The notes under the pieces: generated by a model
Told to the model about the DNA's origin: nothing
Seen by the model: only the letters and a program-made list of their open reading frames with translations
The model's database searches: none
Assembly (NCBI GenBank): GCA_903842345.1
Contig: CAIMLR010000039.1
Coordinates: 140,268-204,267 of the forward strand
Source: an uncultured Myxococcales bacterium
GTDB lineage: Bacteria > Myxococcota_A > UBA9042
Length of the DNA: 64,000 nt
Direction of reading: 5' to 3'
Position numbers and translations under genes: made by a program
Shown here: one piece after another, positions 1-64,000 of the stretch
How positions within the stretch are numbered: position 1 is the first letter of the stretch
Layout: every line of letters starts with the position of its first letter

Positions 1-228
1 AAGCACGCGGCCGCGCTCGTGTTTTTGACGCCGGAGCCTGCGGAGCACGGTGCGCAACAGGAAAATCAAGGTTTTCTGCAGACTTCCCTGGTGTCCCTGC
101 GTTTGACGGTGACGCGCGATCGCGAGGATCCGCGGCGGCTGCGGCTGGACGTCAAGAAAGACAAGCGGCGTGGCCCGGCGACTTTGCGCGCAGAAGTCAG
201 TGGAGGCCCGGATGGTCTGGAACTCTGA
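1..228 (+). CDS. 3' end of a gene running in from upstream, possibly imuA (cell-division-inhibitor-like SOS mutagenesis protein). Partial.
   Basis: Frame 1 is open from nucleotide 1 to the stop at 228. It sits immediately upstream of and overlapping imuB-dnaE2, the usual position of imuA. No diagnostic motif is visible in the 76 aa seen. Confidence 0.25.
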   Translation, partial: KHAAALVFLTPEPAEHGAQQENQGFLQTSLVSLRLTVTRDREDPRRLRLDVKKDKRRGPATLRAEVSGGPDGLEL

Positions 229-1795
229 CGCCAAGCGCCTGGCGTGCGTCGACGTGCCGGCGCTGCCGCTGCAATGCCTGGTGCGGCGCGAGCCGGAGCT
301 GGCGAACTTGCCCGCGGTGATTGTCGATGAACTGCATCCACAAGGCGTGGTGCTGTGGAGCAACCGGGCGGCGCGCGCCGCGGGGGTGCGGACGGGCGCG
401 CGCTACGGCCACGCGCTGAGCCTGTGCGCGCAGTTGCGTGCGGGGTTGGTGCCGGATGCGGAACAACAGGCGGCGATCTCCGCGATCGCTGAGTTGCTGC
501 GGACGTTCACGCCGCTTGTGGAGCCGGCACGCCAGGAGCCCGGCGTCTTCTGGCTGGACGCCAATGGCCTCTCGCGCTTCTACCCAGACCTGCCGCTCGC
601 GGCGATCCACGCGCAGTGGAGCGAGGCGATTCGCGGCAAATTGCGCGAGGCGGGCTGGTACGCCGCCGTTGTGCTGGGCTTTGACCGGCTGGCTACCTAC
701 GCGATTGCCCGGCATTTTCACGGCGTGCGCGTGCTCGTCGACCCGCAGCAGGAGGTGCAAACCTGCGCGCGGGTGGCGCTCGCGAGCCTGGGCGCGACCT
801 GGGGCATTGCCCCCAAACTGCGCGATGAACTGGAGCGGCTGGGCGTCGCGACGTTGGGCGATCTGACCAAGCTGCCGGAGACCGCGCTGCGCGAGCGCAT
901 GGGACTGCAGGTGGCGATGCTGCGGCGACGCCTGGCGCATGACGTGCCGATGCCGCTCGCCGCGGAGCTGCCGACGCCTGAGCCCGTGGCGGCGCGCGAC
1001 TTTGAGCCGGCCGACACCAACGCCGAGCGCCTGCTGTTTGCCGCCAAGGGGCTGCTGGCGCAGCTCTTGCCGCTGCTTGTGGCGCGGCGCCAAGCCGTGG
1101 CGCGGCTGGAGGTGCTGCTGGTGCTGGACCACGCCGCGCTGGCCAATGTTCCGCTGCACCTGCAACCGGCCGAACCGACGCTGCAGGAGCTGCAACTGCT
1201 CGACCTGGTGCGACTGGCGCTGGATCGCACGCCGTTGGCGGCCGCGGTCAAGACGCTGCGGCTGGCGTTGCATGGCGTCCCGGCGACGGCGGAGCAGTTG
1301 GCGCTGTGGCAGTTGCAGGGCCAGCGGGATCCGCATGCCGCGGCGCTGGCGCTCGCCCGGCTGCGCGCGCTGTTTGGCGAAGATGCGGTCGTGGCGGCGA
1401 CGGTGCGGTCGGCGTGGCTGCCCGAGGGCCAGTTCGCGTGGCTGCCGCTGCGCAAGCTGCGGATCCAGACGGCGCGCGCGCCGCAGCAGCCGGACAACGT
1501 GATCCGCCTGCCGCAGCAGCCGCCGTTGCAGCTCGTCCGCCGCCTGCTGAGCCAGCCCGCGCGCCTGCCGCCCAAGCCGCCGGGCAATCGACCGTGGCGG
1601 CTCGCGCCGTTTCGCCCTGAGACGGTTGTGCACTTTGACGGTCCGTATCGCCTCGCCGGCGGCTGGTGGCGTTCGATCAGCCAAACCGACCGCTGCCGCG
1701 ACTACGGCTACGCCACGACGGACCGCGGCACGGTGCTCTGGGTGTTCCACGAGCCGGCGCGCGACGCATGGTTCTGCCACGGTTTTTTGGAATGA
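212..1795 (+). CDS. imuB: ImuB, Y-family DNA polymerase-like protein of the ImuA-ImuB-DnaE2 mutagenesis cassette.
   Basis: ORF 170..1795. The Met at 212 gives the N-terminus [23 protein letters not shown], typical of ImuB/UmuC-like proteins. A Y-family fold is visible (little finger-like HhH region: [21 protein letters not shown]). The stop overlaps the dnaE2 ATG in an ATGA arrangement. The start could also be 170. Confidence 0.7.
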
Positions 1796-4700
1796 CGTCG
1801 CCGTATGTGCCGCTGTGGGTCAAGACCCACTTCAGCTTTCTGGAAGGGGCCTCGCGGCCCGACGAACTCGTCGAACGCGCGCATGCCCTGGGTCTGCCGG
1901 CGCTGGCGGTGACGGATCGCGATGGCGTCCCGGGGATCGTGCGGGCGCACGAGGCGGCGAAAGATCTGGGGCTGAAGCTGCTGTTTGGCTCGCAGCTGAC
2001 GGTCGCGAACACGCTGCCGGACGTGCCGCTGCTGCTGCCGGAGCACATCGCCGCCGCGCAGCCGCAGACGCCGGTGTTGCTGGCGATGAACCGCGCGGGC
2101 TATGGCAACCTGTGCCGCTTGGCGACGCTGGGCCGGCGGCGGAGCCAGAAAGGTGGCGCGCTGAACAGTTGGCAGGAGCTGGCGACCCACGCCGATGGCC
2201 TGCTGCTGCTGATGCACCAACCACCGGACGATCTGCGCGCGCCGTGGCTGCAGGACATCGCCGCGGCTTTTGGCGATCGCGCGTACGGGCTGTGCGCGCG
2301 CCACGGCGAGGAAGTGGACAAGCCGCGCGAACGGCAGATGCGGCGGCTCCTGGCGCACTGCGGTTGGCAAGGCGTCGCGGGGCGCGAAGTGCTGTACCAC
2401 GACGCCGCGCGCCGGCGGCTGCAGGACGTGCTGACGTGCATTCGCCTCGGCCTGACGCTGGACAGCGCCGGGCAGCACCTCAAGTCCAACGCCGCGCACG
2501 ATCTGCTGGCGCCCGACGCGTTTGCCCAGCTGTTCCGCGACGAGCCGTCCTGGCTGCAGCAAACCCGGGCGGTGGCGGACCGTTGCCAATTTTCGCTGAA
2601 CGAGCTGCGCTACGTCTACCCGTTGGCGCGGCTGCCCGATGGCACGACGACCGCGGCGCACTTTGAGCGGCTGAGCTGGCAAGGCGCGGCGTGGCGCTAT
2701 CCGCAGGGCGTGCCGGACGACGTGCGCGCGCAGCTGTCCAGGGAACTCGCGCTGATTCACCAACTCGACTACGCGGGCTATTTCCTGACAATGTGGGAGA
2801 TCGTGCAGTTCTGCAACAAACAGGGGATTCTGTGCCAAGGACGCGGCTCGGCGGCCAATTCCGTCGTCTGCTACGTGCTGGGCATCACGGCGATTGACCC
2901 GGTGCGCATGGGGCTGCTGTTTGAGCGGTTCCTGTCGCTGGAGCGCGCGGAGCCGCCGGACATCGACCTGGACATCGAGCATGAGCGGCGCGAAGAGGTG
3001 ATCCAGCACGTCTATGGCCGCTACGATCCGCTGCATCCGGCGGCCAAAAACGCCGACGATCCCGCGGCGTGTGTCCAAACCGGGCGGTCGCACGCGGCGA
3101 TGGTCTGCAACGTCATCCGTTTTCGCGGCAAGTCGGCGATCCGCGAGGTGGGCAAGGTGCTGGGCATTCCGGAGACGGACCTGGACCGCGCGTCGCGCTT
3201 TGTGTCGTCGTGGGGCGAGGACATCGACGCGGCGCAGCTGAAGACCGCGGGGTTTGCCCTGGAGTCGCAGTCGCACCGGCTGCTGTTGGAGTTGGCCAAC
3301 GAGATCCAGGATTTTCCGCGGCATCTGGGCATCCATCCCGGCGGTTTCCTGCTGGGCCACGAGCCGATCGACACGCTGGTGCCGATTGAGAACGCGACGA
3401 TGGAGGCGCGCACCGTTATCCAGTGGGACAAAAACGACGTGGAGGCGCTGGGGCTGTTCAAGGTGGATTTGCTGGGGCTCGGCATGCTGGCGCAGGTGCA
3501 CCGCTGCCTGGACTTGCTCAAGGAAAGCAAAAAGCTCGAGCTGACGATGGCGACAATCCCGGCGGAAGATCCGGCGACGTACGCGATGATCAGCCGCGGC
3601 GACACGGTGGGCGTGTTCCAGATCGAGAGCCGCGCGCAGATGGCGATGCTGCCGCGCCTGCAGCCGCGGACGTTTTACGATCTGGTGGTGGAGGTCGCGA
3701 TCGTGCGGCCGGGGCCGATTACCGGCGGCATGGTGCACCCGTACCTGCGGCGGCGGCAGGGCAAGGAAAAAGTCGAGTACCCGCACGCGTGCCTGGAGCC
3801 CGTGCTGGCGAAAACGCTGGGCGTGCCGCTGTTTCAGGAGCAGGTGATGCGGCTGGCGATGGTGGCGGCGGACTACACGCCGGGCGAGGCGGACCAGCTG
3901 CGGCGGGACATGGCGGCGTGGCGACGCTCCGGCGCGATCGAAAAGCACCACGAGAAGCTGACGACGCGCATGGTGCAGAAGGGCATCGCGGCGGAATTCG
4001 CCGAGCGCGTGTTCCAGCAAATCCGCGGCTTTGGCGAATACGGCTTTCCTGAGAGCCACGCGGCGTCGTTCGCGTTGATTTCCTACGTGACGGCGTGGCT
4101 GAAGTGCCACCATCCGGCGGAGTTCACCTGCGCGCTCCTGAACGCGTGGCCAATGGGCTTCTACTCGCCGGCGACGCTTGTTGAGGACGCCAAGCGCCAC
4201 GGGCTGACGATCCTGCCGATCGACGTCCTGCGATCGGCGTGGGATTGCACGCTGGAGAGCGGCGCGGTGCGGATGGGCCTGAAATTCGTGCACGGGCTGA
4301 CTGTGCTGCACCGCGCGCGGCTGGAGATGGCGCCGGCGCCGTATGCGGATCTCGACGCTTTTGTGCGGCAAACCCGCTTGGACAAACGCGCGCTGGATGC
4401 GCTGGCGGAAGTGGGCGCGCTGGATGGACTGAGCGTCGATCGCCGGCAAGCGCTGTGGCAGGTGCGGGCGCTTGCGCATCGGACGCGCGAGCCGCTGCTG
4501 CTCGCCCAGGACGAGACACTGCCGCTGTTTGCGCCGCTGGGCCTGAGCGGCGCGATTGGCTGGGACTACCGGCGCAGCGGCCTCTCCACGCGCGGCCATC
4601 CGCTCCAGCCCTTGCGCCAGGCGCTGGCCGAACGCCGTCTGCCGACCGCGCACGACATCAACCGGATGCGCACGGGCAAGCGCGTGCGGTTTGTCGGTCT

Positions 4701-4959
4701 TGTGATCTGCCGGCAAAGCCCGGGAACGGCGAGCGGCGTGACGTTCTTTACCCTGGAAGATGAAACGGGTTTCTGCAACCTTGTGGTCTGGAAGGACATC
4801 ATGGCGCGCTTTCGCGTCGTGGCCCGCACGGCCAGCCTGCTGGGCGTAACGGGCCACATCCAGGCGGAAGACGGCGTGGTGCACCTGATCGCGGACACCC
4901 TGTGGACGCCAGAAATCGCCCAACCCGTGAGCGCACCGCGGAGCCGGGACTTCCACTAG
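1792..4959 (+). CDS. dnaE2: Error-prone DNA polymerase DnaE2 (PHP domain plus Pol III alpha catalytic core plus OB fold).
   Basis: N-terminal PHP domain ([45 protein letters not shown]). Pol III alpha motifs ([44 protein letters not shown]). C-terminal OB fold ([29 protein letters not shown]). About 1055 aa, the size of DnaE2 rather than DnaE1. Translationally coupled to imuB. Confidence 0.9.
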
Positions 4960-4995
4960 GCGAGAAGCGCCGCAGCGCGAGAATCAGGGTTTCGG

Positions 4996-5069
4996 TCGGG
5001 GAGACAGGATTCGAACCTGCGACATCCTGCTCCCAAAGCAGGCGCGCTACCGGACTGCGCTACTCCCCG
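4996..5069 (-). tRNA. tRNA-Pro (anticodon TGG).
   Basis: The reverse complement folds as a 74-nt cloverleaf: acceptor CGGGGAG/CTCCCCG with the C1:G72 pair characteristic of bacterial tRNA-Pro, discriminator A73, D-stem GCGC/GCGC, anticodon stem CCTGC/GCAGG with loop TTTGGGA (anticodon UGG, G37), T-arm GCAGG-TTCGAAT-CCTGT. Confidence 0.85.
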
Positions 5070-5104
5070 TTACTTACACAGACACCTTGACTCAGGCCCC
5101 CTTA

Positions 5105-5120
5105 CCCTTCCGGGGAAGGG
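5105..5120. other. GC-rich hairpin (CCCTTC-CGGG-GAAGGG) between the tRNA and its partial copy.
   Basis: 6-bp perfect stem with a 4-nt loop, read directly from the sequence. No U-tract follows. Function unknown; it could be a processing or termination element. Confidence 0.3.
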
Positions 5121-5150
5121 GGTGCGGGGGATGGGGTACGCCAACACTGC

Positions 5151-5215
5151 GCTCCCAAAGCAGGCGCGCTACCGGACTGCGCTACTCCCCGTTACTTGTA
5201 CAGACACCGTTGCAC
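5151..5215 (-). pseudogene. Truncated tandem copy of the tRNA-Pro 5' half (positions 1-41) plus about 25 nt of upstream flank, the degenerate second unit of a roughly 122-bp tandem duplication.
   Basis: 5151..5191 is identical to 5029..5069 (gctcccaaagcaggcgcgctaccggactgcgctactccccg). Flanks 5192..5215 are nearly identical to 5070..5093. Beyond the anticodon loop the copy diverges and cannot form the anticodon stem or T-arm. Confidence 0.6.
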
Positions 5216-5334
5216 ACACCCGCTCCAGTGACGGTGCGGGGCGCGGAGCATCGCCGAGTCTGGAGGGGAACGTCAAGCGAAACTGCCGCTCCTGGACCGC
5301 AAAGCGCGCGGGCCAGGAGCGGCGTCGCATTCTC

Positions 5335-8300
5335 TTACCAACCGCTGCGGCCCTGGTCGTTGCGCTGGGCAGGATACAGACCGTTGGACACTTCCAAGGA
5401 GTACGGCGCGCAGATGGCCGCATCCGTGCCGGTCGGGCGGTAGATGTGAATCGCGTACCACGCGCTGTCATCCGCGCAGCGGCGCAAATCGTAGCCGTAC
5501 GGGAACGCGCCGTGGCCGGTGTAGGCATTGGGCGCGATGTACGAGGCGTTGGCATACCAGTACGCAGCGTAGCCGGTCGTCGGCGCGTTGTAGCAGTTGC
5601 TGCCGTTGTTCGGATACGCCTGGCAGTTACCCGTGTCATACGAGTCGCCGCTCCAGCACGGGAACTCGCCGTACTCCGACAAGGCGTTCGAGAACTGGTA
5701 GCTGCCGCCGCGGTACGTGTTGCCCGACGTGTACCACCAGAAATCGGTGTCACCGCAGCAAACCTGGTTCCAGCCAGCCGGCGTCGAGGAACTCGGCGCA
5801 GCGTAACCAGACGGCGTCGGCGTGAACCACGCGGGCTTGCCCGCACCGTTCTGGAACTGGACCGCGTTCGCACCAGCGCTGCCGGGGCAGAGCTGCGACG
5901 TCGACGAGCCACGGAAGACTTCCATGACCGCACTCGTCGGGTTGGACGGGAACCACGCGCGGACCGTGTACAGGTCGTACTGCAGGTTCACGCCGTAATC
6001 CGCCGCGTCAGCCGCGTAGAAGTAGTACCAGTCGTTGTCCGTTCCCAGGATGAGCGAACCCGAGATCGTCGCCTTCTGACCGTAGTTGCCGCCGCCCATG
6101 TTCAGGTTACCAAGGTCCGACAACGTGTTGCCCAAAGCCGGCGCAAGCTGGACGCCTGGGCAGGTGTTGTTGGCGGGCTCAAACGCGTCGTTGACATTGC
6201 ACTCGCAACCGTCGCTGCAGCCCGTCTGCCCGACGTTGCAAGGCAGCGCCGTGCCGTTGGTGTTCGCGAAGCCAGCCGCGCACGCCGTCACTTGGCAGAC
6301 GCCGGCGGTGCACGCCACCGTGGCATTGTTCGCCGCGCCGGAGAGCGGACCCGCGCCCGACGTGCACCAGTTGGCCGCATTGTCGTCGACGACGCCATTG
6401 CAGTTCTGATCCACGCCGTCGCAGCTTTCCGTCGCGCCCGGGTTGACCGAAGCCACCGAGTCGTTGCAGTCGCCACCGCCCTTCGTGCAGACCGTGGGCA
6501 GGCCCTTGGTGACCTTGGCCGAATCACAGTACGTGTCGCCGTCCTTGTCGCAGAGCTCGTCCACGCCGGTCACGCAGTTGTTGTCCAAGCCGTCGCACCA
6601 TTCCGCGTGCGTCGGGAACGCATCCGCGCCGCCAGCAGCCGGGTTGTCATTGCAGTCCAACGTCGTGCCCGCCGTCGGCGTGCCGCCCAACAAGAGCGCG
6701 CCATTTTGGGCAACCGTGTAGAGCAAGCTCTGCAGGTTGTTGGCGCACATGCACTGGGACGAGTTGATCGGGTAGCCGTCCTGGTCACCGTCAAAGAAGT
6801 AGTTGACGCAACCGCTGGCGTTCTGCTCGTCCGTCGCGCCGTTGCAGTTGTTGTCCAAGCTGTCACCGCAAAGCTCCAGCTTGCCCGGATTGATGCTCAG
6901 ACCCGTAGCGCCGGCCGTGTCATTGCAGTCGCCGCCGCCGAGGTTGCACGAAGCCGGCGTGCCAACCGTGACAAGGTTCTTGTCGCAGTAATGGTCGCCG
7001 TCCTTGTCGCAGTTCTCGTCCGTCGACGCGTTGCAGTTGTTGTCGAGGCCGTCGCACATTTCCGTCATGCCCGGGTTGACGTTCTTGGTCGTGTCGTCGC
7101 AGTCGTTGCCGACCAAGGACGCAGCCGGCGTCAGCGCGCACGCCGTGACGGTGACCGCGGTCTTCGTCATGGTCGCATCGCAGTAGCCGTCCTTGTCGTC
7201 GTCGCAACCTTCGTCCGTGACGCCGTTGCAGTTATTGTCCTTGTTGTCGCAGACCTCGGTCACGCCGCCGCCCTTGATGGCCGGATTCGTGTCGTCGCAG
7301 TCGTTGACCGTCTGCGAGCTGTACGTGCCCGTCGCGCGGCACCAGCACTGCGGCTGCGCAGCAACGCCCCAGCCGTCGCCGTCCGTGTCGTTGTAGAACG
7401 TCAGGCAGTTCTTGCCGTTCTGGTTGTTGTCGGTGCCGTCGCAGTTCTCGTCCACGCCAGGCGTCGCGCAGTCTTCGACAATGGCCGCACCCGGGTGGAT
7501 GTTGGCCGCGCCGTCGTTGCAGTCATTGCCAACCGCGCCCGTGCCCGTGCCGGAAGAAACGCACGTCGAGACGAGCACGCCGCTGGCGATGATGGCCGTG
7601 TTGGCGCAGTAGTCGTCGTTGTCGACGTCGCAGACTTCATCGATGCCGCCGACGCAGTTGTTGTCGACGTTGTCGCAGACTTCAACCGCACCCACGTAGA
7701 CCGCAGCGTTGTTGTCGTTGCAGTCGTCGCCGGTCGCGGTGGTGGAGCCTGTGGGGAACGGGCTGTTGCTGATGCAGAGCGCCGTCGCAGTGACCAGCTT
7801 GCCGACCGCACAGTGCTTGTCGTTGTCCACGTCGCAGTTTTCGTCAATCGTCACGACGCCGCTCGCCGCGGGTGTGATGACCGTGGTCAACCGGACGTCA
7901 ACGTTGAACACGCCAGCCGAACCGAACGCGGCGTACGTACCCGACGTAGGCAGCGCGCCGCCGGCCGCAGCGAACGAAGCGTAACCGTTCGGGTACGCGC
8001 TCGTGGCGTCGCTGGTGCCGGTCGTGTTGCGCTCAAACGTGCCACCGGTAACGGTCGCCTGTGGGTGGAAAACGACGTAGTAGACGTCATTCGTCGCCAA
8101 GGAGACCACGCCCGAGGCGATGGGGAACGTCGCAGCGCTCAGACCATTGGCCGTGACCGTCTGCGTGACCTTGGTGATCTGCGTGCCGACGCCAGGCGCG
8201 CCGCCCTTGAAGATGAACAGATCCACCGCGGAGGCGACGTTCACGGTATTGATGTAAATCGTCACCGAGGTGAGCGAGCCCGTGTTGGCCGCCTTCAAGG

Positions 8301-11300
8301 CCTGCGCGACGTAGTTGTTCAGCGAGTTCGTGCCCGGCGTCGCCAGACCCGGAATCACCACGTCGTTGACCGGCGTACCGCTGGCACCGACGTTGCAGTT
8401 GTTGTCGAGGCCGTCGCAGATCTCCGTCGCGCCCGGGTTGACCGTGGCCTTGGTGTCATCGCAGTCGCCCGTGATGCTCGCGGAGTAGTTCGGCACCGCG
8501 CCGACCGCCGACTGACGGCACTCGCAGACAGACGCCGCGGCGTTGCTGCCGTAGCCATCCTGGTCCGCGTCGACGTACCACGCGGTGCAGTTCGCCGCGC
8601 CAACTTCGTTGGTCAAGCCGTTGCAGTTGTCATCATACGCGGTGCTGCAATCTTCAGCGCGGCCGGGGTTGATGAGGTTGTTCGCGTCGTTACAGTCGCC
8701 GCCGCCGTTGGGGCACTTGCCGCCAGCCGACTGAACGCCATTGCAGTAGCCGTCGCCGTCCAGATCGTTGCAGCCTTCGTCCGTCCCGCCAACGCAGTTG
8801 TTGTCGATGCTGTCGCACAGTTCGACGGCACCCGGGTTGATGGTTGCACTGGAGTCGTTGCAGTCGCCGCCGCCAAAGATGCAAGCCGCCGGAGTGCCAA
8901 CGGTCGTCAGCGCCGCGTCGCAGTACTTGTCGCCGTCCTTGTCGCAGCTCTCGTCCGTCGTGCCGTTGCAGTTGTTGTCAACGCCGTCGCAGATTTCCGT
9001 CTTGCCCGGGTACACCGACGAGTTGGCGTCGTTGCAGTCCGTGCCGGAGCCCGCGGAAGCCTGGTTGAAGCAAGCCGTGCCCGCGCCGAAGCCGCCTGCC
9101 GCGACCGTCTTGGTCGTGGCGCAGTAGCCGTCCTTGTCCGCGTCGCAGCCGTCGTCCGTCACGCCATCGCAATTGTTGTCGATGCCGTCGCAGATTTCCG
9201 TGCCACCCGGATTCGCCGACGCCGCGTTATCGTTGCAGTCGTCGCCGAGCTTGGTGCTGCCCACGGCAGGTTTGGTCGTCTTCGTGCACGTCGCCGTCGA
9301 CGTGATGTACATCGTCGCGTCGCAGTACAGATCCGCGTCGTCATCGCAGCCTTCGTCAACCGTCGTGCCGGCGCCCGTGACCCCGACGTTGACGTTGATC
9401 TGCAGGTCCGCGGGACCAGCGTACGCCGAGTAGGCGCCCGTCAGCGTGGCAGCAAAAGACTCTGTACCGCTGGCGTACGGATTGGTGTTGTTGTCCGAAA
9501 TCAGCTGACCGGTCGCAGTGGTCGTGTGGAAGATCAACCCGTACGTCGCGCCCGCGGTCACGTTGATCGCGCCGGAGATCGTGAACGTCACCTTGGTCGC
9601 GGAGCCATAGGTCGGCACCGAGATGGTCTGGGTCGTGCCGATCTGCACGCCGCCCGCGGTCGGCAGACCGAGGGTGTAGACGAACATGTCCAGGTTGATG
9701 GTCTGCGTCGTCTTCACGTACACATCCACGCTGCTGAGTTGACCGGTGTGCTGCGCGACAAACGTCTGGCCAACAAAGTTGGTCAGCGAGTGCGTGACCA
9801 GCGTCGAGACCGGCTGCGTCACGTCAGCGAAGTACGTCGTACCGCCGGTCACGTTGCAGTTGTTGTCAATCGCGTCGCAGATTTCCGTCGCGCCCGGGTT
9901 GACCGACACCTTGGTGTCGTCGCAGTCGCCCGCCGCCGAAGCGACGTATTGGCCCTGCGCCGCGCACTGGCACTGATTCGCCGCGCTGTTGGCGCCGTAG
10001 CCGTCCAGGTCCGCATCCTTGTAGAACGGAATGCAGTTGGCCGCGCCGACGTCATTGGTCGTGCCGTTGCAGTTGTCGTCGTACGCGGTCAAGCAGTCCT
10101 CGGTCTTCAGCGGGCTGACGTTGGCGTTCGTGTCGTCACAGTCCGTGTTGAGGAGCGAGGTGTACTTGCCGGTCGCCACGCAGACGCACTGCGAGACGTT
10201 GACGCCGACGCCGTCGGAGTCGCCGTCCCAGTAGTAGTTGATGCAGCCGCTGCCGCCGACGCTGCCCGCGACGCCGTCGCAGTTGAAGTCCGTGGCGTTG
10301 CCACAGATATCGGTCGCGTTCGGGTGAACGGCGCTGTTCGTGTCGTTGCAGTCGCCGCCGCCACTCGGGCAGATGGTCGGCGAGCCGATGGTCGTCATGG
10401 TCGAATCGCAGTAGCCGTCGCCGTCGTCGTCACAACCTTCATCGGCGATGCCGTTGCAGTTGTTGTCGATGCCGTCGCAGAGTTCCGGCAGACCGGGGCT
10501 CGCCAGGTAGTTGCCGTCGTCGCAGTCGCCGCCCTTGCTGGAGGTGTACGGTGCCACGCCGGTGCACAGGCACTGGCCCGCGCCGCTGAGCGACAGGGTG
10601 CGCAAGAACGTGACGAACGAGGTGTTCTTGCCGCCGTTCGGCTGGCCCGGCGTGCCGGAGCCGCCCGCCACGTAGTTGGTTGCCACATCGACGCCAGAAA
10701 TGTCGCCGACAAACTGCACGTACGGCACAGCGACGGTCGGTGCCGTGTTGATCTGCGCCTTGCCGAAGCCGGGCTTGGCCGTCGACCACGCCCACGAGTC
10801 GATCGACGTCGTGCCGCTCAGGCTCGTGTCGACCCACGCCACGTCCGCGCCTGCGAAGTCGGCGCCACTCGCGTCGGTCAGCACATACGCGCCGTCGGTG
10901 TAGAGCTGGAGGTTCCAGTCGCCGGTCGCCGGGTTGTACGCCGTGTCTTCCGTGCCGATGATGCCCTTACCGCCCACGTTGATGATCGTGCCGGCCTTCA
11001 GGGTCGTGATGCCGAGCGCTCCGAGGTTCAGGTGGAAGGCGCCAACCTTGGCTGCGCCACTCGTCGACGAGTCGCCGAAGTAGATCGTCGCCAGGTCGGT
11101 GATGGTCCAGTCAGCCGTGACGAGGATTTCCATCGAATCCTGCGCCGTGGAGCCCGCGAACGTCGTCGACGAGTAGTGGATCTCGTTGATGACGGCCTTC
11201 TGGAAGGAGCTCGAGCCCTTGCCGTAGGTGTCGCCGTCGTAGTCCGCGAAGAACTGCGTGCAGCCTTGGGCGTTCAGGTCGTTGTAACCGCCGGAGCAGT

Positions 11301-14300
11301 TCTCATCGACCGTGTTGCCACAGACTTCCGTAGCGCCGGGGTTGATGGCGGCGTTGGTGTCGTTGCAGTCGCCGCCGCCCTTTGTGCAAACCGCGGGCGT
11401 GCCGACGGTCGTCATGTTCGCGTCGCAGTACTGGTCCGCATCGTCGTCGCACCCTTCGTCGATGCCGGTGCCGGCGGAGACGCTGGCGATGACGTGCAGG
11501 TCGGTGTTGCCGCTGCCCAACAGCGTGTAGACGCCGGTCAGGCTTCCAGCGAACCAGGCCTGGCCGCTGGCGTACGGGTTGCTCGTGCCGCCGGAAATCG
11601 GCGAATCCTCGATAGTCGGGCTCCCGATGGGCGCCGGGCAGTTGAAGACGACGTAGTACGTCGCACCCGAGACGATGTTGGTACCGGCCGAGGCGGTGAA
11701 CGTAAACTTGGTGAACGCGCCCGAGGTGTTGGAAAGCGAAATCGAAACCTTGGAGCCGAGCAGCGTGCCGCCCGCACCCGGCAAACCGCCGGTGTAGACG
11801 TACATGTCGATGGCCTGGACAACCGTGCTCTTCGCGTAGAGGTCGACAGTGCCAAGGGCGCCGCTGTGCGTCGCGACGAGGGACTGGACGATGAAGCTGG
11901 AGAGCGCGTTGCTGTTGCCAGTGGCTGAAATCGCCACGTCAACCGACGGCGCGGCGCCCGCGCTGCAGTTGTTGTCCTTGCCGTCGCAGAGTTCATTGCC
12001 GCCGGGGTTGGTGTTCGGATCGGTGTCGTCACAGTCGCCGCCGCCGAGGATGCACACGTTGGGCGTGCCCACGACGGTCATCGCGCTATCGCAGAACTTG
12101 TCGCCGTCCTTGTTGCAGCCTTCATCGACCTTGCTGTTGCAGTTGTTGTCGATGTTGTCGCACTTCTCGGGCTTGCCCGGGTTCATGTTGGCGTTGGTGT
12201 CATCGCAGTCGCCCGACTGCGCGGCGGTGTACGGGGCCGTAGACGCGCACGTGCAGGCGCTGAGGCTGATGCCGTAGCCGTCGTTGTCGTTGTCGTAGTA
12301 GCGCACCGTGCAGCCCGTCGCGCCGTTCTCGTCGATGGTGCCGTCGCAGTTGTTGTCCTTGCCGTCACAGACTTCGGTCGCGGACGGATTGATCGACGCG
12401 CTTGTCTCGTCGCAGTCACCCAGCTTGGTCGCCTTGTACGAGCCGGCCACCGTGCACAAGCACTTGCCGGTCGAACCGCTGAGACCATAGGTGTCACTGT
12501 CGCCGTCAAAGTAGTACGTCGTGCAACCGGCCGCGTTCAGGTCGTTCTGGCTGCCGTTGCAGTTGTCGTCCAGGTTGTTGCCGCAAACTTCCGTCGCGCC
12601 CGGGTTCTGGTCGCTGTTGAGGTCGTCGCAGTCGCCGGCGCCCTTCGGGCAGATGGTCGGCAACGGGAAGATGACGGTGTAGGCCGCGTCGCAGTAGCCG
12701 TCCTTGTCGTCATCGCAGCCGTCGTCGGTCTTGCCGTTGCAGTTGTCGTCGATGTTGTCGCAGACTTCCTGGCTCTTGCCCTTGAAGACCGCCGCGTTGG
12801 TGTCATCGCAGTCGCCGCCGCCGTTCGGGCACTTGGTGACCGGACCGCTGAACTTCATGTTGGCGTCGCACTGACCGTCCGAGTCGTCGTCGCAACCTTC
12901 ATCGATCGTGCCGTTGCAGTTGTTGTCGAGGTTGTCGCAGATCTCCGTCGCGGCCGGGTTGACGGCCTTCTTGGAGTCGTCGCAATCCGCGCTGTTCGTC
13001 GCGGTGTACGTGCCGCTCGGCGAGCAGAACTTGGCCGAGAACGTGGAACCGTACGTATCGCCGTCCAGATCCTGGTAGAACGGCAGGCTGCCGAGCGCGT
13101 CCTGATCGTTCTGGCTGCCGTTGCAGTTGTCATCCTTGCCGTTGCCGCAGATTTCCGCCTTGCCCGGATTGACGTTCGCGTTGGTGTCGTCGCAATCGTT
13201 GATGCCGTTCTTGCAGATCGTCGGGTTGCCCACGATCGTCGCGCCGGTGTGGCAGTAGCCGTCGCCGTCGACATCGCAGCCTTCGTCAATCACCTTGTCG
13301 CAGTTGTTGTCGATGCCGTCGCAGATTTCCAATGAGCCCGGATTGATCGCCGGATCGCTCTCATTGCAGTCGCCCGGATTGATCGCCTTGTACTGGTTCA
13401 ACGGGACGCAGAGGCACTTGCTGGAGTTGGTGCCCCACTTGTCGCTGTCCGCGTCAAAGAAGAACGGCTGGCAGTCCTTGGCGTTCTGGTCGTTGTTGGA
13501 GCCGTTGCAGTTGTCGTCATACGCCGTGCCGCAGTCTTCCTGCACGCCGGGGTTGATCGTGGGCGCGGTGTCGTCGCAGTCGTTGCCGCCGTTCGGGCAC
13601 GCCGGCGGCTTGCCGATCGTGTACATGTTGGCGTCGCAGTAATCGTCGCCGTCATCGTCGCAGCCTTCGTCGACCTGGGCGTTGGAGTTGTTGTCCTTGC
13701 CGTCGCAGATTTCCTGACCAGCGGGGTTGATCGCCGGATCGGTGTCGTCGGTGTCGCCGGGGCCCGCCGGGCAGACGAGGATCGGCGCCTGGGTCGAGTC
13801 GTACGCCATGCTGGCGTCGCAGTACTTGTCGCCGTCGTCGTCGCAGCCCTCGTCGGTCTGGCCGTTGCAGTTGTCGTCGAGGTTGTTGCACTTCTCCGGG
13901 CTGCCCGGGTTGACGTTGGCGTCGGCGTCCTGGCAATCGCCGGGCTTGCTGGCGGTCAGGAGGCCGGAAGGCAAGCACTGGCAGGTGAACGGCGAGGTGC
14001 CGTAGCCGTCCGAGTCGATGTCCGTGTAGAAGTTGCTGCAGCCGAGCGCGCCCTGATCGTTGGCGTTGCCGTCGCAGTTGTCGTCGTACGTCGTGGCGCA
14101 CGTTTCAGCGACGCTCGGGTTCACATCGACGTTGGCGTCGTTGCAGTCGCCGGTCTTTGTCGCCTTGTACTGGCCGTTCGCGGTGCACAGGCACTTCGCG
14201 AGGCCCGCGCCAAACGTGTCGGAATCGACGTCGCGGTAGTACTGCACGCAGCCGCTGGCGTTTTCTTCGTCCTGGCCGTTGATGCAGTTGTCGTCTTTGC

Positions 14301-17300
14301 CGTTGCCGCAGATTTCCGGCATGCCGGGATTCACGGTCGAGTCGGTGTCATTGCAGTCGCCCACGCCCGCGAAGCACACCGCCGGCGTGCCCTTGACCGT
14401 GTACGTCGCGTCGCAGTAGCCGTCGCCGTCGTCGTCGCAACCTTCATCGACCGTGCCGTTGCAGTTGTTGTCGATGCCGTCGCAGATTTCCTTGGCGCAA
14501 GCCGGGTCGCCGCAGCAGGACGCCGGGTCCGCGCAGTCCGTCAGGTTGTTGCCGTTGTCGTCCGCGGCGTTCGTGCAGTTCTCACCGGCGTCGCAGCTGA
14601 CCACGATGTCGAACATGGCCGAGGCGGTTTCGCCCGCGACGTCGACGACGAAGTAGTAGAGCTGGTCCTTGCCCGCGGCGAACGTGACCGTGTTGCTGAC
14701 GCCGCCAAAGCCGACGCAGCCGTCCGGATCGCAGCCCTTGCTCGTCGCCTTGATGATGAACAGGCGCGCCGTCGGATCCGACACGTTGGAGAGCGTGACC
14801 GTGACCGGGCGCGACTGCGCGCTCTTGTACGTGAACGCCACTTCATGGCCGAGGTAGCTGTTGGTCGGATCGCACGTGTAGGTCGTCACCGCGTTGGTCG
14901 ACGCGCCGCCGTTGGTCACGATCTTGGCCGCGCTCTCGCCACAGCCGAGCGCCGTGTCGCCGCCGCAGAGGCAGGTGTTGGAGTTGCTGCATTCGCCAGC
15001 GGTGCAGGTGTCCGCGGTGCAGCTGTTGCCGTCGTTGCAGTCCGAGTTCTTGACGCAGCTGCCAAAGCCGTTGGCGAAGAAGGCGAGGATCGCCTTCATC
15101 ATCGTGTCCGGCGTGTCCGTGTTGGCCAGGATGCCGGCGAACGGAACGGACGACGCGATGGTGCGGTACTTCGACGTCAGGTCATCGTGACCGACCATGA
15201 CCGTGAACTTCTCAATGCCCGTGTTGACCAACAGGTCGCGGGTGCGCTGCACGGACGTGTCCGAGGCGATCTGGTCGTTCAGGTTGTCGTAGGTCGAGTC
15301 CTGGTTGAAATTCCACTGCATGTTCGTCGACGGATTGACCGTGTTGTTGGCGAACGCAGCGTAGCCCGTCAGCGGACCCGTCACGCCATTGGGCGCTTCA
15401 TCGAGCACGCCTTTGGCTTTGAAGAACGGATGCAGCGTCGTCTTCGGGTCGTACATGAAGGTGTCGCCGCCTTCCATGTACACCTTGCCGCCCTGCGCGA
15501 GGTACAGTTTGAGGCTCGTGGTCTCCGATTCCGACAGCACGTGGTTGTCCGGGTAGTTGCCCAGCAGGACGAACACGGACGAGAACTTGTTCAGGGACGG
15601 GTACAGCGCGAGGTCGCTGATGACCTGATTGATCTGGCCCTGCTTGATGAGCGCGGCCTTCACCGGGTCGCTCATCGCGGTCGGGACTTCCGTCGGCCGC
15701 CAAACGAGGACGCCGCCCTGATAGGTCACGGTCACCTTGAAGGTGCACGTGTGGTACAGGTAGCCGTCCGAGACCTTGAGGCCAAGCGTGTACTCGCCCA
15801 CGTCCTGCACGCCAGTCGGCGCGATGGTGATCGTGCCGTTCCAGCTCTTGTCGACAAAGTAGTAGTTCATCTGCGAACCGACGATGAACGACGGGGCGCC
15901 CGTGAGCGTCGCGGTGACGACGTCGCCCGCATCCGGATCCTTGACCTTGATCGGCAGGATGATCTTGCTGCCGGTCGGCACGACCTGGTTGGCCGGGCAC
16001 GCGGTGATGACGGGCGCGCCACCCTTGACGACGCACACGTTGTCGATGGCGTACGAGGACAGGTTGAACGTCGAGGTGCCGGAGACGCAGAACGCGAGGC
16101 GCAGGCCGTTGGAGCCAACGAGCGAGGCGGGCAGCTTCAGGTCGACGGTTTCCGGGCCCACGCCGCTTGTGGTCGTGAATGAGTCGATGACCGTCGCGGT
16201 CTGCCAGTCGGCGTACGTGCCGTCGAGCGAACCGAGGATGCGGATGCCGGTTTCACCGACGTTCGGAATGAATTCGCGATCGTACTGGATGGTGATGGCG
16301 CTGGTGCCCGAGCCGAGGAAGACCGGCGACTGGAGGCACGTGTCATAGCCAACCTTGGTCGGCGTCCAGTTGAACTGGGCGAAGCGGTCGGGGCCGAGGT
16401 TGCCGGTCGTGGCGGTGTTCCAGTTGCTCGCCGCGGTGCCGCTGACGTTGGCCGGATCCCAGCCGAGCGTGGCGAGGTCGCTGCTCTGGCTGAAGTCCTG
16501 GCAGTAGCTGAGGTTCACGGTGCATGCGGCCTTTTTGGTGGCCTGGCAGGCGAGCGTGCCGTCGGTCTGCTGCAGGCACTTGCCCTGCGTGCAGTCGCTG
16601 TTGAAGGACGCGCACTCGGTCGCTTCATTGAGCGGGTTGCAGCACACGGAGACGCCGGCGACGGTGTCCGTGTGGTAGCAGGTGCTGGCGATGCACGCAT
16701 CCGCGGTGCAGGCTTTGGCGTCGTCGCAGTCCGTCTTGTCGATGCAGCAGCCGGCGATCGGCGTGTGCGTCGGGAGACCGTTGACGCACGTGTCGGCCGT
16801 GCACTTGTTGGCGTCGTCGAAGGAAGCCAGGTTGGTCGGCGTGCAGATCGAGCACGGCGGCGTCAGCGTGTACTGGCACGTGCCGGTCGGCTGGCCGCTG
16901 ACGATGTTGCACTTGTCCGCCGAGCAGGAAACGCCGTCATCGCAAGCCGCGTCGTTCACGCAGCAGCCGGTCGCCGGCGTGCTGTGGCGGCACTGGTTGT
17001 TCTGGCAGTATTCCACCGTGCAGGGGTTGGAGTCGTCGCACTTGGTCAGCGCGTCCTTGTCGTTCAGGCAGCAATCCGCCTTGACGCCAAACGCGCAGAA
17101 GTGGGTCGTCAAGTCGCACGTCGCCGTGTGGCACGTCGCGAGGTACGGGTTGGTCGCCTTGTCGGCGGCGGCGCAGAACGTGTCCGTCGTGCAGCAGTTC
17201 TGAATCAGCGGGTGCGAGCAGGCGCCGCAGCCGTCGGCATTCAGGTTGCAGACGTCCTGCGTGCACGGCGCGCCGTCGTCACAGTCGAGGTCCACTTTGC

Positions 17301-19065
17301 ACGCGTACGGGTTGGCCTTGTGCGTGCAGTGATTGGTCGAGTCGCACGCGTCGTTGGTCGAGCAGTCGCCGTCGTCGCAGCCGGCGCCGGAGTCACAGCA
17401 GGTGCTGTCGCCGTTCGGAACGTTGACGCAGGTGTGCTGGGTCAGATCGCAGCTGTCGATCGTGCAGAACAGCTTGTCGTTGCACGCTGAAGCCGCATTG
17501 CTGGAGTCACAGCAGCCCGCGACGGGCAAGCCGAGGCACTGGTGGTTCACGCACACATCGGCGGTGCAGTACTTGCCGTCGTTGCAGTCCGTGTCGATGT
17601 CGCAGCAGCCGTTGAACAGGCCAACGTGCTTGCAGGTGTTGATCGGCGCGTCGCAGTAGTCGCTCGTGCAGTACAAGCCGTCATCGCATTCTTTGTTGAT
17701 GTTGCAGCAACCGGCGACCGCATCGTGATGGCAGAACTGGTTCGGCACGTCGCAGGAGTCATTGGTGCACAGATTGTTGTCGTCGCACATCGCGTTGTTC
17801 TGGCAGCATTCCGTGTTCTTGGTGTGCTGGCACTGGTTGTTGACGCACTTGTCCAACGTGCAGGGCTGGCCGTCGTCGCACAGGTCGATCAGCGGATCGC
17901 AGCAATTCGAGTCGGTCTTGTTGTGCGTGCACTGCGTCCAGCCGCCGGGCATGGCGGTGGTGCAAGCGTCCACGGTGCAAGCGTTTTTGTCGTCGCAGGT
18001 GGTGTTGCTCGTCGCGGAGCAGCAGTCGGGCTTGAAGTAGCTGTCCGCCGTGTAACGGCACTGGAACGCGATGCAGCCGCCGACTTTGCAGACGTCGTCC
18101 GACGCGCACTCGCTGTCGGCGCAGCACGCGCCCGCGGGCTGAACGTGATTGCAGACACCGATGCCGCCGCCGCTGGGCAGGACGCATGCGTCCGTGGTGC
18201 AGGGCTTGCCGTCGGAGCAGGCGTCCGTCGACTTGGTGCAGCAGTTGGGGTCGCTCTTGTTGTGCGTGCAGACGCCCTTGACGCCGCTCAGGTCGCACTT
18301 GTCGGTGGAGCAGGCGTCGCCGTCGTCGCAGTTCGCGTCGGTCAAGCACGCCGAGCACTGGGAATTCTGGGTGTTCGGGTTGATGCAGTTGCTGCCCGCG
18401 GAGCAGTCGAAATTGGACGTGCAGCAGTTCGGGACGATCTGGACCACGCACGTGCCAGCCTGGCAGTACTCGCCGGTGCAGGCGTCGCCGTCATCGCAGT
18501 CGGCGTCTTTGCCGCAGGGCGCAGTGATCTTGACCTGACGCACGCCTTGCGCGGCGCCGGTGGCGTCAAACAGGTCCTGACCCGTCGCGTCCAGCAGCAC
18601 GCAAGCCAGCGTGTGGCCGCCCTTCTTCAGGCCGGTAAACGTGACCGGCGAGCCCACCGTGAAGGTGCCAAAGAGGATGCCATCGACGTAGCAATGCACC
18701 TCGTTGCCGGTGTAGTTCGTCGTCGTGTACGCAAAGTCCACGTTGGTCGTGCCAGCGTTCGTGGACACCGGGAACGCAGCCTGGTTGGCCGGCGCGCTCA
18801 CCGCAATCGTCGGCGTGGTCAGTGCGAAGGTCTCGACACCGAACTCAGCGTCCACGCCAATCGCGACGTCCGGCGTTGCCGGCTTCTCCGTCGAAGGCGT
18901 TTGACCAGCGCAGCCGGCTAGACCCGCAGTCAGGAGCGACAACGCCAAAAACGCACCAAACTTGGCAAAGCCAAGTCCGAAGCGTTTCGACGACCGTTCG
19001 TCCTGTGTGCGGTGGGCAGTAGAGAGCCCCGGGCTACACATGCGCGCAATGTGCTGGTTCCGCAT
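5335..19065 (-). CDS. Giant (about 4,570-4,635 aa) secreted Cys-rich repeat lipoprotein. Architecture: N-terminal lipoprotein signal; Myxococcus-type Cys-rich repeats; a Cys-poor central region with Ig/cadherin-like and other globular domains; about 2,700 aa of MopE-like putative metal-binding repeats (DCDDxxxxxNPGAxExCDGxDNNCNGxxDEGCDxDxDGYCD) interrupted by three paralogous Cys-free beta-modules and a lamin-tail-like domain; C-terminal Cys-rich region with a PPC-like (pre-peptidase C-terminal) domain (TDNDWYYF).
   Basis: Uninterrupted ORF 5335..19242. In-frame Mets at 19065 (MRNQHIARM...) and 19041 (MCSPG...) precede a lipobox (KRFGLGFAKFGAFLALSLLTAGLAG|C, Cys at about 18912). Dozens of near-identical NPGATE[IV]CDG[IKL]DNNCNG units. 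Coordinates were checked by back-translating 15481-15590 (KFSSVFVLLGNYPDNHVLSESETTSLKLYLAQGGKV). The + strand ORF 5122..11928 is its antisense shadow. Confidence 0.85.
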   Translation of the reverse strand: MRNQHIARMCSPGLSTAHRTQDERSSKRFGLGFAKFGAFLALSLLTAGLAGCAGQTPSTEKPATPDVAIGVDAEFGVETFALTTPTIAVSAPANQAAFPVSTNAGTTNVDFAYTTTNYTGNEVHCYVDGILFGTFTVGSPVTFTGLKKGGHTLACVLLDATGQDLFDATGAAQGVRQVKITAPCGKDADCDDGDACTGEYCQAGTCVVQIVPNCCTSNFDCSAGSNCINPNTQNSQCSACLTDANCDDGDACSTDKCDLSGVKGVCTHNKSDPNCCTKSTDACSDGKPCTTDACVLPSGGGIGVCNHVQPAGACCADSECASDDVCKVGGCIAFQCRYTADSYFKPDCCSATSNTTCDDKNACTVDACTTAMPGGWTQCTHNKTDSNCCDPLIDLCDDGQPCTLDKCVNNQCQHTKNTECCQNNAMCDDNNLCTNDSCDVPNQFCHHDAVAGCCNINKECDDGLYCTSDYCDAPINTCKHVGLFNGCCDIDTDCNDGKYCTADVCVNHQCLGLPVAGCCDSSNAASACNDKLFCTIDSCDLTQHTCVNVPNGDSTCCDSGAGCDDGDCSTNDACDSTNHCTHKANPYACKVDLDCDDGAPCTQDVCNLNADGCGACSHPLIQNCCTTDTFCAAADKATNPYLATCHTATCDLTTHFCAFGVKADCCLNDKDALTKCDDSNPCTVEYCQNNQCRHSTPATGCCVNDAACDDGVSCSADKCNIVSGQPTGTCQYTLTPPCSICTPTNLASFDDANKCTADTCVNGLPTHTPIAGCCIDKTDCDDAKACTADACIASTCYHTDTVAGVSVCCNPLNEATECASFNSDCTQGKCLQQTDGTLACQATKKAACTVNLSYCQDFSQSSDLATLGWDPANVSGTAASNWNTATTGNLGPDRFAQFNWTPTKVGYDTCLQSPVFLGSGTSAITIQYDREFIPNVGETGIRILGSLDGTYADWQTATVIDSFTTTSGVGPETVDLKLPASLVGSNGLRLAFCVSGTSTFNLSSYAIDNVCVVKGGAPVITACPANQVVPTGSKIILPIKVKDPDAGDVVTATLTGAPSFIVGSQMNYYFVDKSWNGTITIAPTGVQDVGEYTLGLKVSDGYLYHTCTFKVTVTYQGGVLVWRPTEVPTAMSDPVKAALIKQGQINQVISDLALYPSLNKFSSVFVLLGNYPDNHVLSESETTSLKLYLAQGGKVYMEGGDTFMYDPKTTLHPFFKAKGVLDEAPNGVTGPLTGYAAFANNTVNPSTNMQWNFNQDSTYDNLNDQIASDTSVQRTRDLLVNTGIEKFTVMVGHDDLTSKYRTIASSVPFAGILANTDTPDTMMKAILAFFANGFGSCVKNSDCNDGNSCTADTCTAGECSNSNTCLCGGDTALGCGESAAKIVTNGGASTNAVTTYTCDPTNSYLGHEVAFTYKSAQSRPVTVTLSNVSDPTARLFIIKATSKGCDPDGCVGFGGVSNTVTFAAGKDQLYYFVVDVAGETASAMFDIVVSCDAGENCTNAADDNGNNLTDCADPASCCGDPACAKEICDGIDNNCNGTVDEGCDDDGDGYCDATYTVKGTPAVCFAGVGDCNDTDSTVNPGMPEICGNGKDDNCINGQDEENASGCVQYYRDVDSDTFGAGLAKCLCTANGQYKATKTGDCNDANVDVNPSVAETCATTYDDNCDGNANDQGALGCSNFYTDIDSDGYGTSPFTCQCLPSGLLTASKPGDCQDADANVNPGSPEKCNNLDDNCNGQTDEGCDDDGDKYCDASMAYDSTQAPILVCPAGPGDTDDTDPAINPAGQEICDGKDNNSNAQVDEGCDDDGDDYCDANMYTIGKPPACPNGGNDCDDTAPTINPGVQEDCGTAYDDNCNGSNNDQNAKDCQPFFFDADSDKWGTNSSKCLCVPLNQYKAINPGDCNESDPAINPGSLEICDGIDNNCDKVIDEGCDVDGDGYCHTGATIVGNPTICKNGINDCDDTNANVNPGKAEICGNGKDDNCNGSQNDQDALGSLPFYQDLDGDTYGSTFSAKFCSPSGTYTATNSADCDDSKKAVNPAATEICDNLDNNCNGTIDEGCDDDSDGQCDANMKFSGPVTKCPNGGGDCDDTNAAVFKGKSQEVCDNIDDNCNGKTDDGCDDDKDGYCDAAYTVIFPLPTICPKGAGDCDDLNSDQNPGATEVCGNNLDDNCNGSQNDLNAAGCTTYYFDGDSDTYGLSGSTGKCLCTVAGSYKATKLGDCDETSASINPSATEVCDGKDNNCDGTIDENGATGCTVRYYDNDNDGYGISLSACTCASTAPYTAAQSGDCDDTNANMNPGKPEKCDNIDNNCNSKVDEGCNKDGDKFCDSAMTVVGTPNVCILGGGDCDDTDPNTNPGGNELCDGKDNNCSAGAAPSVDVAISATGNSNALSSFIVQSLVATHSGALGTVDLYAKSTVVQAIDMYVYTGGLPGAGGTLLGSKVSISLSNTSGAFTKFTFTASAGTNIVSGATYYVVFNCPAPIGSPTIEDSPISGGTSNPYASGQAWFAGSLTGVYTLLGSGNTDLHVIASVSAGTGIDEGCDDDADQYCDANMTTVGTPAVCTKGGGDCNDTNAAINPGATEVCGNTVDENCSGGYNDLNAQGCTQFFADYDGDTYGKGSSSFQKAVINEIHYSSTTFAGSTAQDSMEILVTADWTITDLATIYFGDSSTSGAAKVGAFHLNLGALGITTLKAGTIINVGGKGIIGTEDTAYNPATGDWNLQLYTDGAYVLTDASGADFAGADVAWVDTSLSGTTSIDSWAWSTAKPGFGKAQINTAPTVAVPYVQFVGDISGVDVATNYVAGGSGTPGQPNGGKNTSFVTFLRTLSLSGAGQCLCTGVAPYTSSKGGDCDDGNYLASPGLPELCDGIDNNCNGIADEGCDDDGDGYCDSTMTTIGSPTICPSGGGDCNDTNSAVHPNATDICGNATDFNCDGVAGSVGGSGCINYYWDGDSDGVGVNVSQCVCVATGKYTSLLNTDCDDTNANVSPLKTEDCLTAYDDNCNGTTNDVGAANCIPFYKDADLDGYGANSAANQCQCAAQGQYVASAAGDCDDTKVSVNPGATEICDAIDNNCNVTGGTTYFADVTQPVSTLVTHSLTNFVGQTFVAQHTGQLSSVDVYVKTTQTINLDMFVYTLGLPTAGGVQIGTTQTISVPTYGSATKVTFTISGAINVTAGATYGLIFHTTTATGQLISDNNTNPYASGTESFAATLTGAYSAYAGPADLQINVNVGVTGAGTTVDEGCDDDADLYCDATMYITSTATCTKTTKPAVGSTKLGDDCNDNAASANPGGTEICDGIDNNCDGVTDDGCDADKDGYCATTKTVAAGGFGAGTACFNQASAGSGTDCNDANSSVYPGKTEICDGVDNNCNGTTDESCDKDGDKYCDAALTTVGTPAACIFGGGDCNDSSATINPGAVELCDSIDNNCVGGTDEGCNDLDGDGYCNGVQSAGGKCPNGGGDCNDANNLINPGRAEDCSTAYDDNCNGLTNEVGAANCTAWYVDADQDGYGSNAAASVCECRQSAVGAVPNYSASITGDCDDTKATVNPGATEICDGLDNNCNVGASGTPVNDVVIPGLATPGTNSLNNYVAQALKAANTGSLTSVTIYINTVNVASAVDLFIFKGGAPGVGTQITKVTQTVTANGLSAATFPIASGVVSLATNDVYYVVFHPQATVTGGTFERNTTGTSDATSAYPNGYASFAAAGGALPTSGTYAAFGSAGVFNVDVRLTTVITPAASGVVTIDENCDVDNDKHCAVGKLVTATALCISNSPFPTGSTTATGDDCNDNNAAVYVGAVEVCDNVDNNCVGGIDEVCDVDNDDYCANTAIIASGVLVSTCVSSGTGTGAVGNDCNDGAANIHPGAAIVEDCATPGVDENCDGTDNNQNGKNCLTFYNDTDGDGWGVAAQPQCWCRATGTYSSQTVNDCDDTNPAIKGGGVTEVCDNKDNNCNGVTDEGCDDDKDGYCDATMTKTAVTVTACALTPAASLVGNDCDDTTKNVNPGMTEMCDGLDNNCNASTDENCDKDGDHYCDKNLVTVGTPASCNLGGGDCNDTAGATGLSINPGKLELCGDSLDNNCNGATDEQNASGCVNYFFDGDQDGYPINSSQCMCANNLQSLLYTVAQNGALLLGGTPTAGTTLDCNDNPAAGGADAFPTHAEWCDGLDNNCVTGVDELCDKDGDTYCDSAKVTKGLPTVCTKGGGDCNDSVASVNPGATESCDGVDQNCNGVVDDNAANWCTSGAGPLSGAANNATVACTAGVCQVTACAAGFANTNGTALPCNVGQTGCSDGCECNVNDAFEPANNTCPGVQLAPALGNTLSDLGNLNMGGGNYGQKATISGSLILGTDNDWYYFYAADAADYGVNLQYDLYTVRAWFPSNPTSAVMEVFRGSSTSQLCPGSAGANAVQFQNGAGKPAWFTPTPSGYAAPSSSTPAGWNQVCCGDTDFWWYTSGNTYRGGSYQFSNALSEYGEFPCWSGDSYDTGNCQAYPNNGSNCYNAPTTGYAAYWYANASYIAPNAYTGHGAFPYGYDLRRCADDSAWYAIHIYRPTGTDAAICAPYSLEVSNGLYPAQRNDQGRSGW

Positions 19066-19878
19066 CGCATTCCTCTTGACGACAGATTCCGGCAAAGGGA
19101 GGGCGCATTCAGCAGTGGCATGGCGGGGAGATATGTGCGGGTTTCGGCTCGTGCGGCATCGCGTGATGCTACCGGTTCGATTCCCACTGGCTTCGTCTAC
19201 CTGTGTCAGCAAGCGTCGCCGCTTGTCGTTATCGCCGCGCATGTTCAGCGCAGCTCAGGTGTCAGAAACCACTCCCTGCTCTCGGCTGGCAGCCATCGAA
19301 ACCGCAGGTTGGCCTTTCCTGCGGAGGTGTACTCGATGGGCGTCCAGTCGCACTTGCCGTCGGTCTTCGCCTGCCTCCGATATGGAGACGTCTTGAAGAC
19401 TTTTTGCACCCTAACTCGTTGGAATGTCCTGTCGTATCGGCACTGTTGCAGGGGGATCGCAACCGTAACTCGTTCCGTCGCACGATGCGGGCTGTTTCGG
19501 GCCTGGCAGCCGTCCACAGATTCATCGTCGGCAGCGAATTCTCAAGCGCCCGTTGGGGAAGCGCGGGACGATTTGCACCGTCTCGCGCCGTCGGAGCGCC
19601 ACTTGCAGTCGTCGTTGAAACCCCGTCCAACGGTCGACTACACGGAATTCGGGATTCGGAGGCTCGCCTGCGTCAACCTGGGGTGGTTGAGCGGTCAAAC
19701 CCGTCGCTGTTGCGGATCAGGCAGTTGCGACGGCGACCGGTAACGGGGCGCTCTCGACGCCAAGTACCGGTCCTCCATCGTTGACGTTAGCAAAGCAACT
19801 ACCGGAACGCAAGCAGAAGCAACGTGTCCATGGGCTTTGGCCAAATGCGCCGGAGTTTTGTCGCGTCGCCGCTTGGGT

Positions 19879-20586
19879 TCAGCGGATTTCCGCCGCATCG
19901 CTTGGCCGCGGTCGGAGTCGCCACTGCGCGGCGATTTGTTCGCTCCAGCCGGCCAAATCAGCCGGTTCCGGCGGCCCAGGCTCAGTGAGATTGGCAAATG
20001 CGATCCATGGTTTACCACAGAGAACGAGACCGTTTGCCAGACGCGGATCGACGGCGATATTGATCGCCACGCCGTGTTGCGCGACGTCGGCGCGCAGGCG
20101 CAAACCGAGGCTCGCCAGCTTGCCCTCCGCGCGCCACACGCCCACGTCGTCGGCCAGATCGCGGCGCGCATCCACGCCGCAAGCGCCCGCCAACTCAGCA
20201 ATTCCATGGAGAAGCTCGGCGCAAAGCTGACGCGCCTGCCAGCGCGAACACGGCACGGCGAGAAACGCGACGATCTGGCCCGGCGCGTGCAGCGTGCCCA
20301 GACCACCGCGATCGACCGGGACGATCGCAATTTGCCGCGCCGCGCACACAGCCAGGGAAGCTGCGATCGCCGCCTGCCCCGCGGGCTCCTGCGCGCGGCG
20401 TCCGAGGGCGTACACCGGCGCGGCGGGCTCAAAGAAGACGATTTCGCCCGGGGCGCCGGCCGCAACCGCATCGGCGATCTGGCGATTGCGGGTGACCATC
20501 TCGGCAAAAGGCTGCCGCCCCAGCCAGCGCCACGGGAGATCGGCGAGCAGCGACGGCGCTGACGGGCTCAGTGAAACAGCATCCAC
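19879..20586 (-). CDS. lipB: Octanoyltransferase LipB (lipoyl(octanoyl) transferase).
   Basis: Motifs RGGLGTLHAPGQIVAF (equivalent to the RGGxxTYHGPGQ motif), KLASLGLRL, and catalytic Cys in LVLCGKPWIAFANL. Overlaps the cdsA stop by 19 nt. Confidence 0.8.
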   Translation of the reverse strand: MDAVSLSPSAPSLLADLPWRWLGRQPFAEMVTRNRQIADAVAAGAPGEIVFFEPAAPVYALGRRAQEPAGQAAIAASLAVCAARQIAIVPVDRGGLGTLHAPGQIVAFLAVPCSRWQARQLCAELLHGIAELAGACGVDARRDLADDVGVWRAEGKLASLGLRLRADVAQHGVAINIAVDPRLANGLVLCGKPWIAFANLTEPGPPEPADLAGWSEQIAAQWRLRPRPSDAAEIR

Positions 20587-21374
20587 GCGAGCATCACCGG
20601 CGCAGCAAACAGCACGCCGTCCAGTCGATCGAGAATGCCGCCATGACCCGGCAGCAGCCCACCCGAATCCTTGGTGCCCGTCGCGCGCTTGAACAGCGAC
20701 TCCGCAAGATCGCCGATCTGGCCGACCATGCCGCCCGTCGCGCCCATCAGCAGGCCCTGAACGACGGTCAGTTGCGGCACCAGCAGCTGCTGCGCGATGT
20801 AACCGCCGAGGATCGACGCGGCGAGACCGCCGAGCGCGCCCTCCATCGTCTTCTTGGGGCTGATGAGTTCGTACAGCTTGTGGCGGCCAAAGGAGCGACC
20901 GGCAAAGTACGCGCCAGTGTCGCCGGCGAACACGACGATGAGGAGCGAGAGCACCGCGCCACGGCCGGTGTCAAAACGCCCGCCGGTGGGCACCTGGGCG
21001 AGCGCGAAGGTCTGCACGATCACGCCAAACAGCGTCGCGACGTACGCAAGGCCCAGCAGGCCGATCGCCGCGCGCTTGCCCGCCGCCTCCACCGAGCCCG
21101 GACGGACGAGGCACCAGCACAGCCATGCGACCGGCAGCACACTCGGAATCAGCCACATCTCGCGCATGCCAACCACAAACGCCGTGAGCATCGCCAGCGG
21201 CGCGAGGACCAGGCGGTCCTGCGTCCGAACTTCCGGGTACATGCGGACCAACTCGTCGACGCCTTGGGCCGCGGCCATCGCCAACAGCGCGAAGAACACG
21301 AATTTGGGCGCGAAGAGCACGATCAGGATGAGAATCGGCGCCAGAATGAGACCTGTGATGACCCGCTGTGCCAT
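20568..21374 (-). CDS. cdsA: Phosphatidate cytidylyltransferase CdsA.
   Basis: Multi-TM protein with the CdsA C-terminal signature (KRATGTKDSGGLLPGHGGILDRLDGVLFAAP). Probable start at the internal Met (MAQRVITGLILAPIL) at 21374; the longer ORF runs to 21512. Confidence 0.8.
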   Translation of the reverse strand: MAQRVITGLILAPILILIVLFAPKFVFFALLAMAAAQGVDELVRMYPEVRTQDRLVLAPLAMLTAFVVGMREMWLIPSVLPVAWLCWCLVRPGSVEAAGKRAAIGLLGLAYVATLFGVIVQTFALAQVPTGGRFDTGRGAVLSLLIVVFAGDTGAYFAGRSFGRHKLYELISPKKTMEGALGGLAASILGGYIAQQLLVPQLTVVQGLLMGATGGMVGQIGDLAESLFKRATGTKDSGGLLPGHGGILDRLDGVLFAAPVMLAWMLFH

Positions 21375-21396
21375 GCCAACCTCCGCCTGCCGCGTT

Positions 21397-22230
<834 letters not shown>

Positions 22231-22233
22231 TGT

Positions 22234-23202
22234 TTACGCTCCTGCCGCGGCGGGCAAGGCAGGCTCACTCGGCCAGGCCCGACCGCGCACCAGCACCCAG
22301 CCCGACCACACGAGCAGCGGGAGGCTGATGAGCTGGGACGTCGAAAGCAGGCCGAACCACTCGCCGCGGTCGTCGGCGCGCAGGAACTCCACGCTGAAAC
22401 GAAACAGGGCGTAGAGCAACATGAACAGGAAGAAAATCTGCCCGTCAAAGCGCGGACCCTTGCGGTAGCGCCAGAGACAGATGAGGAAAATCACCGCACA
22501 AGCCAGCGCTTCGTACAATTGCGTCGGGTGGACCGGCAGCGATTGCACCGCGCTTGTTGTGATCTGATGCAGGTGAACCTGCTTGTCCCACGCCGGTGAA
22601 TACTTGGGAAACGCCAGCGCGGTCGGGGCTTGGCTCGTTTCGCCAAAGCAGCAGCCGGCAAGCAGGCAGCCGATGCGGCCAAACACGAGGCCGAGCGCGA
22701 TGGCCCACCCGGCGAGGTCGGCGACCTTCCACATGGACACGCGGCGACGGCGGAGGAACCAGAGGCCGGTCGGGACAGCCGCGAGGAAGCCGCCATAGTA
22801 GGCGTAGCCGCCGTACCAAATCTTGAGGACGCGCAGGCAGTCCTGCTGCTGGCGACAGAGGCCGCTCGAGGTCTCGCAGAGGTCGCCCAGCCCCGCGCGC
22901 ACGCACTGATCCGCGTCTGCGCAGTGCACGCCCGGTCCAAGCGCAAGCCCCGGCACCTGGCTCGGGTCGGTGCACAGGTGCACGTAGTCCATGAACTGGC
23001 CGTCGGCGATCACGTGCAGTGCCCGCGCGCCGACGAGGCCCATGACGAGCATCAGCAGGCCAAGATCGAGGATCGTGTTGCCGTCCAGGCCCTTGCGCAT
23101 TCCCTCGGCATGCGCCAGCAAGATCGCCAGCGTGAACCCGACCATCAGCAGCGTGAAATACGCCGGCAACTGGACGAAACCGAGGTCAAAGCTAGGGTGC
23201 AC
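22234..23202 (-). CDS. lgt: Prolipoprotein diacylglyceryl transferase Lgt, with a roughly 55-aa Cys-rich insertion.
   Basis: Lgt signatures (GRIGCLLAGCCFG, HPTQLYEAL, FGLLSTSQLISL). Insertion HLCTDPSQVPGLALGPGVHCADADQCVRAGLGDLCETSSGLCRQQQDC carries 6 Cys. 4-nt overlap with the uppS start. Confidence 0.85.
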   Translation of the reverse strand: MHPSFDLGFVQLPAYFTLLMVGFTLAILLAHAEGMRKGLDGNTILDLGLLMLVMGLVGARALHVIADGQFMDYVHLCTDPSQVPGLALGPGVHCADADQCVRAGLGDLCETSSGLCRQQQDCLRVLKIWYGGYAYYGGFLAAVPTGLWFLRRRRVSMWKVADLAGWAIALGLVFGRIGCLLAGCCFGETSQAPTALAFPKYSPAWDKQVHLHQITTSAVQSLPVHPTQLYEALACAVIFLICLWRYRKGPRFDGQIFFLFMLLYALFRFSVEFLRADDRGEWFGLLSTSQLISLPLLVWSGWVLVRGRAWPSEPALPAAAGA

Positions 23203-23214
23203 CGCAGACCTCGA

Positions 23215-24174
23215 TCACGCCTTGGACGCGGGCGGCGGCGTCTTGGGCTGACGCAGGGAATCGAGCGCGATCAGGATGACACCCACCGTGATGCCGGCAT
23301 CCGCAATGTTCCAGACCGGCCAGCCGTGCAAGCCCGGGCCAAAGGTCCGGCCCCAGAAGCTGGCGTCGTCAAACACCACGTAGTTGAAGATGAAGTCGAC
23401 AACTGCGCGGTAGTGGATGCGGTCGATCAGGTTGCCGATCGCGCCGCCGAGGATGCCCGCGAGCGCCCAGGTGGAGAGCACGCTCGCCATCTTGCGCTGC
23501 CAAAGCACCCACGCCATGACAAGGGACGCGATTGTCGAAATGCTGACAAACAAGACGAAGCGGACAATCGGCGGGGACGTGGCGAGGAACGACCACGCCG
23601 CGCCAAAGTTCTCCGCGTAGACGAGCGAGAAGCCGTCACAGATACGGATCGAGTGATCGCGCACGGCGACAAGTTCATCGGCCGCGATCGGTGTCGTCGG
23701 CTCGTCGATGCGCGCGTTGTTGCGCCACGCGGTCTGCAGCAGACCCGGCACGTCCGCAGGATCGACGCGCCAAGCCGTCGCCAGCAGGTCGTCCAGCGGC
23801 TGCCCCAAGTCCTGCGGCATCGGCCGCCAACGCCGCGGCGCGAGCAGCCCCGTGCCGCCGAGGGTCACAAGTTCCAGCGACAGGTCGGTCGCGGCAATCA
23901 CGTGTTTGGCGTCCAGGCCATGCACCGGCTGGTAGCGGGTCACCTGCCCGCCGTGGACGGTGTCGGCGATCTCCTGCGCGGACCAGCCCTTGGCTTGGAG
24001 CGCCGCCTGCACGGTCGCGCCATCGCTTTGCCGGAGCACGAGTGGATGCACGGCCGAGGCCAACGTCGTCGCCGCCCAGTACTTGCTGGCCAGATCGAGC
24101 ACCAGCACGATCACAACAAGGGCGAAAGGACCGATGCGCGGGAGTTTCTTGGAATGGGATTCAGCGCGCGTCAT
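23215..24174 (-). CDS. lspA: Lipoprotein signal peptidase LspA (signal peptidase II), unusually long (about 320 aa) with a roughly 170-aa periplasmic insertion after TM1.
   Basis: C-terminal half carries LspA motifs (FSLVYAENFGAAWSF, GNLIDR, WPVWNIADAGITVG). Start assumed at the Met at 24174 (MTRAESHSKKLPRIGPFALVVIVLV); the ORF extends to 24228. Confidence 0.75.
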   Translation of the reverse strand: MTRAESHSKKLPRIGPFALVVIVLVLDLASKYWAATTLASAVHPLVLRQSDGATVQAALQAKGWSAQEIADTVHGGQVTRYQPVHGLDAKHVIAATDLSLELVTLGGTGLLAPRRWRPMPQDLGQPLDDLLATAWRVDPADVPGLLQTAWRNNARIDEPTTPIAADELVAVRDHSIRICDGFSLVYAENFGAAWSFLATSPPIVRFVLFVSISTIASLVMAWVLWQRKMASVLSTWALAGILGGAIGNLIDRIHYRAVVDFIFNYVVFDDASFWGRTFGPGLHGWPVWNIADAGITVGVILIALDSLRQPKTPPPASKA

Positions 24175-24278
24175 AGCGTCTCCGGCAATCGGGTTGCGCA
24201 CAATAGGTGGCCGGGCGATCCACGTCAACGTTGCAACCGCCGACTGCGGGCCCTACGCTTCTGCCCCCGGAGGTTCCT

Positions 24279-25160
24279 GTGCACGTCCTGACTGGTAGTT
24301 CCTGTCCGCATCCGTTTATTTCCGCGGCGTGCCCGCTGTGCCGCGGGAGCGATGCGCCTGGGCGCGTGGAAGCGCTCGCGACGGCGGCGGCAGTGGCGGC
24401 GGCCATTGACGCCGCGGCCGGTCAGCCGGAGATCGTGCTCCGCGATGGCGATCTGCTTTCCCGACCGGAGGCGCTGGATCTGCTGCAGCACGCGCGCCAG
24501 ACCGCCAAGGCCGTCGAACTGTGGACGTCCGGCCTGATGCTGGCGCGTCCCGGCGTGGTGGAAGCGGTGCTGCGCTCGGGCGTGACGATGGTCGCGCTGC
24601 CCCTTTACGGCGATTCCGCGGAGGCGCACGACTGGGTGACAGGCCAGCCCGGGCATTTTCAGCGCGTGATTGCCGGCCTGAAGCGGGTGCGCGCGCTGGG
24701 CGGCAAGACTGCGGTCATCGCGCCGATCCTGCGGCCGACGTTTCGGACACTGCCGTTGCTCGTCCAGAAGTCGCTGGCGCTGGACGTCGCGGCGTTCCGG
24801 TTTGTCGCCCTGCCCGGGCCGGATCGCGTGGGACAGCCGCTGCTGCCGTCGCTGGAGATGGCCGCGCCCTACTTGCGCCAGGCGCTGCAGATGACCGCCG
24901 CAGCCAAGAAACGCAGCAGCGTGCTCGATGTGCCTGCGTGCCTGTTGGGCGACCGCGCCGCGGATGCAGCCAAGGAGGCCGCGGTATCCGTCGTGGCGGA
25001 AGGTGCGGCCAAACACGCGCGCGAGCACGGGCCACAGTGCGACGCGTGCACGTGGCGCGCGGGTTGCCCGGGCCTCCTGACCGCGACGGCAGAGCGCTTT
25101 GGCTGGGCCGGCATCGCGGCGCGGACCGACCCGCCGCCGACCGCGAAAGTCTTGAAATAG
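24279..25160 (+). CDS. Radical-SAM-like protein (paralog of the next two rSAM genes) with a non-canonical Cys motif CX8CX2C. Possibly a divergent or inactive partner.
   Basis: GTG at 24279 preceded by GGAGG (24269-24273) gives MHVLTGSSCPHPFISAACPLC. It aligns with rSAM1 (VRVTRLCNQRCTFC) and rSAM2 (VRHCNQNCGFC), including the shared LPLYGDSAEAHDWVTGQPGHF / SMHGHTAHIHDKLTGTPGAF / SIHSHKHKLEDFLTGTPGSL block and the C-terminal CDACTWRAGCPG motif. The longer ORF starts at GTG 24207. Confidence 0.55.
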   Translation: MHVLTGSSCPHPFISAACPLCRGSDAPGRVEALATAAAVAAAIDAAAGQPEIVLRDGDLLSRPEALDLLQHARQTAKAVELWTSGLMLARPGVVEAVLRSGVTMVALPLYGDSAEAHDWVTGQPGHFQRVIAGLKRVRALGGKTAVIAPILRPTFRTLPLLVQKSLALDVAAFRFVALPGPDRVGQPLLPSLEMAAPYLRQALQMTAAAKKRSSVLDVPACLLGDRAADAAKEAAVSVVAEGAAKHAREHGPQCDACTWRAGCPGLLTATAERFGWAGIAARTDPPPTAKVLK

Positions 25161-25277
25161 CATCACTTTTCGCTGACCGCTTGCGATACGGGGCAAAACC
25201 GCCAAACTGCTGGGCGCGACCAGCCCGTCCCCCCAGGTGTCGTCAGCCTTAGCCATTCGTTCGCAAGCGAGTCCTTC

Positions 25278-27230
25278 ATGCCTGAAAACGAGATCCGCGG
25301 CGACGCGACGACCCTTGAAATTGACATCGACAAGCTGGTGCGCGACGGCATCCTGAACCGCGACGAAGCCGAAGCGTTGCGCGCGACGGAGTTGGCCGAA
25401 GGCACGCGCATGGAAGCGCTGCCGTCCGGCGATGGCGAGAACAAGGACGCAGTCAAAGAAGCCGCGATGAAGCACAAGCGCCACTGGGTGCGCGTGACGC
25501 GGCTCTGCAACCAGCGCTGTACGTTCTGCCTGGATTCGATGAACCAGGACGGCACGATGATCGACGTCGAGTCGCTCAAAGCCTACATCGCGCTGGGTCG
25601 GCGCATGGGCCGGGAACGGCTCATCCTGTCTGGCGGCGAGGCCAGCGTGCATCCGCAGTACGTGGAGCTGATCCGCTACGGCAAGTCACTCGGCTACGAC
25701 TGGATCCAGACGATCACCAACGGCATGATGTTCAGCTACAAGCGCTTCGCCAACGCGTGCGCGGAAGCCGGCCTGAACGAAGCCACCGTTTCCATGCACG
25801 GCCACACCGCGCACATCCACGACAAGCTGACGGGCACGCCCGGCGCGTTCGTCACCGGCATCAAGGGCATCCAGAACCTGTGGGAGACCGGCAAGGTCGT
25901 CGTCAACATCGACGTGGTCATCAACAAGCAGAACTACAAGCAGCTGCCTGAGATCCTGGAGTATTACTACAACCTCGGCATTCGCGAGTTTGACCTCCTG
26001 CACATCATTCCGTTTGGCCGCGGCTTTGACGAGCACCGCCACTCGCTGTTTTTTGACCTGAACGACGCCGTGCCGTACTTCCGCCGCGCGTTCAAGCTCG
26101 CGGACCGCGAGGGCGTGTACCTGTGGACCAATCGCCTGCCGGTCATGTACCTGGAAGGTTTTGAGCGGCTCATCCAGGACCCGCACAAGCTGCTGAGCGA
26201 ATTTGACGGCGGCCGCCACAATTTTGAAGGCTTCCTGCGCAAGGGCCTCAAGCCCGACTGCTGGGGCGAGCGCTGCGACTACTGCTTCCTCGACGGTCCG
26301 TGCCGCAGCACGATGTTCCCGTACCGGGAAATGCTGGAATCCCACACGTTCCCGCTGGTGCGCGTGGACAGCCAGCACGTCTGGCAGGGCACGGAAGCGA
26401 AAGCCAAGTTTGAAGCGCAGCAGCCGCAGCGGCTGTGGCTGACGGCGCGCGATGCGGAGGATGCCAAGGCGGCGCTGGCGCGTTCGGCGCATCCGGCCGC
26501 AGACGTGACGCTGCAGTTGGACGCGGGCGCGGATCCCCAGCCGCTGCTGAAGCATCCGCCGCGCGAGATCAAGCGCTTTGTGGTGACGACGACCGACGAC
26601 GCGGCACGCTATTTGGTGGGCGCGCATGCGATTCCGGCGCCGACGGAAGTGGAAGTGATGCTGACGCGCGAGCTGGCCTCGTGGCTGCTGGCGCGACCGG
26701 CGACGCTCAAGGCGTGGGGTACGCGGTTGATCGCGACGCTCAAGACGCACGAGTACCTGTCCGAGTCGCAGGCGGAAGATCCGGATCCGGCGACGCTCCG
26801 CAAGTTGGCCCAGGCCGGCCTGCGCATGCGCAACGTGACGCGCTGCGTGGCGGGCGCGGAGACCGAGCCGGGCGACATCAAGCTGCTGGATGCGACGCTG
26901 CTGGACGGCGCGGGCTTCCTCAACCTGGACAAGTACGTCGGCCATTACGTGGAGCACGCGTACTACAGCAAGTCGATCCGCTGCGGCCGGTGCTCGCAGT
27001 TTGAAACCTGCCAGGGCACGCACATCAACTACCTGCGCAGCCACGGTTTTGCGATCCAGACGCCGCTCGATGAAGCCGGCAAGCCGCTGCCCGACGCCGC
27101 GAGCTTTGACCGCTTGACGGAGCAGTTGGCCGACGCCAATGCCCAGCGCACCAAGCGCGAGCAGCAGCGCACGGTCGGGTTGCACAAGCCCAAGGCGATT
27201 GGCGAACTGGGCATCGGCCGCGAGACCTGA
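25278..27230 (+). CDS. Radical SAM enzyme (650 aa) with a roughly 300-aa C-terminal extension carrying two extra CxxCx5C motifs.
   Basis: Canonical CNQRCTFC cluster-binding motif followed by the SAM-binding LILSGGEASVHP motif. Additional CDYCFLDGPC and CGRCSQFETCQG motifs. An alternative start lies at the Met at 25467 (MKHKRHWVRVTRLCN). Confidence 0.8.
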   Translation: MPENEIRGDATTLEIDIDKLVRDGILNRDEAEALRATELAEGTRMEALPSGDGENKDAVKEAAMKHKRHWVRVTRLCNQRCTFCLDSMNQDGTMIDVESLKAYIALGRRMGRERLILSGGEASVHPQYVELIRYGKSLGYDWIQTITNGMMFSYKRFANACAEAGLNEATVSMHGHTAHIHDKLTGTPGAFVTGIKGIQNLWETGKVVVNIDVVINKQNYKQLPEILEYYYNLGIREFDLLHIIPFGRGFDEHRHSLFFDLNDAVPYFRRAFKLADREGVYLWTNRLPVMYLEGFERLIQDPHKLLSEFDGGRHNFEGFLRKGLKPDCWGERCDYCFLDGPCRSTMFPYREMLESHTFPLVRVDSQHVWQGTEAKAKFEAQQPQRLWLTARDAEDAKAALARSAHPAADVTLQLDAGADPQPLLKHPPREIKRFVVTTTDDAARYLVGAHAIPAPTEVEVMLTRELASWLLARPATLKAWGTRLIATLKTHEYLSESQAEDPDPATLRKLAQAGLRMRNVTRCVAGAETEPGDIKLLDATLLDGAGFLNLDKYVGHYVEHAYYSKSIRCGRCSQFETCQGTHINYLRSHGFAIQTPLDEAGKPLPDAASFDRLTEQLADANAQRTKREQQRTVGLHKPKAIGELGIGRET

Positions 27231-27233
27231 CCG

Positions 27234-27668
27234 TTACGGCCAACTGTCGTCGTTGGGCCAATCGGCAAAATACACGCCCGGTGGCCACCCTTGGGCTGGC
27301 ACGCGCTGCTTCAGGCACTTCGCCACGCCTTCAGGCACCTGCACATCGGTCATCGCGAACACGGTCGTCGCCAGCGCGTCGCCCTTGGCCTCGATCGAAA
27401 TACCCAAGCTCATCGGCCTCTCCGTCGGGTAGCCCAAGCCGTGAAAACAGTCCCGCAACGGCCGCAGGTGCGCGCGCGTGAGCGTTTCGTCCATGAGCTG
27501 GGGCGCCGGTTGCGGCGGGCGTTTGGCGGCGACGACGGGCGCCACCGCGTTGGGCTGCGACCCGGTCGGCTCGTTGCGGCACGACGTCAGGACGCTGGTC
27601 ATGGCCAACAGGCACAGCCACACGAACAGGTGCGGCTTGCGGCGGAAACTCGGGCGCGTGGGGAACAT
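27234..27668 (-). CDS. Small putative lipoprotein (144 aa) encoded on the opposite strand inside the rSAM cluster.
   Basis: ATG at 27666-27668 with GGAG 8 nt upstream on the minus strand. Signal peptide plus lipobox (LFVWLCLLAMTSVLTS|C). It exactly fills the 630-nt gap between rSAM1 and rSAM2. Confidence 0.45.
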   Translation of the reverse strand: MFPTRPSFRRKPHLFVWLCLLAMTSVLTSCRNEPTGSQPNAVAPVVAAKRPPQPAPQLMDETLTRAHLRPLRDCFHGLGYPTERPMSLGISIEAKGDALATTVFAMTDVQVPEGVAKCLKQRVPAQGWPPGVYFADWPNDDSWP

Positions 27669-27860
27669 GGGCCAACTCCAGCCAAGTGCGGCTGGAAAAA
27701 GTCTGCGCCTGCGGGCAAGCCAAGGTCAAGATCGCGTGCCGCCGCTCAACACCCACGGCAAAACAGTGAGTTGGCGGACGAAGCGTGCAGTCGGGCAAAA
27801 AATCCGGCACACTGCCGGTTCGCGCCCGTTCCCCCGAACCTGCGCCAACGGAGTCGTTCA

Positions 27861-29129
27861 ATGGCCAACATCGGCTACATCCAGATGGTCCGGCACTGCA
27901 ACCAGAATTGCGGCTTTTGCTCCAATCCTGAGACGCCGTTCTTCCACAACCTGGAGCAGATCCACCAGATCGTCGACGACTTTGTCAGCCGCGACTACTT
28001 TGGCGTCATCATGACCGGCGGCGAGCCGACGCTTTCGCCCATCCTGCCAGAAGCCATCGCCCACGCGCGCGCCAACGGCCTGCACGTGCGCATGATCACC
28101 AATGGCCAGAAGCTCGCCGATTGGGACTACTGCAAGTCGCTGGCCGACGCCGGGCTGCAACACGTCCACGTGTCCATCCACAGCCACAAGCACAAGCTGG
28201 AGGATTTCCTGACCGGCACGCCTGGCTCGCTGGATTGGGCGGAGAAGGCGCTGACCAACCTCGGCAAGACCAACATCACCGTCAACATCAACACGGTCAT
28301 TACCCGCTACAATTGCGACCACTTGCACGGCAACATCGAGTGGTTCATCAAGAACTTCCCGTTCATCCAGCACTTCGTGTGGAACAACCTGGACCCGTCG
28401 ATCGGTCGCGCGACCAGCAACCAGTACTTTGCCGCGCGCCTGCAGGACATTGAAGTCAGCCTGTCCAAGGCGATGCGGATGCTGGCGGAGACGGGTCGGT
28501 CGTTCCGCGTGGAGCGCGTGCCGCTGTGCTACATGACGGAATTCGCCCACTGCTCGACCGAGACGCGCAAGATCGTCAAGAGCGAGGAGCGCATCGTCCA
28601 CTTCCTGGACAACAAGGGCACGGTCCGCCAGACCGAGTGGGGCCACCTGTACGCGGACGTGTGCAACGCGTGCAGCCTGCGGTCCATTTGCGGCGGGCTG
28701 TTTGACCGCGGCAACGCCTACGATCCTGCGGAACTGTCGCCGATCTTCCAGGATCCCAAGCCGATCATCTCGCGCATCGTCCAGGATTTGCAGTCGGACC
28801 CGGCATGGCGGATGGCCAAGTTCAAGAACCTGGCGGCGATCCCGGCGGCGCATCAGGGCAAATCGGGGACGCAGCAGAGCGTCGCGGGCGGTGAAGTGTC
28901 GCGCCCGGGCAAGGTGCAGGCGCCGACTGGCGAACGGCTGACGGAAATGGCCATGGACCCCAAGCGCAAGACCGATCACACGGCGCGCGATTGGACGCCC
29001 GAGGCGGCGGGCTGGCATCCGTCGGACGATGAAGACGACGTGGACACCGGGCTCGTCGTGCCCCCTGAGCCGATCGCGAGCGGACGGGTGCCGGTGACGC
29101 GCCTTGAAGTTCGATCCGGACAAGAGTAG
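27861..29129 (+). CDS. Radical SAM enzyme (422 aa), paralog of rSAM1.
   Basis: ATG at 27861 with GGAG 8 nt upstream. MANIGYIQMVRHCNQNCGFC (CxxxCxxC), VIMTGGEPTLSP, shared SIHSHKHKLEDFLTGTPG block, C-terminal CNACSLRSICGG motif. The longer track ORF from 27291 is upstream read-through. Confidence 0.8.
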   Translation: MANIGYIQMVRHCNQNCGFCSNPETPFFHNLEQIHQIVDDFVSRDYFGVIMTGGEPTLSPILPEAIAHARANGLHVRMITNGQKLADWDYCKSLADAGLQHVHVSIHSHKHKLEDFLTGTPGSLDWAEKALTNLGKTNITVNINTVITRYNCDHLHGNIEWFIKNFPFIQHFVWNNLDPSIGRATSNQYFAARLQDIEVSLSKAMRMLAETGRSFRVERVPLCYMTEFAHCSTETRKIVKSEERIVHFLDNKGTVRQTEWGHLYADVCNACSLRSICGGLFDRGNAYDPAELSPIFQDPKPIISRIVQDLQSDPAWRMAKFKNLAAIPAAHQGKSGTQQSVAGGEVSRPGKVQAPTGERLTEMAMDPKRKTDHTARDWTPEAAGWHPSDDEDDVDTGLVVPPEPIASGRVPVTRLEVRSGQE

Positions 29130-29216
29130 AAGCTGGGGCGCGCGCATTTTCGGCCGACCCCCGCCGAATCAGCGATCGCCCTCCCGCATCCGGGGCATTT
29201 TGCACTACTGGAGTAC

Positions 29217-29663
29217 ATGAGCATGGGCCACCCTCAGATTGAAAAACTCGACCCGAAGACACACACGATGACGCTGTCGCTCGACATCGGCTTGTATCCG
29301 GCTGACGTGCTGTATGCCGCCGCGTACGTCTTCCTCGACCGCGCGTACGTGCTGCTTGACCGCGCCGGTCCGCGCTACGAAGTGCATCTCCGCGGCAAAG
29401 GCGAGCTGACGGAAGCGCAGCTGACGGCGATGTCCGGTGAATTCGAGAACGAGCTGCTCGCTCAGGCGCTGCGTCGCAAGGTCGTCAAGGCCAACCAGAA
29501 GATCATCGAAGACATCACGAGCCAGGCCATTGCGGGCGCGGCCGGCGGCACGCTGCCGACCGACTTCCTCGCGGCGGGCGACGACGGCATGGACTTTCTG
29601 GACGATCCGCTGGGGATCGCCGTGCCGTGGGAAGACAAGTTCAAGAAGAAGAAAGACGCCTGA
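29217..29663 (+). CDS. Small acidic protein (148 aa) with a Lys-rich C-terminal tail (…PWEDKFKKKKDA). Paralog of the next gene. Candidate substrate or accessory protein of the rSAM cluster.
   Basis: ATG with GGAG 5 nt upstream. Its core aligns with the following small protein. No Cys residues. Tail rich in K and aromatic residues. Confidence 0.6.
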   Translation: MSMGHPQIEKLDPKTHTMTLSLDIGLYPADVLYAAAYVFLDRAYVLLDRAGPRYEVHLRGKGELTEAQLTAMSGEFENELLAQALRRKVVKANQKIIEDITSQAIAGAAGGTLPTDFLAAGDDGMDFLDDPLGIAVPWEDKFKKKKDA

Positions 29664-29722
29664 CCCGTCCAACAAATGCCCGCGTTTCCAAACGGTTCGG
29701 ACTTTTCTCAGGAGTTCTTCGC

Positions 29723-29962
29723 ATGAGCCATGTCACACACCAGTCGGTCAAGTTGCACCGCACGCTGTACATGCAGCAGGCGGTGAAGGATGCGGCGACC
29801 ACGTTTGCCGATTTTGCCGCGTTCACCATCAAGCGCGATGGCGACTACTACGCCGTGGACATCAAGGACATTGATCCGGACGTCGACGGCGACGTGGTGG
29901 CCGAGTTCTGCAACTTCGCGCTGGCCAACACGGCCGGTCGCAAGAAAACCAAGAAAGCCTAG
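29723..29962 (+). CDS. Small protein (79 aa), paralog of the previous gene, also ending in a Lys-rich tail (…ANTAGRKKTKKA).
   Basis: ATG at 29723 with AGGAG at 29711-29715. Alignment LYMQQAVKDAATTFADFAAFTIKRDGDYYAVDIKD versus LYPADVLYAAAYVFLDRAYVLLDRAGPRYEVHLRG. The longer track ORF from 29627 overlaps the upstream gene. Confidence 0.55.
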   Translation: MSHVTHQSVKLHRTLYMQQAVKDAATTFADFAAFTIKRDGDYYAVDIKDIDPDVDGDVVAEFCNFALANTAGRKKTKKA

Positions 29963-29992
29963 GCGCGCAAGCAGCCACAGGAGCCAACACGT

Positions 29993-31555
29993 ATGACAGC
30001 GACCACGCTTCAGACCAAAAGCCAGAAGCACGATCTGCTGCCCAAAGGCAAACAGGTTGATCTGACGAAGATTTCCAGCCCCGGCCGCTGGAAGCCTGAG
30101 TTTGCGGTGCCGTTCAACCAGCGGCAGCTCGGCACGAAGATTCTGATTTCCAACGACATGGGCGATTGGGACCTGCTGACGCAGGACGAATTCCGCGACT
30201 TCATCGAGGGCAAGCCGCTGCCGGGCGAGCCGCTGTACGAGAAGCTCAAGGCGCGCAATTTCATCGCCAAGGAAATCAACGTCGCGGAGCAGGCGGAGCG
30301 CTGGAAACGCAAGAAGCAGTACCTGTTCTACGGCCCGACGCTGCACGCGTTTGTGCTGACGCATCGCTGCAACCACGGTTGCCAGTACTGCCACAGCTCG
30401 ATCGTGGGCATGGACCGCAAAGACACGGACATGTCGATCGAGACGGCGGAGCGCGCGGTTGACCTCGTGTTCCAGACGACGAGCCCGGGCATCACCATCG
30501 AGTTCCAGGGCGGCGAGCCGACCGCGAACTGGGAAGTCCTGCAGCACATCGTCGAGTACGCGCGGCAGAAGAACGCGCTGGCCAACAAGGCGCTGTCGTT
30601 CGCCCTGGTGACGAATCTGTCGCTGATGGACGACGAGAAGATGGAGTACCTGCTCGATCGCAAAGTGCAGATCTGCACGAGCCTCGACGGTCCCGCGGAT
30701 TTGCACAACAAGATCCGCATCTTCAAGGACGGCAACAGTCAGGAAACCCTGATGTACTGGATGAAGCGGATCAACGCGCGCTACGGCGAGCTTGGCCTCG
30801 ACACCAACCTGTACCGCGTGGAAGCGCTGCCGACGATCACCAAGCCGAGCCTGCATCGGTGGAAGGAAATCGTCGACACGTACGTGGAAGCCGGCTGCAA
30901 GGCGGTGTTCCTGCGCAAGCTCGACCCGTTCGGATTTGCGGAGCGCACGGCCAAGACGTTGGGCTACTCGATGGACGACTTCCTCGAGTTCTACGCCCAC
31001 GCCGTGGACTACATCATCGAACTGAACCGCAACGGCACGCAGGTGATGGAGCGGCACGCGTCGATCATGCTGAACAAGATCCTCGCGGATCAGGAGCCCA
31101 ACTACCTGGACTTGCGGACGCCCGGTGGCGCGTGCATCGGCCAGCTGGGCTACGCGCCGGACGGCAACGTCTACTCGAGCGATGAAGGCCGCTTCGTCGC
31201 CGCGATGGGCGATGAGATGTTCAAGATCGGCACGGTCGACGACACGTACCACCACCTGATGACCAACGCGCAGACCCGCGCGATGGTGATGGCGGGCTTG
31301 AACGACGCGCAGCCGGATTGCGTGAGCTGCGTGTACAAGCCGTGGTGCGGCCAGCAGGTCGAGTACAACTACAAGACCCAGGGCTCGCTGCACGGCCACA
31401 TGCGGGATTCCGTGTGGTGCAAGAAGCACAAGTCGATCTTCGACTACCTGATGTACAAGCTGGAAAACGCCGACGAGAAGGACATGGAAATGTTCCGCCG
31501 TTGGACGACGAACCGGCAGCTTGAGCACTTCCTGCAGGAACGCGCCCCGCTGTGA
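29993..31555 (+). CDS. Radical SAM/SPASM-domain maturase (anSME-like) with a roughly 110-aa N-terminal extension.
   Basis: GGAG 9 nt upstream of the ATG. HRCNHGCQYC (CxxxCxxC), IEFQGGEPT, and a C-terminal SPASM-like region (GGACIGQLGYAPDGNVYSSDEG … CVSCVYKPWCGQQ … C). The antisense ORF 29708..31873 is rejected. Confidence 0.85.
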   Translation: MTATTLQTKSQKHDLLPKGKQVDLTKISSPGRWKPEFAVPFNQRQLGTKILISNDMGDWDLLTQDEFRDFIEGKPLPGEPLYEKLKARNFIAKEINVAEQAERWKRKKQYLFYGPTLHAFVLTHRCNHGCQYCHSSIVGMDRKDTDMSIETAERAVDLVFQTTSPGITIEFQGGEPTANWEVLQHIVEYARQKNALANKALSFALVTNLSLMDDEKMEYLLDRKVQICTSLDGPADLHNKIRIFKDGNSQETLMYWMKRINARYGELGLDTNLYRVEALPTITKPSLHRWKEIVDTYVEAGCKAVFLRKLDPFGFAERTAKTLGYSMDDFLEFYAHAVDYIIELNRNGTQVMERHASIMLNKILADQEPNYLDLRTPGGACIGQLGYAPDGNVYSSDEGRFVAAMGDEMFKIGTVDDTYHHLMTNAQTRAMVMAGLNDAQPDCVSCVYKPWCGQQVEYNYKTQGSLHGHMRDSVWCKKHKSIFDYLMYKLENADEKDMEMFRRWTTNRQLEHFLQERAPL

Positions 31556-31590
31556 ACCCGTCGCGCGCGCTGGTGCGTTGGCGGCTGTTT

Positions 31591-31607
31591 TGGGGCGCAT
31601 CCGGCCG
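31591..31607 (+). terminator. GC-rich hairpin (CCGGCCG-AAG-CGGCCGG) 36 nt after the SPASM gene stop. Candidate intrinsic terminator of the cluster.
   Basis: 7-bp perfect stem with a 3-nt loop, read from the sequence. No U-tract, as is usual in high-GC genomes. Confidence 0.3.
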
Positions 31608-31755
31608 AAGCGGCCGGACCGGGCTCTAGTCCGGGTGGGGTGCTGACGCACGCACCCGGACCGGAGACTCGCTGCGCGAGCCTCCGCGCATTCGCGTGAC
31701 GATCCCTCGCGCAGGGCGCGGGTGACGTCGCGGTGAGCGCCACGCCCTTGGCCGC

Positions 31756-32841
31756 GTGCCCTGCTCCACGGAGGACGCCTTGCTGCTCGGCGCAAAACAC
31801 CCAGGCATCCATATCCTCGGCTCCTGGCGCGGGCTCTCCGTCCACGCGCTCGGTTTTGGCCGCGTCTGGGCAAGTCGCGGCGGGCGCCTGTACACGCGCG
31901 CGCTCGCCGGTGGCCCGTGGCAGCTGCAGGATCGCCTGCCTGAACCGGCGTGGCAGCGTTTGCTCGGCCGGTCGGCGTTTGTCGGTCAGGCGCTCCGGAT
32001 CGGCATTCACGGCGTGCTGCCGCTGACCGATCGGGCGCAGCTTGTGGTCGCGACCGGGCGGCTGTGGCGCGTTGAGGATGGCCGTTGGCACGAGGCGTTG
32101 CCGTTTGACTTCCGCAAGCCCGCGCGACTGGGCGTCCTTCGCAGCGCGGAAGGCCAAGTCTATTGCGCCGAGTACACGCTCAATCCGCGCCGCGACCGCG
32201 CCATCCGCCTCTGGCGCTCTGACGATGGCGCCCGCAGCTTCCAGCAAGTCTTCGCGTTTGCCGCGGGTCAGGTCCGCCACATCCACTTCATCCAGCAGGA
32301 TCCGGTGGACGGCTCGCTGTGGCTCGGCACGGGCGATCGCGACGCCGAAAGCGCGATCTGGCGCTCCACGGATCGCGCCGCGAGCTGGCAAGTCATCGGC
32401 GGCGGCAACCAGTCCTGGCGGGCCATCGGCGTGGCGTTCCTGCCCGACGCGGTCATCTGGGGCACCGACGCCGGCAGCGACGCCGGGCGATTCCAGAACG
32501 TCGCGTTGCGCTGGGACCGCCAGACGCGCGCGTTGACGACCCTCGGGCGCCTGCAGGGCCCCGTGCACGGCATCACCGCGCTGGCGGACGGCGGCGTGCT
32601 CTTGTCGACCGGCTGCGAAGGCGGCGTCAACGAGACCGACCGCCGCGTGCACCTCTGGGCCATCCACAGCGGTAAAGGTCCGCAGGAAATCGCCAGCTTT
32701 GCCGCAGGTCTGCAACCCAAACGCGCGCAGTACCCCGTGCTGCACTGCGCCCAAGGGCAAGAGCAAAGCGACCACGTCTGGCTCGTCGGCCGCGGTCTGT
32801 TGGCCAGTCCGCTTGTGGCGCTGGAAATCGCGGTCCGCTGA
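31756..32841 (+). CDS. BNR/Asp-box repeat protein (sialidase-like beta-propeller), hypothetical.
   Basis: Asp-box motifs SxDxGxxW/F: RSDDGARSF, RSTDRAASW. The antisense 443-aa ORF is rejected. Confidence 0.55.
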   Translation: MPCSTEDALLLGAKHPGIHILGSWRGLSVHALGFGRVWASRGGRLYTRALAGGPWQLQDRLPEPAWQRLLGRSAFVGQALRIGIHGVLPLTDRAQLVVATGRLWRVEDGRWHEALPFDFRKPARLGVLRSAEGQVYCAEYTLNPRRDRAIRLWRSDDGARSFQQVFAFAAGQVRHIHFIQQDPVDGSLWLGTGDRDAESAIWRSTDRAASWQVIGGGNQSWRAIGVAFLPDAVIWGTDAGSDAGRFQNVALRWDRQTRALTTLGRLQGPVHGITALADGGVLLSTGCEGGVNETDRRVHLWAIHSGKGPQEIASFAAGLQPKRAQYPVLHCAQGQEQSDHVWLVGRGLLASPLVALEIAVR

Positions 32842-32889
32842 ACTTCGCGCGCTGGCACAGATGTGTCACACTCGGCGCGGAGGTGTCCT

Positions 32890-34206
32890 GTGGCTTATCG
32901 CGCTGTTGAGATCATTGCCCGCAAACGGGACGGCCACGTGCTGGACGGCGACGAGATCCGCTGGCTCATCGCCGGATTCACCGACGGCAGCGTGCCCGAC
33001 TACCAAATGGCGGCATTTGCCATGGCCGTCTACTGGCGCGGCATGACGCCGCAGGAGACCGCCGCGCTCCTGGACGCGATGGAACGCTCGGGCGACGTCG
33101 TGCGCTGGCCGAACCTGCCATGGCCGACCGCGGACAAGCACTCGACCGGCGGCGTGGGCGACAAAGTGTCGATTCCGCTCGCCCCCGCCGTGGCCGCATG
33201 CGGCGTCGCGGTGCCGATGATTTCCGGCCGCGGCCTGGGCCATACCGGCGGGACGCTCGACAAGCTGGAGTCCATTCCGGGCTTCAACGTGCGCCTCGAC
33301 CTCGCGGCGTTTGACGCGATGGTGCGGCAAATCGGTGTCAGCCTGATTGGCCAAACGGATCGCCTCGTGCCGGCCGACAAGAAGCTCTACGCGCTGCGCG
33401 ACGTGACCGCGACGGTGGAGAGCATTCCGCTGATCACGGCGTCGATCCTGTCCAAGAAGCTGGCGGAGGGCGTGGGCGCGCTCGTGATGGACGTGAAGGT
33501 CGGCTCCGGCGCGTTCATGAAGAATCGCGAGGCGGCGCTGGCGCTGGCGCAATCGCTCGTCGGTGCCGGAACGGCCGCGGGTCGCAAGGTGACGGCGTTC
33601 CTGACCGCGATGGATCGGCCGCTGGGCACGCACATCGGCAACGCGCTGGAGATCGTCGAGTCCATCGAGATCCTGCGCGGCGGCGGTCCGGCGGATACGC
33701 GCGCGCTGACGGTGCGCCTGGGCGGTGAAATGCTGCGGCTGTGCGGCGTGGCGGCGACGCTGGAAGCGGGCGAGGCGCAAATTGCCGCGGCGCTTGACGA
33801 TGGGCGGGCGCTGGCGAAATTCCGCGAACTCGTGGCCGCGCACGGTGGCGACCCGCGCGTGTGCGATGCGCCCGAGGACGTGCTGCCCAAGGCGCCGTTT
33901 GTCGCGCCGCTGCTGGCGTGGCAGGACGGCATCGTGCAGCAGATGGACGCGTGGCTGATCGGCGTGGCGGCGGTGCACCTCGGCGCGGGTCGCAATACCG
34001 CCGCAGATGCCGTGGATCCAGCGGTCGGCTTTGTGCTGGCCAAAAAGCCCGGTGATGCCGTGCGCGCGGGCGATCCGCTCGTGTACGTGCATGCGCGCAC
34101 GCCGGCGCAGCGGGACACGGCGCTTGAACAACTGCGCGCGGCGATTGCCATCGACAAAGGCGCGCCGACGCTGATGCCGCTTTGGCTGGACGTCGTCACG
34201 GCGTAG
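32890..34206 (+). CDS. deoA: Thymidine phosphorylase / pyrimidine-nucleoside phosphorylase.
   Basis: KHSTGGVGDKVS, GHTGGTLDKLESIPGF, and an LIGQT motif. GTG at 32890 preceded by GGAGG; the longer ORF starts at GTG 32863. Confidence 0.85.
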   Translation: MAYRAVEIIARKRDGHVLDGDEIRWLIAGFTDGSVPDYQMAAFAMAVYWRGMTPQETAALLDAMERSGDVVRWPNLPWPTADKHSTGGVGDKVSIPLAPAVAACGVAVPMISGRGLGHTGGTLDKLESIPGFNVRLDLAAFDAMVRQIGVSLIGQTDRLVPADKKLYALRDVTATVESIPLITASILSKKLAEGVGALVMDVKVGSGAFMKNREAALALAQSLVGAGTAAGRKVTAFLTAMDRPLGTHIGNALEIVESIEILRGGGPADTRALTVRLGGEMLRLCGVAATLEAGEAQIAAALDDGRALAKFRELVAAHGGDPRVCDAPEDVLPKAPFVAPLLAWQDGIVQQMDAWLIGVAAVHLGAGRNTAADAVDPAVGFVLAKKPGDAVRAGDPLVYVHARTPAQRDTALEQLRAAIAIDKGAPTLMPLWLDVVTA

Positions 34207-34218
34207 GAGGGGGCACGC

Positions 34219-35358
34219 ATGTCTGAAATCAAGCCCTACATCAGCGGCACAGCCATGGCGATCACGGAGCTGCCCGAGCGCATGCAGCCGTTCCTCGCCG
34301 CGACTTCACCCGTCGCGACCCGGCTCCGCGCGGCAGGTGGCGCGCTGCCGCTCACGCCCGATCAGCTGGTGCCCGTGCTGCTCTTCCTGAGTCAGGACGA
34401 GGACGAGATGGTCCGCAAGAAAGCCGCCACCGCGCTGCAGGAGATGCCGCCCGACCTCGTGCATCCGGTGCTGACGCACCTCCGGTCGGCCGCCGCGCTC
34501 GATGCCGCCGCGCGCGTCTTTCACAAGCACGACCGGGTCGCGCGCGAACTGGCGATGCACAACACCATTGCCGACGATACCGTGCGCTGGCTGGCCGGCA
34601 CGGCGTCAGCGGAAGTCTGTGAAGCGATTGGCCGCAACCAGGTGCGCGCGCTGCGCTCCCCGGCGATCATCGAGGCGCTCTGGCTCAATCCGCGCGCTGC
34701 ACAAGGCGTCGTGCAGAACCTGCTTGAACTCGGCGTGCGCCAGAACCTGCCACTGGAACACATCTCGGGCTTTCGCGAGATGAAGGCGATCCTGTCAGGC
34801 GAGGACGCCGACGCGCCGCACGAGAAGGGTCTGAATGACAACGAATTCGCCCTGGCGATGGCGTGGGCGACGCAGAGCTACGAGCGCGAACACGGCTCGA
34901 CGACGCAGGCGCTGACGCCGGAGGAAGCCAAGACCGAGGACGACAAGACGTCGACGCTGCAGTCGCTCATCACCAAGATGTCGGTGTCGCAGAAAGTGCG
35001 GCTGGCGATGGTGGGCGACGCCAACGTGCGCAAGCTGCTGATCCGCGATCCCAAGAAGCTCGTGGCGCTCGCGGTGCTGCGTTCGCCGCGCGTGACGGAG
35101 GGCGAGATCACCAACTTTGCCGCCAACAAGACGCTGTCGGAAGAGCTGTTGACGACGATCTGCCGCAACCGCAACTGGGTCAAGGACTACGCCACGCGCA
35201 AGGCGCTGGTGTTCAACCCCAAGACGCCGCTGGCGTTTTCGATGACGTTCCTGCGCCAGCTCTCGCCCAAGGATTTGAAGGACGCGTCAGGCAGCCGGGA
35301 CGTCAATCAGACCGTCGCGCGCACCGCCAAGCGGATGATTTCTGAGCGACAGGGCTAG
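34219..35358 (+). CDS. Hypothetical alpha-helical (HEAT/ARM-like repeat) protein.
   Basis: No catalytic motif seen. Repeated helical LxxLLxxxDxxVR-like segments. 13-nt gap from deoA suggests co-transcription. Confidence 0.45.
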   Translation: MSEIKPYISGTAMAITELPERMQPFLAATSPVATRLRAAGGALPLTPDQLVPVLLFLSQDEDEMVRKKAATALQEMPPDLVHPVLTHLRSAAALDAAARVFHKHDRVARELAMHNTIADDTVRWLAGTASAEVCEAIGRNQVRALRSPAIIEALWLNPRAAQGVVQNLLELGVRQNLPLEHISGFREMKAILSGEDADAPHEKGLNDNEFALAMAWATQSYEREHGSTTQALTPEEAKTEDDKTSTLQSLITKMSVSQKVRLAMVGDANVRKLLIRDPKKLVALAVLRSPRVTEGEITNFAANKTLSEELLTTICRNRNWVKDYATRKALVFNPKTPLAFSMTFLRQLSPKDLKDASGSRDVNQTVARTAKRMISERQG

Positions 35359-35361
35359 TTC

Positions 35362-36999
35362 TCAGTTCCTGTCCAGCTCGCCAGCCGTCACCGCTTCCAG
35401 GATCACGTCGGAAAGCAGCGCGGTTTCGCCGCACGCCGCCTTGTCGTCCGCCTTGAAGGGCTTGCCATCCAGGCACTGGCGATCGCCAAACTGCAGCGGC
35501 AGATAGCTGCTGCCGCCGCGCGCGAGGTAATCCAGCGTCGCGATCGTGTACTTCATGGTCGGCACCAGCGGCTGCCCGCCGACCGTGATGTCCTGGGCGC
35601 GCTCGCCGCGCAGTTCAATCGCGACCGGCTTGTTGTCGACGTATTTGTAGCGCGCCGCCGTCCGCGCCACGTCGCACCGCATCTGCACGCCCCAGACGAT
35701 GCTGTTGGCGCCATGCTCCTGGTTCTGCGCGTGCCCGCAGGCGTGTTCCAGCACGTCGCGCAGGTGCTCACCGGTCAACGTCACCAACACCACGCGGTTG
35801 CGGAACGGGTGAATCGCCGAAACTTCCAGGTTCGTGACCAGTCCCGGCGGATAGATCGTGTGGCTGCGGAAGCCGCCGGTATTCAACAAGCCGCCGTCGA
35901 CGTGGTGCTTGCTGATGCGTTCGGCGTACTGCGCCACCGCCCGCGTGGCGCGAACGGCATACTGCGAATGCGCAATGTCCATCACGTCCCAGGCAAATTC
36001 GCGCTTGCCGATGACCTTCTCCGGCACCAGTTCGGCCAGCAGCTTGTCCGTCTGGGCGACGATAGCCGCGTCCGGCGCGTGCTGCTGCGGCATCTCCAGC
36101 GCGTAGGTCGTCGCGTCGGCCAGATGGCCCGCCGCGTCCACCGCCAGGTCGATCCGTCCCAGCCGCTCAAAACGCGCGCCCGTCTGGGTGATCCACGTCG
36201 GACCCACGCGGATCGCGTGTTCCAGCTTGGTGTGGGAATGGCCGCCGACGATCACGTCGATGCCCGACACGTCCACGGCCAGCTGCTTGTCGTCGTCCAC
36301 GCCGAGGTGGGACAGCAGGACGATGGTCTCCGCACCCTGCTGCCGCAGCCCGGCGATCGCCGCCTTGGCGCTCTCCTCCAGTGGCTTGAGCTTGACGTCG
36401 CCGAGATCGGAGATCGTCCGCGTGCTCGGCGTCAGCAGGCCAAACAGGCCGATCTTGATGCCGCCGCAATCGGCGATCGCCGTCGCGCCAAACAGGCCAT
36501 CGGCGTGACCCGGCTCCGCTGGCTCAAGCGCGGTTCCAGCGCCATCGACGTTGGCCGCCAGCAACCGGAACTGGTGCAAACCCTGCAGTGCGCGCCGCAC
36601 AACTTTCGGGCCATTGTCGAACTCGTGATTGCCGAGCGCGCCAAAATCGTAGCCCGCCGCCTCGTAGACCGGCCAGTTGTCCGCCGCCGCCCGCGCGCGA
36701 TCGCCGTCCTGCCGTTCCAGGAACCGGCCCTGCAGCATGTCCCCGCCTTCCAGCAGCAGCACGCCGCCCGGGTGCGCCAACAGCGCTGCCTTCTTGGCCG
36801 CAGCGATGCGGGCCAGCGGATACGTGTAGGTCAGCTTGCCATCGGCCCCGCGCACGGCGCCGTCAAAGTTGGACTCGCTGTCATTGGTCGTGAGCAACAG
36901 GCAGCGCCGTACGGCCGGCGCAGTCGACGCCGCGGCCGGCACTTGGGGCGCGCTGCACGCCAGCGGGAACAAGACGAGAAACAGCCAAGCATGTCGCAT
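35362..36999 (-). CDS. Bifunctional metallophosphatase / 5'-nucleotidase (UshA-like) lipoprotein.
   Basis: Lipobox LFPLAC|S. Calcineurin-like motifs (LLLEGGDMLQG, GNHEFD, GGHSHT) plus a 5'-nucleotidase C-terminal domain. Confidence 0.75.
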   Translation of the reverse strand: MRHAWLFLVLFPLACSAPQVPAAASTAPAVRRCLLLTTNDSESNFDGAVRGADGKLTYTYPLARIAAAKKAALLAHPGGVLLLEGGDMLQGRFLERQDGDRARAAADNWPVYEAAGYDFGALGNHEFDNGPKVVRRALQGLHQFRLLAANVDGAGTALEPAEPGHADGLFGATAIADCGGIKIGLFGLLTPSTRTISDLGDVKLKPLEESAKAAIAGLRQQGAETIVLLSHLGVDDDKQLAVDVSGIDVIVGGHSHTKLEHAIRVGPTWITQTGARFERLGRIDLAVDAAGHLADATTYALEMPQQHAPDAAIVAQTDKLLAELVPEKVIGKREFAWDVMDIAHSQYAVRATRAVAQYAERISKHHVDGGLLNTGGFRSHTIYPPGLVTNLEVSAIHPFRNRVVLVTLTGEHLRDVLEHACGHAQNQEHGANSIVWGVQMRCDVARTAARYKYVDNKPVAIELRGERAQDITVGGQPLVPTMKYTIATLDYLARGGSSYLPLQFGDRQCLDGKPFKADDKAACGETALLSDVILEAVTAGELDRN

Positions 37000-37002
37000 G
37001 AA

Positions 37003-37704
37003 TTACCCTTTTTGCCGCGCTTCTGGACCGAGTCCAGCCTTCTTGCGGGCCTCCAACAGCCGCGCCAGGTCGGCGGCGGGCAGCGTCGTCAGGCGGCCAA
37101 TCTGCATCGCGCGCAGCTGGATCGCCGCGAGGTGCTCCAGCAGTTCAGCGCGCAGGTACGCCTGCTCCAGATCGTCGCCCCATGCCAGCACGCCGTGATT
37201 GCCAAGCGTCAGCGCGTCAAACTTCAGCGCGGCCTGGGTCAGCTGGCCAATCTGCTCAGCGCTCTGCGGAAACGCATACGGCAGCAGCGGAATCTCCACG
37301 CCCAGGGAGACCACGGCTTCCGCCAGCATCCGCGGCTCGATCGCCACGCCCGCCACCGCCAGCGCGGTCGCGTTGGGCGCGTGCGTGTGCACAACCGCGC
37401 GCACGTCCGGCCGCGCCGCGTACACCGCCCGGTGCAGCTTCAGTTCAGAAAACGCCTTGCGCCCGCCTTGCAGCACGCGGTCGCGGGCGTCCAGCACAAT
37501 CAGGTCGCTCTCCGTCAGCACGCGCTTGGACAGCGCGGTCGGCGTCGCCAGCAGGTGCTCCCCGGGCAGCCGCAGGGTCACATTGCCGTCGTGATTGGCC
37601 ACCCAGCCGCGCGCATGGAGCTCCTGGGCGATTGCCAGCAGTTGCCGACGGGCCTGCGCCAGCGTCGGTTCACCCAGATGCAGCCGGTGCAGGGTCGTCG
37701 CCAT
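37003..37704 (-). CDS. Class II aldolase/adducin-family protein (FucA/MtnB-like).
   Basis: Motifs ANHDGNVTLRL, HTHAPNATALA, LGNHGVLAWG, the zinc-binding His pattern of class II aldolases. Its start overlaps the stop of the upstream BMC-P gene. Confidence 0.75.
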   Translation of the reverse strand: MATTLHRLHLGEPTLAQARRQLLAIAQELHARGWVANHDGNVTLRLPGEHLLATPTALSKRVLTESDLIVLDARDRVLQGGRKAFSELKLHRAVYAARPDVRAVVHTHAPNATALAVAGVAIEPRMLAEAVVSLGVEIPLLPYAFPQSAEQIGQLTQAALKFDALTLGNHGVLAWGDDLEQAYLRAELLEHLAAIQLRAMQIGRLTTLPAADLARLLEARKKAGLGPEARQKG

Positions 37705-37976
37705 CAGTCGATCGTTGAAACGGCGTCGACGACGCCGACGATCAGGCAGCGGACGGGCGATTTGCTGTCGCCGAGCAGTTGGCGGATGCCGTTGCCTTCG
37801 CGGAGGATGACGACCGTGTCCCCGGGGCCAGCTTGCGCGTGATCGACGGCGAGGAAGCTGTCGCCGGAGTCGCTGCCGTCGGCCTCAATCGGCTGCACGA
37901 CAAAGAGCGGCAGGCCGCGCAAGCTGGGATGCTTGACGGTCGCGACGACGCTGCCGAGGACGCGCGCGAGGATCAC
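37704..37976 (-). CDS. Bacterial microcompartment vertex (pentamer) protein, EutN/CcmL/PduN family (BMC-P).
   Basis: [29 protein letters not shown]…[16 protein letters not shown]…GDSKSPVRC matches the EutN pattern (VIGSVVSTQKHPSL…LLLVQ…AVD…GAG…VL…GS). Confidence 0.85.
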
Positions 37977-38302
37977 TTTGCGCTCCGTGCAGCCGTCTTG
38001 GGCGCGGCGGTCTTGGGCGCAGCCGCTTTGGGGCGCGCAGGCACGTCGATTTGATCAACGATGGCGATGATCGCCGCGTCGACTGGCACAAACGGATCGG
38101 GCATCGCCAGCGCCGCTTCACGCGACGTCGTCAGGTGCACGCAATCGCCGGGGCCCGCTTGGGTCGTGTCGGCCGCGCAAAATGGCTTGCCGCGGTCGGC
38201 GCCATGCTCGTCAATCGGCTGCACCATCAGGAGGCGAATACCCTCCAGCCCCGGCGTTTTCCGGGTGGCGACGACATTGCCGATGACGCGCGCAAGCAGC
38301 AT
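37973..38302 (-). CDS. Second BMC vertex protein (EutN/CcmL family) with an Ala/Pro/Lys-rich C-terminal tail.
   Basis: From the Met at 38302: [60 protein letters not shown]…. The ORF extends to 38356. Overlaps the downstream BMC-P start by 4 nt. Confidence 0.75.
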
Positions 38303-38364
38303 AGGCACACTGTCGCACGCGCGCGGGCTGTCGACAAGACCTTGCCCCCGCCGCAAAGGACCGC

Positions 38365-39508
38365 GATGCTACAGCGTGAAGACATTCATCAGGAAATTCA
38401 GGATCTGCAGGAGAGGCTGCCGCCGCCGCAGCGCCGGGGTCGGCTGGTGCCGTATCGGCGGCGGGGCGTGATGGCGATTCCGGCATTCAAGATGCGCGCG
38501 GGCGGCGATCCGGCGACCGACGGCCGCGCGCAGTCGTGGAAGTTGCTGCACAAAGCGACGCAGACGGCGGCGGATTGCTTTTTCTACGACCTGGAGGACG
38601 CAGCGCCAGACCATCCCGAGTTCAAGGCGTACGCCCGGCAGTTTTGCGCGGAGGCGTTGCAGCAGTTCGATTTTGCCCAGCGCATCGTGGCGTTCCGGCC
38701 CAATGACGTGCGGTCGCGCTATTTTGAGGACGATTTGGTCGACGTGCTGACGGCGGCGGGTCACAGGCTCCATGCGCTTGTCATCGCCAAGACGGAGGAT
38801 GCCGACGAAATCGCGGCGATCGCCCGGCTGGTGGCGCAGATCCAGCGGCATGCCGGCCACGACAATCGGCCGATGCTGGAAGTGCTGATCGAGAGCCCGC
38901 GGGCTTTTGCCCAGGCGCAGCAGATCGCGGCGATTCCGAGCGTGGCGTCGCTGACGTTTGGCGCGTGGGATTTTGCCCGGATGGTCGGCGGGGAAGTGCG
39001 CGCCCAGTCGTGGACGGCGGATCTGGCGGCGGTGCGGCAGCTGCTGCCGGTGATCGCTGCAAGCGAAGGCAAGGACGCGGTGGACGCGGTGACCGCCATG
39101 CTGCCGATCCGGCCGACGGGACAGCCGGGGACGCCCGAGCACAGCGCACAGGTGCAGGCGCGCGCGGAGGCGCTGGCGCTGGCGGCGCGTGACGCCGAAA
39201 ACGCCAAGGTGCTGGGCTTCGCCGGCAAGTGGGTGCTGCACCCGGATCAAGTAGCGCCGATTCAGGACGCGTGGCTGCCGACGCGGGCGCGCGCGCTGGC
39301 GGCGCTGACGCTGGCGGTGCAGTACGCGCGGGCCGCCCAGACGGGCTCTGGCGCCGAGTTGACCGGGACGCAGCTCGCCGATCGCGCGGTGATCGGCGCG
39401 GATTGGTGGCTCGTCGAAAATGCCCTTACAGGCGGCGTGCTGACGGCGGCGGAATGTGAGGCGCCAGGCGTCGCGTTGGCGGCGCTGCGGGCGATCGCGG
39501 GCGCGTGA
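38365..39508 (+). CDS. HpcH/HpaI aldolase / citrate-lyase beta (CitE)-like protein, divergent from the BMC-P pair.
   Basis: FFYDLEDAAPDHPEFKAYAR (equivalent to the LDLEDAV motif) and GFAGKWVLHPDQV (equivalent to a CitE-like GxxGKxxIHP motif). Start ambiguous (ATG 38365, 38472 or 38490). The track ORF from 38051 overlaps the BMC-P genes and is too long. Confidence 0.65.
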
Positions 39509-39511
39509 GTC

Positions 39512-40348
39512 CTACAGTCCGCACAACGACGGCGCACACTTGGCCGAGTTGGCGTTGCAGGCGAAACCGACGGCGCATTCGTTGTCGGCCTTGCAGGTGA
39601 CCCCGGACTTGCCGCCGCCGTCCCACGGCTCGCAGGCAAAACCGGAGCTGCACTTGAAGCCCTGGGCGCAGGCGTCGGAGAGTTCGCACGTGCTGTTGCG
39701 CTTGCCGCAGACGGTGGCGCGGGTCACCTTGGTGTTCAGGCAGTCCAGGTCAATGCTGCACGGCTTGCCCAGGTTGCAGCCATCGCCGTCCGCGCCGGCC
39801 TTGCGGCACGCATAGCTGTCCGTCGTGACGGGATCACAGCGCCCGCCAAAACTGTCGCACGCGATGGGCGCCGTTGCGGTGCAGGTGTCGCCCTTGGACG
39901 CGCTGTCCAGCCACGCCAGCAGGCATTGCCGGCGTGCGGCCTGGATTCCCAGGTAGTCGCAACCCGTCGCCGCGGCATTCAGGGCGGCGTGGCACGCCTT
40001 GCCGCGCGTCGCATCCAGCTTGACCACGCCCGCCGCGCTGGCGTCGTCAATGCCGGCAAAGCCGACCTTCAGGCACGCCGCCGTCTCGTTGGCGACGCAA
40101 TCCGCGCTGGTCCCGGCCTGACAGCAGGCCATGGCCGTGATGCAAACCTGCGATGCAATGTCCGCGCACATCTGCGCGGCCGGGCTGAGTTGCACCGCAA
40201 CGTCGGCACCGGTATCCAGCGGACCCGCCGCGTCAAAGCCGGCATCCGCGGGGGCGACATCCGCCGCAGCGTCGATCGCCGCCTCCGTCGCCGCCTTGGA
40301 TCCGCACGCCGCAAGCAGCGCAAGCGCCAGGAACAATCGCTTCGTCAT
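39512..40348 (-). CDS. Cys-rich secreted lipoprotein, hypothetical.
   Basis: Lipobox LALALLAA|CGS. 30+ Cys in 278 aa in short C-x-C-type modules. No enzymatic motif. Confidence 0.55.
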   Translation of the reverse strand: MTKRLFLALALLAACGSKAATEAAIDAAADVAPADAGFDAAGPLDTGADVAVQLSPAAQMCADIASQVCITAMACCQAGTSADCVANETAACLKVGFAGIDDASAAGVVKLDATRGKACHAALNAAATGCDYLGIQAARRQCLLAWLDSASKGDTCTATAPIACDSFGGRCDPVTTDSYACRKAGADGDGCNLGKPCSIDLDCLNTKVTRATVCGKRNSTCELSDACAQGFKCSSGFACEPWDGGGKSGVTCKADNECAVGFACNANSAKCAPSLCGL

Positions 40349-40361
40349 CGTCGCCTCGTCG

Positions 40362-40865
40362 CTAGATTTTGCCGCCGTTGGTGATCCAGCGCTGGGTGAA
40401 ATCGGCCGCCTGCTGGTAGCTCTTTTCCACGTCGGCGATGATGCCCTTCTCGATCAAGCTGTTGATCATGAAGTTGACCGAGACGCTGACGCTGCCATCG
40501 ACGCGCCGCACCACGGCGTTGCCGTCCTGGCGAAACGAAAACGTGCCGTTGGACGCGATCTTGTCGGGCATGATGCCGGAGATGGTCTTCCAGGTGCCGC
40601 GGAAACTGCCGAACGTGTAGTCGCAGTGCTCCACGTAGACGATCTTGCTGCTGCCAATCACCTTGGCTGCGGGCGCGGGCAGCTCGCGATCCGGGCTGAC
40701 GCGCACCTGGCGATGGAGTTTCTCGCCCTGATGGTCCAGCTTGACCAACGTGCGCTCCAGCTTGACGGTCTGGCACAGCGCCTCGTTGAAGGCCTCGTCA
40801 AAATAGAGCTTCTCATAGTCCGCGAGCGTGATGCCGGAGAACCGGTGTTCGACCTGAAATTGCAT
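40362..40865 (-). CDS. Hypothetical protein (SRPBCC/DUF2505-like fold suspected).
   Basis: 167-aa ORF tightly packed with its neighbours. Family assignment is from overall resemblance only. Confidence 0.45.
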   Translation of the reverse strand: MQFQVEHRFSGITLADYEKLYFDEAFNEALCQTVKLERTLVKLDHQGEKLHRQVRVSPDRELPAPAAKVIGSSKIVYVEHCDYTFGSFRGTWKTISGIMPDKIASNGTFSFRQDGNAVVRRVDGSVSVSVNFMINSLIEKGIIADVEKSYQQAADFTQRWITNGGKI

Positions 40866-40883
40866 GCTTTCCTCCAGAAGGTG

Positions 40884-41807
40884 TCAGTTGGGCGGTTCGG
40901 CTTCGCGCACTTCCAAGTGCAATTCGGCCTGCAGGCCATCGGCGGTGCGTTGGATCTCCAGCGCCATGGGAACTTGGCCCGGGCCGCACGCGTGGACGAA
41001 GGGCCGGATCCCCTCGGCATTGGTGCCGCATGCCGTCGCGGCGGCCGTCCGCAGCGCTTCGCTGGGGTCGTGGATCAGCACGCTGAGCTGCGCGAGGCCC
41101 TCCGGCAGCAGCCACGCGGAGACCGCCAGCGGCGCTTCGAGTTCGCGCAGGATCGCCCGCCGCAGCGGCTCCGGCAGCGTCTGCGCGCCCAGCGTCTCAA
41201 ACAGGATGAGCGTCGCCGCCAACTGCTCGTGGGCCATGCCGTCGGGCAGCGGCAACGTCAAATCCGTGTACGGCGCCGCGGCGTTGACCGATCGGCGCAG
41301 GCCAAGGCAATGGTCAATGCCGCGTTCGGCCGCCCACTGCAGCAGCGCGTCCAGCGCGTCGCTCGGCGGCAGCAGGCCGAGGACGTCTTTCAGGTGCATC
41401 GGCGAGGGCAGGAACCAGCCGCCATCCACGCCCTGCGGGCCGATCTCCAGCCACGAACCCAGCACGACCGGGTCGAGCGTGGCAAGCGCTTCATCCAGCG
41501 CCGCAAGCTCGCTCGGCGCACCGCCCGCCAGCGACAGGAACGCGCGGGTCGATTGCGCCATCCGCAGCGTCGCGCCCGCCGCCCGCAGCGTCAGGCGTTT
41601 CTGATCCAGCGTCACGCTCGCCGCCAGCGCCATGTCCGGCCACTGGCCCATGAGCGGCGCCGGCAGCGCTTTGAGCCACACGTTGATGGCCTCACGCTCT
41701 GCGGACGAATGCCCGGGCAGCAGCGCGATGGCGTTCAGGAGTTCTTGGCGGGGATCGTCGGGTTGCAGCATGGGGTCCGAAGCATAGCGGTCATGCGGGA
41801 TTCGCAA
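40884..41807 (-). CDS. Hypothetical protein.
   Basis: 307-aa ORF. Its start overlaps the batA-like gene's stop. No recognizable motifs. Confidence 0.4.
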   Translation of the reverse strand: MRIPHDRYASDPMLQPDDPRQELLNAIALLPGHSSAEREAINVWLKALPAPLMGQWPDMALAASVTLDQKRLTLRAAGATLRMAQSTRAFLSLAGGAPSELAALDEALATLDPVVLGSWLEIGPQGVDGGWFLPSPMHLKDVLGLLPPSDALDALLQWAAERGIDHCLGLRRSVNAAAPYTDLTLPLPDGMAHEQLAATLILFETLGAQTLPEPLRRAILRELEAPLAVSAWLLPEGLAQLSVLIHDPSEALRTAAATACGTNAEGIRPFVHACGPGQVPMALEIQRTADGLQAELHLEVREAEPPN

Positions 41808-43959
41808 AAGTCCTCGCGGGCCGTCCGAGCATCCCGCCGCGCAGAATCAGCACGCCCTCAAAAAGCAGCAGCCCCAGCAGGATCAGGATCACGCCCGACC
41901 ACGCCGGCGACTTGGCCACGTGGCGCGTCGACTTGCGGTCCGCGGAGTCCGCCATCAGCAGCGCGCCGGTCTTGGCCGGCACCAGCCGACTCTCGCGCAG
42001 CGGCGGCACCGTCACGAGCAGCCGGGAGGTCAGCGCGGTACCGTTCTTGAGTTCCGTCGCCGTGTAGCGCCCCGGCTCGTCCAAGCCGGTGACCTGCCAC
42101 GAATGGCCGCGCTGCGCCGCTGCGGGCAGGGAAAGCGTCGGCGCGACCGGGCCAAACGGCCGCGAATCCAGCTTGACCTCCAGATCGGTCGCGCGCTCGT
42201 CGCGGCCCAGCACGGCGACATCGCCGACCTCGACCGCGCCGCGCCGCTCCAGCCCGCGGTCGCCGGCGAGACTCCGCACCACTTCACTGACCAGCGGCAG
42301 GAAACCGGGCTGCAGCGCCAGATCGGCCCAATCCAGGTCGATCGTCGTCGTCAGGAGCGCGACCTGCCCGCGCCCCTTGGGCGACAGGACGAGCGCGGGC
42401 GCGCCATCGGCATAGCGCAGCACTGCTTGATCGGCCAGCGTAAGTGAAGGCTCCAGCAGCGCGTGCCGCCGCACGGTCACGGCGCCAAGCGTGTCGCCCA
42501 CCGATGCCGCCAACGCCGTCCGCAAGCGCTGGACCGACGCGGTCACTGCGGAATGCGGGCTGTTCGGCTCCACGCGCAGCGCCGTCGTGGGCCTTTGGCG
42601 CTGGCCGGCACTCGACTCCGCGGCGCGCTGGCCATAGACGCGCACAGGCAGCAGGCCCGGCAGCCAGCTCGCGGGATCCGCCGGCAGGTTGTCGCCAACG
42701 GTCAGCAGCAGCCCTTTGCCGGCCAGCACGGACGCCTCGATGCCCGCCGCGAGCTCCGCCGACAGCTCCGCAACGTTGGCCAGCACCAGCACATCGTAGT
42801 CGCGCAGCGCCTCAACGGACAGACTCGGCAGTTGCAGCGTGTCGGCCGTGAGCGCACCGGGCCGATCCGCGCTCAATTCCAGGGCGCGCGCCAGGAACCA
42901 CGCCTCATCGTCCCGCGGAACGGGCCGCGGCGCGCCGTTGATGATCGCCACGCGCACGCCCGCCGCGCCGTCCAGCCGCACTTGCCGGTAGTTGTCGACG
43001 TCCAGCGCGTCGTCGGGCAGGCGAATTTCTGCCATGGGCGCCGACGCCGTCACCTGAAAACTGCGCTGCGCCGTGCCGCCGACAGGCAACTCCACCAGGC
43101 TCTGCCACTCGCGTTCGGCCACTTTCACCGTCAGATAGCCGCGGTAGGGCCGCTCGCCGTAGTGCTGCACGGTCACGTCCAGACGCACCTGATCCGGGCC
43201 GCGATCGGTCTGCGGCACGACGACGGCGTCGGTAATGGCGGCGTTTTCGCGCGATCCGGGCTCTACGCGGTCCACGCGCACCCGCACGGGCACGCCCGCA
43301 CGCGTCTGGGACGGCAACGCGACGCCCTGCCAGCCGCTCGCCTGCAGATCCGTCAGCACCAGCAGGCGCCTGTCGTCCAGGTCCGCGGTTTGCAGCACGT
43401 TGTCCGCCAGCGCCAGCGCGCGCGCCGCGTCGTCCTTGCGCGGGCGGTGCGGCAGCAGGCGGATGGCGTCCAGCACGGCGCTGCGATCGCTTGTCAACTG
43501 CCGGGTCAGGAGCCGCGCCGGAAAGCCGGAAGCGACGACGGCCACCTTGGAGCCGGCGGGCAGACGCTCCACGGTCACCAACGCGCGGGCGCGGAGGCGA
43601 TCAAACACCGTCTCGGAGCCGCTCGTGCGGGCCCGCGTGGACATGCTGTCGTCCAGCACGATGACGGCGGCCACGGGGCGGTCGCCCGTATCAATGCCTT
43701 CAGCCGCGGCGCCGGGCAACGCAATCATCGGCCGGGACAGCGCGATGGCGACGAGCGCCACGGCCAACGCGCGCACTGCCACAAGCAGCCACTCGTTGAC
43801 GCGCAGCGCCCGTGCCTCGCGCGGGTGACTCGCCAGGATGAACGCCAACGCGGCAAACCGGATCGTCGGCGCGTGCCGGCGGCCAAAAAGATGCAAAGCG
43901 ATCGGCAGACCTGCTGCGAGCAGGCCGATCAGCATCCACGGGTTGCCGAAATCAATCAT
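41791..43959 (-). CDS. BatA-like aerotolerance protein: N-terminal double-TM domain plus VWA domain, large membrane protein.
   Basis: N-terminal MIDFGNPWMLIGLLAAGLPIALHL (Bat N-terminal TM pattern). VWA DxSxS motif (VLDDSMSTRA). Downstream of moxR and DUF58 as in bat operons. Confidence 0.65.
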   Translation of the reverse strand: MIDFGNPWMLIGLLAAGLPIALHLFGRRHAPTIRFAALAFILASHPREARALRVNEWLLVAVRALAVALVAIALSRPMIALPGAAAEGIDTGDRPVAAVIVLDDSMSTRARTSGSETVFDRLRARALVTVERLPAGSKVAVVASGFPARLLTRQLTSDRSAVLDAIRLLPHRPRKDDAARALALADNVLQTADLDDRRLLVLTDLQASGWQGVALPSQTRAGVPVRVRVDRVEPGSRENAAITDAVVVPQTDRGPDQVRLDVTVQHYGERPYRGYLTVKVAEREWQSLVELPVGGTAQRSFQVTASAPMAEIRLPDDALDVDNYRQVRLDGAAGVRVAIINGAPRPVPRDDEAWFLARALELSADRPGALTADTLQLPSLSVEALRDYDVLVLANVAELSAELAAGIEASVLAGKGLLLTVGDNLPADPASWLPGLLPVRVYGQRAAESSAGQRQRPTTALRVEPNSPHSAVTASVQRLRTALAASVGDTLGAVTVRRHALLEPSLTLADQAVLRYADGAPALVLSPKGRGQVALLTTTIDLDWADLALQPGFLPLVSEVVRSLAGDRGLERRGAVEVGDVAVLGRDERATDLEVKLDSRPFGPVAPTLSLPAAAQRGHSWQVTGLDEPGRYTATELKNGTALTSRLLVTVPPLRESRLVPAKTGALLMADSADRKSTRHVAKSPAWSGVILILLGLLLFEGVLILRGGMLGRPARTFANPA

Positions 43960-43971
43960 CCCGGCTTGCTA

Positions 43972-44553
43972 TCAGCCCAGGTTGGCGTTGGCAAATTCCC
44001 AGTTGACCAAGCTGTCGAGGAACGTCTCCGCCCACTTCTGCCGCAGGTTGCGGTAGTCGATGTAGTAGGCGTGCTCCCACACGTCGATCGTGATGATCGC
44101 GGTCTGACCAGCCTTCATCGGCAGGTCGGCGTTGGACGTCTTGGTGATCTTCAGCTTGCCGCCGTCGAGCACGAGCCACGCCCAGCCGGAGCCGAACTGG
44201 CCCATGGCGGCCGCGATGAACTCGGCGCGAAACGCGTCGTAGCTGCCAAAATCGGCGTCGATCTTCGCGGCGATCTTGCCGGTTGGCTTGCCGCCGCCAG
44301 CGGGCTTCATGCTGTTCCAGAAGAACGTGTGGTTCCACACCTGCGCGGCGTTGTTGAACACCGGGCCGTCCGACGACAAGATGATCTGCTCCAGCGTCTT
44401 GGTGCCGTCAGCCTTGCCGTCGTCGATGAACTTGTTGAGGTTCACGACGTAGGCATTGTGGTGCTTGCCGTAGTGGTACTCGAGCGTTTCAGCAGTCAGG
44501 TACGGGGCAAGCGCGTCTTTGGCGTAGGGCAGCGGTGCGAGGGTGATGGCCAT
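43972..44553 (-). CDS. sodA: Fe/Mn superoxide dismutase.
   Basis: Start at the Met at 44553 (MAITLAPLPYAKDALAPYLTAETLEYHYGKHH). Metal-ligand motifs (HH…, NNAAQVWNHTFFW, DVWEHAYY) match Fe/Mn SOD. Confidence 0.9.
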   Translation of the reverse strand: MAITLAPLPYAKDALAPYLTAETLEYHYGKHHNAYVVNLNKFIDDGKADGTKTLEQIILSSDGPVFNNAAQVWNHTFFWNSMKPAGGGKPTGKIAAKIDADFGSYDAFRAEFIAAAMGQFGSGWAWLVLDGGKLKITKTSNADLPMKAGQTAIITIDVWEHAYYIDYRNLRQKWAETFLDSLVNWEFANANLG

Positions 44554-44667
44554 GGAAATCTCCTGATAGGGGTAAACTGGACTGCGCAACGATTTAGGTC
44601 ACACGCGCCCGCTTGGCAAGTGTCCGAGCGAAAGAGGTCGGAGTTGTTGGCGAACGGGGTCGCGGCG

Positions 44668-45846
44668 TCAGCCCTCGTCGGCCAGCAGCACGTCCGTGTC
44701 AACGCCGCCATCGCCATACGCGCCCGCGTCGAGCACCGGATCGGCGCGCTTGCGCAAACGCGCGGTCGCCCGCAGCACTTGGCGCATCACGCCGCGCGGA
44801 TCGATCGACGTATCGACCTGCAGATAGCCAAGGCCGCCGTGGGTCGTGAGCGTCCGCAGCCGCTCACAGTGCTGCGCCATCAGCCGCTGGAAAGCCGGTC
44901 GGGTCAGCCGCGGATCCGTCAGCCGGCGATCGTCGGTCTCCGGGCAGACAAGCGTCGTCGGACCGTGGAAATCCAGATCGCGCTCGCGCGGATGCAGCGT
45001 GTGCAGCAGCAGGACGTCCAAGCCGGTGCGCTTCAGGTCATAGAGCGGCTCGACCGCCAACTCCGGCGCGACAAGGGCGTCCGTCGCCACCACCGCCACA
45101 CCGCGGCGATCCATGCCGCGCCAGGATGCCGGCCCCAGATGGTCCAGCCCCGCCTGACCGCTGGGCACGATGCCCTGCAGACGCTCGCAAATTTGGCTGA
45201 ACTGGCGCAGGCCTGAACCGGTTGGGACGTTCAGCTCCGGCCGGCCAATCACGACGAGCGCGACCGCGTCGCCCTGCCGCACGAGTACCAGCGCGAGGAC
45301 AGCCAGGAGCAACCGCACGGCGTCGAATTTGTCGCTCTGGCCGTCGGCAAAAGCCATGGACGCCGATGCATCCAGCACCAGCGTCAGGCTCGCGTGCACT
45401 TCCTGCTCGTAGCGCTTGATGTAGTAGCGGTCCGTGCGCGCCCACGCTTTCCAGTCCAAGTGGCGCAGATCGTCGCCCGGCGCGTATTCCTTGTGGTCGC
45501 TGAATTCCACGCCGCCGCCGCGCCGCAGGGATCGGTGCAGGCCGCCGGGCTGGCCATCGTCCACCTGCCGCGCCGGCAGCTGCAGCGGCCCGAGGCCCGC
45601 GAGCACTTCCGTGGCGCGCTGCGCCAGGGTCTGACGCTCGACGGCGTCGTCGGCAAACCAGTTCAATTGAGCGTTCCAGGCTTTTTCATGCAGCGCGTCG
45701 TGACCGCGCGGCGCCGGCATGCGCTCCAGGCGACCGCGATCGCGCGGCTTCTGCGGCTGGGTCGGCGCCGACGCCTGCGGCCGGTGCCGTGCTTGCAGCC
45801 ACCGCCCCAGGCCGCCGCCCAAGCCGCCAAAGCCGCGATCCGCCAT
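44668..45846 (-). CDS. DUF58 protein (VWA-like), MoxR operon partner.
   Basis: GGGVEFSDHKEYAPGDDLRHLDWKAWARTDRYYIKRYE is the DUF58 hallmark. 4-nt gap from the moxR stop. Confidence 0.75.
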   Translation of the reverse strand: MADRGFGGLGGGLGRWLQARHRPQASAPTQPQKPRDRGRLERMPAPRGHDALHEKAWNAQLNWFADDAVERQTLAQRATEVLAGLGPLQLPARQVDDGQPGGLHRSLRRGGGVEFSDHKEYAPGDDLRHLDWKAWARTDRYYIKRYEQEVHASLTLVLDASASMAFADGQSDKFDAVRLLLAVLALVLVRQGDAVALVVIGRPELNVPTGSGLRQFSQICERLQGIVPSGQAGLDHLGPASWRGMDRRGVAVVATDALVAPELAVEPLYDLKRTGLDVLLLHTLHPRERDLDFHGPTTLVCPETDDRRLTDPRLTRPAFQRLMAQHCERLRTLTTHGGLGYLQVDTSIDPRGVMRQVLRATARLRKRADPVLDAGAYGDGGVDTDVLLADEG

Positions 45847-45849
45847 GGG

Positions 45850-46845
45850 CTAGGCCGTCACGGAAGCGGGAATCTCCGCCAGCAGGCGCTCGACAAGCTT
45901 GCGACCGTCCATGCCCTCGGCTTCTGCGCGGAAGCTCGGCACGACGCGATGCGCCACGGTCGCGACCGCCAGCGACCGCACGTCGTCCAGGCTCACCGTG
46001 GCGCGGCCCATCAGCACCGCGCGCGACTTGGCGGCCAGAATGATGCACTGCGACGCCCGCGGGCTCGCGCCGTACGCCAGCAGCGGCCGGAGTCCCGGCG
46101 GGCACATCGCGTCATCGGGTCGCGTGGCGCGGACCAACTTCACCGCGTACTGCAGCACGTGCTCAGCCACCGGCACCGCGCGCGCCAGCGCTTGGATGCG
46201 CAACACCTGCGCGCGGGTCAGCACGGCCTCCACCTTCGGCTGTTCGACACCCGTGGTCCGCCGGACGATCTCCAGCTCTTCTTCCCACGCCGGATAATCA
46301 AAGTGAATCGCCAGCATGAACCGGTCCAACTGCGCTTCCGGCAGCGGGTACGTGCCGTGCTGTTCAATCGGATTCTGCGTCGCCAGCACCAGGAACGGCT
46401 CATCCAGCCCGTGCTGCACGCCGCCGACGGTCACCTTGCGTTCCTGCATCGCCTGCAGCAGGGCCGCCTGGGTCTTGGGCGGCGTGCGGTTGATTTCGTC
46501 CGCCAGCAGGATCTGGGCAAAAACCGGCCCGGGGATGAAGCGGTAGACGCGGTGCCCGGTCGCGCGCTCTTCCTCCAGCACTTCCGTACCCGTCACGTCC
46601 GACGGCATCAGGTCCGGCGTGAATTGAATGCGGCCGAACTTGAGCTGCAGCGTTTCCGACAGCGTCTGGATGAGCAGCGTCTTGGCGAGACCCGGTACGC
46701 CGATCGACAGCGCGTGGCCATTGGCGAACAGCGCGGTCAACAGGAGGTCAATCACCTGATCCTGGCCGACCACGCGCTTGCCAATCTGCGCCAGCACGCG
46801 TTCGCGCGCCGAGCGGGCAAATTCCAGCGCTTCGAGGTCGTCCAT
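45850..46845 (-). CDS. moxR: MoxR-family AAA+ ATPase.
   Basis: From the Met at 46845: MDDLEALEFARSARERVLAQIGKRVVGQDQVIDLLLTALFANGHALSIGVPGLAKTLL (Walker A), ILLADEINRTPPKTQAALLQAMQE (Walker B / sensor). The longer ORF runs to 47124. Confidence 0.85.
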   Translation of the reverse strand: MDDLEALEFARSARERVLAQIGKRVVGQDQVIDLLLTALFANGHALSIGVPGLAKTLLIQTLSETLQLKFGRIQFTPDLMPSDVTGTEVLEEERATGHRVYRFIPGPVFAQILLADEINRTPPKTQAALLQAMQERKVTVGGVQHGLDEPFLVLATQNPIEQHGTYPLPEAQLDRFMLAIHFDYPAWEEELEIVRRTTGVEQPKVEAVLTRAQVLRIQALARAVPVAEHVLQYAVKLVRATRPDDAMCPPGLRPLLAYGASPRASQCIILAAKSRAVLMGRATVSLDDVRSLAVATVAHRVVPSFRAEAEGMDGRKLVERLLAEIPASVTA

Positions 46846-46924
46846 CGTCGCTTCCGGAGCCGTGAAATTTTCCGTCGTTGCGGCGCTGTCCACTGCGGGC
46901 CTCAAAGTTGGGTGCGCACGGCCG

Positions 46925-47863
46925 TCACTGGCTGGTCGGGCGCAAGAGCACGCCCAACGTGATGCCGATGACTTCCGTGGTTGTCTTGCTGCCAAACAGC
47001 GTCTGGCTCGCCAGTTCCGTGTAGAAACCGACCAGGCGTTCCGCCGGCCGCCAATGATAGCGCAATGCCGGCGCGAGCGCACCGACAACGCTGTCGTCAC
47101 CCGTATCCAGCGCCACGCCGCCACCGATCAGCAGGTCCAGGCCATGGTCACCCCACTGCCCGCCAATGCCGGCGCGCAGCAGCGTGTACGGATTCCAGCG
47201 GTACGCGCCGTTGTCGGGACGCTGCCAGCCGCCAAACAGCCCGCCAACACGCAGCCCATACGGCAAATCCAGTTCAATGCCCATCGCGATGCCGATGTGC
47301 GCCCACGGCGGACCCCAATCGTTCTTTGTCGGCAGCGAGCCGTGAACGCCGATGAGGTACGACATCCGCTGCGGCAAATCACTGTGCACGCGCGGCGGCG
47401 GGGCAAACCGCGGCAGGTCCGTCGGGGTTACGCCCAGCGGCGCCAGCACGGCGTGATTCTCCACCTGCGGCGTCCAATCGAGCGCGTCCGTCTGCGCCGC
47501 CAGCAGCGCCGCGGTGTAGTCCTGATAGACGTTGGGCGGCGTTGTCGCGCGTTCCAGCCGATTGTGCGGCGACAGGTTCAGCCACGCGGCAAAATGCTGG
47601 CGCGCCGCGTCATGCTGGTCCAGGCGCGCGGCGGCAAACGCCAGGAGGCGGAATTGCTCGGATTCCTGACCGGGCGCAACAGCCGCGCCGCTGAGAACGC
47701 GCAGCACGCAGGCCAAATCGCCGGTCGCGTAGCATTGCTGCGCCTCCGCGATGGCGTCGCGCACTGGCGGTTTCGCGGCAAAAGCCGGCACCGCCAGTGC
47801 GCAAACGCACAGACTCAACAGCACGCGCCGGACGCGGCTGGTCATCGCGAAAGGACGGGGCAT
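46925..47863 (-). CDS. Hypothetical secreted protein (signal peptide; possible beta-barrel), first gene of the moxR operon.
   Basis: Signal peptide LLSLCVCALAVPAFAA. Gly/aromatic-rich C-terminal half. Confidence 0.5.
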   Translation of the reverse strand: MPRPFAMTSRVRRVLLSLCVCALAVPAFAAKPPVRDAIAEAQQCYATGDLACVLRVLSGAAVAPGQESEQFRLLAFAAARLDQHDAARQHFAAWLNLSPHNRLERATTPPNVYQDYTAALLAAQTDALDWTPQVENHAVLAPLGVTPTDLPRFAPPPRVHSDLPQRMSYLIGVHGSLPTKNDWGPPWAHIGIAMGIELDLPYGLRVGGLFGGWQRPDNGAYRWNPYTLLRAGIGGQWGDHGLDLLIGGGVALDTGDDSVVGALAPALRYHWRPAERLVGFYTELASQTLFGSKTTTEVIGITLGVLLRPTSQ

Positions 47864-48160
47864 TTAGGCCGGGAACTCTTCAGACACGGACTTCTCCAGC
47901 TTCTGCTGGATCATGCCCTTGGCCATCTTGGCGGCAAAGCCCTTGAGCTCGATTTCCGCCTTGATTTCGCTGTCCGACACGCCAAACTGGGCGGTGAACA
48001 TCTTGCCTTCCGCGGTCGCGCTGCGCTTGTCGTCCGCCCAGGTCACGGTCTCGATCATGTTGCCGTACGACTCCTGGAACTTGCCGACCAGCGTGTGCAG
48101 CTTGGTGGTGGCGAGTTCGGTCGGGAAGCTGTGCTTGCGGGTCAGATTGCAGTCGGCCAT
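47864..48160 (-). CDS. Small protein resembling the 'polyhydroxyalkanoic acid system' (PHA_gran_rgn-like) family.
   Basis: 98 aa. Spaced pattern E.LA..L…Y……W.D……G……V….V…LKGFAAKMAKGMIQQKL resembles that family. Assignment from memory. Confidence 0.4.
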   Translation of the reverse strand: MADCNLTRKHSFPTELATTKLHTLVGKFQESYGNMIETVTWADDKRSATAEGKMFTAQFGVSDSEIKAEIELKGFAAKMAKGMIQQKLEKSVSEEFPA

Positions 48161-48210
48161 GACATACTCCTTGTGGACAAAAAGCTACGGAAAACAGTGA
48201 CATGCAACGG

Positions 48211-48639
48211 CTAACTGCCGGTCACGTCCTCTGGCAGGTGTTCAGCATCGCGAAAAATCCGGAAGAAGCCGAGGTTCTCGGCGCCGCGCAGGACGTCCCC
48301 GTAGAAGACGGCTTCGCCGACGTGGCCTTTGAGCGTGCGCAGCTCAGACGGATCGGGATTCTGCGCGCCCGCATCGCAATTCGGCCGGTTGGCGTCGTAA
48401 GTCAGCGTCACGCGGCGATTCGGATCGACATCCACGCTGCAGACGGTGAAGCGGGCAAACGCTTTGCCGGGCTCGCGCACTTCCAGCCAGCCCTTTTGGC
48501 CGTCGTCCTGGATGTGCAGCAGGAGCGGGTGAGCGGCGATCGGGCCGCGATCAAAAGTACCGTGCCAATTGCCGGCCATCGGCGCACCACAGGCGACAAA
48601 CAGCATGAGCGGCAACAGCAAAATCCAGAAGCGGGGCAT
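48211..48639 (-). CDS. Small lipoprotein, hypothetical.
   Basis: ATG (reverse complement) at 48637-48639. MPRFWILLLPLMLFVA|CGAP lipobox. The rest of track ORF 48211..49314 is antisense to pfk. Confidence 0.45.
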   Translation of the reverse strand: MPRFWILLLPLMLFVACGAPMAGNWHGTFDRGPIAAHPLLLHIQDDGQKGWLEVREPGKAFARFTVCSVDVDPNRRVTLTYDANRPNCDAGAQNPDPSELRTLKGHVGEAVFYGDVLRGAENLGFFRIFRDAEHLPEDVTGS

Positions 48640-48778
48640 AACCACCTCATCGCCAGCAAGACCGGCGCGCAGAGTGTAACACGCTCGCAGAAAGCGGACC
48701 AGAAGACGCCAACGCGCGTTGAGCTTTGCCGCCAGCCTGCTACCCTGTCGCGGGCGCAGAATTACCACGGAGAACGCA

Positions 48779-49888
48779 ATGACGCGACGAATTGGCCTCT
48801 TGACGGGCGGCGGCGACTGCCCCGGACTGAACGCAGTGATTTGGGCAGTTGTGCGGACGTGCGCGGAATCCGGCGTGGAAGTCCTTGGCATTCCAGATGG
48901 ATTTGAAGGATTGGTCGAGCCAGGCGAGATGCGCCATTTGGGCATCGCGGAAGTGCGCGACATCTTCTCGCGCGGCGGCACCGTGCTCGGCAGCACCAAC
49001 CGCGGCAATCCGTTCAAGTACGTGCACAACGTCGGCGGCATCGAGGTCACGGAAGACCGCAGCCAGCAGATTGTCGACAACATCAAAAAGCTCGGCATGG
49101 ACGGCCTGATCGCCATCGGCGGCGACGGCACGCTGTCGATTGCCCACGAACTCAACTTGATGGGCGCGAACGTCATCGGCGTGCCCAAGACCATCGACAA
49201 CGACCTGGGCAGCACGGACAACACGTTCGGCTTCTTCACCGCGGTGGAAACTGCGATGGAAGCGCTGGACCGGCTGAAGACGACTGGCGAGTCGCACGAC
49301 CGCGTGATGATCATGGAAGTGATGGGCCGCTACGCCGGCTGGATCGCCCTGGAGAGCGGGCTGACGGGCGGCGCGCACATCATCCTGATCCCGGAAATTC
49401 CGTACTCGGTGGAATCCGTGCTCGCGCGGATCCGCCGCCATTGGGACGAGGAACACCGCAATTACACGCTGATCGTCGTGGCGGAAGGCGCATTTCCGGC
49501 GGGCGGCCAGGTACAGCACATTGAGGGCGGCCGTTCGGGCAGCGTCGCGCGCTTGGGTGGCGCGGGTGCTCGCCTGGAATACGCGCTGCGCGAGGCGATG
49601 GCAGAGTGGGATCGGCCGCGCGGCGCGCCGGAAGTCCGGACGACAGTGCTGGGCCACATCCAGCGCGGCGGCTCGCCGTGTGCGTACGATCGGCTGATTT
49701 CCCTGCGTTTTGGCGCTGAAGCCGCGACGCTGGCGCTCAACGGCCAATGGAATCGGATGGTCTGCCTGCGGGGCACCGCCATCGAGAACGTTCCGCTGGT
49801 CGAAGGCATCGACAAGCCGCACAACGTCGATCCGCAGGGCCAAATGGTCCAGCACGCGCGGGCTGTCGGCATCTGTTTCGGAGACTGA
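48779..49888 (+). CDS. pfk: 6-phosphofructokinase (ATP- or PPi-dependent).
   Basis: From the Met at 48779: MTRRIGLLTGGGDCPGLNAVIWAVV, GGDGT, PKTIDNDL, MGRYAGW motifs. Confidence 0.85.
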   Translation: MTRRIGLLTGGGDCPGLNAVIWAVVRTCAESGVEVLGIPDGFEGLVEPGEMRHLGIAEVRDIFSRGGTVLGSTNRGNPFKYVHNVGGIEVTEDRSQQIVDNIKKLGMDGLIAIGGDGTLSIAHELNLMGANVIGVPKTIDNDLGSTDNTFGFFTAVETAMEALDRLKTTGESHDRVMIMEVMGRYAGWIALESGLTGGAHIILIPEIPYSVESVLARIRRHWDEEHRNYTLIVVAEGAFPAGGQVQHIEGGRSGSVARLGGAGARLEYALREAMAEWDRPRGAPEVRTTVLGHIQRGGSPCAYDRLISLRFGAEAATLALNGQWNRMVCLRGTAIENVPLVEGIDKPHNVDPQGQMVQHARAVGICFGD

Positions 49889-49890
49889 CC

Positions 49891-51516
49891 ATGTCCCTGC
49901 ACTCGCCCATCGCCAAAACCGCCGCGCGCGTCCGCACGCCCATTCCCGCCAGCGTCGACGTCGCGATTGTTGGCGCCGGACCCGGCGGCTTGATGGCGGG
50001 CGCGATCCTCGCCCGCAGCGGCCTCAAGGTCGCAATCTTTGACCAGCACTACGTCGCGGGCGGCTGTGCGACGATGTTCGAGCGCGGTCGCTCGGACGCC
50101 CGGTGGCGCTTTGACGTCGGCTTGCACTACATCGGCGACTGCGGTCCGACCGGCAAGATTCCCAGCCTGCTCCGCCAAGTCGGCGTCACGCTGGAGTACG
50201 CGGAACTGGATCCGGACGGCTTTGACACGATCGTGCTGCCCGGCATGCGGTTTCGCATCCCCGTGGGCCACGAAAAGTACCGGCAGCGGCTCTACGAGCA
50301 CTTTCCCAAGGAGAAGAAGGGCATCGACCGCTACGTGCAGTTGCTGCTCGAGATCGACCGCACGACGCGCAAGATGGAGAGCGCGGGCGGCAAGCTGGGC
50401 TTTGGCATGGCGGTGGACACGCTGCTGCACGGTCGGCTGCTGCTGCGGTACCAGAACGCGACAATCGCCCAGGTCCTGGACGATTGCACGCAGGACAAGG
50501 CGCTGCGGGCGGTGCTGTTGGGGCAATCGGGCGACTATGGCGTGCCGCCGTCGCAGGCCAGCGCGATGCTGCATTGCGGGCTGGCCAACCATTATTTCCA
50601 CGGCGCGTACTATCCCAAGGGCGGCGGGCAGACGATCGCGGACAGCCTCGCGGACACGATTGAAGCGGCGGGCGGCACGGTCCATTTGCGCTGCGGTATC
50701 GCGAAGATCCGCATCGAGGATGGCAAGGCGGTGGGCGTCCTGACCGAGGAGGTGCACGGCGCGAGCCACGACGTGCGCGCCAAGCTCGTGCTCTCGAACG
50801 CGGACATGAAGGCGACGCTGCTGAAGCTCGTGGGACCGGAGCAGTTGCCGGACAGCTGGGTCCAAAAAGCGGACCAGATGCAGATGGGCGGCGCGCTCTT
50901 CCTGTCTTGTTTTGGCCTGCAAGGGACGGCGGCGGAAAATGGCCTCTCGGCGAGCAACTTCTGGCAGTTTGACGACTACGACGCCGAACGTTACTACGCC
51001 GACGCCGCGACCGGCGCGCTGCCGCGGGGCTGCTACGTGACAAGCGGCACGGCCAAGGATCCGACGACGCCCGGCCACGCGCCCGATGGCATGACCGGCG
51101 TGGAAGTGATGGCGCTCTCAGCCGGCAAGCCGGAAGCGTGGGGCGTGACGCCAGAGTCGCTGTGGAACGACAGCTACCGCAAGAACCCGGTCTATCTGGC
51201 CAGGAAACAGGCCGTGGAAGACGACCTGCTGCGCCGCCTGGACGGCCTGTGCCCCGGTGCAGCAGGACGCGTGGTGTTCAAGGAATCGGCGACGCCGCTG
51301 ACCCACACGCGGTTCACGCGGGCGACCGACGGCACGGGCTACGGCCTCGCCGCGATTCCCGCCCAGTTCCTGCGCAATCGCCCGGGCTATCGCGGGCCAA
51401 TGGCCGGTCTGTATTTCTGTGGCGCGTCGACGCGCGCAGGCCACGGCATCGTTGGCGCGATGATGTCCGGCGAACAGGCCGCCAAGCGGATCCTGGCGGA
51501 CTTGGCGGCGACCTGA
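49891..51516 (+). CDS. FAD/NAD(P)-dependent oxidoreductase of the phytoene-desaturase (CrtI-like) family.
   Basis: ATG at 49891 (MSLHSPIAK…). Rossmann motif VAIVGAGPGGLMAGAILARSGLKVAIFD. C-terminal YFCGASTRAGHGIVGAMMSG typical of CrtI-like amine-oxidase-fold enzymes. Confidence 0.75.
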   Translation: MSLHSPIAKTAARVRTPIPASVDVAIVGAGPGGLMAGAILARSGLKVAIFDQHYVAGGCATMFERGRSDARWRFDVGLHYIGDCGPTGKIPSLLRQVGVTLEYAELDPDGFDTIVLPGMRFRIPVGHEKYRQRLYEHFPKEKKGIDRYVQLLLEIDRTTRKMESAGGKLGFGMAVDTLLHGRLLLRYQNATIAQVLDDCTQDKALRAVLLGQSGDYGVPPSQASAMLHCGLANHYFHGAYYPKGGGQTIADSLADTIEAAGGTVHLRCGIAKIRIEDGKAVGVLTEEVHGASHDVRAKLVLSNADMKATLLKLVGPEQLPDSWVQKADQMQMGGALFLSCFGLQGTAAENGLSASNFWQFDDYDAERYYADAATGALPRGCYVTSGTAKDPTTPGHAPDGMTGVEVMALSAGKPEAWGVTPESLWNDSYRKNPVYLARKQAVEDDLLRRLDGLCPGAAGRVVFKESATPLTHTRFTRATDGTGYGLAAIPAQFLRNRPGYRGPMAGLYFCGASTRAGHGIVGAMMSGEQAAKRILADLAAT

Positions 51517-51519
51517 CGG

Positions 51520-52938
51520 CTACGCCTTCAACGCATGCAGCGGGTGGCCCATCGCGCCATGCGCGGCTTCCATCATCGCCTCGGCCATCGTCGGGTGCGC
51601 GTGCACCGTCAGCGCGATGTCTTCAGTCGTGGCAGCCATCTCCAGCGCGAGCCCGGCAGACGCGATCAGCTCCGACGCCTCCGCGCCGACGATCTGCACC
51701 GCGAGCACCAGGTCGGTCTTCTCGTCGCTGATGATGCGGACAAACCCCTCGGTCGCGTTCGCCGTCATCGCCCGGCCCAGCGCACCAAAGCCGAACTTGC
51801 CGATCTTGAGCTTCCTGCCCGTCGCCTGCAGTTCCGCCAGCGTCGGCCCAACCGTCGCGATCTCCGGGTCCGTGTAGACGACGTTCGGCATCGCCACAAC
51901 GTCCAGCGCGGTCTTCTTGCCCGCCACTGATTCCGCCGCCACTTCGCCGTCCTTGGACGCTTTGTGCGCCAGCATCGGCCCCGGCGTGATGTCGCCCACC
52001 GCCCAGATGTTCGCCGCCGTCGTCTTCAGTTGGTTGTCCACCGCGATCACGCCGCGTTTGTCCGCGACAAGCCCGACCGTCGCCAGCCCGAGGTTCGCGG
52101 TATTCGGCCGCCGGCCCACCGCCACCAGCACGACGTCGACTTCCACGGCATCGGGCTTGCCGGCCACTTCCACGTCCACGCGCACGCGGCCGTTGGGCAG
52201 CTTGGTCGCGGCCAAAGCCTTGGCGCCCTGCAGGTGCTTCACGCCGAGCTTGATCTGCTTCTGGTACACCGGCCGCGCCACATCCGCGTCAAACATCGAG
52301 AGGATCCGCTCGGCCGCCTCGATGACCGTCACCTGCACGCCGAGGCGCGCGTACACGTCCGTCAGCTCCAGGCCAATCACGCCGCCGCCGATGACCGCCA
52401 TGGCCTTGGGCAGTTCGCTGAGGGCGAGCGCGCCGGTCGAGTCGATGATCTGCTTGCCGTCAAACGCAAAGCCGGGGATTTCGATCGGGCTGGAGCCGGT
52501 CGCGAGAACGAGCTTGCCGTAGCCAACCGTCTCCGTCTTGCCGTCCGCGCCGGTCACGACGATCCTGCCGGGGCCCGCCAGCTTGCCCACGCCGACGATG
52601 TGCGTCACGCCGTTGCCCTTGAACAGCCCGCCGATGCCGCTCGACAGCTTCTGCGTGATGCCGGTCTTCCACGTCTGCATCGTCGCCATGTCGACCCGGA
52701 GGTCGCCCGCGATGACGCCCATGGCCGCGCCGTCCTTGGCCTTTTTGTAGACCTTGGACGCGTGGATCAGCGCCTTGGACGGAATGCAGCCGACGTTGAG
52801 GCAGACGCCGCCGAGCGGGCCCTTGTCGATGCACGCGGTCTTGAGGCCGTATTGGGCGAGGCGAATGGCGCAGACGTAGCCGCCCGGGCCGGAGCCGAGG
52901 ACGATGGCGTCAAAGGTGCGAATCGATTCCGTAGCCAT
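51520..52938 (-). CDS. lpdA: Dihydrolipoyl dehydrogenase (E3).
   Basis: FDAIVLGSGPGGYVCAIRLAQYGLKTACIDKGPLGGVCLNVGCIPSKAL (redox-active disulfide). C-terminal HAHPTMAEA interface motif. Confidence 0.9.
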   Translation of the reverse strand: MATESIRTFDAIVLGSGPGGYVCAIRLAQYGLKTACIDKGPLGGVCLNVGCIPSKALIHASKVYKKAKDGAAMGVIAGDLRVDMATMQTWKTGITQKLSSGIGGLFKGNGVTHIVGVGKLAGPGRIVVTGADGKTETVGYGKLVLATGSSPIEIPGFAFDGKQIIDSTGALALSELPKAMAVIGGGVIGLELTDVYARLGVQVTVIEAAERILSMFDADVARPVYQKQIKLGVKHLQGAKALAATKLPNGRVRVDVEVAGKPDAVEVDVVLVAVGRRPNTANLGLATVGLVADKRGVIAVDNQLKTTAANIWAVGDITPGPMLAHKASKDGEVAAESVAGKKTALDVVAMPNVVYTDPEIATVGPTLAELQATGRKLKIGKFGFGALGRAMTANATEGFVRIISDEKTDLVLAVQIVGAEASELIASAGLALEMAATTEDIALTVHAHPTMAEAMMEAAHGAMGHPLHALKA

Positions 52939-52951
52939 GAATACTCTCCCG

Positions 52952-54400
52952 TTACGGCGTGAGCAGCCGCTTCAACATCCGATCGACCGCGCCGCGATAG
53001 GCCCCCGGTCCGCTCTTGATGCCGTTGTAAAAGACCGCGAAGACGTAGGTTTTTTCGCCCGCCTGGGCGTAGCCCGCCAGCCCGACCACGTCGTCCAGCG
53101 TCCCCGTCTTGGCCTGAATCTTGCCCTGCGTCTGCGGGTCGTGCATGCGGCCGCGGAGCGTCCCGTCCACGCCGGCGATCGGCAGCGTGGCGCGCCAATT
53201 GGCGCCCGCCGGATCCTTGTGCATCGCGCGCAGCAGGTCGACAACGGTCTGCGTCGTCACTTTGTCGGCGTGGTACAGCCCCGAGCCATTGCCCAGCACG
53301 CTGCCGTTCCAGCGGATCTGCAGCGTCTCCAAGGTCTTGCGCACCGCCGCTTCAGCCTTCTCGTTGGTCACGGGAATCTGGCCTTGACCCGCGGCGGTCT
53401 GGCGGAACATCGTCTCGGCGTACCCGTTGTGCGAGTGCTTGTTTGTCACGCTGACGATTTCCTGCAACGTCGGCGACTTGCGGGACGCGATCACCGCCAG
53501 CTCCGGCGCCTTGGCAAACGTGGGCGCCGGCACCGCGATGCCGCGCTTGAGCAGCGCCTGCTGGAACACCCAGCCCGCGTAGAAGCTGCCGTCCGCCACG
53601 CGCCGCCGTCCCGAGCCGATCGCCTTGTGCGCGACCGCGATCGTCCCCTGCACAACGACTTCAGTCACCCGCCCGTTGGGCCGCGTGACAATCGTCAGCG
53701 CGTCTTTCTTGCCCGCGACCGTCTTGGCCTCGTTCACGACGACAACCGCGTCACCTGCCGCCGGACCCACTTCGACAAGCGGCGCCTCGCCCACCGCGCC
53801 AGGCTTGACCGCCGCGTGCACCGTGCCGGCTTCGCACTGCAGCCCGCCAATCGGCGCGCGAAAGGCCGCGTCGGTCTGCTTCTCGTCAAAGCCCTTGGGC
53901 AGCTTGTCGTCAAACACCGTCGCGTCGATGACGAGCTTGGCGATCTTCGTCACGCCCTTCTTCTGCACTTCCGCGGCGAGCTTGGCGTAATCCGTCGCGA
54001 ACATCGTCGGATCGCCCGAGCCGACAAGCGCGAGCGTCGCCACTTCGCCGTTCTTGATGGCGCTCGCGCGCACGTCCGTGACAAACGCCTTGTCCGCGGG
54101 CAGCGTCTTCATGACGGCGGCCGTGGAGAAGAGCTTCGCCACCGACGCGGGATGCACAAGCTTCTTCCCGTCCAGATCGAGGACCACTTCACCCGTCGCC
54201 AGGTCGACGATCGTCGCCACCGCCGTGACCTTGCCGCCAACGCCCGTCAGGATGCTGCGCAGTGCCTCGCCCAGCGCGCTCGCCGCGGGCACCTTCGCGG
54301 GCGTGGGCACGACCGGCTGCGCGGACACGGGCCCGGGCAGCACAAGCGCGCACAACAACGCGAATTTCGAAAAGGAATGAACTGGAATTTGCTGCAACAT
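52952..54400 (-). CDS. dacB: D-alanyl-D-alanine carboxypeptidase/endopeptidase (PBP4/DacB, peptidase S13 family).
   Basis: SxxK active-site motif (PASVAKLFSTAAVM), an SHN-type motif (KHSHNGYAE), KTG (IQAKTGTLD). Signal peptide from the Met at 54400 (MLQQIPVHSFSKFALLCALVLPGPVSA). The ORF extends to 54502. Confidence 0.7.
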   Translation of the reverse strand: MLQQIPVHSFSKFALLCALVLPGPVSAQPVVPTPAKVPAASALGEALRSILTGVGGKVTAVATIVDLATGEVVLDLDGKKLVHPASVAKLFSTAAVMKTLPADKAFVTDVRASAIKNGEVATLALVGSGDPTMFATDYAKLAAEVQKKGVTKIAKLVIDATVFDDKLPKGFDEKQTDAAFRAPIGGLQCEAGTVHAAVKPGAVGEAPLVEVGPAAGDAVVVVNEAKTVAGKKDALTIVTRPNGRVTEVVVQGTIAVAHKAIGSGRRRVADGSFYAGWVFQQALLKRGIAVPAPTFAKAPELAVIASRKSPTLQEIVSVTNKHSHNGYAETMFRQTAAGQGQIPVTNEKAEAAVRKTLETLQIRWNGSVLGNGSGLYHADKVTTQTVVDLLRAMHKDPAGANWRATLPIAGVDGTLRGRMHDPQTQGKIQAKTGTLDDVVGLAGYAQAGEKTYVFAVFYNGIKSGPGAYRGAVDRMLKRLLTP

Positions 54401-54664
54401 CGCCTGCCAACTGCGCGATCGCGCGGGCGGAAGGTAGCGCGGAAACGGCGGCGGCAAAAGGATAAGCCGGGCAATTTTGCAACCCCGCAAGATTTTGCGC
54501 ACTTAGCGGCGATCCCACGGGAATGGCCATTTCTGAATGGGCTCAAGCACTTGCACACGGCGCGGCGGCATGGCGCGACCGCCACGTCGGCGGGATAGTT
54601 GGGTTTTTTTGCAGAAGCGCGGCGAGCATCCTAGCCTGTAAGCAGGGCATGGGAGGCCCGTACA

Positions 54665-56092
54665 ATGGAATCCGACCCGGAACCTGGTGTGCGTCCTGAT
54701 CGTCCGTCCCGCATTCCCCTGCTCGGGGTGATTTTCCTGCTGCTGGCGCTGATCGCGCTGGCGACGCCCGCCGACGCGCAGGTCCCGACTGACCGCGCGC
54801 TGCAGAACGTCGGCCTGATTCCGGAGGGCGGCGAAAAAACCTTTGCCGCAGACGATTTTTCCGGACCGCCGCCGCGCGATTGGCAGACCGGCAGCCCACC
54901 GCCGCCGCCCTTTGCCGCTTGGTCCATGGCGCCGGGCTACGTGCGCCGCGAACCGCGAATGGCCTCGCGCCTGACGGGCGTCCTCCAGCGCGGCGACACC
55001 GTAAACGTGACGTCCTGCGTGCCCGACTGCAAGGCACCCAAGGCATGGGCGATTCTCGGCACCGACGGCGCGGTTCCGCTGCGCGCGCTGCGGCCGCTGC
55101 CCGTTCCACCTGAAGCGTATGGCACCTCCGCGGCAGCGCGGTATGAGTACGGTCACCCCGCGGGCGGCACGCCGCAGGTCTTTGCCGAGCCCAACGCGAA
55201 ATCCAAGGTGCTGCGCAAGGAGAAATCCGACTTCCGCTTGGCGTTTGTGCCCAATCCCGCGCAGGCCCAGCGCGGTTGGCTGCAGCGGCCCGATGGCGGC
55301 TGGATGCGCACGCGGGACATCAAGCTCTTCACGCCGTCCAAGTTTGAGGGTGTGCGCGACGGGAACCAGGGCGCGTTTGTTTTCGTCCGCCACAAGATCG
55401 TGCTGAAGGTGCCGCAGGATCCCAAGACCAAGGCTGTCAAGCCGACGCCGGAGCAGCTGCTCGCGCGCACCCTCAAGCGTTACGACCACTTGCCGCTGCT
55501 CGGCGAGAAGAATGGCCGCGTGTCGGTGCCCGGCGGTTCGCTGCCGGCTGGCGCGGTGCGCATCGTCCGTCAGGTGCCGCGGCCCAAGGGCGTCGCGCCG
55601 ACCGACCACTGGATCTACGTGGACCTGCACGAGCAGGTGCTCACGGCGTATCTGGGTGACCAGCGCGAGCTGGCGACGCTGGTTTCCACGGGCAAGAGCG
55701 ACAAGAAATCGCACATGACCCACGAAGGCACGTTCAAGCTCTACGCCAAGTCGGTGCATACCTCGATGCGCGGCAAGCCGTGGGATGACTACTACGCCGA
55801 GGAAGTGCCGTGGACGATGCACTACGACGAGGGCCGCGCGCTGCATGGCGCGTACTGGCATGACCAGTTCGGCATCCAGAAGTCGCACGGCTGTGTGAAC
55901 CTGTCGCCCGCAGACGCCGCTTGGCTGTTCCAGTGGATGCCGCCCAAGCTGCCCGATGGCTGGCACTCGGTCCTGCCCGTCAGCGGCAAGATGGCGACCG
56001 TGTGGGTCATCGTCGCGGATCCCAGCAAGGGGTCGCACAAGCCGGTGCGGCACGTCGCGGCGGCGCAGAACGGGCGTCTTGCCAAGCAGTAG
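54665..56092 (+). CDS. L,D-transpeptidase (YkuD-domain) family protein, secreted.
   Basis: N-terminal TM/signal. C-terminal YkuD catalytic motif HGAYWHDQFGIQKSHGCVNLSPADAAWLFQW (His … Cys). Confidence 0.75.
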   Translation: MESDPEPGVRPDRPSRIPLLGVIFLLLALIALATPADAQVPTDRALQNVGLIPEGGEKTFAADDFSGPPPRDWQTGSPPPPPFAAWSMAPGYVRREPRMASRLTGVLQRGDTVNVTSCVPDCKAPKAWAILGTDGAVPLRALRPLPVPPEAYGTSAAARYEYGHPAGGTPQVFAEPNAKSKVLRKEKSDFRLAFVPNPAQAQRGWLQRPDGGWMRTRDIKLFTPSKFEGVRDGNQGAFVFVRHKIVLKVPQDPKTKAVKPTPEQLLARTLKRYDHLPLLGEKNGRVSVPGGSLPAGAVRIVRQVPRPKGVAPTDHWIYVDLHEQVLTAYLGDQRELATLVSTGKSDKKSHMTHEGTFKLYAKSVHTSMRGKPWDDYYAEEVPWTMHYDEGRALHGAYWHDQFGIQKSHGCVNLSPADAAWLFQWMPPKLPDGWHSVLPVSGKMATVWVIVADPSKGSHKPVRHVAAAQNGRLAKQ

Positions 56093-56095
56093 CGG

Positions 56096-57835
56096 TCAGG
56101 CCGGCAGGAGCGCGATCAGCGTCGCCTGCAGCGAAACTCTGCCGTTGAACGCGTTGCGTTCCAGACGGACCACAGCGTCGACCCGCGCGCCATCGCCAAA
56201 CCCTTCCATGACCGATCGCGCGCAAAACGCGTCCACGCCCTGCCGCGCCCACGCCGGTTGGTTCCCCGCCGCCAGCAGCGACGTTTTGCACCAGTCCTGA
56301 TCCTTGCCCACGAATTTTGGCCGGTGCACTTCCACGCCGCGCAGGAGAAACTGCGGCCGCTCGTTGCCCTTTCCGCACGGCTCCAGCTGATCGAGCAGAT
56401 CGACGATCGACAGCTCCAGTTCCGCGATTGTCAGCGTCGCGTCGATGCGGATCGCCCGGTCGCGCCGCTCCAACGGCAGGGTCGCCGCGACGTGCGCCTG
56501 CAACCGCGTGCGGAACGTATCCACCCGATCGGCCGCCAAGGTCACGCCCGCGGCCATCGCGTGGCCGCCAAAACGCTCAAACAGACCCTCGGCGTGAATC
56601 GCCCGCAGGCCATCGACGAGGTCGTAGCCGGAAATGGACCGCCCCGAGCCGCGCGCCATGCCATCGGGGCAAATCGCCAGCACAAACGTCGGCGCCGCCA
56701 GTTCGTCCTTCACCTTGTTCGCGACGATCCCGACCACGCCCTGATGCCAATCCGCGTGCGCCACGACGACGCCGTGAGCGTTGCCTTCCTGCACGCGCGC
56801 CTGCGCCAGCGCGGCCACGGTCGCGAGCGCCTGCGCGTCCTTGCGGCGGTTATTCTCCAGGTCGATCAGCTCGGCGAGCTCGAGCGCGCGCGCCGGATTC
56901 TGCGTCGTCAGCAGTTCAAACGCCGTCTGCGGGTCCGCCATGCGCCCCGCGGCGTTGATCGGCGGCGCGAGGTGAAAGCCCACGCGATCCGCGCTGACCA
57001 TCGCGATTTTGGTGTTGCGCGCGGCCAGCGTCTGCACGCCGGGCCGCTGCGACTGGCCGAGCAGCCGCAGCCCGTGCCAGCACAGGATGCGGTTGACGCC
57101 GCGCATGGGCGACATGTCCGCGATCGTGCCCAGCGCGGACAGCTCGATCAGCGACTTCAGCTCGACGGGCTTGCCCACGCCGCGACTGTGCAGCTCGCGC
57201 CGCAGCGCCTGCGCCAGCACCATCGCCACGCCGACGGCGGACAGGGACTTGTCCGGGTACGTGCACTCCGGCTGTTGCGGATTGAGCAGAACCGACGCGT
57301 TGGGGCGCACGGGACCCAGCGCGTGGTGGTCGCAGACAATGAAATGGCGGCCGCGATCGCGCACGGCCTGGATTTCGCGCACCGACGTCGTACCGCAGTC
57401 GACGGAGATGAAGAGCGCCACCCCTTCGTCGCACAGCTCCTGCAGACGGTCGTAGTGCAGGCCGTAGCCGTCGCGGAAGCGATCGGGCAGGAACACGCGG
57501 ACGGTATGGCCCAAGCGGCGGAAAAGGTCGTCCAGCAACGCCGCTGCGCTGATGCCATCGACGTCGTAGTCGCCGTAGACGCAGATCTTGTCGCCTGCCT
57601 GCAAAGCGTCCGCGACGAGGCGCGCCGCCGCCATCACGCCGGTCATCAGCGTGGGATCGGGCAGATCCGCCAGCTGCGGCTGCAGGAACTTGCTGGCGAG
57701 CTCAGGGGTGTGGATTCCGCGCAGCACGAGGATGCGCGCGAGCAGAGGCGGCACACCGGAGGCGATGAGCGCGGCGACTTGGGCGTCGTCCGGCTCCCGG
57801 ATTTCCAGGTGCGCCTTCAGGGCAGGCACGGGCAA
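56096..57835 (-). CDS. recJ: Single-stranded-DNA-specific exonuclease RecJ.
   Basis: DHH motifs (ICVYGDYDVDGISAAALL, FISVDCGTT, FIVCDHHA) plus DHHA1 and an OB fold C-terminally. Confidence 0.85.
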   Translation of the reverse strand: MPVPALKAHLEIREPDDAQVAALIASGVPPLLARILVLRGIHTPELASKFLQPQLADLPDPTLMTGVMAAARLVADALQAGDKICVYGDYDVDGISAAALLDDLFRRLGHTVRVFLPDRFRDGYGLHYDRLQELCDEGVALFISVDCGTTSVREIQAVRDRGRHFIVCDHHALGPVRPNASVLLNPQQPECTYPDKSLSAVGVAMVLAQALRRELHSRGVGKPVELKSLIELSALGTIADMSPMRGVNRILCWHGLRLLGQSQRPGVQTLAARNTKIAMVSADRVGFHLAPPINAAGRMADPQTAFELLTTQNPARALELAELIDLENNRRKDAQALATVAALAQARVQEGNAHGVVVAHADWHQGVVGIVANKVKDELAAPTFVLAICPDGMARGSGRSISGYDLVDGLRAIHAEGLFERFGGHAMAAGVTLAADRVDTFRTRLQAHVAATLPLERRDRAIRIDATLTIAELELSIVDLLDQLEPCGKGNERPQFLLRGVEVHRPKFVGKDQDWCKTSLLAAGNQPAWARQGVDAFCARSVMEGFGDGARVDAVVRLERNAFNGRVSLQATLIALLPA

Positions 57836-59230
57836 TTACGCCGCGGTCGAGGGCGCGTGATCGGGCAGGCGAACCTTGCGGTCCTCAAAGCGATGGTGCA
57901 GCCACAAGAAGATCGGGCTCGCGACGAAGATCGACGAGAACGTGCCGACGATGACGCCGATGCACATCGCGAACGCGAAGTCGCGAATCAAGCCGCCGCC
58001 GAAGAGGAAGATGGACGCCGACGTCAGGAACGTCGTCAAGGACGTCAGCACCGTGCGGCTCATCGTCTGGTTGATCGCGGAATTGACGAGCGTCTCGACC
58101 TTCACGTCCGGATGCTTCTCCTGCATCTCGCGAATTCGGTCAAAGACGACGATGGTGTCCGTCACCGAGTAACCGGCGACCGTGAGCACCGCGGCGATGA
58201 CCGGCATGGAGAACTTGACCTGCGCGACCGAGAACGCACCGATGACGAGGATCACGTCGTGCACCGTCGCGACGAGCGCGCCCGGAGCGTAGCGCACGTC
58301 AAAGCGCAGGATGATGTAGAGCACGATGCCGAGAATGGCGTAGAGAATCGCGACGAGGCCCTGGCTCATCATTTCGCCGGCGACCGACGGCGAGACCGCG
58401 GTGGACGATTCGACCTGAATGAAGCCCTTGCCGTACTTGGCGCGGATGCCGTCTTCCAGCTTGGCCTTGAATTCCTCGATGACGACGGTGAAACGCGAAT
58501 CCGACTTGTCCGCCAGATCCGCCTCTTTCTGCGCGCGCAGCTTGGCTTCTTCCGCGGCGATCTTGACCTGCGCAGCCTTGGCCACATCCGGCTTGACGTC
58601 GCCCTTGCCCGACTCCGCTTCCAGCATCTGGAGCGAGCGGAACATGTTCACGTCCAGCTGCACTTCCAGATCGCTGCCGGCTTTGGTCTTGGGAAAGCCC
58701 GCGTCCGCGAAGATCTTGCCCAGTGAAGCGTAGGTGTCCGTGATCTTCTTGGGCTCCGTCAGCGTCACGAACACGCGATCTTCGCCTTCCGCCGCCCATT
58801 CCACGTCAATCTTGTCGCCGAACTGCGCCTTCAGGTTCTTCTCGATGCCGTCGCGCTTCGCCTTGTTCAGGAGCGACGTCAGTTCCGTCACGACCGCAAA
58901 GTGCTTCTTGCCCGCGCCGCCGCCGGTGCCGGTGTCGAATTCCTGCACTTCCACGTCGCCGATGTGTTCCTTGGACGCGCCGAGCGCGCTCGTCAGGATG
59001 CCTTCCACGGTGTTCTGCAGGCCGACGCGATCGACCTTGGCGGCCGGATCAAACGCGACGATCTGCTTGGTGCCGCCCTTGAAGTCGATGCCCTTGTTGA
59101 AGCCCAACGTGCTGAGCGCGATGATCGACGCCAGGATGCCGACGCCGGTCAACGCGTAGTACACGTGACGGCGACCGACAAAGTCGTAGTTGGATTCCGG
59201 ATTGAAGAGCGAATAGTGCTTGTGGGACAT
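57836..59230 (-). CDS. secF: Protein translocase subunit SecF.
   Basis: C-terminal SecF TM domain (VLTVAGYSVTDTIVVFDRIRE, ILTSLTTFLTSASIFLFGG) after a large periplasmic loop. Start at Met 59230 or 59251. Confidence 0.85.
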   Translation of the reverse strand: MSHKHYSLFNPESNYDFVGRRHVYYALTGVGILASIIALSTLGFNKGIDFKGGTKQIVAFDPAAKVDRVGLQNTVEGILTSALGASKEHIGDVEVQEFDTGTGGGAGKKHFAVVTELTSLLNKAKRDGIEKNLKAQFGDKIDVEWAAEGEDRVFVTLTEPKKITDTYASLGKIFADAGFPKTKAGSDLEVQLDVNMFRSLQMLEAESGKGDVKPDVAKAAQVKIAAEEAKLRAQKEADLADKSDSRFTVVIEEFKAKLEDGIRAKYGKGFIQVESSTAVSPSVAGEMMSQGLVAILYAILGIVLYIILRFDVRYAPGALVATVHDVILVIGAFSVAQVKFSMPVIAAVLTVAGYSVTDTIVVFDRIREMQEKHPDVKVETLVNSAINQTMSRTVLTSLTTFLTSASIFLFGGGLIRDFAFAMCIGVIVGTFSSIFVASPIFLWLHHRFEDRKVRLPDHAPSTAA

Positions 59231-59290
59231 GATCTTGTGTGCCTTTCGCAAAGAGCGCCGTTTCGAGGGTTCTCACATCTGCCGCGGTGG

Positions 59291-61108
59291 TTAGACCGAG
59301 AGATGCTGCAATTTACCCTTGGAAATCAGGTAGTCGTACATGAGGCGCGTGGCCACGATCGAGGTGAACATCGAGGTGCCGATGCCGATGAGCAGCGTGA
59401 CCGCGAAGCCGTAGATGGGCCCTGACGAGTACATCATCAGCACCGCGCCGGCCATGCCCGCGGTAATGTGCGAGTCAAAGATCGTCCAGAAGGCCCGCCC
59501 GTAGCCCAAGTCCAGCGCATTGCGCGTGGTCTTGCCCGAGCGCAGTTCTTCACGAACACGCTCGAAGATCAGGATGTTCGCGTCGACCGCCATCGCCGTC
59601 GTCAGCGTCAAGCCGGCCATGCCGGGCAACGTGAGCGCGGCGTTGAACGACACGAGGCAAGCGAGCTGCAACAGCAGGTTGAACAGCAGCGCGATGTCCG
59701 CGATGACGCCGCCCTGGCGGTAGTAGAACACCATGAAGACGACGACGAGGAGCACGCCGACCAACATCGAGATGAGGCCCGAGCGGACCGCGTCCTGACC
59801 GAGCGACGGACCGACTTCAATGTCGTGGACCTTGATGACGGGCGCCTTGTACGCGCCGTTGTTCAGCACGGTGACGAGCGACTTGGCCTCTTCCAGCATC
59901 GCCTGATGCGAATTGCCTTTGCCCAAGGTGATCTGCGCGCGGCCACCGTGAATCGGCTCGTTGATGTTCGGCGCGGAGTTGATGTCGTCATCGAGCATGA
60001 TGGCCATGCGGTTGCCGACGTTCTTCTCCGTGAGGTCGCCAAAGATGCGCGCGCCGCGGGCGTCAAATTCCAGATTCACGACCGGCTGGTTGCCGTGCTG
60101 CGAATCATAGCTCGCCGCCGCACGTGTCAGGTTGTCGCCCGAGAGCGGCGCCTTGGCCGTGAGGTTGTGCGTGCGCCAGTAGCTCGACTTCACCGCGCCG
60201 CTCGGGCCGCGTTCTTCGACGAGTTCGTAGCCAATCAGGATCTCATCCGGGACCGTAACCGTGCGCACAAAGCGGATGAGTTCCGACTTCTTGTCCGCCT
60301 TCAGGTACGAACCGCGGCTGTCCGGGACGATGGTCATCGCCTTGGAAATGTCCGCGTTGTCCTTCTTGAACGCGTCAACCGCAGCGGCCTTGTCGTCAAA
60401 CACCTTGGCGCTGACGACTTCCATGCGGAAGGTCAACTGCGCAGCCTGGCCGATGCGCTCACGCACCATGCGCATCTGGCGCTCGTTCAAGCCCGGCAGC
60501 TGCAGATCGATTTCCGCTTCGCCCGACGCGCGGACGTCCGGCTCCACGAGGCCAAACGCGTCGACGCGCTTGCGGATGGTCGACAGCGTCTGGTCGACGA
60601 TGTCCTTGCGCAGTTCGAACACGCGCTTGTCCGGCAGGAACAGCGTCATTTCCGTCGCGCTGACGGTGCGCAGCTGGAAGCTCGAATCGACGGTCGCGAC
60701 CATGTCCGAGGTCAGCAGCTTCGCGTCCGCGGCGTCCTTGAACTTGACGCTCAGGTCCTTGAACGCGCCCGGCTGCAGCTTGACTTCCCAGCGCGCGAGG
60801 ATGTCTTCGCGCTCCTTGTCGGTCAGCGTGTTCCAATCCTTGCCCTTGGCCTTGGCGTAAGAATCCGCCAAGCGATCGGACACGGAGTCGCGCAGGCGCA
60901 GCGCGTTGTCGCGGATGGCCTTCTTGTAGTCGACGGTGTAGCGCAGCTCCAAACCGCCTTTGAGATCCAGACCATAGCTGATCTGCTTCTCAAAGATGTT
61001 GGTGTAGAAATCCGGCAGGCCCGGGAGGAAAGTCGGGAGCAGTTGCAGGACGCTGACGATCAGCAAGGCGATCGTGAACCAGGCTTTCCAATTGCGTTTC
61101 TTGTCCAT
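59291..61108 (-). CDS. secD: Protein translocase subunit SecD.
   Basis: MDKKRNWKAWFTIALLIVSVLQLLP…LGLDLKGG (N-terminal). C-terminal GLTLTTAMAVDANILIFERVREE. Confidence 0.9.
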   Translation of the reverse strand: MDKKRNWKAWFTIALLIVSVLQLLPTFLPGLPDFYTNIFEKQISYGLDLKGGLELRYTVDYKKAIRDNALRLRDSVSDRLADSYAKAKGKDWNTLTDKEREDILARWEVKLQPGAFKDLSVKFKDAADAKLLTSDMVATVDSSFQLRTVSATEMTLFLPDKRVFELRKDIVDQTLSTIRKRVDAFGLVEPDVRASGEAEIDLQLPGLNERQMRMVRERIGQAAQLTFRMEVVSAKVFDDKAAAVDAFKKDNADISKAMTIVPDSRGSYLKADKKSELIRFVRTVTVPDEILIGYELVEERGPSGAVKSSYWRTHNLTAKAPLSGDNLTRAAASYDSQHGNQPVVNLEFDARGARIFGDLTEKNVGNRMAIMLDDDINSAPNINEPIHGGRAQITLGKGNSHQAMLEEAKSLVTVLNNGAYKAPVIKVHDIEVGPSLGQDAVRSGLISMLVGVLLVVVFMVFYYRQGGVIADIALLFNLLLQLACLVSFNAALTLPGMAGLTLTTAMAVDANILIFERVREELRSGKTTRNALDLGYGRAFWTIFDSHITAGMAGAVLMMYSSGPIYGFAVTLLIGIGTSMFTSIVATRLMYDYLISKGKLQHLSV

Positions 61109-61193
61109 GTGGACCGTCTCCTACGAACAAATCAGGGGCTGTCGGGGGCGCGCGCTGCGCCGTACGGCTTGCCTGCTCTCTCTGCTGGGGTAA

Positions 61194-61613
61194 TTAGCGA
61201 CCCTGGCCGCTCTCTACCACTTCTGCCGCCTGCGATTCCGCGCCAGCAATCTGGCTCTTGAACACGCGAATGACAACGCGGTCGGCGATCTCAACTTTGG
61301 CGCCATCGCCATCGATCGACACAAGCTTGCCGAAGATGCCGCTGCGCAAAACCACGCGATCGTTGGGCTTCAGGTTGGTCAGGAACGCAGTGTGTTCCTT
61401 GGCGCGCTTGGACTGCGGGCGCATGACCAGAAAGTAGAAGACCGCGAACATGACGACAATCATGCCGATGTTCAGCAGGCCGCCACTGGCCGCACCGGGA
61501 CCGGAGCTGCCGCCACCGCCACCGGACGAGGCCGCCGGAGCGCCACCTTCAGCCTGAGCGAGGAAGTTCGCGGCGTTTACCACGGTATTTTGGGCAATCA
61601 ACCAAGGGGACAT
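61194..61613 (-). CDS. yajC: Preprotein translocase subunit YajC.
   Basis: From the Met at 61613: 139 aa with a Gly-rich N-terminus, a single TM helix (LLNIGMIVVMFAVFYFLVMRP) and QSKRAKEHTAFLTNLKPNDRVVLRSGIFGKL, the YajC signature. The ORF extends to 61886. Confidence 0.75.
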   Translation of the reverse strand: MSPWLIAQNTVVNAANFLAQAEGGAPAASSGGGGGSSGPGAASGGLLNIGMIVVMFAVFYFLVMRPQSKRAKEHTAFLTNLKPNDRVVLRSGIFGKLVSIDGDGAKVEIADRVVIRVFKSQIAGAESQAAEVVESGQGR

Positions 61614-61757
61614 GTGCAAGGCCCTACCAACTTTGTCGCGCCGATCGCACTTTTGGCCGAAAAGGCCGGAAGACTGCGAAAGGACGCTGAAATGGCTCGC
61701 GGCGTCGGCAAACAGCCGTGCGCGAAGCCGCGGGGGTATAGCAGACGGGCGGGGTGG

Positions 61758-61906
61758 GGTCAACGAAACCAAGGGGCAGAAGGCGGCAATCCCCGGGAAC
61801 TTCCCTGCCGCGCATCCCTGAACCGCTCGCGCGGTTCGCGGCTCCAGGCATTCGCTGCCGGGATGCTTGCCGGTCAACGAAACCAAGGGGCAGAAGGCGG
61901 CAATCC
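61758..61906. repeat. Two perfect 35-nt direct repeats (GGTCAACGAAACCAAGGGGCAGAAGGCGGCAATCC) at 61758-61792 and 61872-61906, in the yajC / histidine-kinase intergenic region.
   Basis: Read directly from the sequence. 114-nt centre-to-centre spacing. They lie upstream of the yajC start on the minus strand. Confidence 0.6.
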
Positions 61907-61920
61907 GCAGGAAGCTTCGC

Positions 61921-63039
61921 TCACCGGATCGCGGCCGACTGCCGACCGGCCGCTGGAATCTGCAAGCGGAACCGCGCGCCGCCCAAAGGACTGTCCGCGA
62001 CGGTCAGGCTGCCGCCATAGCTGGCCAGCGTCCGGCGACTGATGGCCAGGCCCAGCCCCCAGCCGCTCTGGCCGGGGCGGTCGGCGGTCGGCTGCGTCGA
62101 GAACAGCGGCTCAAAGATGCGATCGCGCAGCGCCAGCGGCACGCCAGGGCCGGCGTCGTCGACGTCCACGATCTGCCAGTTGCCGTCCCGCTGCAGGCGA
62201 ATCGCCAACTCACCCTGCCGCTTCATGGCGTCCGCCGCGTTCAGCACGAGGTTCAGCAGCACCTGTTCGACGTGACTGGCCGAGGCGTCCGCGGGATGCG
62301 TCGCATCGGTCGCGTCCACCGTCAGGCGCATCTGCTTCAGGCGGGGATGCTGCTCCGCCTGGCCTTGCAGCCGCAGGGCGACGGCCAGCAAGTCGCACGG
62401 CCGATCGGCGTCGCGCGTCCGCTGCAGCCCGGGGCGCGCGAGTTCAGTCAGGAGCCGTTCGATTTGCTGCGCCGCGCTTTCGATTTCGCCGATGCACCGC
62501 ATCCGCGCGTCCGCGGGCGCGTCGGCAGCCTCCAGCGTGCGCAGCCGCTCCAGCCATCCCGTCAGCAGCGCCAACGGCCCACCCAGCTCGTGGGAGACGC
62601 CCATCGCCACGCGCCCCACGAGCGCCAGGCGATCCGCCTCGTGGAGCTGCGCGCGCGCGCCCGCCGCTTCACCGCGCAGCGCTTCCACTGCGTCCAGCTG
62701 CCCCGCCAGCAGCACGCGATCCCGGGCATTTTGCCGCCGGTACCAGTCCAGCGCCGCGGCGATCCGCGCCAGCGCGTCGGGCGCATCCGGCAGCGGCAGG
62801 TCTTCCATGTGCCGGGCGATGCGCTCCACCGGGCCGATCAGCCACAGCCGCATCGCCGCGAGGCCAAGGCCAAACGTCACCGCCAGGACCGCCGCGATGC
62901 CCAGCCATAAGGTCGTTTCCGTCGCCCACGCGTTCGGTCCGGCATCGTTGGGGGACATCAGCGCGGTCGCCATCGCGCCCACCACGAGTCCGGGCACCAG
63001 AACCGCCGCCAACAACAGCCAACGCGCGCGGTTTTGCAT
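61921..63039 (-). CDS. Sensor histidine kinase (2 TM sensor region + HisKA + HATPase_c).
   Basis: H-box (VAMGVSHELGGPL), N-box (LLNLVLNAADAM), G-boxes (DDAGPGV, GWGLGLAI). Confidence 0.8.
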   Translation of the reverse strand: MQNRARWLLLAAVLVPGLVVGAMATALMSPNDAGPNAWATETTLWLGIAAVLAVTFGLGLAAMRLWLIGPVERIARHMEDLPLPDAPDALARIAAALDWYRRQNARDRVLLAGQLDAVEALRGEAAGARAQLHEADRLALVGRVAMGVSHELGGPLALLTGWLERLRTLEAADAPADARMRCIGEIESAAQQIERLLTELARPGLQRTRDADRPCDLLAVALRLQGQAEQHPRLKQMRLTVDATDATHPADASASHVEQVLLNLVLNAADAMKRQGELAIRLQRDGNWQIVDVDDAGPGVPLALRDRIFEPLFSTQPTADRPGQSGWGLGLAISRRTLASYGGSLTVADSPLGGARFRLQIPAAGRQSAAIR

Positions 63040-63042
63040 CGG

Positions 63043-63894
63043 CTATAGCCAGTTCGCCAGGGCTTTGCCGGCGATGCGAGACAGCAACAGCCATTGCACC
63101 GCGGCCAGCGCGAGGAACGGCCCAAAGGGCATCGCGAGGTGGCGGATCGAGGCAATGCCGCGGTCCGTCGCCAACTTGCCGCGGCCCACGAGCGACCAGG
63201 CACCGACAAACAGCAGCCCTTGGACCGACGCGGCCAACAGGACGCCGGGCAGCGCTTGCACACCGAGGAACGCGCCGATGCCAGCCAGCAGCTTGACGTC
63301 GCCCGTGCCCAGACCTTCACGATGCGTCAGCACCGCGTACAGCCACTGGACCGCGAGCAGCCCGCCGCCGCCCACCAGCGCGCCCGCCGCCGCCTGCTGC
63401 CACGAGACGTCGCGCACACCGCCCACGGCAAACGCCAGGCCAACGCCCAGCAGCGGCAATGGCAGGCTCAGGGAATCGGGCACGAGGAAGGTATCGGCGT
63501 CAATGAGTGCGATCGCCAGCAGGGCGAACACGAAATACTGCTCGCACAGCACGCCGGTCGCGACTTGCCACGGCAGCACATCGCCGGACAGCAGCCCCGG
63601 CAGCCACGGCCATGCGACCGCGAGCGCGAGGATCGCCATCGCCGATTCAACGAGCGGATAGCGCACGGAGATCCAGGTCTTGCAGTAGAAGCAGCGGCCG
63701 CCCAGCAGCGCCCAGGAGAGCACCGGAATGTTCTGCCACCAGGTGATCGGCTTCTCGCATTTGGGACAGCGCGAGCGCGGATGCACAACGGACAGGCCGG
63801 CCGGCACGCGATAGACAACGACGTTGAGGAACGAGCCCCAAAGCGCGCCCCACAACAGGACAAAGGCGGCGAGAATGGTGAGGGGCAGCTGCAC
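63043..63894 (-). CDS. pilD: Prepilin peptidase (type IV leader peptidase / N-methyltransferase, A24 family).
   Basis: GSFLNVVVYRVP, Zn-binding CPKC…CFYC tetracysteine, catalytic Asp context (LIDADTFLVPD, GTGDVKLL). Confidence 0.8.
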   Translation of the reverse strand: MQLPLTILAAFVLLWGALWGSFLNVVVYRVPAGLSVVHPRSRCPKCEKPITWWQNIPVLSWALLGGRCFYCKTWISVRYPLVESAMAILALAVAWPWLPGLLSGDVLPWQVATGVLCEQYFVFALLAIALIDADTFLVPDSLSLPLPLLGVGLAFAVGGVRDVSWQQAAAGALVGGGGLLAVQWLYAVLTHREGLGTGDVKLLAGIGAFLGVQALPGVLLAASVQGLLFVGAWSLVGRGKLATDRGIASIRHLAMPFGPFLALAAVQWLLLSRIAGKALANWL

Positions 63895-64000
63895 GCGCGA
63901 AGCATAGCGCTTCTGAACCGTTCCCGCACCTTCGCGCGTCTGTGGTAGCGTATGCTGGCGGACGCGCGGCGTCTGGGAGTTGGGATGCGTCTGAACCTAG

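Follow-up and report, generated by a model that had tools for sequence, protein, structure and literature searches.

Alignment of a giant lipoprotein of uncultured freshwater myxobacteria with its relatives shows a repeat array that serves as a conserved scaffold, with whole domains nested at three defined loop positions, and for one of these cassettes the same comparison shows exchange between close relatives, apparently by recombination. The open reading frame that encodes it, on the minus strand of the window (the whole stretch of 64,000 nucleotides that was analysed), is a real and conserved lipoprotein gene. I consider a giant adhesin on the cell surface the most likely product, ahead of a copper-binding protein or an artefact of assembly.

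The gene, its flanks and its family

A single uninterrupted open reading frame runs over 5335..19242 on the minus strand (4,635 codons). The ATG at 19065 is the true start and gives 4,576 amino acids; in four loci the frame opens with MRNQH behind a GAGGA ribosome-binding site, and the starts of the orthologs coincide with it. An earlier note on this DNA had rightly chosen the same start, and it was also right about a single frame of more than 4,500 codons beside a tRNA-Pro, which lies downstream, 265 nt past the stop codon. The gene and its surroundings comprise the following features.

4994..5069, minus strand: tRNA-Pro(tgg) (ARAGORN; Rfam tRNA, 69.9 bits)
5275..5324, minus strand: terminator-like element 3' of the stop, a GC-rich hairpin followed by a T-rich tail (read from the sequence)
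5335..19065, minus strand: giant lipoprotein gene, 4,576 codons plus stop (ORF, conserved ribosome-binding site and start, GC3 periodicity)
19783..19816, minus strand: promoter-like block TTGCGT-17 nt-TAACGT, conserved in four loci
19879..24228, minus strand: conserved block of upstream neighbours, on the same strand as the giant gene (Pfam), made up of the next five genes
19879-20499, minus strand: lipB-like gene (NCBIfam LipB, 71.5 bits, under its cutoff)
20568-21512, minus strand: cdsA (Pfam)
21397-22230, minus strand: uppS (Pfam)
22234-23202, minus strand: lgt (Pfam)
23215-24228, minus strand: lspA (Pfam)

Coding periodicity is strong (GC3 0.89 versus GC1 0.53 and GC2 0.51) and continues throughout the frame, in which frameshifts are absent. 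The G+C content is slightly lower than that of the flanks, which the amino-acid composition may explain. A 2,268-aa antisense frame (5122..11928, plus strand) failed the codon-position G+C coding filter and was treated as a shadow ORF. The promoter-like block, which emerged from a DNA alignment of the window with loci L002, L003 and the distant L004, was not called by a generic sigma-70 promoter scan. Its position implies a 5' leader of about 700 nt or longer, in which no Rfam family was found.

The tRNA-Pro had suggested a genomic island, an idea that was dropped because the gene and its upstream flank are vertically conserved in about 27 genomes. Every type-1 locus with sufficient flank has, on its upstream side and in the same orientation, the lspA-lgt-(uppS)-cdsA-lipB block; this is seen in about 27 species-level genomes, while the downstream flank is variable. 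This synteny with lgt and lspA may just reflect vertical inheritance beside essential genes; about 800 nt lie between them and the giant gene, which is preceded by a promoter-like block of its own.

The earlier note described the DNA as highly repetitive and feared collapse or expansion of the repeats during assembly. The DNA copies of the repeat are only 60-80% identical, long exact repeats are absent, and Tandem Repeats Finder reports just one 41-nt array. At least four contigs encode the identical 4,576-aa protein, and six full-length orthologs are collinear with it (92, 75, 73, 71, 65 and 63% identical). The comparison of repeat number among orthologs, also proposed in the earlier note, revealed no wide variation: all 46 relatives, ranging from 92% to about 40% identity, carry 31-34 MopE-type units. 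With divergent DNA copies, the same protein on several contigs and a constant unit number, mis-assembly is therefore very unlikely. A metagenomic source and a repetitive protein sequence could speak for an artefact or pseudogene, in which a long frame arose from collapsed or expanded repeats or from fused genes, but against the observations above, the collinear orthologs and the unbroken codon periodicity included, such an origin is extremely improbable. Nor is the size exceptional within the lineage, as had been supposed, since the wider family consists of proteins of 3,600-6,500 aa, often with two paralogs per genome. The family is found only in metagenome-assembled genomes of uncultured Myxococcota, mostly derived from lakes, and all members are annotated as 'hypothetical'.

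Lipid anchor, conserved head and C-terminal domain

The mature protein has 4,525 aa, a mass of about 465 kDa and a pI of about 4.05, with 582 acidic versus 176 basic residues. It is rich in Cys (333 in the giant protein, or 7.3%, well short of the more than 500 first estimated) and poor in His (0.9%) and Met (0.7%). From the N-terminus, the modules are a lipid anchor, Cys-knot repeats, a conserved head (MAM-like jelly-roll, Ig domain, alpha/beta domain and beta-sandwich), a 34-unit PF11617 array and a PPC-related C-terminal domain. This architecture had been recognised broadly correctly before, with region boundaries near 16486-18510, 14584-16485, 6358-14499 and 5338-6219. The modules map as follows.

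18910..19065, minus strand: extended lipoprotein signal peptide, aa 1-52 (from the sequence)
18511..18909, minus strand: N-terminal linker and beta-rich, possibly Ig-like domain, aa 53-185 (weak Pfam BiPBP_C match, E 0.033)
16486..18510, minus strand: Cys-rich repeat region, aa 186-860 (self-trained HMM)
16021..16485, minus strand: MAM-like jelly-roll domain, aa ~861-1015 (AlphaFold model, Foldseek)
15718..16020, minus strand: Ig-like domain, aa ~1016-1116 (Pfam He_PIG, E 5.9e-4, sub-threshold; Foldseek Ig matches)
15058..15717, minus strand: alpha/beta domain, aa ~1117-1336 (secondary structure of the model)
14584..15057, minus strand: further Cys unit and beta-sandwich, aa ~1337-1494 (AlphaFold model; weak Big_9 match)
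14500..14583, minus strand: Teneurin-like Cys-rich motif C.NAADDNGNNLTDCADPASCCGD, aa ~1495-1522 (weak profile match)
6358..14499, minus strand: array of PF11617 (MopE-type) units, aa 1523-4236 (Pfam, self-trained HMM)
11470..11940, minus strand: nested insert 1, choice-of-anchor-R-like, aa 2376-2532, splitting one MopE unit
10528..11217, minus strand: 'LTD-like' nested insert, aa 2617-2846, in the DGYG/CxC loop of a B-type unit (motif only)
9367..9846, minus strand: nested insert 2, choice-of-anchor-R-like, aa 3074-3233, splitting one MopE unit
7852..8385, minus strand: nested insert 3, choice-of-anchor-R-like, aa 3561-3738, the swapped cassette
5338..6219, minus strand: PPC-related C-terminal domain, aa 4283-4576 (family profile)

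The signal peptide consists of the MRNQH start, an extra n-region of about 28 aa, a hydrophobic core and a lipobox with the site LAG/C. It ends in ...FLALSLLTAGLAG followed by the Cys at residue 52, and the lipobox (LLTAGLAG/C) fits the pattern [LVI][ASTVI][GAS]C. Of 46 family members, at least 33 have a lipobox-like motif and 26 the MR.QH start. The lipobox noticed earlier is borne out, and the giant protein is a predicted substrate of Lgt and LspA.

The domain at aa 53-185 is conserved family-wide (occupancy above 0.9). In the Cys-rich region that follows, the self-trained HMM finds 14 clear units of the type DGxxCTxDxC...C...CC plus degenerate ones, about 14-19 in all. The earlier note had called these Myxococcus-type Cys repeats; the region stands, though no family model scores above its cutoff: the giant protein has no NCBIfam match to TIGR02232 at E<=1, and Pfam Dicty_CTDC (PF00526) remains sub-threshold (21.3 bits versus a cutoff of 27, E 2.4e-4, five stretches). 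PF00526 is recorded for several orthologs.

The AlphaFold model of the central block has a pLDDT of 83.9. With Foldseek, its jelly-roll domain matches the MAM domains of meprin (4gwm, E 4.5e-7) and of a scavenger receptor (8yt7, TM 0.49), and the 'cleaved adhesin' domain of gingipain K1 (4itc, TM 0.69); Pfam MAM has no match on this domain or on the rest of the giant protein. The alpha/beta domain is without Pfam and NCBIfam matches, and its relatives, at 31-39% identity, accompany the main domains of Bacteroidales T9SS C25 peptidases and of an Acidobacteria papain and dockerin protein as accessory domains. The extra Cys unit was located at aa 1345-1367 by the self-trained HMM. A profile search of the PDB with the central block gave two weak matches, to Teneurin-4 (7plp, E 0.19) and to a mannosyltransferase (E 0.18).

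At the other end, the C-terminal domain bears the signature EPN...TDNDWYYF, a Cys-rich insertion with CCGDTDFWWYT, and then ...AWYAIHIYR...YSLEVSNG. Sequence and profile searches gave no Pfam or PDB match; PF04151 (PPC) matched none of 12 family C-terminal domains at E<=1, and hhalign of the family profile against one ColG PPC sequence (an approximate query) gave an uninformative probability of 3%. However, the same profile matches protein P0158 (E 4.8e-24) in register with PPC units called by Pfam, which favours the relatedness proposed earlier, though PF04151 itself has no match. The profile finds 464 cluster representatives; the domain is at the C-terminus in 144 of 146 representatives, and 90 of these also bear MopE units. 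I regard it as a divergent PPC relative, judged by this profile, and typical of MopE-repeat proteins.

A repeat scaffold with nested domains

PF11617 is the sole Pfam family scoring on the whole giant protein, with 663.2 bits (E 6.8e-205; gathering threshold 27 bits) in 28 stretches. The self-trained HMM gives 34 unit matches, or about 31 units after pairing the halves that are split by inserts, instead of the roughly 60 first counted. The units fall into two subtypes and mostly contain 6 Cys. The array holds 29 DxDxD loops versus 4.9 +/- 2.3 in shuffled sequences, an approximately six-fold enrichment, and invariant positions in the units are occupied by Cys, Asp, Asn, Glu, Pro or Gly but never by His or Met. 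A model of aa 3534-4576, from a 14-sequence alignment, reached a pLDDT of only 40.9. Its Foldseek matches (CBM6/35/36 and the Cwp84 lectin-like domain, E 1e-3 to 2e-2) may hint at jelly-roll folds and are not relied upon, and with this part modelled at low confidence the rod shape, the disulfide pattern and the Ca2+ sites proposed below are drawn from motifs only.

Across the family alignment the occupancy is about 1.0 for the scaffold and 0.15-0.5 for the inserts, and insertions cluster at three loop types. The halves flanking insert 1 are complementary (HMM positions 1-32 and 26-49), as are those around insert 2 (1-27 and 26-48), which can be aligned with the other inserts. Insert 1 has a weak NCBIfam choice_anch_R match (E 0.0069, 16.4 bits) and a family occupancy of about 0.15-0.46. 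Insert 3 comes close to the cutoff of this family (NF041539; 28.3 bits versus 30, E 1.4e-6), which matches 5 of 16 homologous inserts of orthologs (best E 2.5e-10). The fourth insert, present in 14 of 47 sequences, had been suggested to be an LTD domain, which the searches do not support. Pfam LTD (PF00932) matches none of nine such inserts at E<=1, sequence and profile searches found no PDB relative, and hhalign against a lamin A tail (an approximate query) gave an uninformative 3.9%, aligning only the 11-residue motif TLKAGxxxxVG. Thus, among the four families that the earlier note proposed for an hmmscan, PF11617 was found, but TIGR02232, PF04151 and PF00932 were not (E<=1).

In comparison with the 92%-identical ortholog P0001, insert 3 is 29% identical inside and the protein 94.5% identical elsewhere, and the flanks of the insert are eroded. 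The same insert is 67% identical to that of P0006 at the same site and 60% identical to one of P0002 at another site. The other payloads are mostly 87-94% identical between close orthologs. At the insert positions, relatives carry a SUEL lectin, a C-type lectin, TLDc plus MAM, and PQQ-like beta-propellers.

Proposed function and alternatives

The reading I prefer, with a little better than an even chance of being right, is a stalk, anchored by lipid and probably stiffened by Ca2+, on which exchangeable binding domains are displayed. The protein would be exported by Sec and lipidated at Cys52 by the Lgt and LspA encoded just upstream. Its lipid anchor would sit in the outer membrane, with a long, very acidic, disulfide-locked stalk extending outward. 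The array would form the scaffold. Three disulfides are predicted per unit, and the Asp-rich DxDxD(G) loop of each unit would most likely be a Ca2+-binding site that stiffens the rod. From these units whole beta-sandwich payloads are looped out at the three positions, here three choice-of-anchor-R-like domains and one further domain, and the protein would probably serve to bind glycans, particles or other cells multivalently. A surface-exposed lipoprotein in a diderm requires an export route across the outer membrane, and none was found in the neighbourhood of the gene. The giant surface adhesin proposed earlier is the favoured explanation in view of the conserved lipobox, the nested binding-type domains (lectins in relatives), the model with its MAM- or 'cleaved-adhesin'-like and Ig domains, and the PPC-related C-terminus.

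The Pfam name of PF11617, 'Cu-binding_MopE', together with a match at E 7e-205 and abundant carboxylates that could bind divalent cations, might instead suggest a polymer for copper binding or sequestration, close to the 'metal-binding polymer' also put forward earlier. For the Asp-rich N-terminus of MopE*, weak Cu(II) binding has been considered possible (PMC3423442). However, in a phmmer search against the PDB, the match is limited to residues 9-47 of MopE*, with E 0.023, and the MopE core is matched nowhere; these residues are disordered in the crystal and lie outside the Cu(I) site formed by His132, His203 and kynurenine-130 (PMC3423442; PMC6189053), the last being a converted Trp130 (PMC3423442). 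As neither His nor Met, both scarce in the protein, is conserved in the units, copper binding is unsupported and I consider it very unlikely. The oxygen-only ligand set of the units points to Ca2+.

Somewhat less improbable, yet still doubtful, is a structural role in the envelope or matrix, with the nested domains self-assembling into a Ca2+-crosslinked surface layer, matrix or fibril. This would agree with the extreme acidity and the DxDxD loops, with a unit number that is constant over deep divergence and suggests a length constraint, with two paralogs per genome, and with a head and C-terminal domain 97-98% conserved relative to P0001. However, the payloads differ strongly among orthologs, true lectins included, and a cassette swap between 92%-identical proteins better fits an interaction surface under diversifying pressure. 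The swap, together with a Cys-rich stalk bearing variable nested domains, could also indicate a polymorphic receptor for cell-cell recognition, or for phage or predator-prey contact, in which the swapped cassettes set specificity, much as in TraA of Myxococcus, whose variable domain is accompanied by Cys-rich repeats and a sorting tag (PMC13184517). This is improbable as well: a PA14-type variable domain and a MYXO-CTERM tag are absent from all segments in Pfam and NCBIfam, there is no traB-like neighbour (the neighbours are the lipB-like gene and tRNA-Pro/dnaE2), most payloads are fairly conserved between close orthologs, and these are planktonic lake bacteria not known for social behaviour.

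The favoured adhesin also differs from its nearest counterparts. PF11617 repeat proteins are common in Myxococcota, where NCBI names them 'MopE-related protein'. The smaller ones, hundreds with a median of 417 aa, share the 30-residue motif (28-34 copies here) and the PPC-related C-terminal domain, and often a lipobox. The giant protein is ten times larger, with a fixed number of 31-34 units that are positionally orthologous family-wide, with domains nested inside units and with a long conserved N-terminal half of Cys repeats and MAM-like, Ig and alpha/beta domains. With MopE/CorA of methanotrophs (PDB 2VOV) it shares only the short Asp/Cys-rich N-terminal motif, and membership was rejected, as the Cu(I)-binding core has no counterpart. 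TraA of Myxococcus xanthus is likewise a Myxococcota surface protein with tandem Cys-rich repeats and a variable domain, and the N-terminal repeats of the giant protein are of the same general C.DG..CT.D.C type; however, TraA has MYXO-CTERM where the giant protein has an N-terminal lipid anchor, and the latter, without a PA14-like domain or traB, carries its variable domains inside units of a second kind of repeat.

Giant modular bacterial adhesins are likewise very large, with repeat arrays and lectin or CBM-like modules, and West-Roberts et al. (2023, bioRxiv 10.1101/2023.11.21.568195) name Myxococcota as one of the phyla in which very large genes abound. The present protein is instead lipoprotein-anchored and disulfide-rich, with payloads nested rather than in tandem. 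RTX/T1SS, LPXTG, dockerin and autotransporter features are absent from it in Pfam scans, and a T1SS-exported adhesin of the RTX, Bap or SiiE type was rejected, with PF11617 the only family on the whole protein and no T1SS genes among the neighbours checked. Similar disulfide-locked DxDxDG and CDGxDNxC..DE motifs occur in thrombospondin type 3, LDL-receptor class A and the teneurin Cys-rich region, a likeness to eukaryotic Ca2+-binding modules at motif level only, Ca2+ binding being putative here. The teneurin similarity of the Cys-rich motif has been published (PMC3278476). TSP_3 co-occurs with PF11617 in relatives, while Pfam TSP_3 and LDL-A are unmatched on the window protein. Bacterial PPC domains have the signature EPN...D.DW[YF].F...YY..V in common with its extreme C-terminus, which differs by some 100-150 aa of inserted Cys-rich sequence (CCG.TDF.WFT) and by being joined to a repeat protein rather than a protease.

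For annotation, this gene is to be treated as real, and neither split nor flagged as mis-assembled. Few unexplained modules are as common in Myxococcota surface proteins as PF11617, a repeat with a name that wrongly implies copper binding, and the family shows how it is used: as a positionally conserved scaffold with domain insertions in defined loops, a PPC-related C-terminus and a lipid anchor. More tentatively, the array may be a dedicated display scaffold, a fixed-length Ca2+/disulfide rod with three loop types that take whole domains as cassettes, shuffled by recombination both within a gene and from one gene to another. If so, planktonic myxobacteria would have a multivalent receptor that can be reprogrammed for prey, particles or glycans. 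It would be the bacterial equivalent of the modular matrix receptors of eukaryotes and could serve as a natural template for engineered domain insertions. The payload set, with its lectins, leads to testable ligands, and the family would be a marker, and a candidate key surface structure, of a widespread uncultured lineage of lake Myxococcota with a possibly predatory or particle-attached lifestyle.

A gene for a predicted giant lipoprotein, and its module order

The giant gene lies in one uninterrupted open reading frame on the minus strand, running from 19242 to 5335 (4,635 codons), with a G+C fraction of 0.89 at the third codon position versus 0.53 and 0.51 at the first and second. The start at ATG 19065, where the earlier note had placed it, is borne out by a ribosome binding site (AAGAGGAAT-GCG-ATG) and first codons (MRNQH...) that are kept in four loci, one of them distant, and the Met encoded there is the first residue of the orthologs too; the protein therefore has 4,576 aa. 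Its proposed lipobox, LLTAGLAG/C, is present, with residue 52 as the predicted lipidated Cys, and the computed mature chain has 4,525 aa, ~465 kDa and a pI of ~4.05, with 582 acidic and 176 basic residues. The protein holds 333 Cys, not more than 500 as initially claimed, and the region boundaries drawn at that time differ from the following ones by no more than a few tens of bases.

Modules of the window protein, from the N-terminus
aa 1-52, 18910-19065 (-): signal peptide
after the signal peptide: N-terminal domain, weakly Ig-like
aa 186-860: Cys-rich region with 14 clear DGxxCTxDxC...C...CC units
central block: jelly-roll, then Ig domain, then alpha/beta domain (aa 1117-1336, 15058-15717 (-)), then beta-sandwich
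between central block and PF11617 array: short teneurin-like Cys-rich motif
aa 1523-4236: PF11617 array with two unit subtypes and six Cys in most units
after the PF11617 array: C-terminal domain, ~290 aa

The n-region of the signal peptide exceeds that of distant relatives by ~28 residues; in the latter the lipobox Cys is residue 24. The MRNQH start is retained, and within the family the extended form is confined to close relatives. On the Cys-rich region, Pfam Dicty_CTDC scores slightly under threshold. The fold of the central block was predicted with good confidence (pLDDT 83.9), and the jelly-roll of this model matches meprin MAM domains (E 4.5e-7) as well as the 'cleaved adhesin' domain of Lys-gingipain (TM 0.69). 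No Pfam or NCBIfam model matches the alpha/beta domain. Beyond the family, it has sequence relatives (31-39% identity) only in accessory regions of gingipain-like C25 peptidases of the Bacteroidales T9SS and in an Acidobacteria papain+dockerin protein; it may represent an undescribed family of accessory domains in secreted proteins. DxDxD loops number 29 in the PF11617 array, versus 4.9 +/- 2.3 in shuffles. An antisense ORF of 2,268 aa (5122-11928 (+)) failed the filter that selects coding ORFs by codon-position G+C, and is taken as a shadow ORF of the repetitive, GC3-rich coding strand.

The C-terminus had been called PPC-like, which holds by way of an intermediate only. Pfam PF04151 matches the domain in none of 12 family members, and a PDB sequence search found no relative. 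A profile of the domain, which retrieved 464 cluster representatives from 1.8 billion proteins, matches the T9SS protein P0158 many times, in register at the D.DWF.F motif with the PPC units that Pfam calls there, and this supports the relation. The domain ends at most 40 residues from the C-terminus in 144 of 146 representatives and co-occurs with MopE units in 90 of the 146; the median length of representatives is 417 aa, and in the small proteins tested the domain comes after PF11617 repeats, which in some cases are accompanied by TSP_3 or Dicty_CTDC. Judging from these sequence profiles, it is probably a diverged relative of PPC that carries a Cys-rich insertion, and appears to be the usual C-terminal partner of MopE repeats.

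A constant unit array with domains nested at defined loops

A self-trained HMM finds 34 PF11617 unit matches, or ~31 units once halves split by inserts are paired, and Pfam reports 28 stretches (E 7e-205), so the earlier estimate of about 60 MopE-like units is wrong. The suspicion that such repetitive DNA had collapsed or expanded during assembly is not borne out either. At the DNA level the copies share merely 60-80% identity and Tandem Repeats Finder detects a single array, of 41 nt, so that an assembler would have had nothing to collapse. In the public collection, at least four contigs encode the identical 4,576-aa protein, and collinear full-length orthologs (92, 75, 73, 71, 65 and 63% identity) measure 4,546-4,921 aa, with proteins of 3,600-6,500 aa in the wider family. 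The comparison of repeat number among orthologs that the earlier note had suggested yields 31-34 units, with 323-394 Cys, in all 46 relatives examined, and scaffold occupancy in the whole-family alignment is ~1.0. That the gene is an artefact is thus hardly credible; the unit array is old and positionally orthologous, not a labile copy-number repeat.

Three units are each split by a Cys-poor insert of 157-178 aa, the two halves being complementary in the unit HMM. These inserts appear to be related to NCBIfam 'choice-of-anchor R' (28.3 bits for insert 3 of the window protein, aa 3561-3738, with a cutoff of 30; matches in 5 of 16 homologous inserts, best E 2.5e-10). A loop of a B-type unit holds a fourth insert, 230 aa long, for which the label 'LTD' found no statistical support. 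Insert occupancy across the family is just 0.15-0.5, and other members have their insertions clustered at those three types of loop that the window protein also uses.

Loop types that receive insertions (slash, point of insertion)
first loop: DNNCNG/xxDEGCD
second loop: YCD.../..C..GGGDC
third loop: DGYG/..CxC

The payloads are diverse: a SUEL lectin is found in 25 of the 46 members, at one site, and relatives further carry C-type lectin, TLDc+MAM, PQQ-like propeller repeats and more R-like domains. One cassette has been swapped. Between the window protein and its 92%-identical ortholog P0001, insert 3 has 29% identity versus 94.5% everywhere else, with an erosion to 70-78% in the 100 flanking residues, and the cassette shares 67% identity with the insert that the relative P0006 has at this site and 60% with one at a different site in the relative P0002. 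This divergence and kinship together imply that cassettes move by recombination.

Distribution and genomic surroundings

In a scan of one genome per species with the conserved central block as query, the full-length block was restricted to uncultured Myxococcales/Myxococcota MAGs, nearly all from lakes (Swedish lakes, Baikal, Tanganyika, Mendota, Zurich) or groundwater. Two paralogs are present in many of the genomes, with ~50-84% versus ~44-47% identity to the window protein (the locus pairs L005/L037, L008/L024, L007/L030 and others). At every type-1 locus with enough flank (~27 genomes), lspA, lgt, (uppS), cdsA and a lipB-like gene lie directly upstream on the same strand, and the downstream flank is variable; type-2 paralogs (e.g. 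P0042) are sited elsewhere, in an unrelated context of ribH-nusB, an M10 peptidase and a Ser/Thr kinase. Keeping a lipoprotein gene beside the two lipoprotein-processing genes is suggestive; plain vertical inheritance could also account for the proximity to lspA-lgt.

Features around the giant gene
170-4959 (+): imuB-like (IMS family) gene and dnaE2, an error-prone polymerase cassette
4994-5069 (-): tRNA-Pro(tgg)
5151-5191: exact 41-nt copy of the tRNA-Pro 5' half, 122 nt upstream of the intact gene
19066-19878: 813-nt gap upstream of the giant gene
19783-19816: promoter-like block inside this gap
24207-29663 (+): three HxsC-like radical-SAM proteins (below NCBIfam cutoffs) and an HxsD protein (above cutoff)

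The promoter-like block is conserved even in a distant relative, and the leader of the giant gene spans ~700 nt or more, with long stretches conserved among close orthologs; it matched no family in an Rfam search and may be a structured leader or regulatory RNA. The radical-SAM cluster, which by its proteins resembles a His-Xaa-Ser peptide-maturation system, is transcribed divergently from lspA and syntenic in all type-1 loci. The adjacency of tRNA-Pro, on the same strand as the giant gene, is confirmed. Its partial duplication also takes in ~33 nt upstream (5151-5224 versus 5029-5102, 88% identity over 74 nt), and at the orthologous loci L002 and L003 the tRNA-Pro and the giant gene lie on opposite strands; the half-copy and the strand flip suggest that a local inversion or duplication took place in the lineage of the window. 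The imuB-like/dnaE2 cassette converges on tRNA-Pro and the giant gene, and is conserved in close orthologs only.

Candidate functions

Neither the size nor the repeat type is new: Myxococcota commonly have giant genes (bioRxiv 10.1101/2023.11.21.568195), and PF11617 repeat proteins are annotated routinely. A full-text literature search found no description of this giant lipoprotein family, of a fixed scaffold of 31-34 units, of rule-like whole-domain nesting in three loop types with cassette exchange, of a PPC-related C-terminal domain as its constant partner, or of the conserved site downstream of lspA-lgt.

The sole PDB match of the whole window protein is to residues 9-47 of MopE* (E 0.023). 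Family-wide, the invariant unit residues are Cys, Asp, Asn, Glu, Pro and Gly, and His and Met are rare in the window protein. The unit motifs also resemble thrombospondin type 3 and LDL-A modules, which bind Ca2+. The teneurin C-rich region is another Ca2+-binding-type Cys-rich module to which they have been likened (PMC3278476). The MopE* match misses the Cu(I) ligands His132, His203 and kynurenine-130, and the N-terminal stretch of MopE* is invisible in the crystal (PMC3423442); PF11617 spans just a small part of MopE/CorA (PMC6189053). Because of the missed ligands, the rarity of His and Met and the likeness to Ca2+ modules, Ca2+ is the better guess for what the units would bind, and I consider a copper polymer quite improbable. 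It is also unlikely that the protein is a structural matrix or envelope protein, and somewhat more so that it is a TraA-like polymorphic recognition receptor.

I lean towards a giant lipid-anchored surface stalk. The protein would be exported by Sec, lipidated by Lgt/LspA, then anchored in the outer membrane and exposed on the cell surface, where three disulfides and one Ca2+ site per unit would make the array a stiff rod, and its head, payloads and C-terminal domain would bind glycans, particles or other cells multivalently.

What the first reader, a model, noticed from the sequence alone, without database searches (positions are those of the whole stretch)
24279..31607. Compact cluster of four radical-SAM-family genes (three mutual paralogs plus one SPASM/anSME-like) with two paralogous small Lys-tailed proteins: candidate uncharacterized peptide/protein-modification system
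Seen in the sequence: seven genes sit on one strand between lspA and a BNR protein, with one small lipoprotein antisense in the only large gap. rSAM1 (CNQRCTFC) and rSAM2 (CNQNCGFC) are canonical radical SAM enzymes. A third protein aligns to them along its length but carries CPHPFISAACPLC (CX8CX2C). All three share a distinctive block (S[MI]H[GS]H…KL…FLTGTPG[AS]) and a C-terminal CxxCx4-5C-G motif. The fourth enzyme is anSME-like (CNHGCQYC plus a SPASM-type C-terminus) with a 110-aa N-terminal extension. Between rSAM2 and the SPASM enzyme sit two small Cys-free paralogs ending in KKKKDA / RKKTKKA. Every gene has a GGAG-type Shine-Dalgarno sequence, and a GC hairpin follows the last gene. Established knowledge: several rSAM/SPASM maturases next to small ORFs is the hallmark of RiPP or protein-cofactor maturation loci (e.g. 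PQQ, mycofactocin, the Hxs system with paired rSAMs HxsB/HxsC plus small HxsD). Inference: none of the known systems fits. There is no PqqA- or MftA-like peptide, no His-Xaa-Ser repeat protein, no sulfatase. This may therefore be an undescribed maturation system. It sits beside lgt-lspA and a giant lipoprotein, and could act on lipoproteins or secreted proteins.
Basis: partly seen in the sequence, partly recalled or inferred. Interest (0 to 1): 0.85.

Follow-up and report, generated by a model that had tools for sequence, protein, structure and literature searches.

The report
HxsA-less variant of Hxs radical-SAM system
This gene cluster is not an unknown system: it is a divergent, chromosomally fixed branch of the His-Xaa-Ser (Hxs) radical-SAM protein-maturation machinery, whose E. 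coli form was shown in 2026 to block phage DNA entry, but here it has three HxsC-like enzymes, two HxsD-type adaptors and no target protein encoded nearby.

Summary
The cluster is real. Six co-directional genes (24279-31555) are conserved as a block in more than 12 lineages of Myxococcales-type MAGs, all under purifying selection.

The reading "none of the known systems fits" is wrong for three genes, which pass NCBIfam's curated cut-offs:
- The SPASM-like enzyme is HxsB (515 bits, cut-off 370).
- The 148-aa protein is HxsD (56.8, cut-off 50).
- The 79-aa protein is the HxsD-like family NF038315 (68, cut-off 41).

The three paralogous radical-SAM proteins are nearest to HxsC/HxsC4 but fall far below their cut-offs. 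One of them (G1) is degenerating: its CX8CX2C motif is lost in several orthologues, while its C-terminal four-Cys motif is invariant.

Relatives in Binatia-like bacteria and Omnitrophota keep the same HxsD/HxsD-like/HxsB trio. They add 5 to more than 9 radical-SAM paralogues and a His-Gly-Ser repeat peptide (NCBIfam HxsA4). No such peptide is encoded in the 64-kb window or near any Myxococcales-type locus.

The locus lies divergent from lgt-lspA in housekeeping synteny, not on a mobile element.

Verdict: an uncharacterised variant of a known kind. The substrate is probably unlinked, and the biological role (defence or envelope physiology) is open.

The parts
24279..25160 (+). G1: degenerate HxsC-like (pseudo-)radical-SAM protein, 293 aa. 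It has CX8CX2C in place of CX3CX2C, DGD in place of the GGE motif, and an invariant C-terminal four-Cys motif (C221, C254, C257, C263).
   Evidence: Pfam Radical_SAM scores 27 bits, below the 29.5 gathering score. The best NCBIfam hits (TIGR04053, HxsC4, HxsC) are far below their cut-offs. In the orthologue alignment the N-terminal Cys triad is lost in L008, L016 and L007, but the C-terminal Cys are invariant. Among family representatives, about 8 carry CX8CX2C, 8 or more have no triad, and all full-length ones carry CX2CX5C. dN/dS is 0.16-0.23.
25278..27230 (+). G2: HxsC-like radical-SAM enzyme, 650 aa. It has CNQRCTFC, a first four-Cys motif (C328/333/336/342), and a 300-aa C-terminal extension that ends in a second four-Cys motif (C523/569/572/578).
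   Evidence: NCBIfam HxsC4 scores 98 bits (cut-off 500) and HxsC 82.5 bits (cut-off 268). All the listed Cys are invariant in 8 orthologues. The C-terminal domain resembles G1 and G2N only at the CxxCx5CxG...GF/GW motif. dN/dS is 0.06-0.08.
27234..27668 (-). Antisense 144-aa lipoprotein gene (lipobox LTSC) in the G2-G3 gap. It is a lineage-specific insertion and not part of the conserved system.
   Evidence: GC3 of 0.87 indicates a coding sequence. It is found only in the close relatives L001-L004. In L010, L011, L013, L015 and L022, G2 and G3 lie 40-90 bp apart. dN/dS is 0.21-0.38. It matches no family.
27861..29129 (+). G3: HxsC-like radical-SAM enzyme, 422 aa, with CNQNCGFC, a GGE motif and C-terminal C268/271/277. 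Of the three paralogues it is the closest to HxsC.
   Evidence: TIGR03977 HxsC scores 107 bits (cut-off 268) and HxsC4 88 bits. It is 48% identical to the third radical-SAM protein of the five-paralogue loci. It is absent from L027, L028 and L031. dN/dS is 0.05-0.06.
29217..29663 (+). G4: HxsD, 148 aa. An HxsD domain (residues 7-108) is followed by a disordered linker, a conserved C-terminal motif FLDDPLGIAVPWE and a Lys tail.
   Evidence: TIGR03976 scores 56.8 bits against a cut-off of 50. Orthologues carry Pfam PF27806 HxsD and are named HxsD by PGAP and JGI. The AlphaFold model has pLDDT 83.5 with a bb-a-bb-a-a core. The tail motif is conserved from Omnitrophota to Myxococcales. dN/dS is 0.015-0.05.
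29723..29962 (+). G5: HxsD-like protein, 79 aa (NF038315), a paralogue of the HxsD domain, with a basic tail.
   Evidence: NF038315 scores 68.2 bits against a cut-off of 41. It always lies between HxsD and HxsB in related loci. dN/dS is 0.02-0.05.
29993..31555 (+). G6: HxsB, 520 aa. It has an RRE-like N-terminal domain (about residues 40-108), a radical-SAM core (CNHGCQYC) and a SPASM/twitch-like C-terminus (C443, C446, C452, C476).
   Evidence: TIGR03978 scores 515 bits against a cut-off of 370. The AlphaFold model has pLDDT 81.5 and pTM 0.84 with a beta3-alpha3 N-terminal domain. The best PDB match is CteB 5wgg (E = 1.5e-20, 495 aligned columns), followed by anSMEcpe. Homologues labelled Binatia, Acidobacteriota and Myxococcales are 73-81% identical.
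31568..31618 (+). End of the operon: a terminator-like stem with a T-run (31568-31583 plus GCTGTTTTGG) followed by an 8-bp GC hairpin.
   Evidence: Found by the terminator scan and the fold. Neither is statistically unusual in this GC-rich DNA.
22234..24228 (-). lgt (22234-23202) and lspA (23215-24228), divergent from G1. They are conserved neighbours of the cluster in this lineage; a functional link is not shown.
   Evidence: Pfam LGT and Peptidase_A8. The same divergent arrangement occurs in L001, L003, L004, L010, L013, L015, L022 and L027-L032.

Best explanation
The locus encodes the enzymatic half of a His-Xaa-Ser (Hxs) type radical-SAM maturation system. It belongs to the multi-paralogue branch that NCBIfam labels with HxsA4, HxsC4 and 'HxsD-like'.

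**Shown**
- G6 is HxsB. Its architecture (RRE-like domain, radical-SAM core, auxiliary-cluster domain) is that of a leader-dependent peptide maturase.
- G4 is HxsD and G5 is an HxsD-like paralogue.
- G2 and G3 are catalytically intact HxsC-like radical-SAM enzymes, each with an auxiliary four-Cys motif.
- G1 is a paralogue whose SAM-cluster motif is decaying while its auxiliary-cluster motif is kept.

**Inferred**, by analogy with E. coli HXS, where HxsC binds HxsD and HxsB, HxsC and HxsD together install a +8 Da change in an S-H-x-S-S motif before export
- The two HxsD-type proteins act as adaptors for the HxsC-like enzymes.
- HxsB captures the leader of a ribosomally made His/Ser-repeat peptide or protein.
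- The radical-SAM enzymes modify the repeats in succession.
- G1 serves as a non-catalytic scaffold or electron-transfer subunit.

**Substrate and role.** In this Myxococcales lineage the substrate gene is not in the operon and is most likely encoded elsewhere in the genome. The fixed chromosomal position, strong purifying selection and neighbourhood (lgt-lspA, plus two small outer-membrane-like proteins in sister lineages) point to a product that works in the cell envelope. Whether its role is phage exclusion or physiology is not determined.
For: **Family assignment**
- HxsB, HxsD and HxsD-like score above the curated cut-offs.
- The HxsC-like paralogues have HxsC or HxsC4 as best or near-best hits.

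**Relatives with the same trio**
- The HxsD/HxsD-like/HxsB trio occurs with 5 radical-SAM paralogues and an aKG-HExxH peptide hydroxylase in L016 and L024.
- It occurs with 9 or more radical-SAM genes and HxsA4 in the Omnitrophota locus L020.
- Leader-plus-HGS-repeat peptides lie near the trio in L006 and L007. The L006 peptide scores 130.8 bits on NF038313, cut-off 55.

**Structure**
- The HxsB model has an RRE-like beta3-alpha3 domain and matches CteB over its full length.

**E. coli mechanism**
- The E. coli mechanism and the HxsC-HxsD complex are described in PMC13128918.

**Conservation**
- Synteny is conserved.
- dN/dS is 0.015-0.08 for five genes and 0.16-0.23 for G1.
Against: - No HxsA, HxsA2 or HxsA4-like ORF lies in 64 kb or within 10 kb of the HxsB or G2 match in any Myxococcales-type locus. 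The central prediction of an HxS-repeat substrate is therefore unverified for this genome.
- G1, G2 and G3 fail the HxsC and HxsC4 cut-offs by a wide margin.
- Canonical HxsC is only about 17-20% identical to them, and canonical HxsD gives no blastp hit to G4 or G5.
- The gene order differs from the D-B-C-A order seen in 99.6% of described systems.
- The pairing of the HxsD-type proteins with particular radical-SAM enzymes, and the role of G1, are inferences only.
Confidence: 0.6

Rival explanations
1. It is an antiphage defence system working like E. coli HXS. [quoted passage not shown]
For: HxsB and HxsD are homologous to components of the only Hxs system tested experimentally, which is a defence system (PMC13128918).
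Against: - No effector gene (HxsA) is present.
- The neighbourhood is housekeeping: cdsA, lgt, lspA, thymidine phosphorylase.
- Synteny is stable across lineages down to 60% lgt identity. Canonical Hxs, in contrast, is largely plasmid-borne and conjugative.
- HxsB is only 35% identical to canonical HxsB.
- The only PADLOC hits are generic viperin radical-SAM matches.
- dN/dS is lower than for lgt.
Confidence: 0.15
2. The machinery has been re-targeted to a substrate without HxS repeats. Candidates are envelope proteins or lipoproteins, the two small outer-membrane-like proteins encoded after HxsB in sister lineages, or the conserved C-terminal tail of HxsD itself (a PQQ- or mycofactocin-like cofactor route).
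For: - Divergent adjacency to lspA-lgt is kept in 9 of 10 lineages.
- A pair of signal-peptide proteins ending in YSW/YNW follows HxsB in L008, L010, L011, L013, L015, L027, L028, L030 and L031.
- HxsD has a disordered tail with an almost invariant DDPLGIAVPWE motif that canonical HxsD lacks.
- HxsB is 73-81% identical across phyla, more like a cofactor enzyme than a RiPP enzyme.
- Some HxsA4 peptides carry lipobox-like sites.
Against: - Adjacency may simply reflect inherited gene order.
- The outer-membrane-like pair is absent from the window and from L022.
- The same HxsD tail is present in loci that do have HxsA4, such as L020 and L007, so the tail is not a replacement for HxsA.
- There is no direct evidence for any such substrate.
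Confidence: 0.2
3. It is an entirely undescribed maturation system unrelated to known ones.
For: G1, G2 and G3 meet no curated family cut-off, and no precursor gene is visible.
Against: Three of the six proteins pass the curated Hxs-family models. Orthologues are already annotated HxsB and HxsD in public records. Relatives carry HxsA4.
Confidence: 0.02
4. It is a decaying remnant of an Hxs system that lost its substrate and is no longer functional.
For: HxsA is absent. G1 has lost canonical radical-SAM motifs. G3 is missing in some lineages, and G1-G2 are missing upstream of G3 in L005.
Against: All reading frames are intact, with coding GC3 of 0.83-0.90. dN/dS is 0.015-0.08 for G2-G6, lower than for lgt or thymidine phosphorylase. 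The block is conserved across deep lineages.
Confidence: 0.03

Closest known systems
Canonical HXS antiphage system (hxsD-hxsB-hxsC-hxsA) of E. coli, Klebsiella and Aeromonas (Haft & Basu TIGR03976-03979; Li et al., Nat Commun 2026, PMC13128918)
   Same: - HxsB orthologue above the equivalog cut-off, 35% identical over 90% of its length.
- HxsD-family small protein.
- HxsC-like radical-SAM partner(s) with a C-terminal CX2CX5C.
- The likely logic is the same: cytoplasmic radical-SAM maturation of a ribosomal protein.
   Different: - No HxsA in the window.
- Three HxsC-like paralogues, none passing the HxsC model and one degenerate, instead of one HxsC.
- An extra HxsD-like protein.
- HxsD carries a 40-aa tail with the DDPLGIAVPWE motif.
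- The gene order is C-like x3, then D, D-like, B.
- The locus is chromosomal, in housekeeping synteny, in Myxococcota. The canonical system is mobile or plasmid-borne in Pseudomonadota.
- A defence role has not been tested.
NCBIfam 'type 4' Hxs set (HxsA4 NF038313, HxsC4 NF038332, HxsD-like NF038315), as seen in Omnitrophota (L020) and Binatia-like bacteria (L007, L016, L024)
   Same: - The same HxsD, HxsD-like, HxsB trio with the same HxsD tail motif. HxsB is 78-81% identical to the Binatia-like ones.
- Several HxsC-like radical-SAM paralogues. G1, G2 and G3 correspond to the first three of the five in L016 (32%, 33% and 48% identity).
   Different: - The window has only 3 paralogues, against 5 to more than 9.
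- It lacks the B12-radical-SAM fusion, the aKG-HExxH hydroxylase, the PMT_2-like protein and, above all, the HxsA4 repeat peptide.
- None of its radical-SAM proteins reaches the HxsC4 cut-off.
- This subtype has no experimental or published description that I could find.
RRE-containing radical-SAM/SPASM RiPP maturases (CteB 5wgg, SuiB 5v1q) and anSME (4k37)
   Same: The HxsB model superposes on CteB over 495 columns, including the N-terminal RRE-like domain. It shares the radical-SAM core and the C-terminal auxiliary-cluster domain.
   Different: - Sequence identity is 14-22%.
- NCBIfam scores for the sactipeptide, ranthipeptide and anSME models are far below their cut-offs.
- Only four conserved auxiliary Cys are present, and Pfam SPASM gives no hit.
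- HxsB works together with separate HxsC-like enzymes and HxsD adaptors.
PQQ (PqqE/PqqD/PqqA) and mycofactocin (MftC/MftB/MftA) systems
   Same: A radical-SAM enzyme with an auxiliary cluster is combined with a small accessory protein. Enzyme conservation is very high.
   Different: - PqqE and MftC models score 24-57 bits against cut-offs of 381 and 265.
- There is no PqqA- or MftA-like peptide.

Membership tests
His-Xaa-Ser (Hxs) system | HxsB radical-SAM maturase (TIGR03978, cut-off 370 bits) | tested here: met
   G6 scores 515.4 bits, covering model positions 2-466 of 466.
His-Xaa-Ser (Hxs) system | HxsD small protein (TIGR03976, cut-off 50 bits; Pfam PF27806) | tested here: met
   G4 scores 56.8 bits. 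Its orthologues carry PF27806.
His-Xaa-Ser (Hxs) system | HxsC radical-SAM maturase (TIGR03977, cut-off 267.9 bits) | tested here: not met
   G3 scores 107.4, G2 82.5 and G1 43.5 bits. Aeromonas HxsC is 17-20% identical.
His-Xaa-Ser (Hxs) system | HxsA: a protein with His-Xaa-Ser repeats encoded in the operon | tested here: not met
   - No ORF in any of the six frames of the 64-kb window has 3 or more H-x-S in 40 aa.
- An HxsA4 profile I built finds nothing better than E about 2.
- There is no His-rich ORF in a coding frame.
- The rest of the genome could not be searched.
His-Xaa-Ser (Hxs) system | Gene order hxsD-hxsB-hxsC-hxsA (99.6% of described systems) | tested here: not met
   The order here is G1, G2, G3 (HxsC-like), then HxsD, HxsD-like, HxsB.
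His-Xaa-Ser (Hxs) system | Antiphage activity by blocking DNA entry | not testable with these tools
   This needs phage challenge experiments. The genomic context argues against a mobile defence island.
NCBIfam Hxs 'type 4' subfamily | HxsD-like protein (NF038315, cut-off 41 bits) | tested here: met
   G5 scores 68.2 bits.
NCBIfam Hxs 'type 4' subfamily | HxsC4 radical-SAM protein (NF038332, cut-off 500 bits) | tested here: not met
   G2 scores 98.1, G3 88.5 and G1 46.1 bits. Even the best paralogue in the Omnitrophota locus L020 reaches only 166 bits.
NCBIfam Hxs 'type 4' subfamily | HxsA4 repeat peptide (NF038313, cut-off 55 bits) | tested here: not met
   It is absent from the window. It is present in relatives: L006 scores 130.8 bits, and L007, L019, L020 and L021 also carry it.
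Radical SAM superfamily (PF04055) | CX3CX2C cluster motif and a Pfam score at or above 29.5 bits | tested here: met
   G2 scores 60.2, G3 72.0 and G6 56.4 bits, each with CX3CX2C. G1 fails: it scores 27.0 bits, has CX8CX2C, and the motif is not conserved among its orthologues.
SPASM/twitch auxiliary-cluster domain | Seven-Cys SPASM motif (PF13186) or four-Cys twitch motif | tested here: inconclusive
   - PF13186 gives no hit at E below 0.01.
- HxsB has four invariant C-terminal Cys: 443, 446, 452 and 476.
- G1, G2 and G3 each have one Cys plus CX2CX5C, and G2 has this twice.
- The HxsB fold matches SPASM enzymes. Cluster content needs spectroscopy.
PQQ / mycofactocin / anSME systems | PqqE (cut-off 381), MftC (cut-off 265) and anSME (cut-off 349) equivalog models, plus the cognate precursor or sulfatase | tested here: not met
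   Best scores are PqqE 53.8, MftC 53.5 and anSME 80.7 bits. The window has no PqqA- or MftA-like peptide and no sulfatase.
Catalogued antiphage systems (PADLOC-DB 2.0) | A match to a system-specific model | tested here: not met
   Only generic pVip radical-SAM matches appear (34-70 bits), and nothing for G1, G4 or G5. The library predates the HXS paper.

The most novel reading that the evidence does not exclude
A vertically inherited, HxsA-less Hxs machinery has been co-opted in this Myxococcota lineage for a housekeeping modification of cell-envelope proteins. The targets would be lipoproteins processed by the adjacent Lgt/LspA, or the small outer-membrane-like proteins encoded after HxsB in sister lineages. 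The machinery consists of the HxsB, HxsD, HxsD-like trio, two active HxsC-like enzymes and a pseudo-enzyme. This would be a radical-SAM post-translational modification of envelope proteins with no described precedent, and it would show that the Hxs defence system derives from, or gave rise to, a physiological pathway.
Probability: 0.12. Interest if true: 0.8.

Novelty: new variant of a known kind. Interest (0 to 1): 0.45.

Why it matters
- **Distribution.** The Hxs system was an orphan bioinformatic prediction for 15 years. In 2026 it was shown to be a broad antiphage barrier in E. coli, and it was reported as 99.7% confined to Pseudomonadota, because that survey searched with HxsA. This locus shows a large, deeply conserved HxsB/HxsD branch in MAGs labelled Myxococcota, Binatia, Acidobacteriota and Omnitrophota. 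That branch escapes such a survey.
- **Architecture.** The branch uses arrays of HxsC-like enzymes, including a pseudo-enzyme, and a second HxsD-type adaptor.
- **Missing target.** In Myxococcales the recognisable target is not encoded nearby, although the genes are under stronger purifying selection than neighbouring housekeeping genes.
- **What it makes testable.** Which part of Hxs chemistry is core (the trio)? Do HxsD proteins act as enzyme-specific adaptors? Is Hxs machinery always a defence device?

Tried and rejected
1. **Search for the substrate.**
   - H-x-S repeat scan in six frames of the window found none.
   - tblastn with the L006 and L007 HxsA4 peptides found none.
   - My own HMMs of 110 HxsA4 homologues, and of the Binatia-type leader, were run against all ORFs of 25 aa or more in the window and in every locus. 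They hit only L006, L007, L016 (cut off by the locus end), L019, L020 and L021.
   - A His-density scan found only out-of-frame shadow ORFs.
2. **PADLOC** gave only generic viperin hits.
3. **Rfam** on 19000-36000 found nothing at gathering scores, so there is no riboswitch or leader RNA.
5. **The G2 C-terminal domain as a duplicated radical-SAM barrel** is not supported. hhalign matches only the terminal Cys motif.
7. **The antisense lipoprotein as part of the system** is rejected. It is lineage-specific and fast-evolving.
8. **The hairpin after G6 as a significant terminator** is not supported statistically.
9. **A literature search** for HxsA4, HxsC4 or HxsD-like found no description beyond the 2026 E. 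coli paper and passing mentions.

Full report
**1. What is in the sequence**

Between lspA (23215-24228, minus strand) and a 361-aa protein of unclear family lie six co-directional genes.

| Gene | Coordinates | Length | Notable features |
|---|---|---|---|
| G1 | 24279-25160 | 293 aa | GTG start preceded by GGAGG |
| G2 | 25278-27230 | 650 aa | |
| G3 | 27861-29129 | 422 aa | |
| G4 | 29217-29663 | 148 aa | |
| G5 | 29723-29962 | 79 aa | |
| G6 | 29993-31555 | 520 aa | |

- A 144-aa lipoprotein gene lies antisense in the 630-bp G2-G3 gap.
- GC3 of 0.83-0.90 marks every one of these ORFs as coding.
- GGAG lies upstream of five of the six genes; G2 has only GCGAG.
- A GC hairpin follows G6 but is not statistically unusual.
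- Small corrections: there are six plus-strand genes, not seven. G5 has one conserved Cys. G1 shares the 'SxHxH...LTGTPG' block only in degenerate form.

**2. Family assignment**

Three proteins pass NCBIfam's curated cut-offs.

| Gene | Model | Score (bits) | Cut-off |
|---|---|---|---|
| G6 | TIGR03978 HxsB | 515 | 370 |
| G4 | TIGR03976 HxsD | 56.8 | 50 |
| G5 | NF038315 'HxsD-like protein' | 68.2 | 41 |

For these three proteins that rejection is wrong.
- G1, G2 and G3 are mutual paralogues: blastp gives 4e-21 to 1.5e-7, and hhalign gives 98.5% probability.
- HxsC (TIGR03977) or HxsC4 (NF038332) is the best hit for G2 and G3 and a near-best hit for G1. All fall far below the cut-offs, at most 107 bits against 268 and 500.
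- The PQQ, mycofactocin, anSME, sactipeptide and viperin models also fall far below their cut-offs.
- PADLOC gives only generic viperin matches.

**3. What is known about Hxs**

- The only experimental study is Li et al., Nat Commun 2026 (PMC13128918).
- It shows that the E. coli hxsD-hxsB-hxsC-hxsA operon blocks phage DNA entry.
[quoted passage not shown] - HxsC pulls down HxsD.
- That paper finds 99.7% of systems in Pseudomonadota and 99.6% in the order D-B-C-A.
- Canonical HxsB genes are common on conjugative plasmids and are only about 35% identical to G6.

**4. Related loci**

HxsB conservation and naming:
- HxsB homologues 63-94% identical to G6 are abundant in metagenomes and MAGs labelled Myxococcales, Deltaproteobacteria, Binatia and Acidobacteriota.
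- PGAP and JGI already name them HxsB.
- HxsD homologues are likewise already named HxsD.

Myxococcales-type loci:
- The block G1, G2, G3, HxsD, HxsD-like, HxsB recurs in L001-L004, L008, L010, L011, L013, L015, L022, L030 and L032.
- G3 is missing in L027, L028 and L031. G1-G2 are not upstream of G3 in L005.
- In 9 of 10 such lineages the block is divergent from lspA-lgt (with uppS and cdsA beyond), even where lgt is only 60% identical.
- Most lineages, though not the window or L022, carry two paralogous genes directly after HxsB. These encode proteins of about 200 aa with a signal peptide and a YSW/YNW terminus, resembling outer-membrane barrels. They belong to no known family.

Binatia-like loci (L007, L009, L016, L024):
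- They have the same trio preceded by five radical-SAM genes. The first three are orthologous to G1, G2 and G3 at 32%, 33% and 48% identity.
- The trio is followed by an aKG-HExxH peptide beta-hydroxylase (TIGR04267) and, in L016, a PMT_2-like protein.

Omnitrophota locus (L020):
- The order is HxsD, HxsD-like, HxsB, a 246-aa gene, HxsA4, then at least nine radical-SAM genes.

Other arrangements:
- Lone HxsB genes occur in L018 and L023.
- A simple D-B-A arrangement occurs in L025.

**5. The substrate question**

- L006 and L007 encode peptides of 105-112 aa within 10 kb of HxsB. Each has a conserved leader followed by about 15 His-Gly-Ser repeats ending in GSW.
- The L006 peptide scores 130.8 bits on NF038313 'His-Xaa-Ser repeat protein HxsA4', cut-off 55.
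- About 200 such peptides exist in the large protein collection, and PGAP names some of them HxsA4. Their neighbourhoods contain HxsD.
- In the window, repeat scans, tblastn, two custom HMMs and a His-density scan found no such ORF in 64 kb. None was found within 10 kb of the HxsB or G2 match in any Myxococcales-type locus.

**6. Anatomy of the proteins**

HxsB (G6):
- The AlphaFold model has pLDDT 81.5 and pTM 0.84.
- It has a three-strand, three-helix N-terminal domain (residues 40-108, pLDDT above 90), typical of RiPP recognition elements.
- Its best solved match is CteB (E = 1.5e-20, 495 aligned columns), followed by anSME.
- The '110-aa extension' is therefore an integral, RRE-like part of the HxsB family. 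The TIGR03978 model begins at residue 39.
- Only four auxiliary Cys are invariant.

HxsD (G4):
- The AlphaFold model has pLDDT 83.5.
- It is a small alpha/beta sandwich with no specific solved relative and no resemblance to PqqD.
- Beyond the HxsD domain it has a disordered tail with a nearly invariant FLDDPLGIAVPWE motif. The motif is conserved from Omnitrophota to Myxococcales and is absent from the 96-aa canonical HxsD.

G1:
- Its CX8CX2C motif is retained in some lineages and lost in others, and GGE has become DGD in the window. Its C221/C254/C257/C263 motif is invariant.
- It behaves as a pseudo-radical-SAM subunit that keeps an auxiliary cluster.

G2:
- It carries two invariant four-Cys motifs, one of them at the end of a 300-aa extension of unknown fold.

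**7. Selection and context**

dN/dS of the window against L003, L004 and L005:

| Gene | dN/dS |
|---|---|
| HxsD (G4) | 0.015-0.05 |
| HxsD-like (G5) | 0.02-0.05 |
| G3 | 0.05-0.06 |
| HxsB (G6) | 0.055-0.077 |
| G2 | 0.06-0.08 |
| lgt | 0.10-0.12 |
| G1 | 0.16-0.23 |
| lspA | 0.18-0.19 |

- The small proteins are the most constrained genes in the region. That fits adaptors rather than variable precursor peptides.
- The neighbours are housekeeping genes: cdsA, lgt, lspA, thymidine phosphorylase, 5'-nucleotidase and aldolases.
- There is no Rfam element and no sign of a mobile element.

**8. Interpretation**

- The best-supported reading is an Hxs-type maturation machine of the multi-paralogue ('type 4') branch whose substrate is not encoded locally.
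- The family membership of HxsB, HxsD and HxsD-like, and the leader-binding architecture of HxsB, are shown.
- Three steps are inferred from the E. coli work and from relatives:
  - the adaptor role of the two HxsD-type proteins;
  - sequential action of G2 and G3, with G1 as a scaffold;
  - an unlinked HxS-repeat substrate.
- A defence role is possible, but the fixed housekeeping synteny and slow evolution disfavour it.
- A re-targeted envelope function (lipoproteins, the outer-membrane-like pair, or the HxsD tail) is not excluded and is the most novel option.
- The 'entirely new system' and 'dead remnant' readings are effectively excluded.

**9. Novelty**

- The components are already named in public annotation.
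- NCBIfam already distinguishes HxsA4, HxsC4 and HxsD-like, so the kind is known.
- I found no description in the searchable literature of the three-paralogue, HxsA-less, lgt-lspA-linked architecture, of the pseudo-enzyme G1, or of the HxsD tail motif.
- I rate the finding a new variant of a known kind, of moderate interest.

Noticed in passing
window 5338-19254 (-): A giant 4,639-aa ORF with 24 copies of the MopE-type putative metal-binding motif (PF11617, 662 bits). It has no H-x-S repeats and no evident link to the cluster.
   Followed up: partly
window 23215-24228 (-): The lspA ORF is 337 aa, about twice the usual length. The Peptidase_A8 match covers only residues 195-325, so roughly 140 aa appear to be inserted after the first transmembrane helix. 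The long form is shared by the Myxococcales-type relatives (alignments from residue about 30-48 to about 336).
   Followed up: no
window 27234-27668 (-): An antisense 144-aa lipoprotein gene (lipobox LTSC) sits in the only large gap of the operon. It is present only in the closest relatives and evolves fast (dN/dS 0.21-0.38). In L005, homology to the window begins at this same G2-G3 junction, so the junction may be a rearrangement point.
   Followed up: partly
L010 11579-12955; also L008, L011, L013, L015, L027, L028, L030, L031: Two paralogous genes directly follow HxsB in most Myxococcales-type lineages but not in the window. Each encodes a protein of about 200 aa with a signal peptide and a C-terminal YSW/YNW, resembling an outer-membrane barrel. 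Neither has a Pfam or NCBIfam family. They are possible substrates or export partners.
   Followed up: partly
window 29580-29620 (G4 residues about 122-135), and all HxsD orthologues of this branch: A nearly invariant C-terminal motif F-L-D-D-P-L-G-I-A-V-P-W-E sits in a predicted disordered tail of HxsD. It is conserved from Omnitrophota to Myxococcales and is absent from canonical 96-aa HxsD. It could dock onto the RRE of HxsB or be a modification site.
   Followed up: partly
proteins P0131-P0154 (HxsA4 homologues): Many Omnitrophota-type HxsA4 peptides have a Lys-rich N-terminus, a hydrophobic segment of 14-20 aa, and then 'AQH' or a Cys directly before the repeats. A few are lipobox-like (for example ..ALGAC|SHISHGS and ..SLASC|SHTSHG). 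This suggests export, and perhaps lipidation, of the repeat peptide.
   Followed up: partly
L018 and L023 (HxsB at 10001-11503 and 10001-11518): HxsB genes 65-69% identical to G6 stand alone beside ileS or a ThiF-like gene, with no HxsD or HxsC-like genes within 10 kb. The trio can evidently be split up.
   Followed up: no
L008 (CAMDBH010000033.1) and L013 (CAYHHL010000013.1): These MAG contigs are labelled 'Klebsiella pneumoniae' and 'Enterobacteriaceae'. Both carry the Myxococcales-type block, and L013 also has the lgt-lspA synteny and high GC3. The taxonomic labels look wrong, through mis-binning or mislabelling.
   Followed up: no
There is only an E = 0.01 hit to a 14-residue BNR_6 repeat. 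It is conserved only in the closest relatives.
   Followed up: partly
L016 5944-8253 and L024 5805-8117: In the five-paralogue loci, one 770-aa protein fuses an N-terminal B12-binding-type radical-SAM region (hits to HpnJ and B12-rSAM models) to an HxsC4-like radical-SAM domain. It has no counterpart in the window.
   Followed up: no

Follow-up and report, generated by a model that had tools for sequence, protein, structure and literature searches.

Tandem HxsD-family proteins of an uncultured Myxococcales bacterium: probable components of a multi-enzyme, chromosomal form of the His-Xaa-Ser radical-SAM maturation system

Introduction

The closest described relatives of the genes considered here belong to the His-Xaa-Ser (Hxs) radical-SAM maturation system, reported in 2026 as HXS, an antiphage system of Gammaproteobacteria, in which HxsB, HxsC and HxsD are all required for processing of the substrate HxsA (PMC13128918). 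HxsD is the non-catalytic partner; in E. coli HXS it binds HxsC in pull-down and, by genetics, is required for HxsA maturation (PMC13128918). The published survey of HXS, which was anchored on HxsA, assigned 99.7% of systems to Pseudomonadota (PMC13128918), and the canonical form is found on mobile elements of that phylum in the gene order D-B-C-A. The PqqD and RRE peptide chaperones of the PQQ and mycofactocin pathways are likewise small non-catalytic partners of radical-SAM enzymes in peptide maturation. A further form, designated 'type 4', is represented in NCBIfam by the models HxsA4 (NF038313), HxsC4 (NF038332) and HxsD_rel (NF038315); a full-text literature search returned no paper that mentions these models.

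Here, we examine two small genes, P1 and P2, within a 64-kb stretch of DNA from an uncultured Myxococcales bacterium (the window). We consider it probable (roughly 0.8) that their products serve as the HxsD and HxsD-like partner subunits, without catalytic activity of their own, in a chromosomal variant of the Hxs maturation system that employs several enzymes and, as far as sequence comparison indicates, resembles the type 4 form. The observations behind this reading are family membership, fold prediction, gene order, conservation, and the absence of HxsA from the window together with its presence in relatives. The locus differs from canonical HXS in having an additional HxsD paralog and no HxsA, in the three HxsC-like enzymes encoded upstream, and in its chromosomal, housekeeping setting in Myxococcota. 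Since the published survey was anchored on HxsA, it missed the branch described here.

Results

P1 and P2 lie in tandem on the same strand, with the limits that an earlier note on this DNA had assigned to them:

29217..29663, + strand: P1, a long-form HxsD comprising a folded HxsD domain and a C-terminal tail (148 aa; TIGR03976)
29723..29962, + strand: P2, an HxsD-like protein with Cys63 in an EFCNFAL helix and a short basic C-terminal end (79 aa; NF038315)

The core strings and both C-terminal strings quoted in that note are likewise present verbatim. It had read the pair mainly as duplicated RiPP precursors and, alternatively, as HxsD-like accessory proteins of the TIGR03976 type. The alternative is the one borne out by our analysis, in that both proteins score above curated cutoffs, have compact predicted folds and are encoded directly upstream of HxsB. 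A Shine-Dalgarno-like GGAG precedes P1. For P2, the longest open reading frame starts at a GTG at 29627, and the ATG at 29723 is backed by the starts of homologs and by an upstream AGGAG.

By its profile matches, P1 is a member of the HxsD family. The comparison with the curated HxsD model TIGR03976, which the earlier note had proposed as a check, gave 56.8 bits against a cutoff of 50 and covered model positions 4-87 of 90, and PF27806 (HxsD) is a precomputed match on P1 homologs. A Pfam profile search matched neither P1 nor P2, because PF27806 is newer than the Pfam release that was searched, and PDB sequence searches returned nothing below E=0.1. AlphaFold2 (AF2), the second check proposed earlier, predicted compact alpha/beta domains with pLDDT >90 for both proteins, that of P1 being a beta-beta-alpha-beta-beta-alpha fold with pLDDT >90 at residues 7-108. 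The HxsD motifs LYW and LLNDYxLRE (PMC13128918) are altered in P1 but recognisable, the former as an invariant L26-Y27-P28 in which P replaces W, and the latter as EFENELLAQALR, a region in which N78, E79, L81, L85 and R86 are invariant. P1 shares with canonical HxsD a score above the HxsD cutoff, the L-Y after strand 2, an EFxNxL...R helix motif similar to LLNDYxLRE, and a position directly upstream of HxsB, which begins 330 nt downstream; an HxsC-like radical-SAM gene that scores below the HxsC cutoff lies 88 nt upstream. Canonical HxsD differs in its length of ~96 aa and in having neither the 40-residue tail nor the motif that the tail carries. The canonical HxsD of Aeromonas (96 aa), for example, ends after helix 2, whereas P1 runs 40 residues further. 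P1 is highly conserved and has 892 relatives in a large protein collection.

P2 is a clear member of the HxsD-like family as judged by its match to NF038315 (HxsD_rel; 69.4 bits, cutoff 41, model positions 1-61 of 62), and it also matches TIGR03976 (E=7e-4). It too is highly conserved, with 292 relatives in the same collection, so that both P1 and P2 count as genuine genes, and its AF2 model (mean pLDDT 92.4) is a beta-alpha-beta-beta-alpha fold equivalent to the P1 domain. Taking profiles and predicted structures together, P1 and P2 are remote paralogs. Their description as tandem paralogs in the earlier note stands insofar as profiles, a shared TIGR03976 match and the same predicted fold agree, but pairwise similarity is not significant: BLASTP returned no alignment of P1 with P2 at E<=100, and paralogy rests on profiles and fold for this reason. 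Alignment of the two family profiles with hhalign (73 columns, 27% identity, E=0.0035) returned the same core pairing that had been drawn by eye (LYPADV.../LYMQQA..., EF.N..LA). The note's statement that neither protein contains Cys is incorrect, as P2 has Cys63 (AEFCNFAL), a residue that at least 90% of the 77 family members compared share. As for the Lys-rich tails said to be shared, both basic C-terminal strings exist but are not homologous, because in the hhalign alignment RKKTKK of P2 pairs with P1 R86-K92 inside helix 2 and not with the C-terminal KFKKKK of P1. The basic end of P2 is the end of helix 2.

These results bear on the proposal that P1 and P2 are duplicated RiPP precursors whose Lys-rich C-termini are modified. 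Although both are small genes between radical-SAM enzymes and both products end in basic residues, they pass curated accessory-family models and are predicted to form compact folded domains (pLDDT 92 for P2, >90 over most of P1), whereas a RiPP precursor would be short and largely unstructured, with a leader and a core; only the 40-residue tail of P1 is peptide-like. Furthermore, the basic end of P2 corresponds to a mid-helix segment of P1 rather than to its tail, the P1 Lys run is not conserved outside the Myxococcales-type clade, and relatives carry a separate (HGS)n repeat peptide as the likely substrate. The main reading of the earlier note is, in our opinion, already largely refuted and scarcely credible. 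P1 and P2 are ordinary members of their families; the type of protein and the system are both known, and what is new is the form that the system takes here.

Three radical-SAM or radical-SAM-like genes precede P1, and HxsB follows P2:

24207..25160, + strand: radical-SAM-like protein, first gene of the cluster (317 aa; atypical C-x8-C-x2-C spacing, read from the translation)
25278..27230, + strand: HxsC-like radical-SAM protein with a long C-terminal extension (650 aa; CNQRCTFC motif)
27861..29129, + strand: radical-SAM protein, best candidate for an HxsC equivalent (422 aa; CNQNCGFC motif)
29993..31555, + strand: HxsB, SPASM-type radical-SAM maturase (520 aa; TIGR03978, 515 bits, cutoff 370)

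The 317-aa protein reaches 27 bits against PF04055, below the 29.5 threshold, and has weak HxsC/HxsC4-type matches; its gene is kept in the same position in Myxococcales-type relatives. The 650-aa enzyme scores 60 bits against PF04055, 98 bits against HxsC4 and 82 bits against HxsC, the latter two far under their cutoffs, and is 64-75% identical to its counterparts in Myxococcales-type loci and ~35% identical to those in Binatia- and Polyangiaceae-type loci. The best match of the 422-aa enzyme is TIGR03977 (HxsC; 107 bits, cutoff 268). Its alignment with Aeromonas HxsC runs over the full length of the proteins and takes in the C-terminal Cys motif (17% identity, E=6e-8). In most relatives its gene directly precedes P1, and the counterpart in Binatia-type loci shows 84-89% conservation among them. 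As the best candidate for an HxsC equivalent, the 422-aa enzyme is likely the direct partner of P1. HxsB has a median identity of 76% across relatives and ~35% identity to canonical plasmid HxsB, and family profiles place it in the peptide-modifying SPASM clade. An open reading frame further downstream (31756-32841) was left out of the system because it has no family match and is found only in close relatives.

Two observations count against our main reading: the three upstream radical-SAM proteins fall far under the HxsC and HxsC4 cutoffs, and the HxsA substrate is absent here. In the type 4 form, HxsD_rel goes with HxsA4 and HxsC4. P2 is a clear HxsD_rel member, but the window has no HxsA4 and its radical-SAM proteins score only 46-98 bits against HxsC4 (NF038332; cutoff 500), and we regard it for these reasons as a divergent form of the HxsA4/HxsC4/HxsD_rel variant. 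Nothing was found in favour of the link to triceptides that had been suggested for this locus. Family profiles identified no 3-CyFE maturase (YhhB/XyeB-type) above cutoff in the cluster, and HxsB scores 61.9 bits against the YhhB cyclophane family NF041707 (cutoff 445) and 45.7 bits against NF041718 (AmcB; cutoff 425). PADLOC 2.0 (2023) had no match for either small protein and gave three of the enzymes only generic viperin-type radical-SAM labels, a result that carries little weight since its library predates the HXS paper.

A P1 relative is encoded in 237 species-level genomes, mostly of Myxococcota and Binatia, with some from Thermodesulfobacteriota and Terriglobales, and the order [2-5 HxsC-like radical-SAM genes]-P1-P2-HxsB recurs in all four groups. 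Of the loci fetched, 70 extend far enough downstream for the comparison; in 57 of these P2 lies no more than 400 nt after P1, and 58 have an HxsB-like gene in the 1.5 kb that follow P1. P1 is 100% identical in contig CAINLT010000173.1, from an uncultured Myxococcales MAG. Gene content varies around this core: six or seven HxsC-like radical-SAM genes come after HxsB in a low-GC relative (locus L089), and in ~24 Binatia-type loci HxsB is immediately followed by a homolog of the aKG-HExxH peptide beta-hydroxylase (TIGR04267; 87.9 bits, cutoff 40). In the window, as in many Myxococcales-type relatives, the cluster is divergent from lspA-lgt-uppS, a neighbourhood that Binatia-type loci do not have.

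We searched all six frames of the 64-kb window for an HxS-repeat open reading frame and found none, with at most two H-x-S within 40 aa in any frame, nor was there a relevant His-rich stretch. Similarly, no HxS-repeat open reading frame occurs within 10 kb on either side of any Myxococcales-type locus. Among the loci examined, HxsA4-type genes were found only in Binatia-type and Polyangiaceae-type relatives and in L089. The L089 peptide matches NF038313 (HxsA4) at 100.5 bits (cutoff 55) and has the form ...SHGSHGSHG...HGSW, so that this cluster combines an HxsA4 above cutoff with several HxsC4-like radical-SAM proteins. At least 11 Binatia-type loci encode, beside the cluster, a peptide of ~105 aa in which a hydrophilic leader precedes an (HGS)n core that has GSW at its end, and in two Polyangiaceae loci an (HGS)n peptide comes directly after P1. 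The (HGS)n repeat peptide HxsA4 of these relatives is the likely substrate. Given the negative searches in the window and around the Myxococcales-type loci, the proposed substrate is missing for this lineage, its gene being either unlinked or lost in the window's clade.

A lineage with no substrate peptide gene could be one in which the cluster acts on a lipid or a cofactor, with P1 and P2 as structural subunits and with a functional meaning to the lspA-lgt-uppS adjacency. The divergent arrangement seen in many Myxococcales-type relatives is in line with this, as are the unusual conservation of HxsB and the near-null PADLOC result, which look more housekeeping-like than expected of defence or antibiotic production. 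However, the closest characterised relatives of HxsB all modify peptides or proteins, and genes for HxsA4 peptides and for a peptide hydroxylase occur in sister clades. We considered a functional tie to lspA-lgt-uppS and set it aside; the synteny is missing from Binatia-type loci and may therefore reflect shared ancestry only. Action on a non-peptide substrate is, on balance, very unlikely.

The part of P1 that extends beyond the HxsD domain has two features:

29541..29660, + strand: P1 C-terminal tail, residues 109-148 (predicted disordered; mean pLDDT 52-62)
29580..29639, + strand: linear motif DDGMDFLDDPLGIAVPWEDK in the tail, residues 122-141 (conservation assessed in 88 sequences)

The motif has the near-invariant consensus DFLDDPLGIAxPWExK. 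D123, F127, D130, P131, P137 and W138 never vary across the 88 sequences, and conservation reaches at least 90% at L128, D129, L132, G133, I134, A135, E139 and K141. The tail includes the peptide DFLDDPLGIAVPWEDK. A wider set of 138 distinct tails has W at the aromatic position in 130 cases, F in 5 and L in 3. E follows directly in 131, the first Lys is found at +3 in 111 tails and at +4 in another 21, and 5 to 59 residues lie beyond the aromatic position. The earlier note had pointed to an aromatic-x-x-Lys spacing in this tail. W-E-x-K is indeed kept in orthologs, but it belongs to a conserved motif that precedes the Lys run, and the run itself is poorly kept: KFKKKK characterises the Myxococcales-type clade alone, and Binatia-type tails have AKKGA or EPGKQGTE.

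The motif occurs once per locus, in P1 only; a search of the window and 83 loci found no copy outside the P1 tail. A phmmer search with the 33-residue tail against 1.84 billion representatives gave 33 matches at E<=1e-3. These include distant HxsD-domain proteins, 29-42% identical to P1 overall, that carry two to three tandem copies of DDP[LE]GIAxPWEEK[YF]G with variable spacers between them. Two stand-alone peptides with the motif were rejected: in one (P0248) an in-frame stop has cut the tail off from its HxsD, and the other (P0246), on a 1.3-kb contig, is likely a remnant.

Conservation of the tail in orthologs and its repetition in distant relatives make a role as substrate or as ligand possible. 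If P1 were a substrate fused to its own scaffold, the HxsD domain would serve as a built-in leader or recognition domain and the DPLGIAxPWExK motif would be modified by the radical-SAM enzymes of the cluster, for instance through cross-linking of Trp to Lys or of other side chains, or through Asp beta-hydroxylation, yielding a modified protein, a released peptide or a cofactor. Trp-Lys cross-linked RiPPs include those with streptide, WgkB and darobactin-type motifs. The P1 motif resembles these and the HxS repeats of HxsA in its W-E-x-K spacing and in the tandem copies, which recall repeat-type substrates. It is, moreover, the most invariant part of P1 despite lying in a disordered tail, with W, E and the Lys at +3 retained in the great majority of distinct tails. 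The window and the Myxococcales-type loci contain no other substrate gene, HxsB falls in a peptide-modifying SPASM clade, and the peptide beta-hydroxylase homolog of Binatia-type loci is encoded right after HxsB. Unlike the motifs of Trp-Lys RiPPs, however, the P1 motif is fused to an accessory domain, no Trp-Lys or cyclophane maturase family scores above cutoff, and a few lineages do without the aromatic residue. Leu occupies that position in three loci (L046, L055 and L063) whose enzyme sets look complete, which speaks against a cross-link that must involve an aromatic residue. As evidence for a substrate, the stand-alone motif peptides count for little, and the tail is retained in relatives that have a dedicated HxsA4. 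We regard a scaffold-fused substrate as unlikely. The same holds for its more elaborate form, in which the tail motif (DPxGIAxPWExK) would be the substrate from which 4-7 radical-SAM enzymes build a cross-linked or oxidised product, possibly a peptide-derived cofactor, in lineages without a linked HxsA; we entertain it as a doubtful alternative.

Tail-bearing P1 and HxsA4 occur together in relatives, and the tail is therefore not simply a replacement for the substrate. For this reason, and because three loci with seemingly complete enzyme sets have Leu at the aromatic position, we favour the tail as a tethered docking peptide, which is its most likely role, although docking itself is a guess and the extreme conservation, the disorder, the tandem repeats and the W-E-x-K spacing would fit a substrate equally well.

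Discussion

In the model that we favour, P1 and P2 are HxsD-type subunits of the maturation machinery, and structure prediction suggests that each would form a small two-layer alpha/beta domain. By analogy with E. coli HxsD, P1 probably binds an HxsC-type radical-SAM enzyme, and P2 may do so as well, the candidates being the upstream 422-aa enzyme and its paralogs. The resulting complex would help to position a His-Gly-Ser repeat peptide of the HxsA4 type for the HxsC-like enzymes and HxsB; in the window's lineage, the gene for such a peptide would be unlinked to the cluster. The flexible P1 tail (DFLDDPLGIAxPWExK) would be a tethered peptide ligand through which P1 docks a further part of the machinery, and the Lys run after the motif may be a loosely conserved basic flank.

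The interest of the locus lies in the conserved tail motif, in a multi-radical-SAM arrangement without linked HxsA, and in a chromosomal context unlike that of a mobile defence island. The HxsB/HxsD core appears here in a new guise, chromosomal and strongly conserved in Myxococcota, Binatia and other phyla, with 4-7 radical-SAM enzymes and two HxsD paralogs. Some clades of the variant have (HGS)n peptides and others have no linked substrate. Such a guise hints at some role different from mobile phage defence. The invariant tail motif provides a testable handle, and could reveal how HxsD-type proteins organise multi-enzyme radical-SAM chemistry or, alternatively, a new self-scaffolded substrate.

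Genes within and near the cluster in the window

We found that the radical SAM (rSAM) genes of the cluster are led by a possibly atypical member and interrupted by an antisense ORF, and that a separate set of genes lies farther along:

24207-25160 (+): first rSAM-like gene, C-x8-C-x2-C (SSCPHPFISAACPLC)
27234-27668 (-): 144-aa ORF, lipoprotein-like signal (…LAMTSVLTSC)
37003-37704 (-): class II aldolase gene, 157 bits
37704-37976 and 37973-38356 (-): two adjacent EutN/CcmL-family genes, 88 and 91 bits

The first rSAM product departs from the canonical C-x3-C-x2-C spacing and scores slightly under the Pfam Radical_SAM threshold (27 bits vs 29.5); it is possibly a degenerate rSAM protein or an atypical one. 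The 144-aa ORF occupies a 630-bp gap separating two rSAM genes, and a family search with it returned no match. Since this gap is almost nil in more distant relatives, the ORF looks like a lineage-specific insertion. Outside the cluster, the EutN/CcmL-family pair, which encodes microcompartment vertex proteins, adjoins the aldolase gene, an arrangement across 37003-38356 which suggests that this myxobacterial MAG carries a locus for a bacterial microcompartment.

Genes downstream of HxsB

The genes that follow HxsB, the SPASM-type maturase, differ among clades:

L001 12366-13670 (+): homolog of aKG-HExxH-type peptide beta-hydroxylases, 87.9 bits against 40 on TIGR04267
L002 12429-14026 (+): two secreted paralogs of 293 and 216 aa

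The beta-hydroxylase homolog lies directly 3' of HxsB and is kept in about 24 Binatia-type loci; no TIGR04267-type homolog is present in the window. In 17-20 Myxococcales-type loci HxsB is followed by the two paralogs, each with a signal peptide and a C-terminal ...YSW, which look like small outer-membrane beta-barrels. The window's own lineage lacks them and carries an unrelated 361-aa ORF (31756-32841) in their place. Five loci with a Myxococcales-type cluster (L009, L018, L030, L036 and L070) come from MAG records titled 'Klebsiella pneumoniae' or 'uncultured Enterobacteriaceae', titles that are almost certainly taxonomic mislabels; some of the five have the same lspA-lgt neighbours.

Repeat peptides and module composition in relatives

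In relatives, (HGS)n peptides of about 12 to 22 repeats adjoin the same cluster, the gene being duplicated in some loci. All of the following end in ...HGSW:

L001 ~780-1100 (-): (HGS)n peptide
L022: two copies
L046: two copies
L068 10787-11080 (+): (HGS)n peptide
L078 10800-11102 (+): (HGS)n peptide
L089 10316-10636 (+): (HGS)n peptide

Binatia-type leaders share the conserved segment KKPLDFLSPxEARQAVKP, whose 'DFL' recalls the DFLDDP in the tail of P1, the long-form HxsD.

The tail itself can be repeated:

L086 279-1001 (+): HxsD homolog, three tail-motif copies, in-frame stop

This stop falls exactly at the consensus Tyr position (WEEK*GN vs WEEKYGN); sequencing error, pseudogenisation or read-through could each account for it.

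Tail-bearing P1 occurs without the HxsD-like protein P2 in L067-L083 (Polyangiaceae-type) and in L064, L066, L071, L074 and L076. In Polyangiaceae it accompanies HxsC-like rSAM genes and HxsA4, the (HGS)n peptide, with HxsB not nearby, and in another Myxococcota group its sole partner is a divergent HxsB-like gene with a sub-cutoff score of 225 bits. The make-up of the module is therefore fluid.
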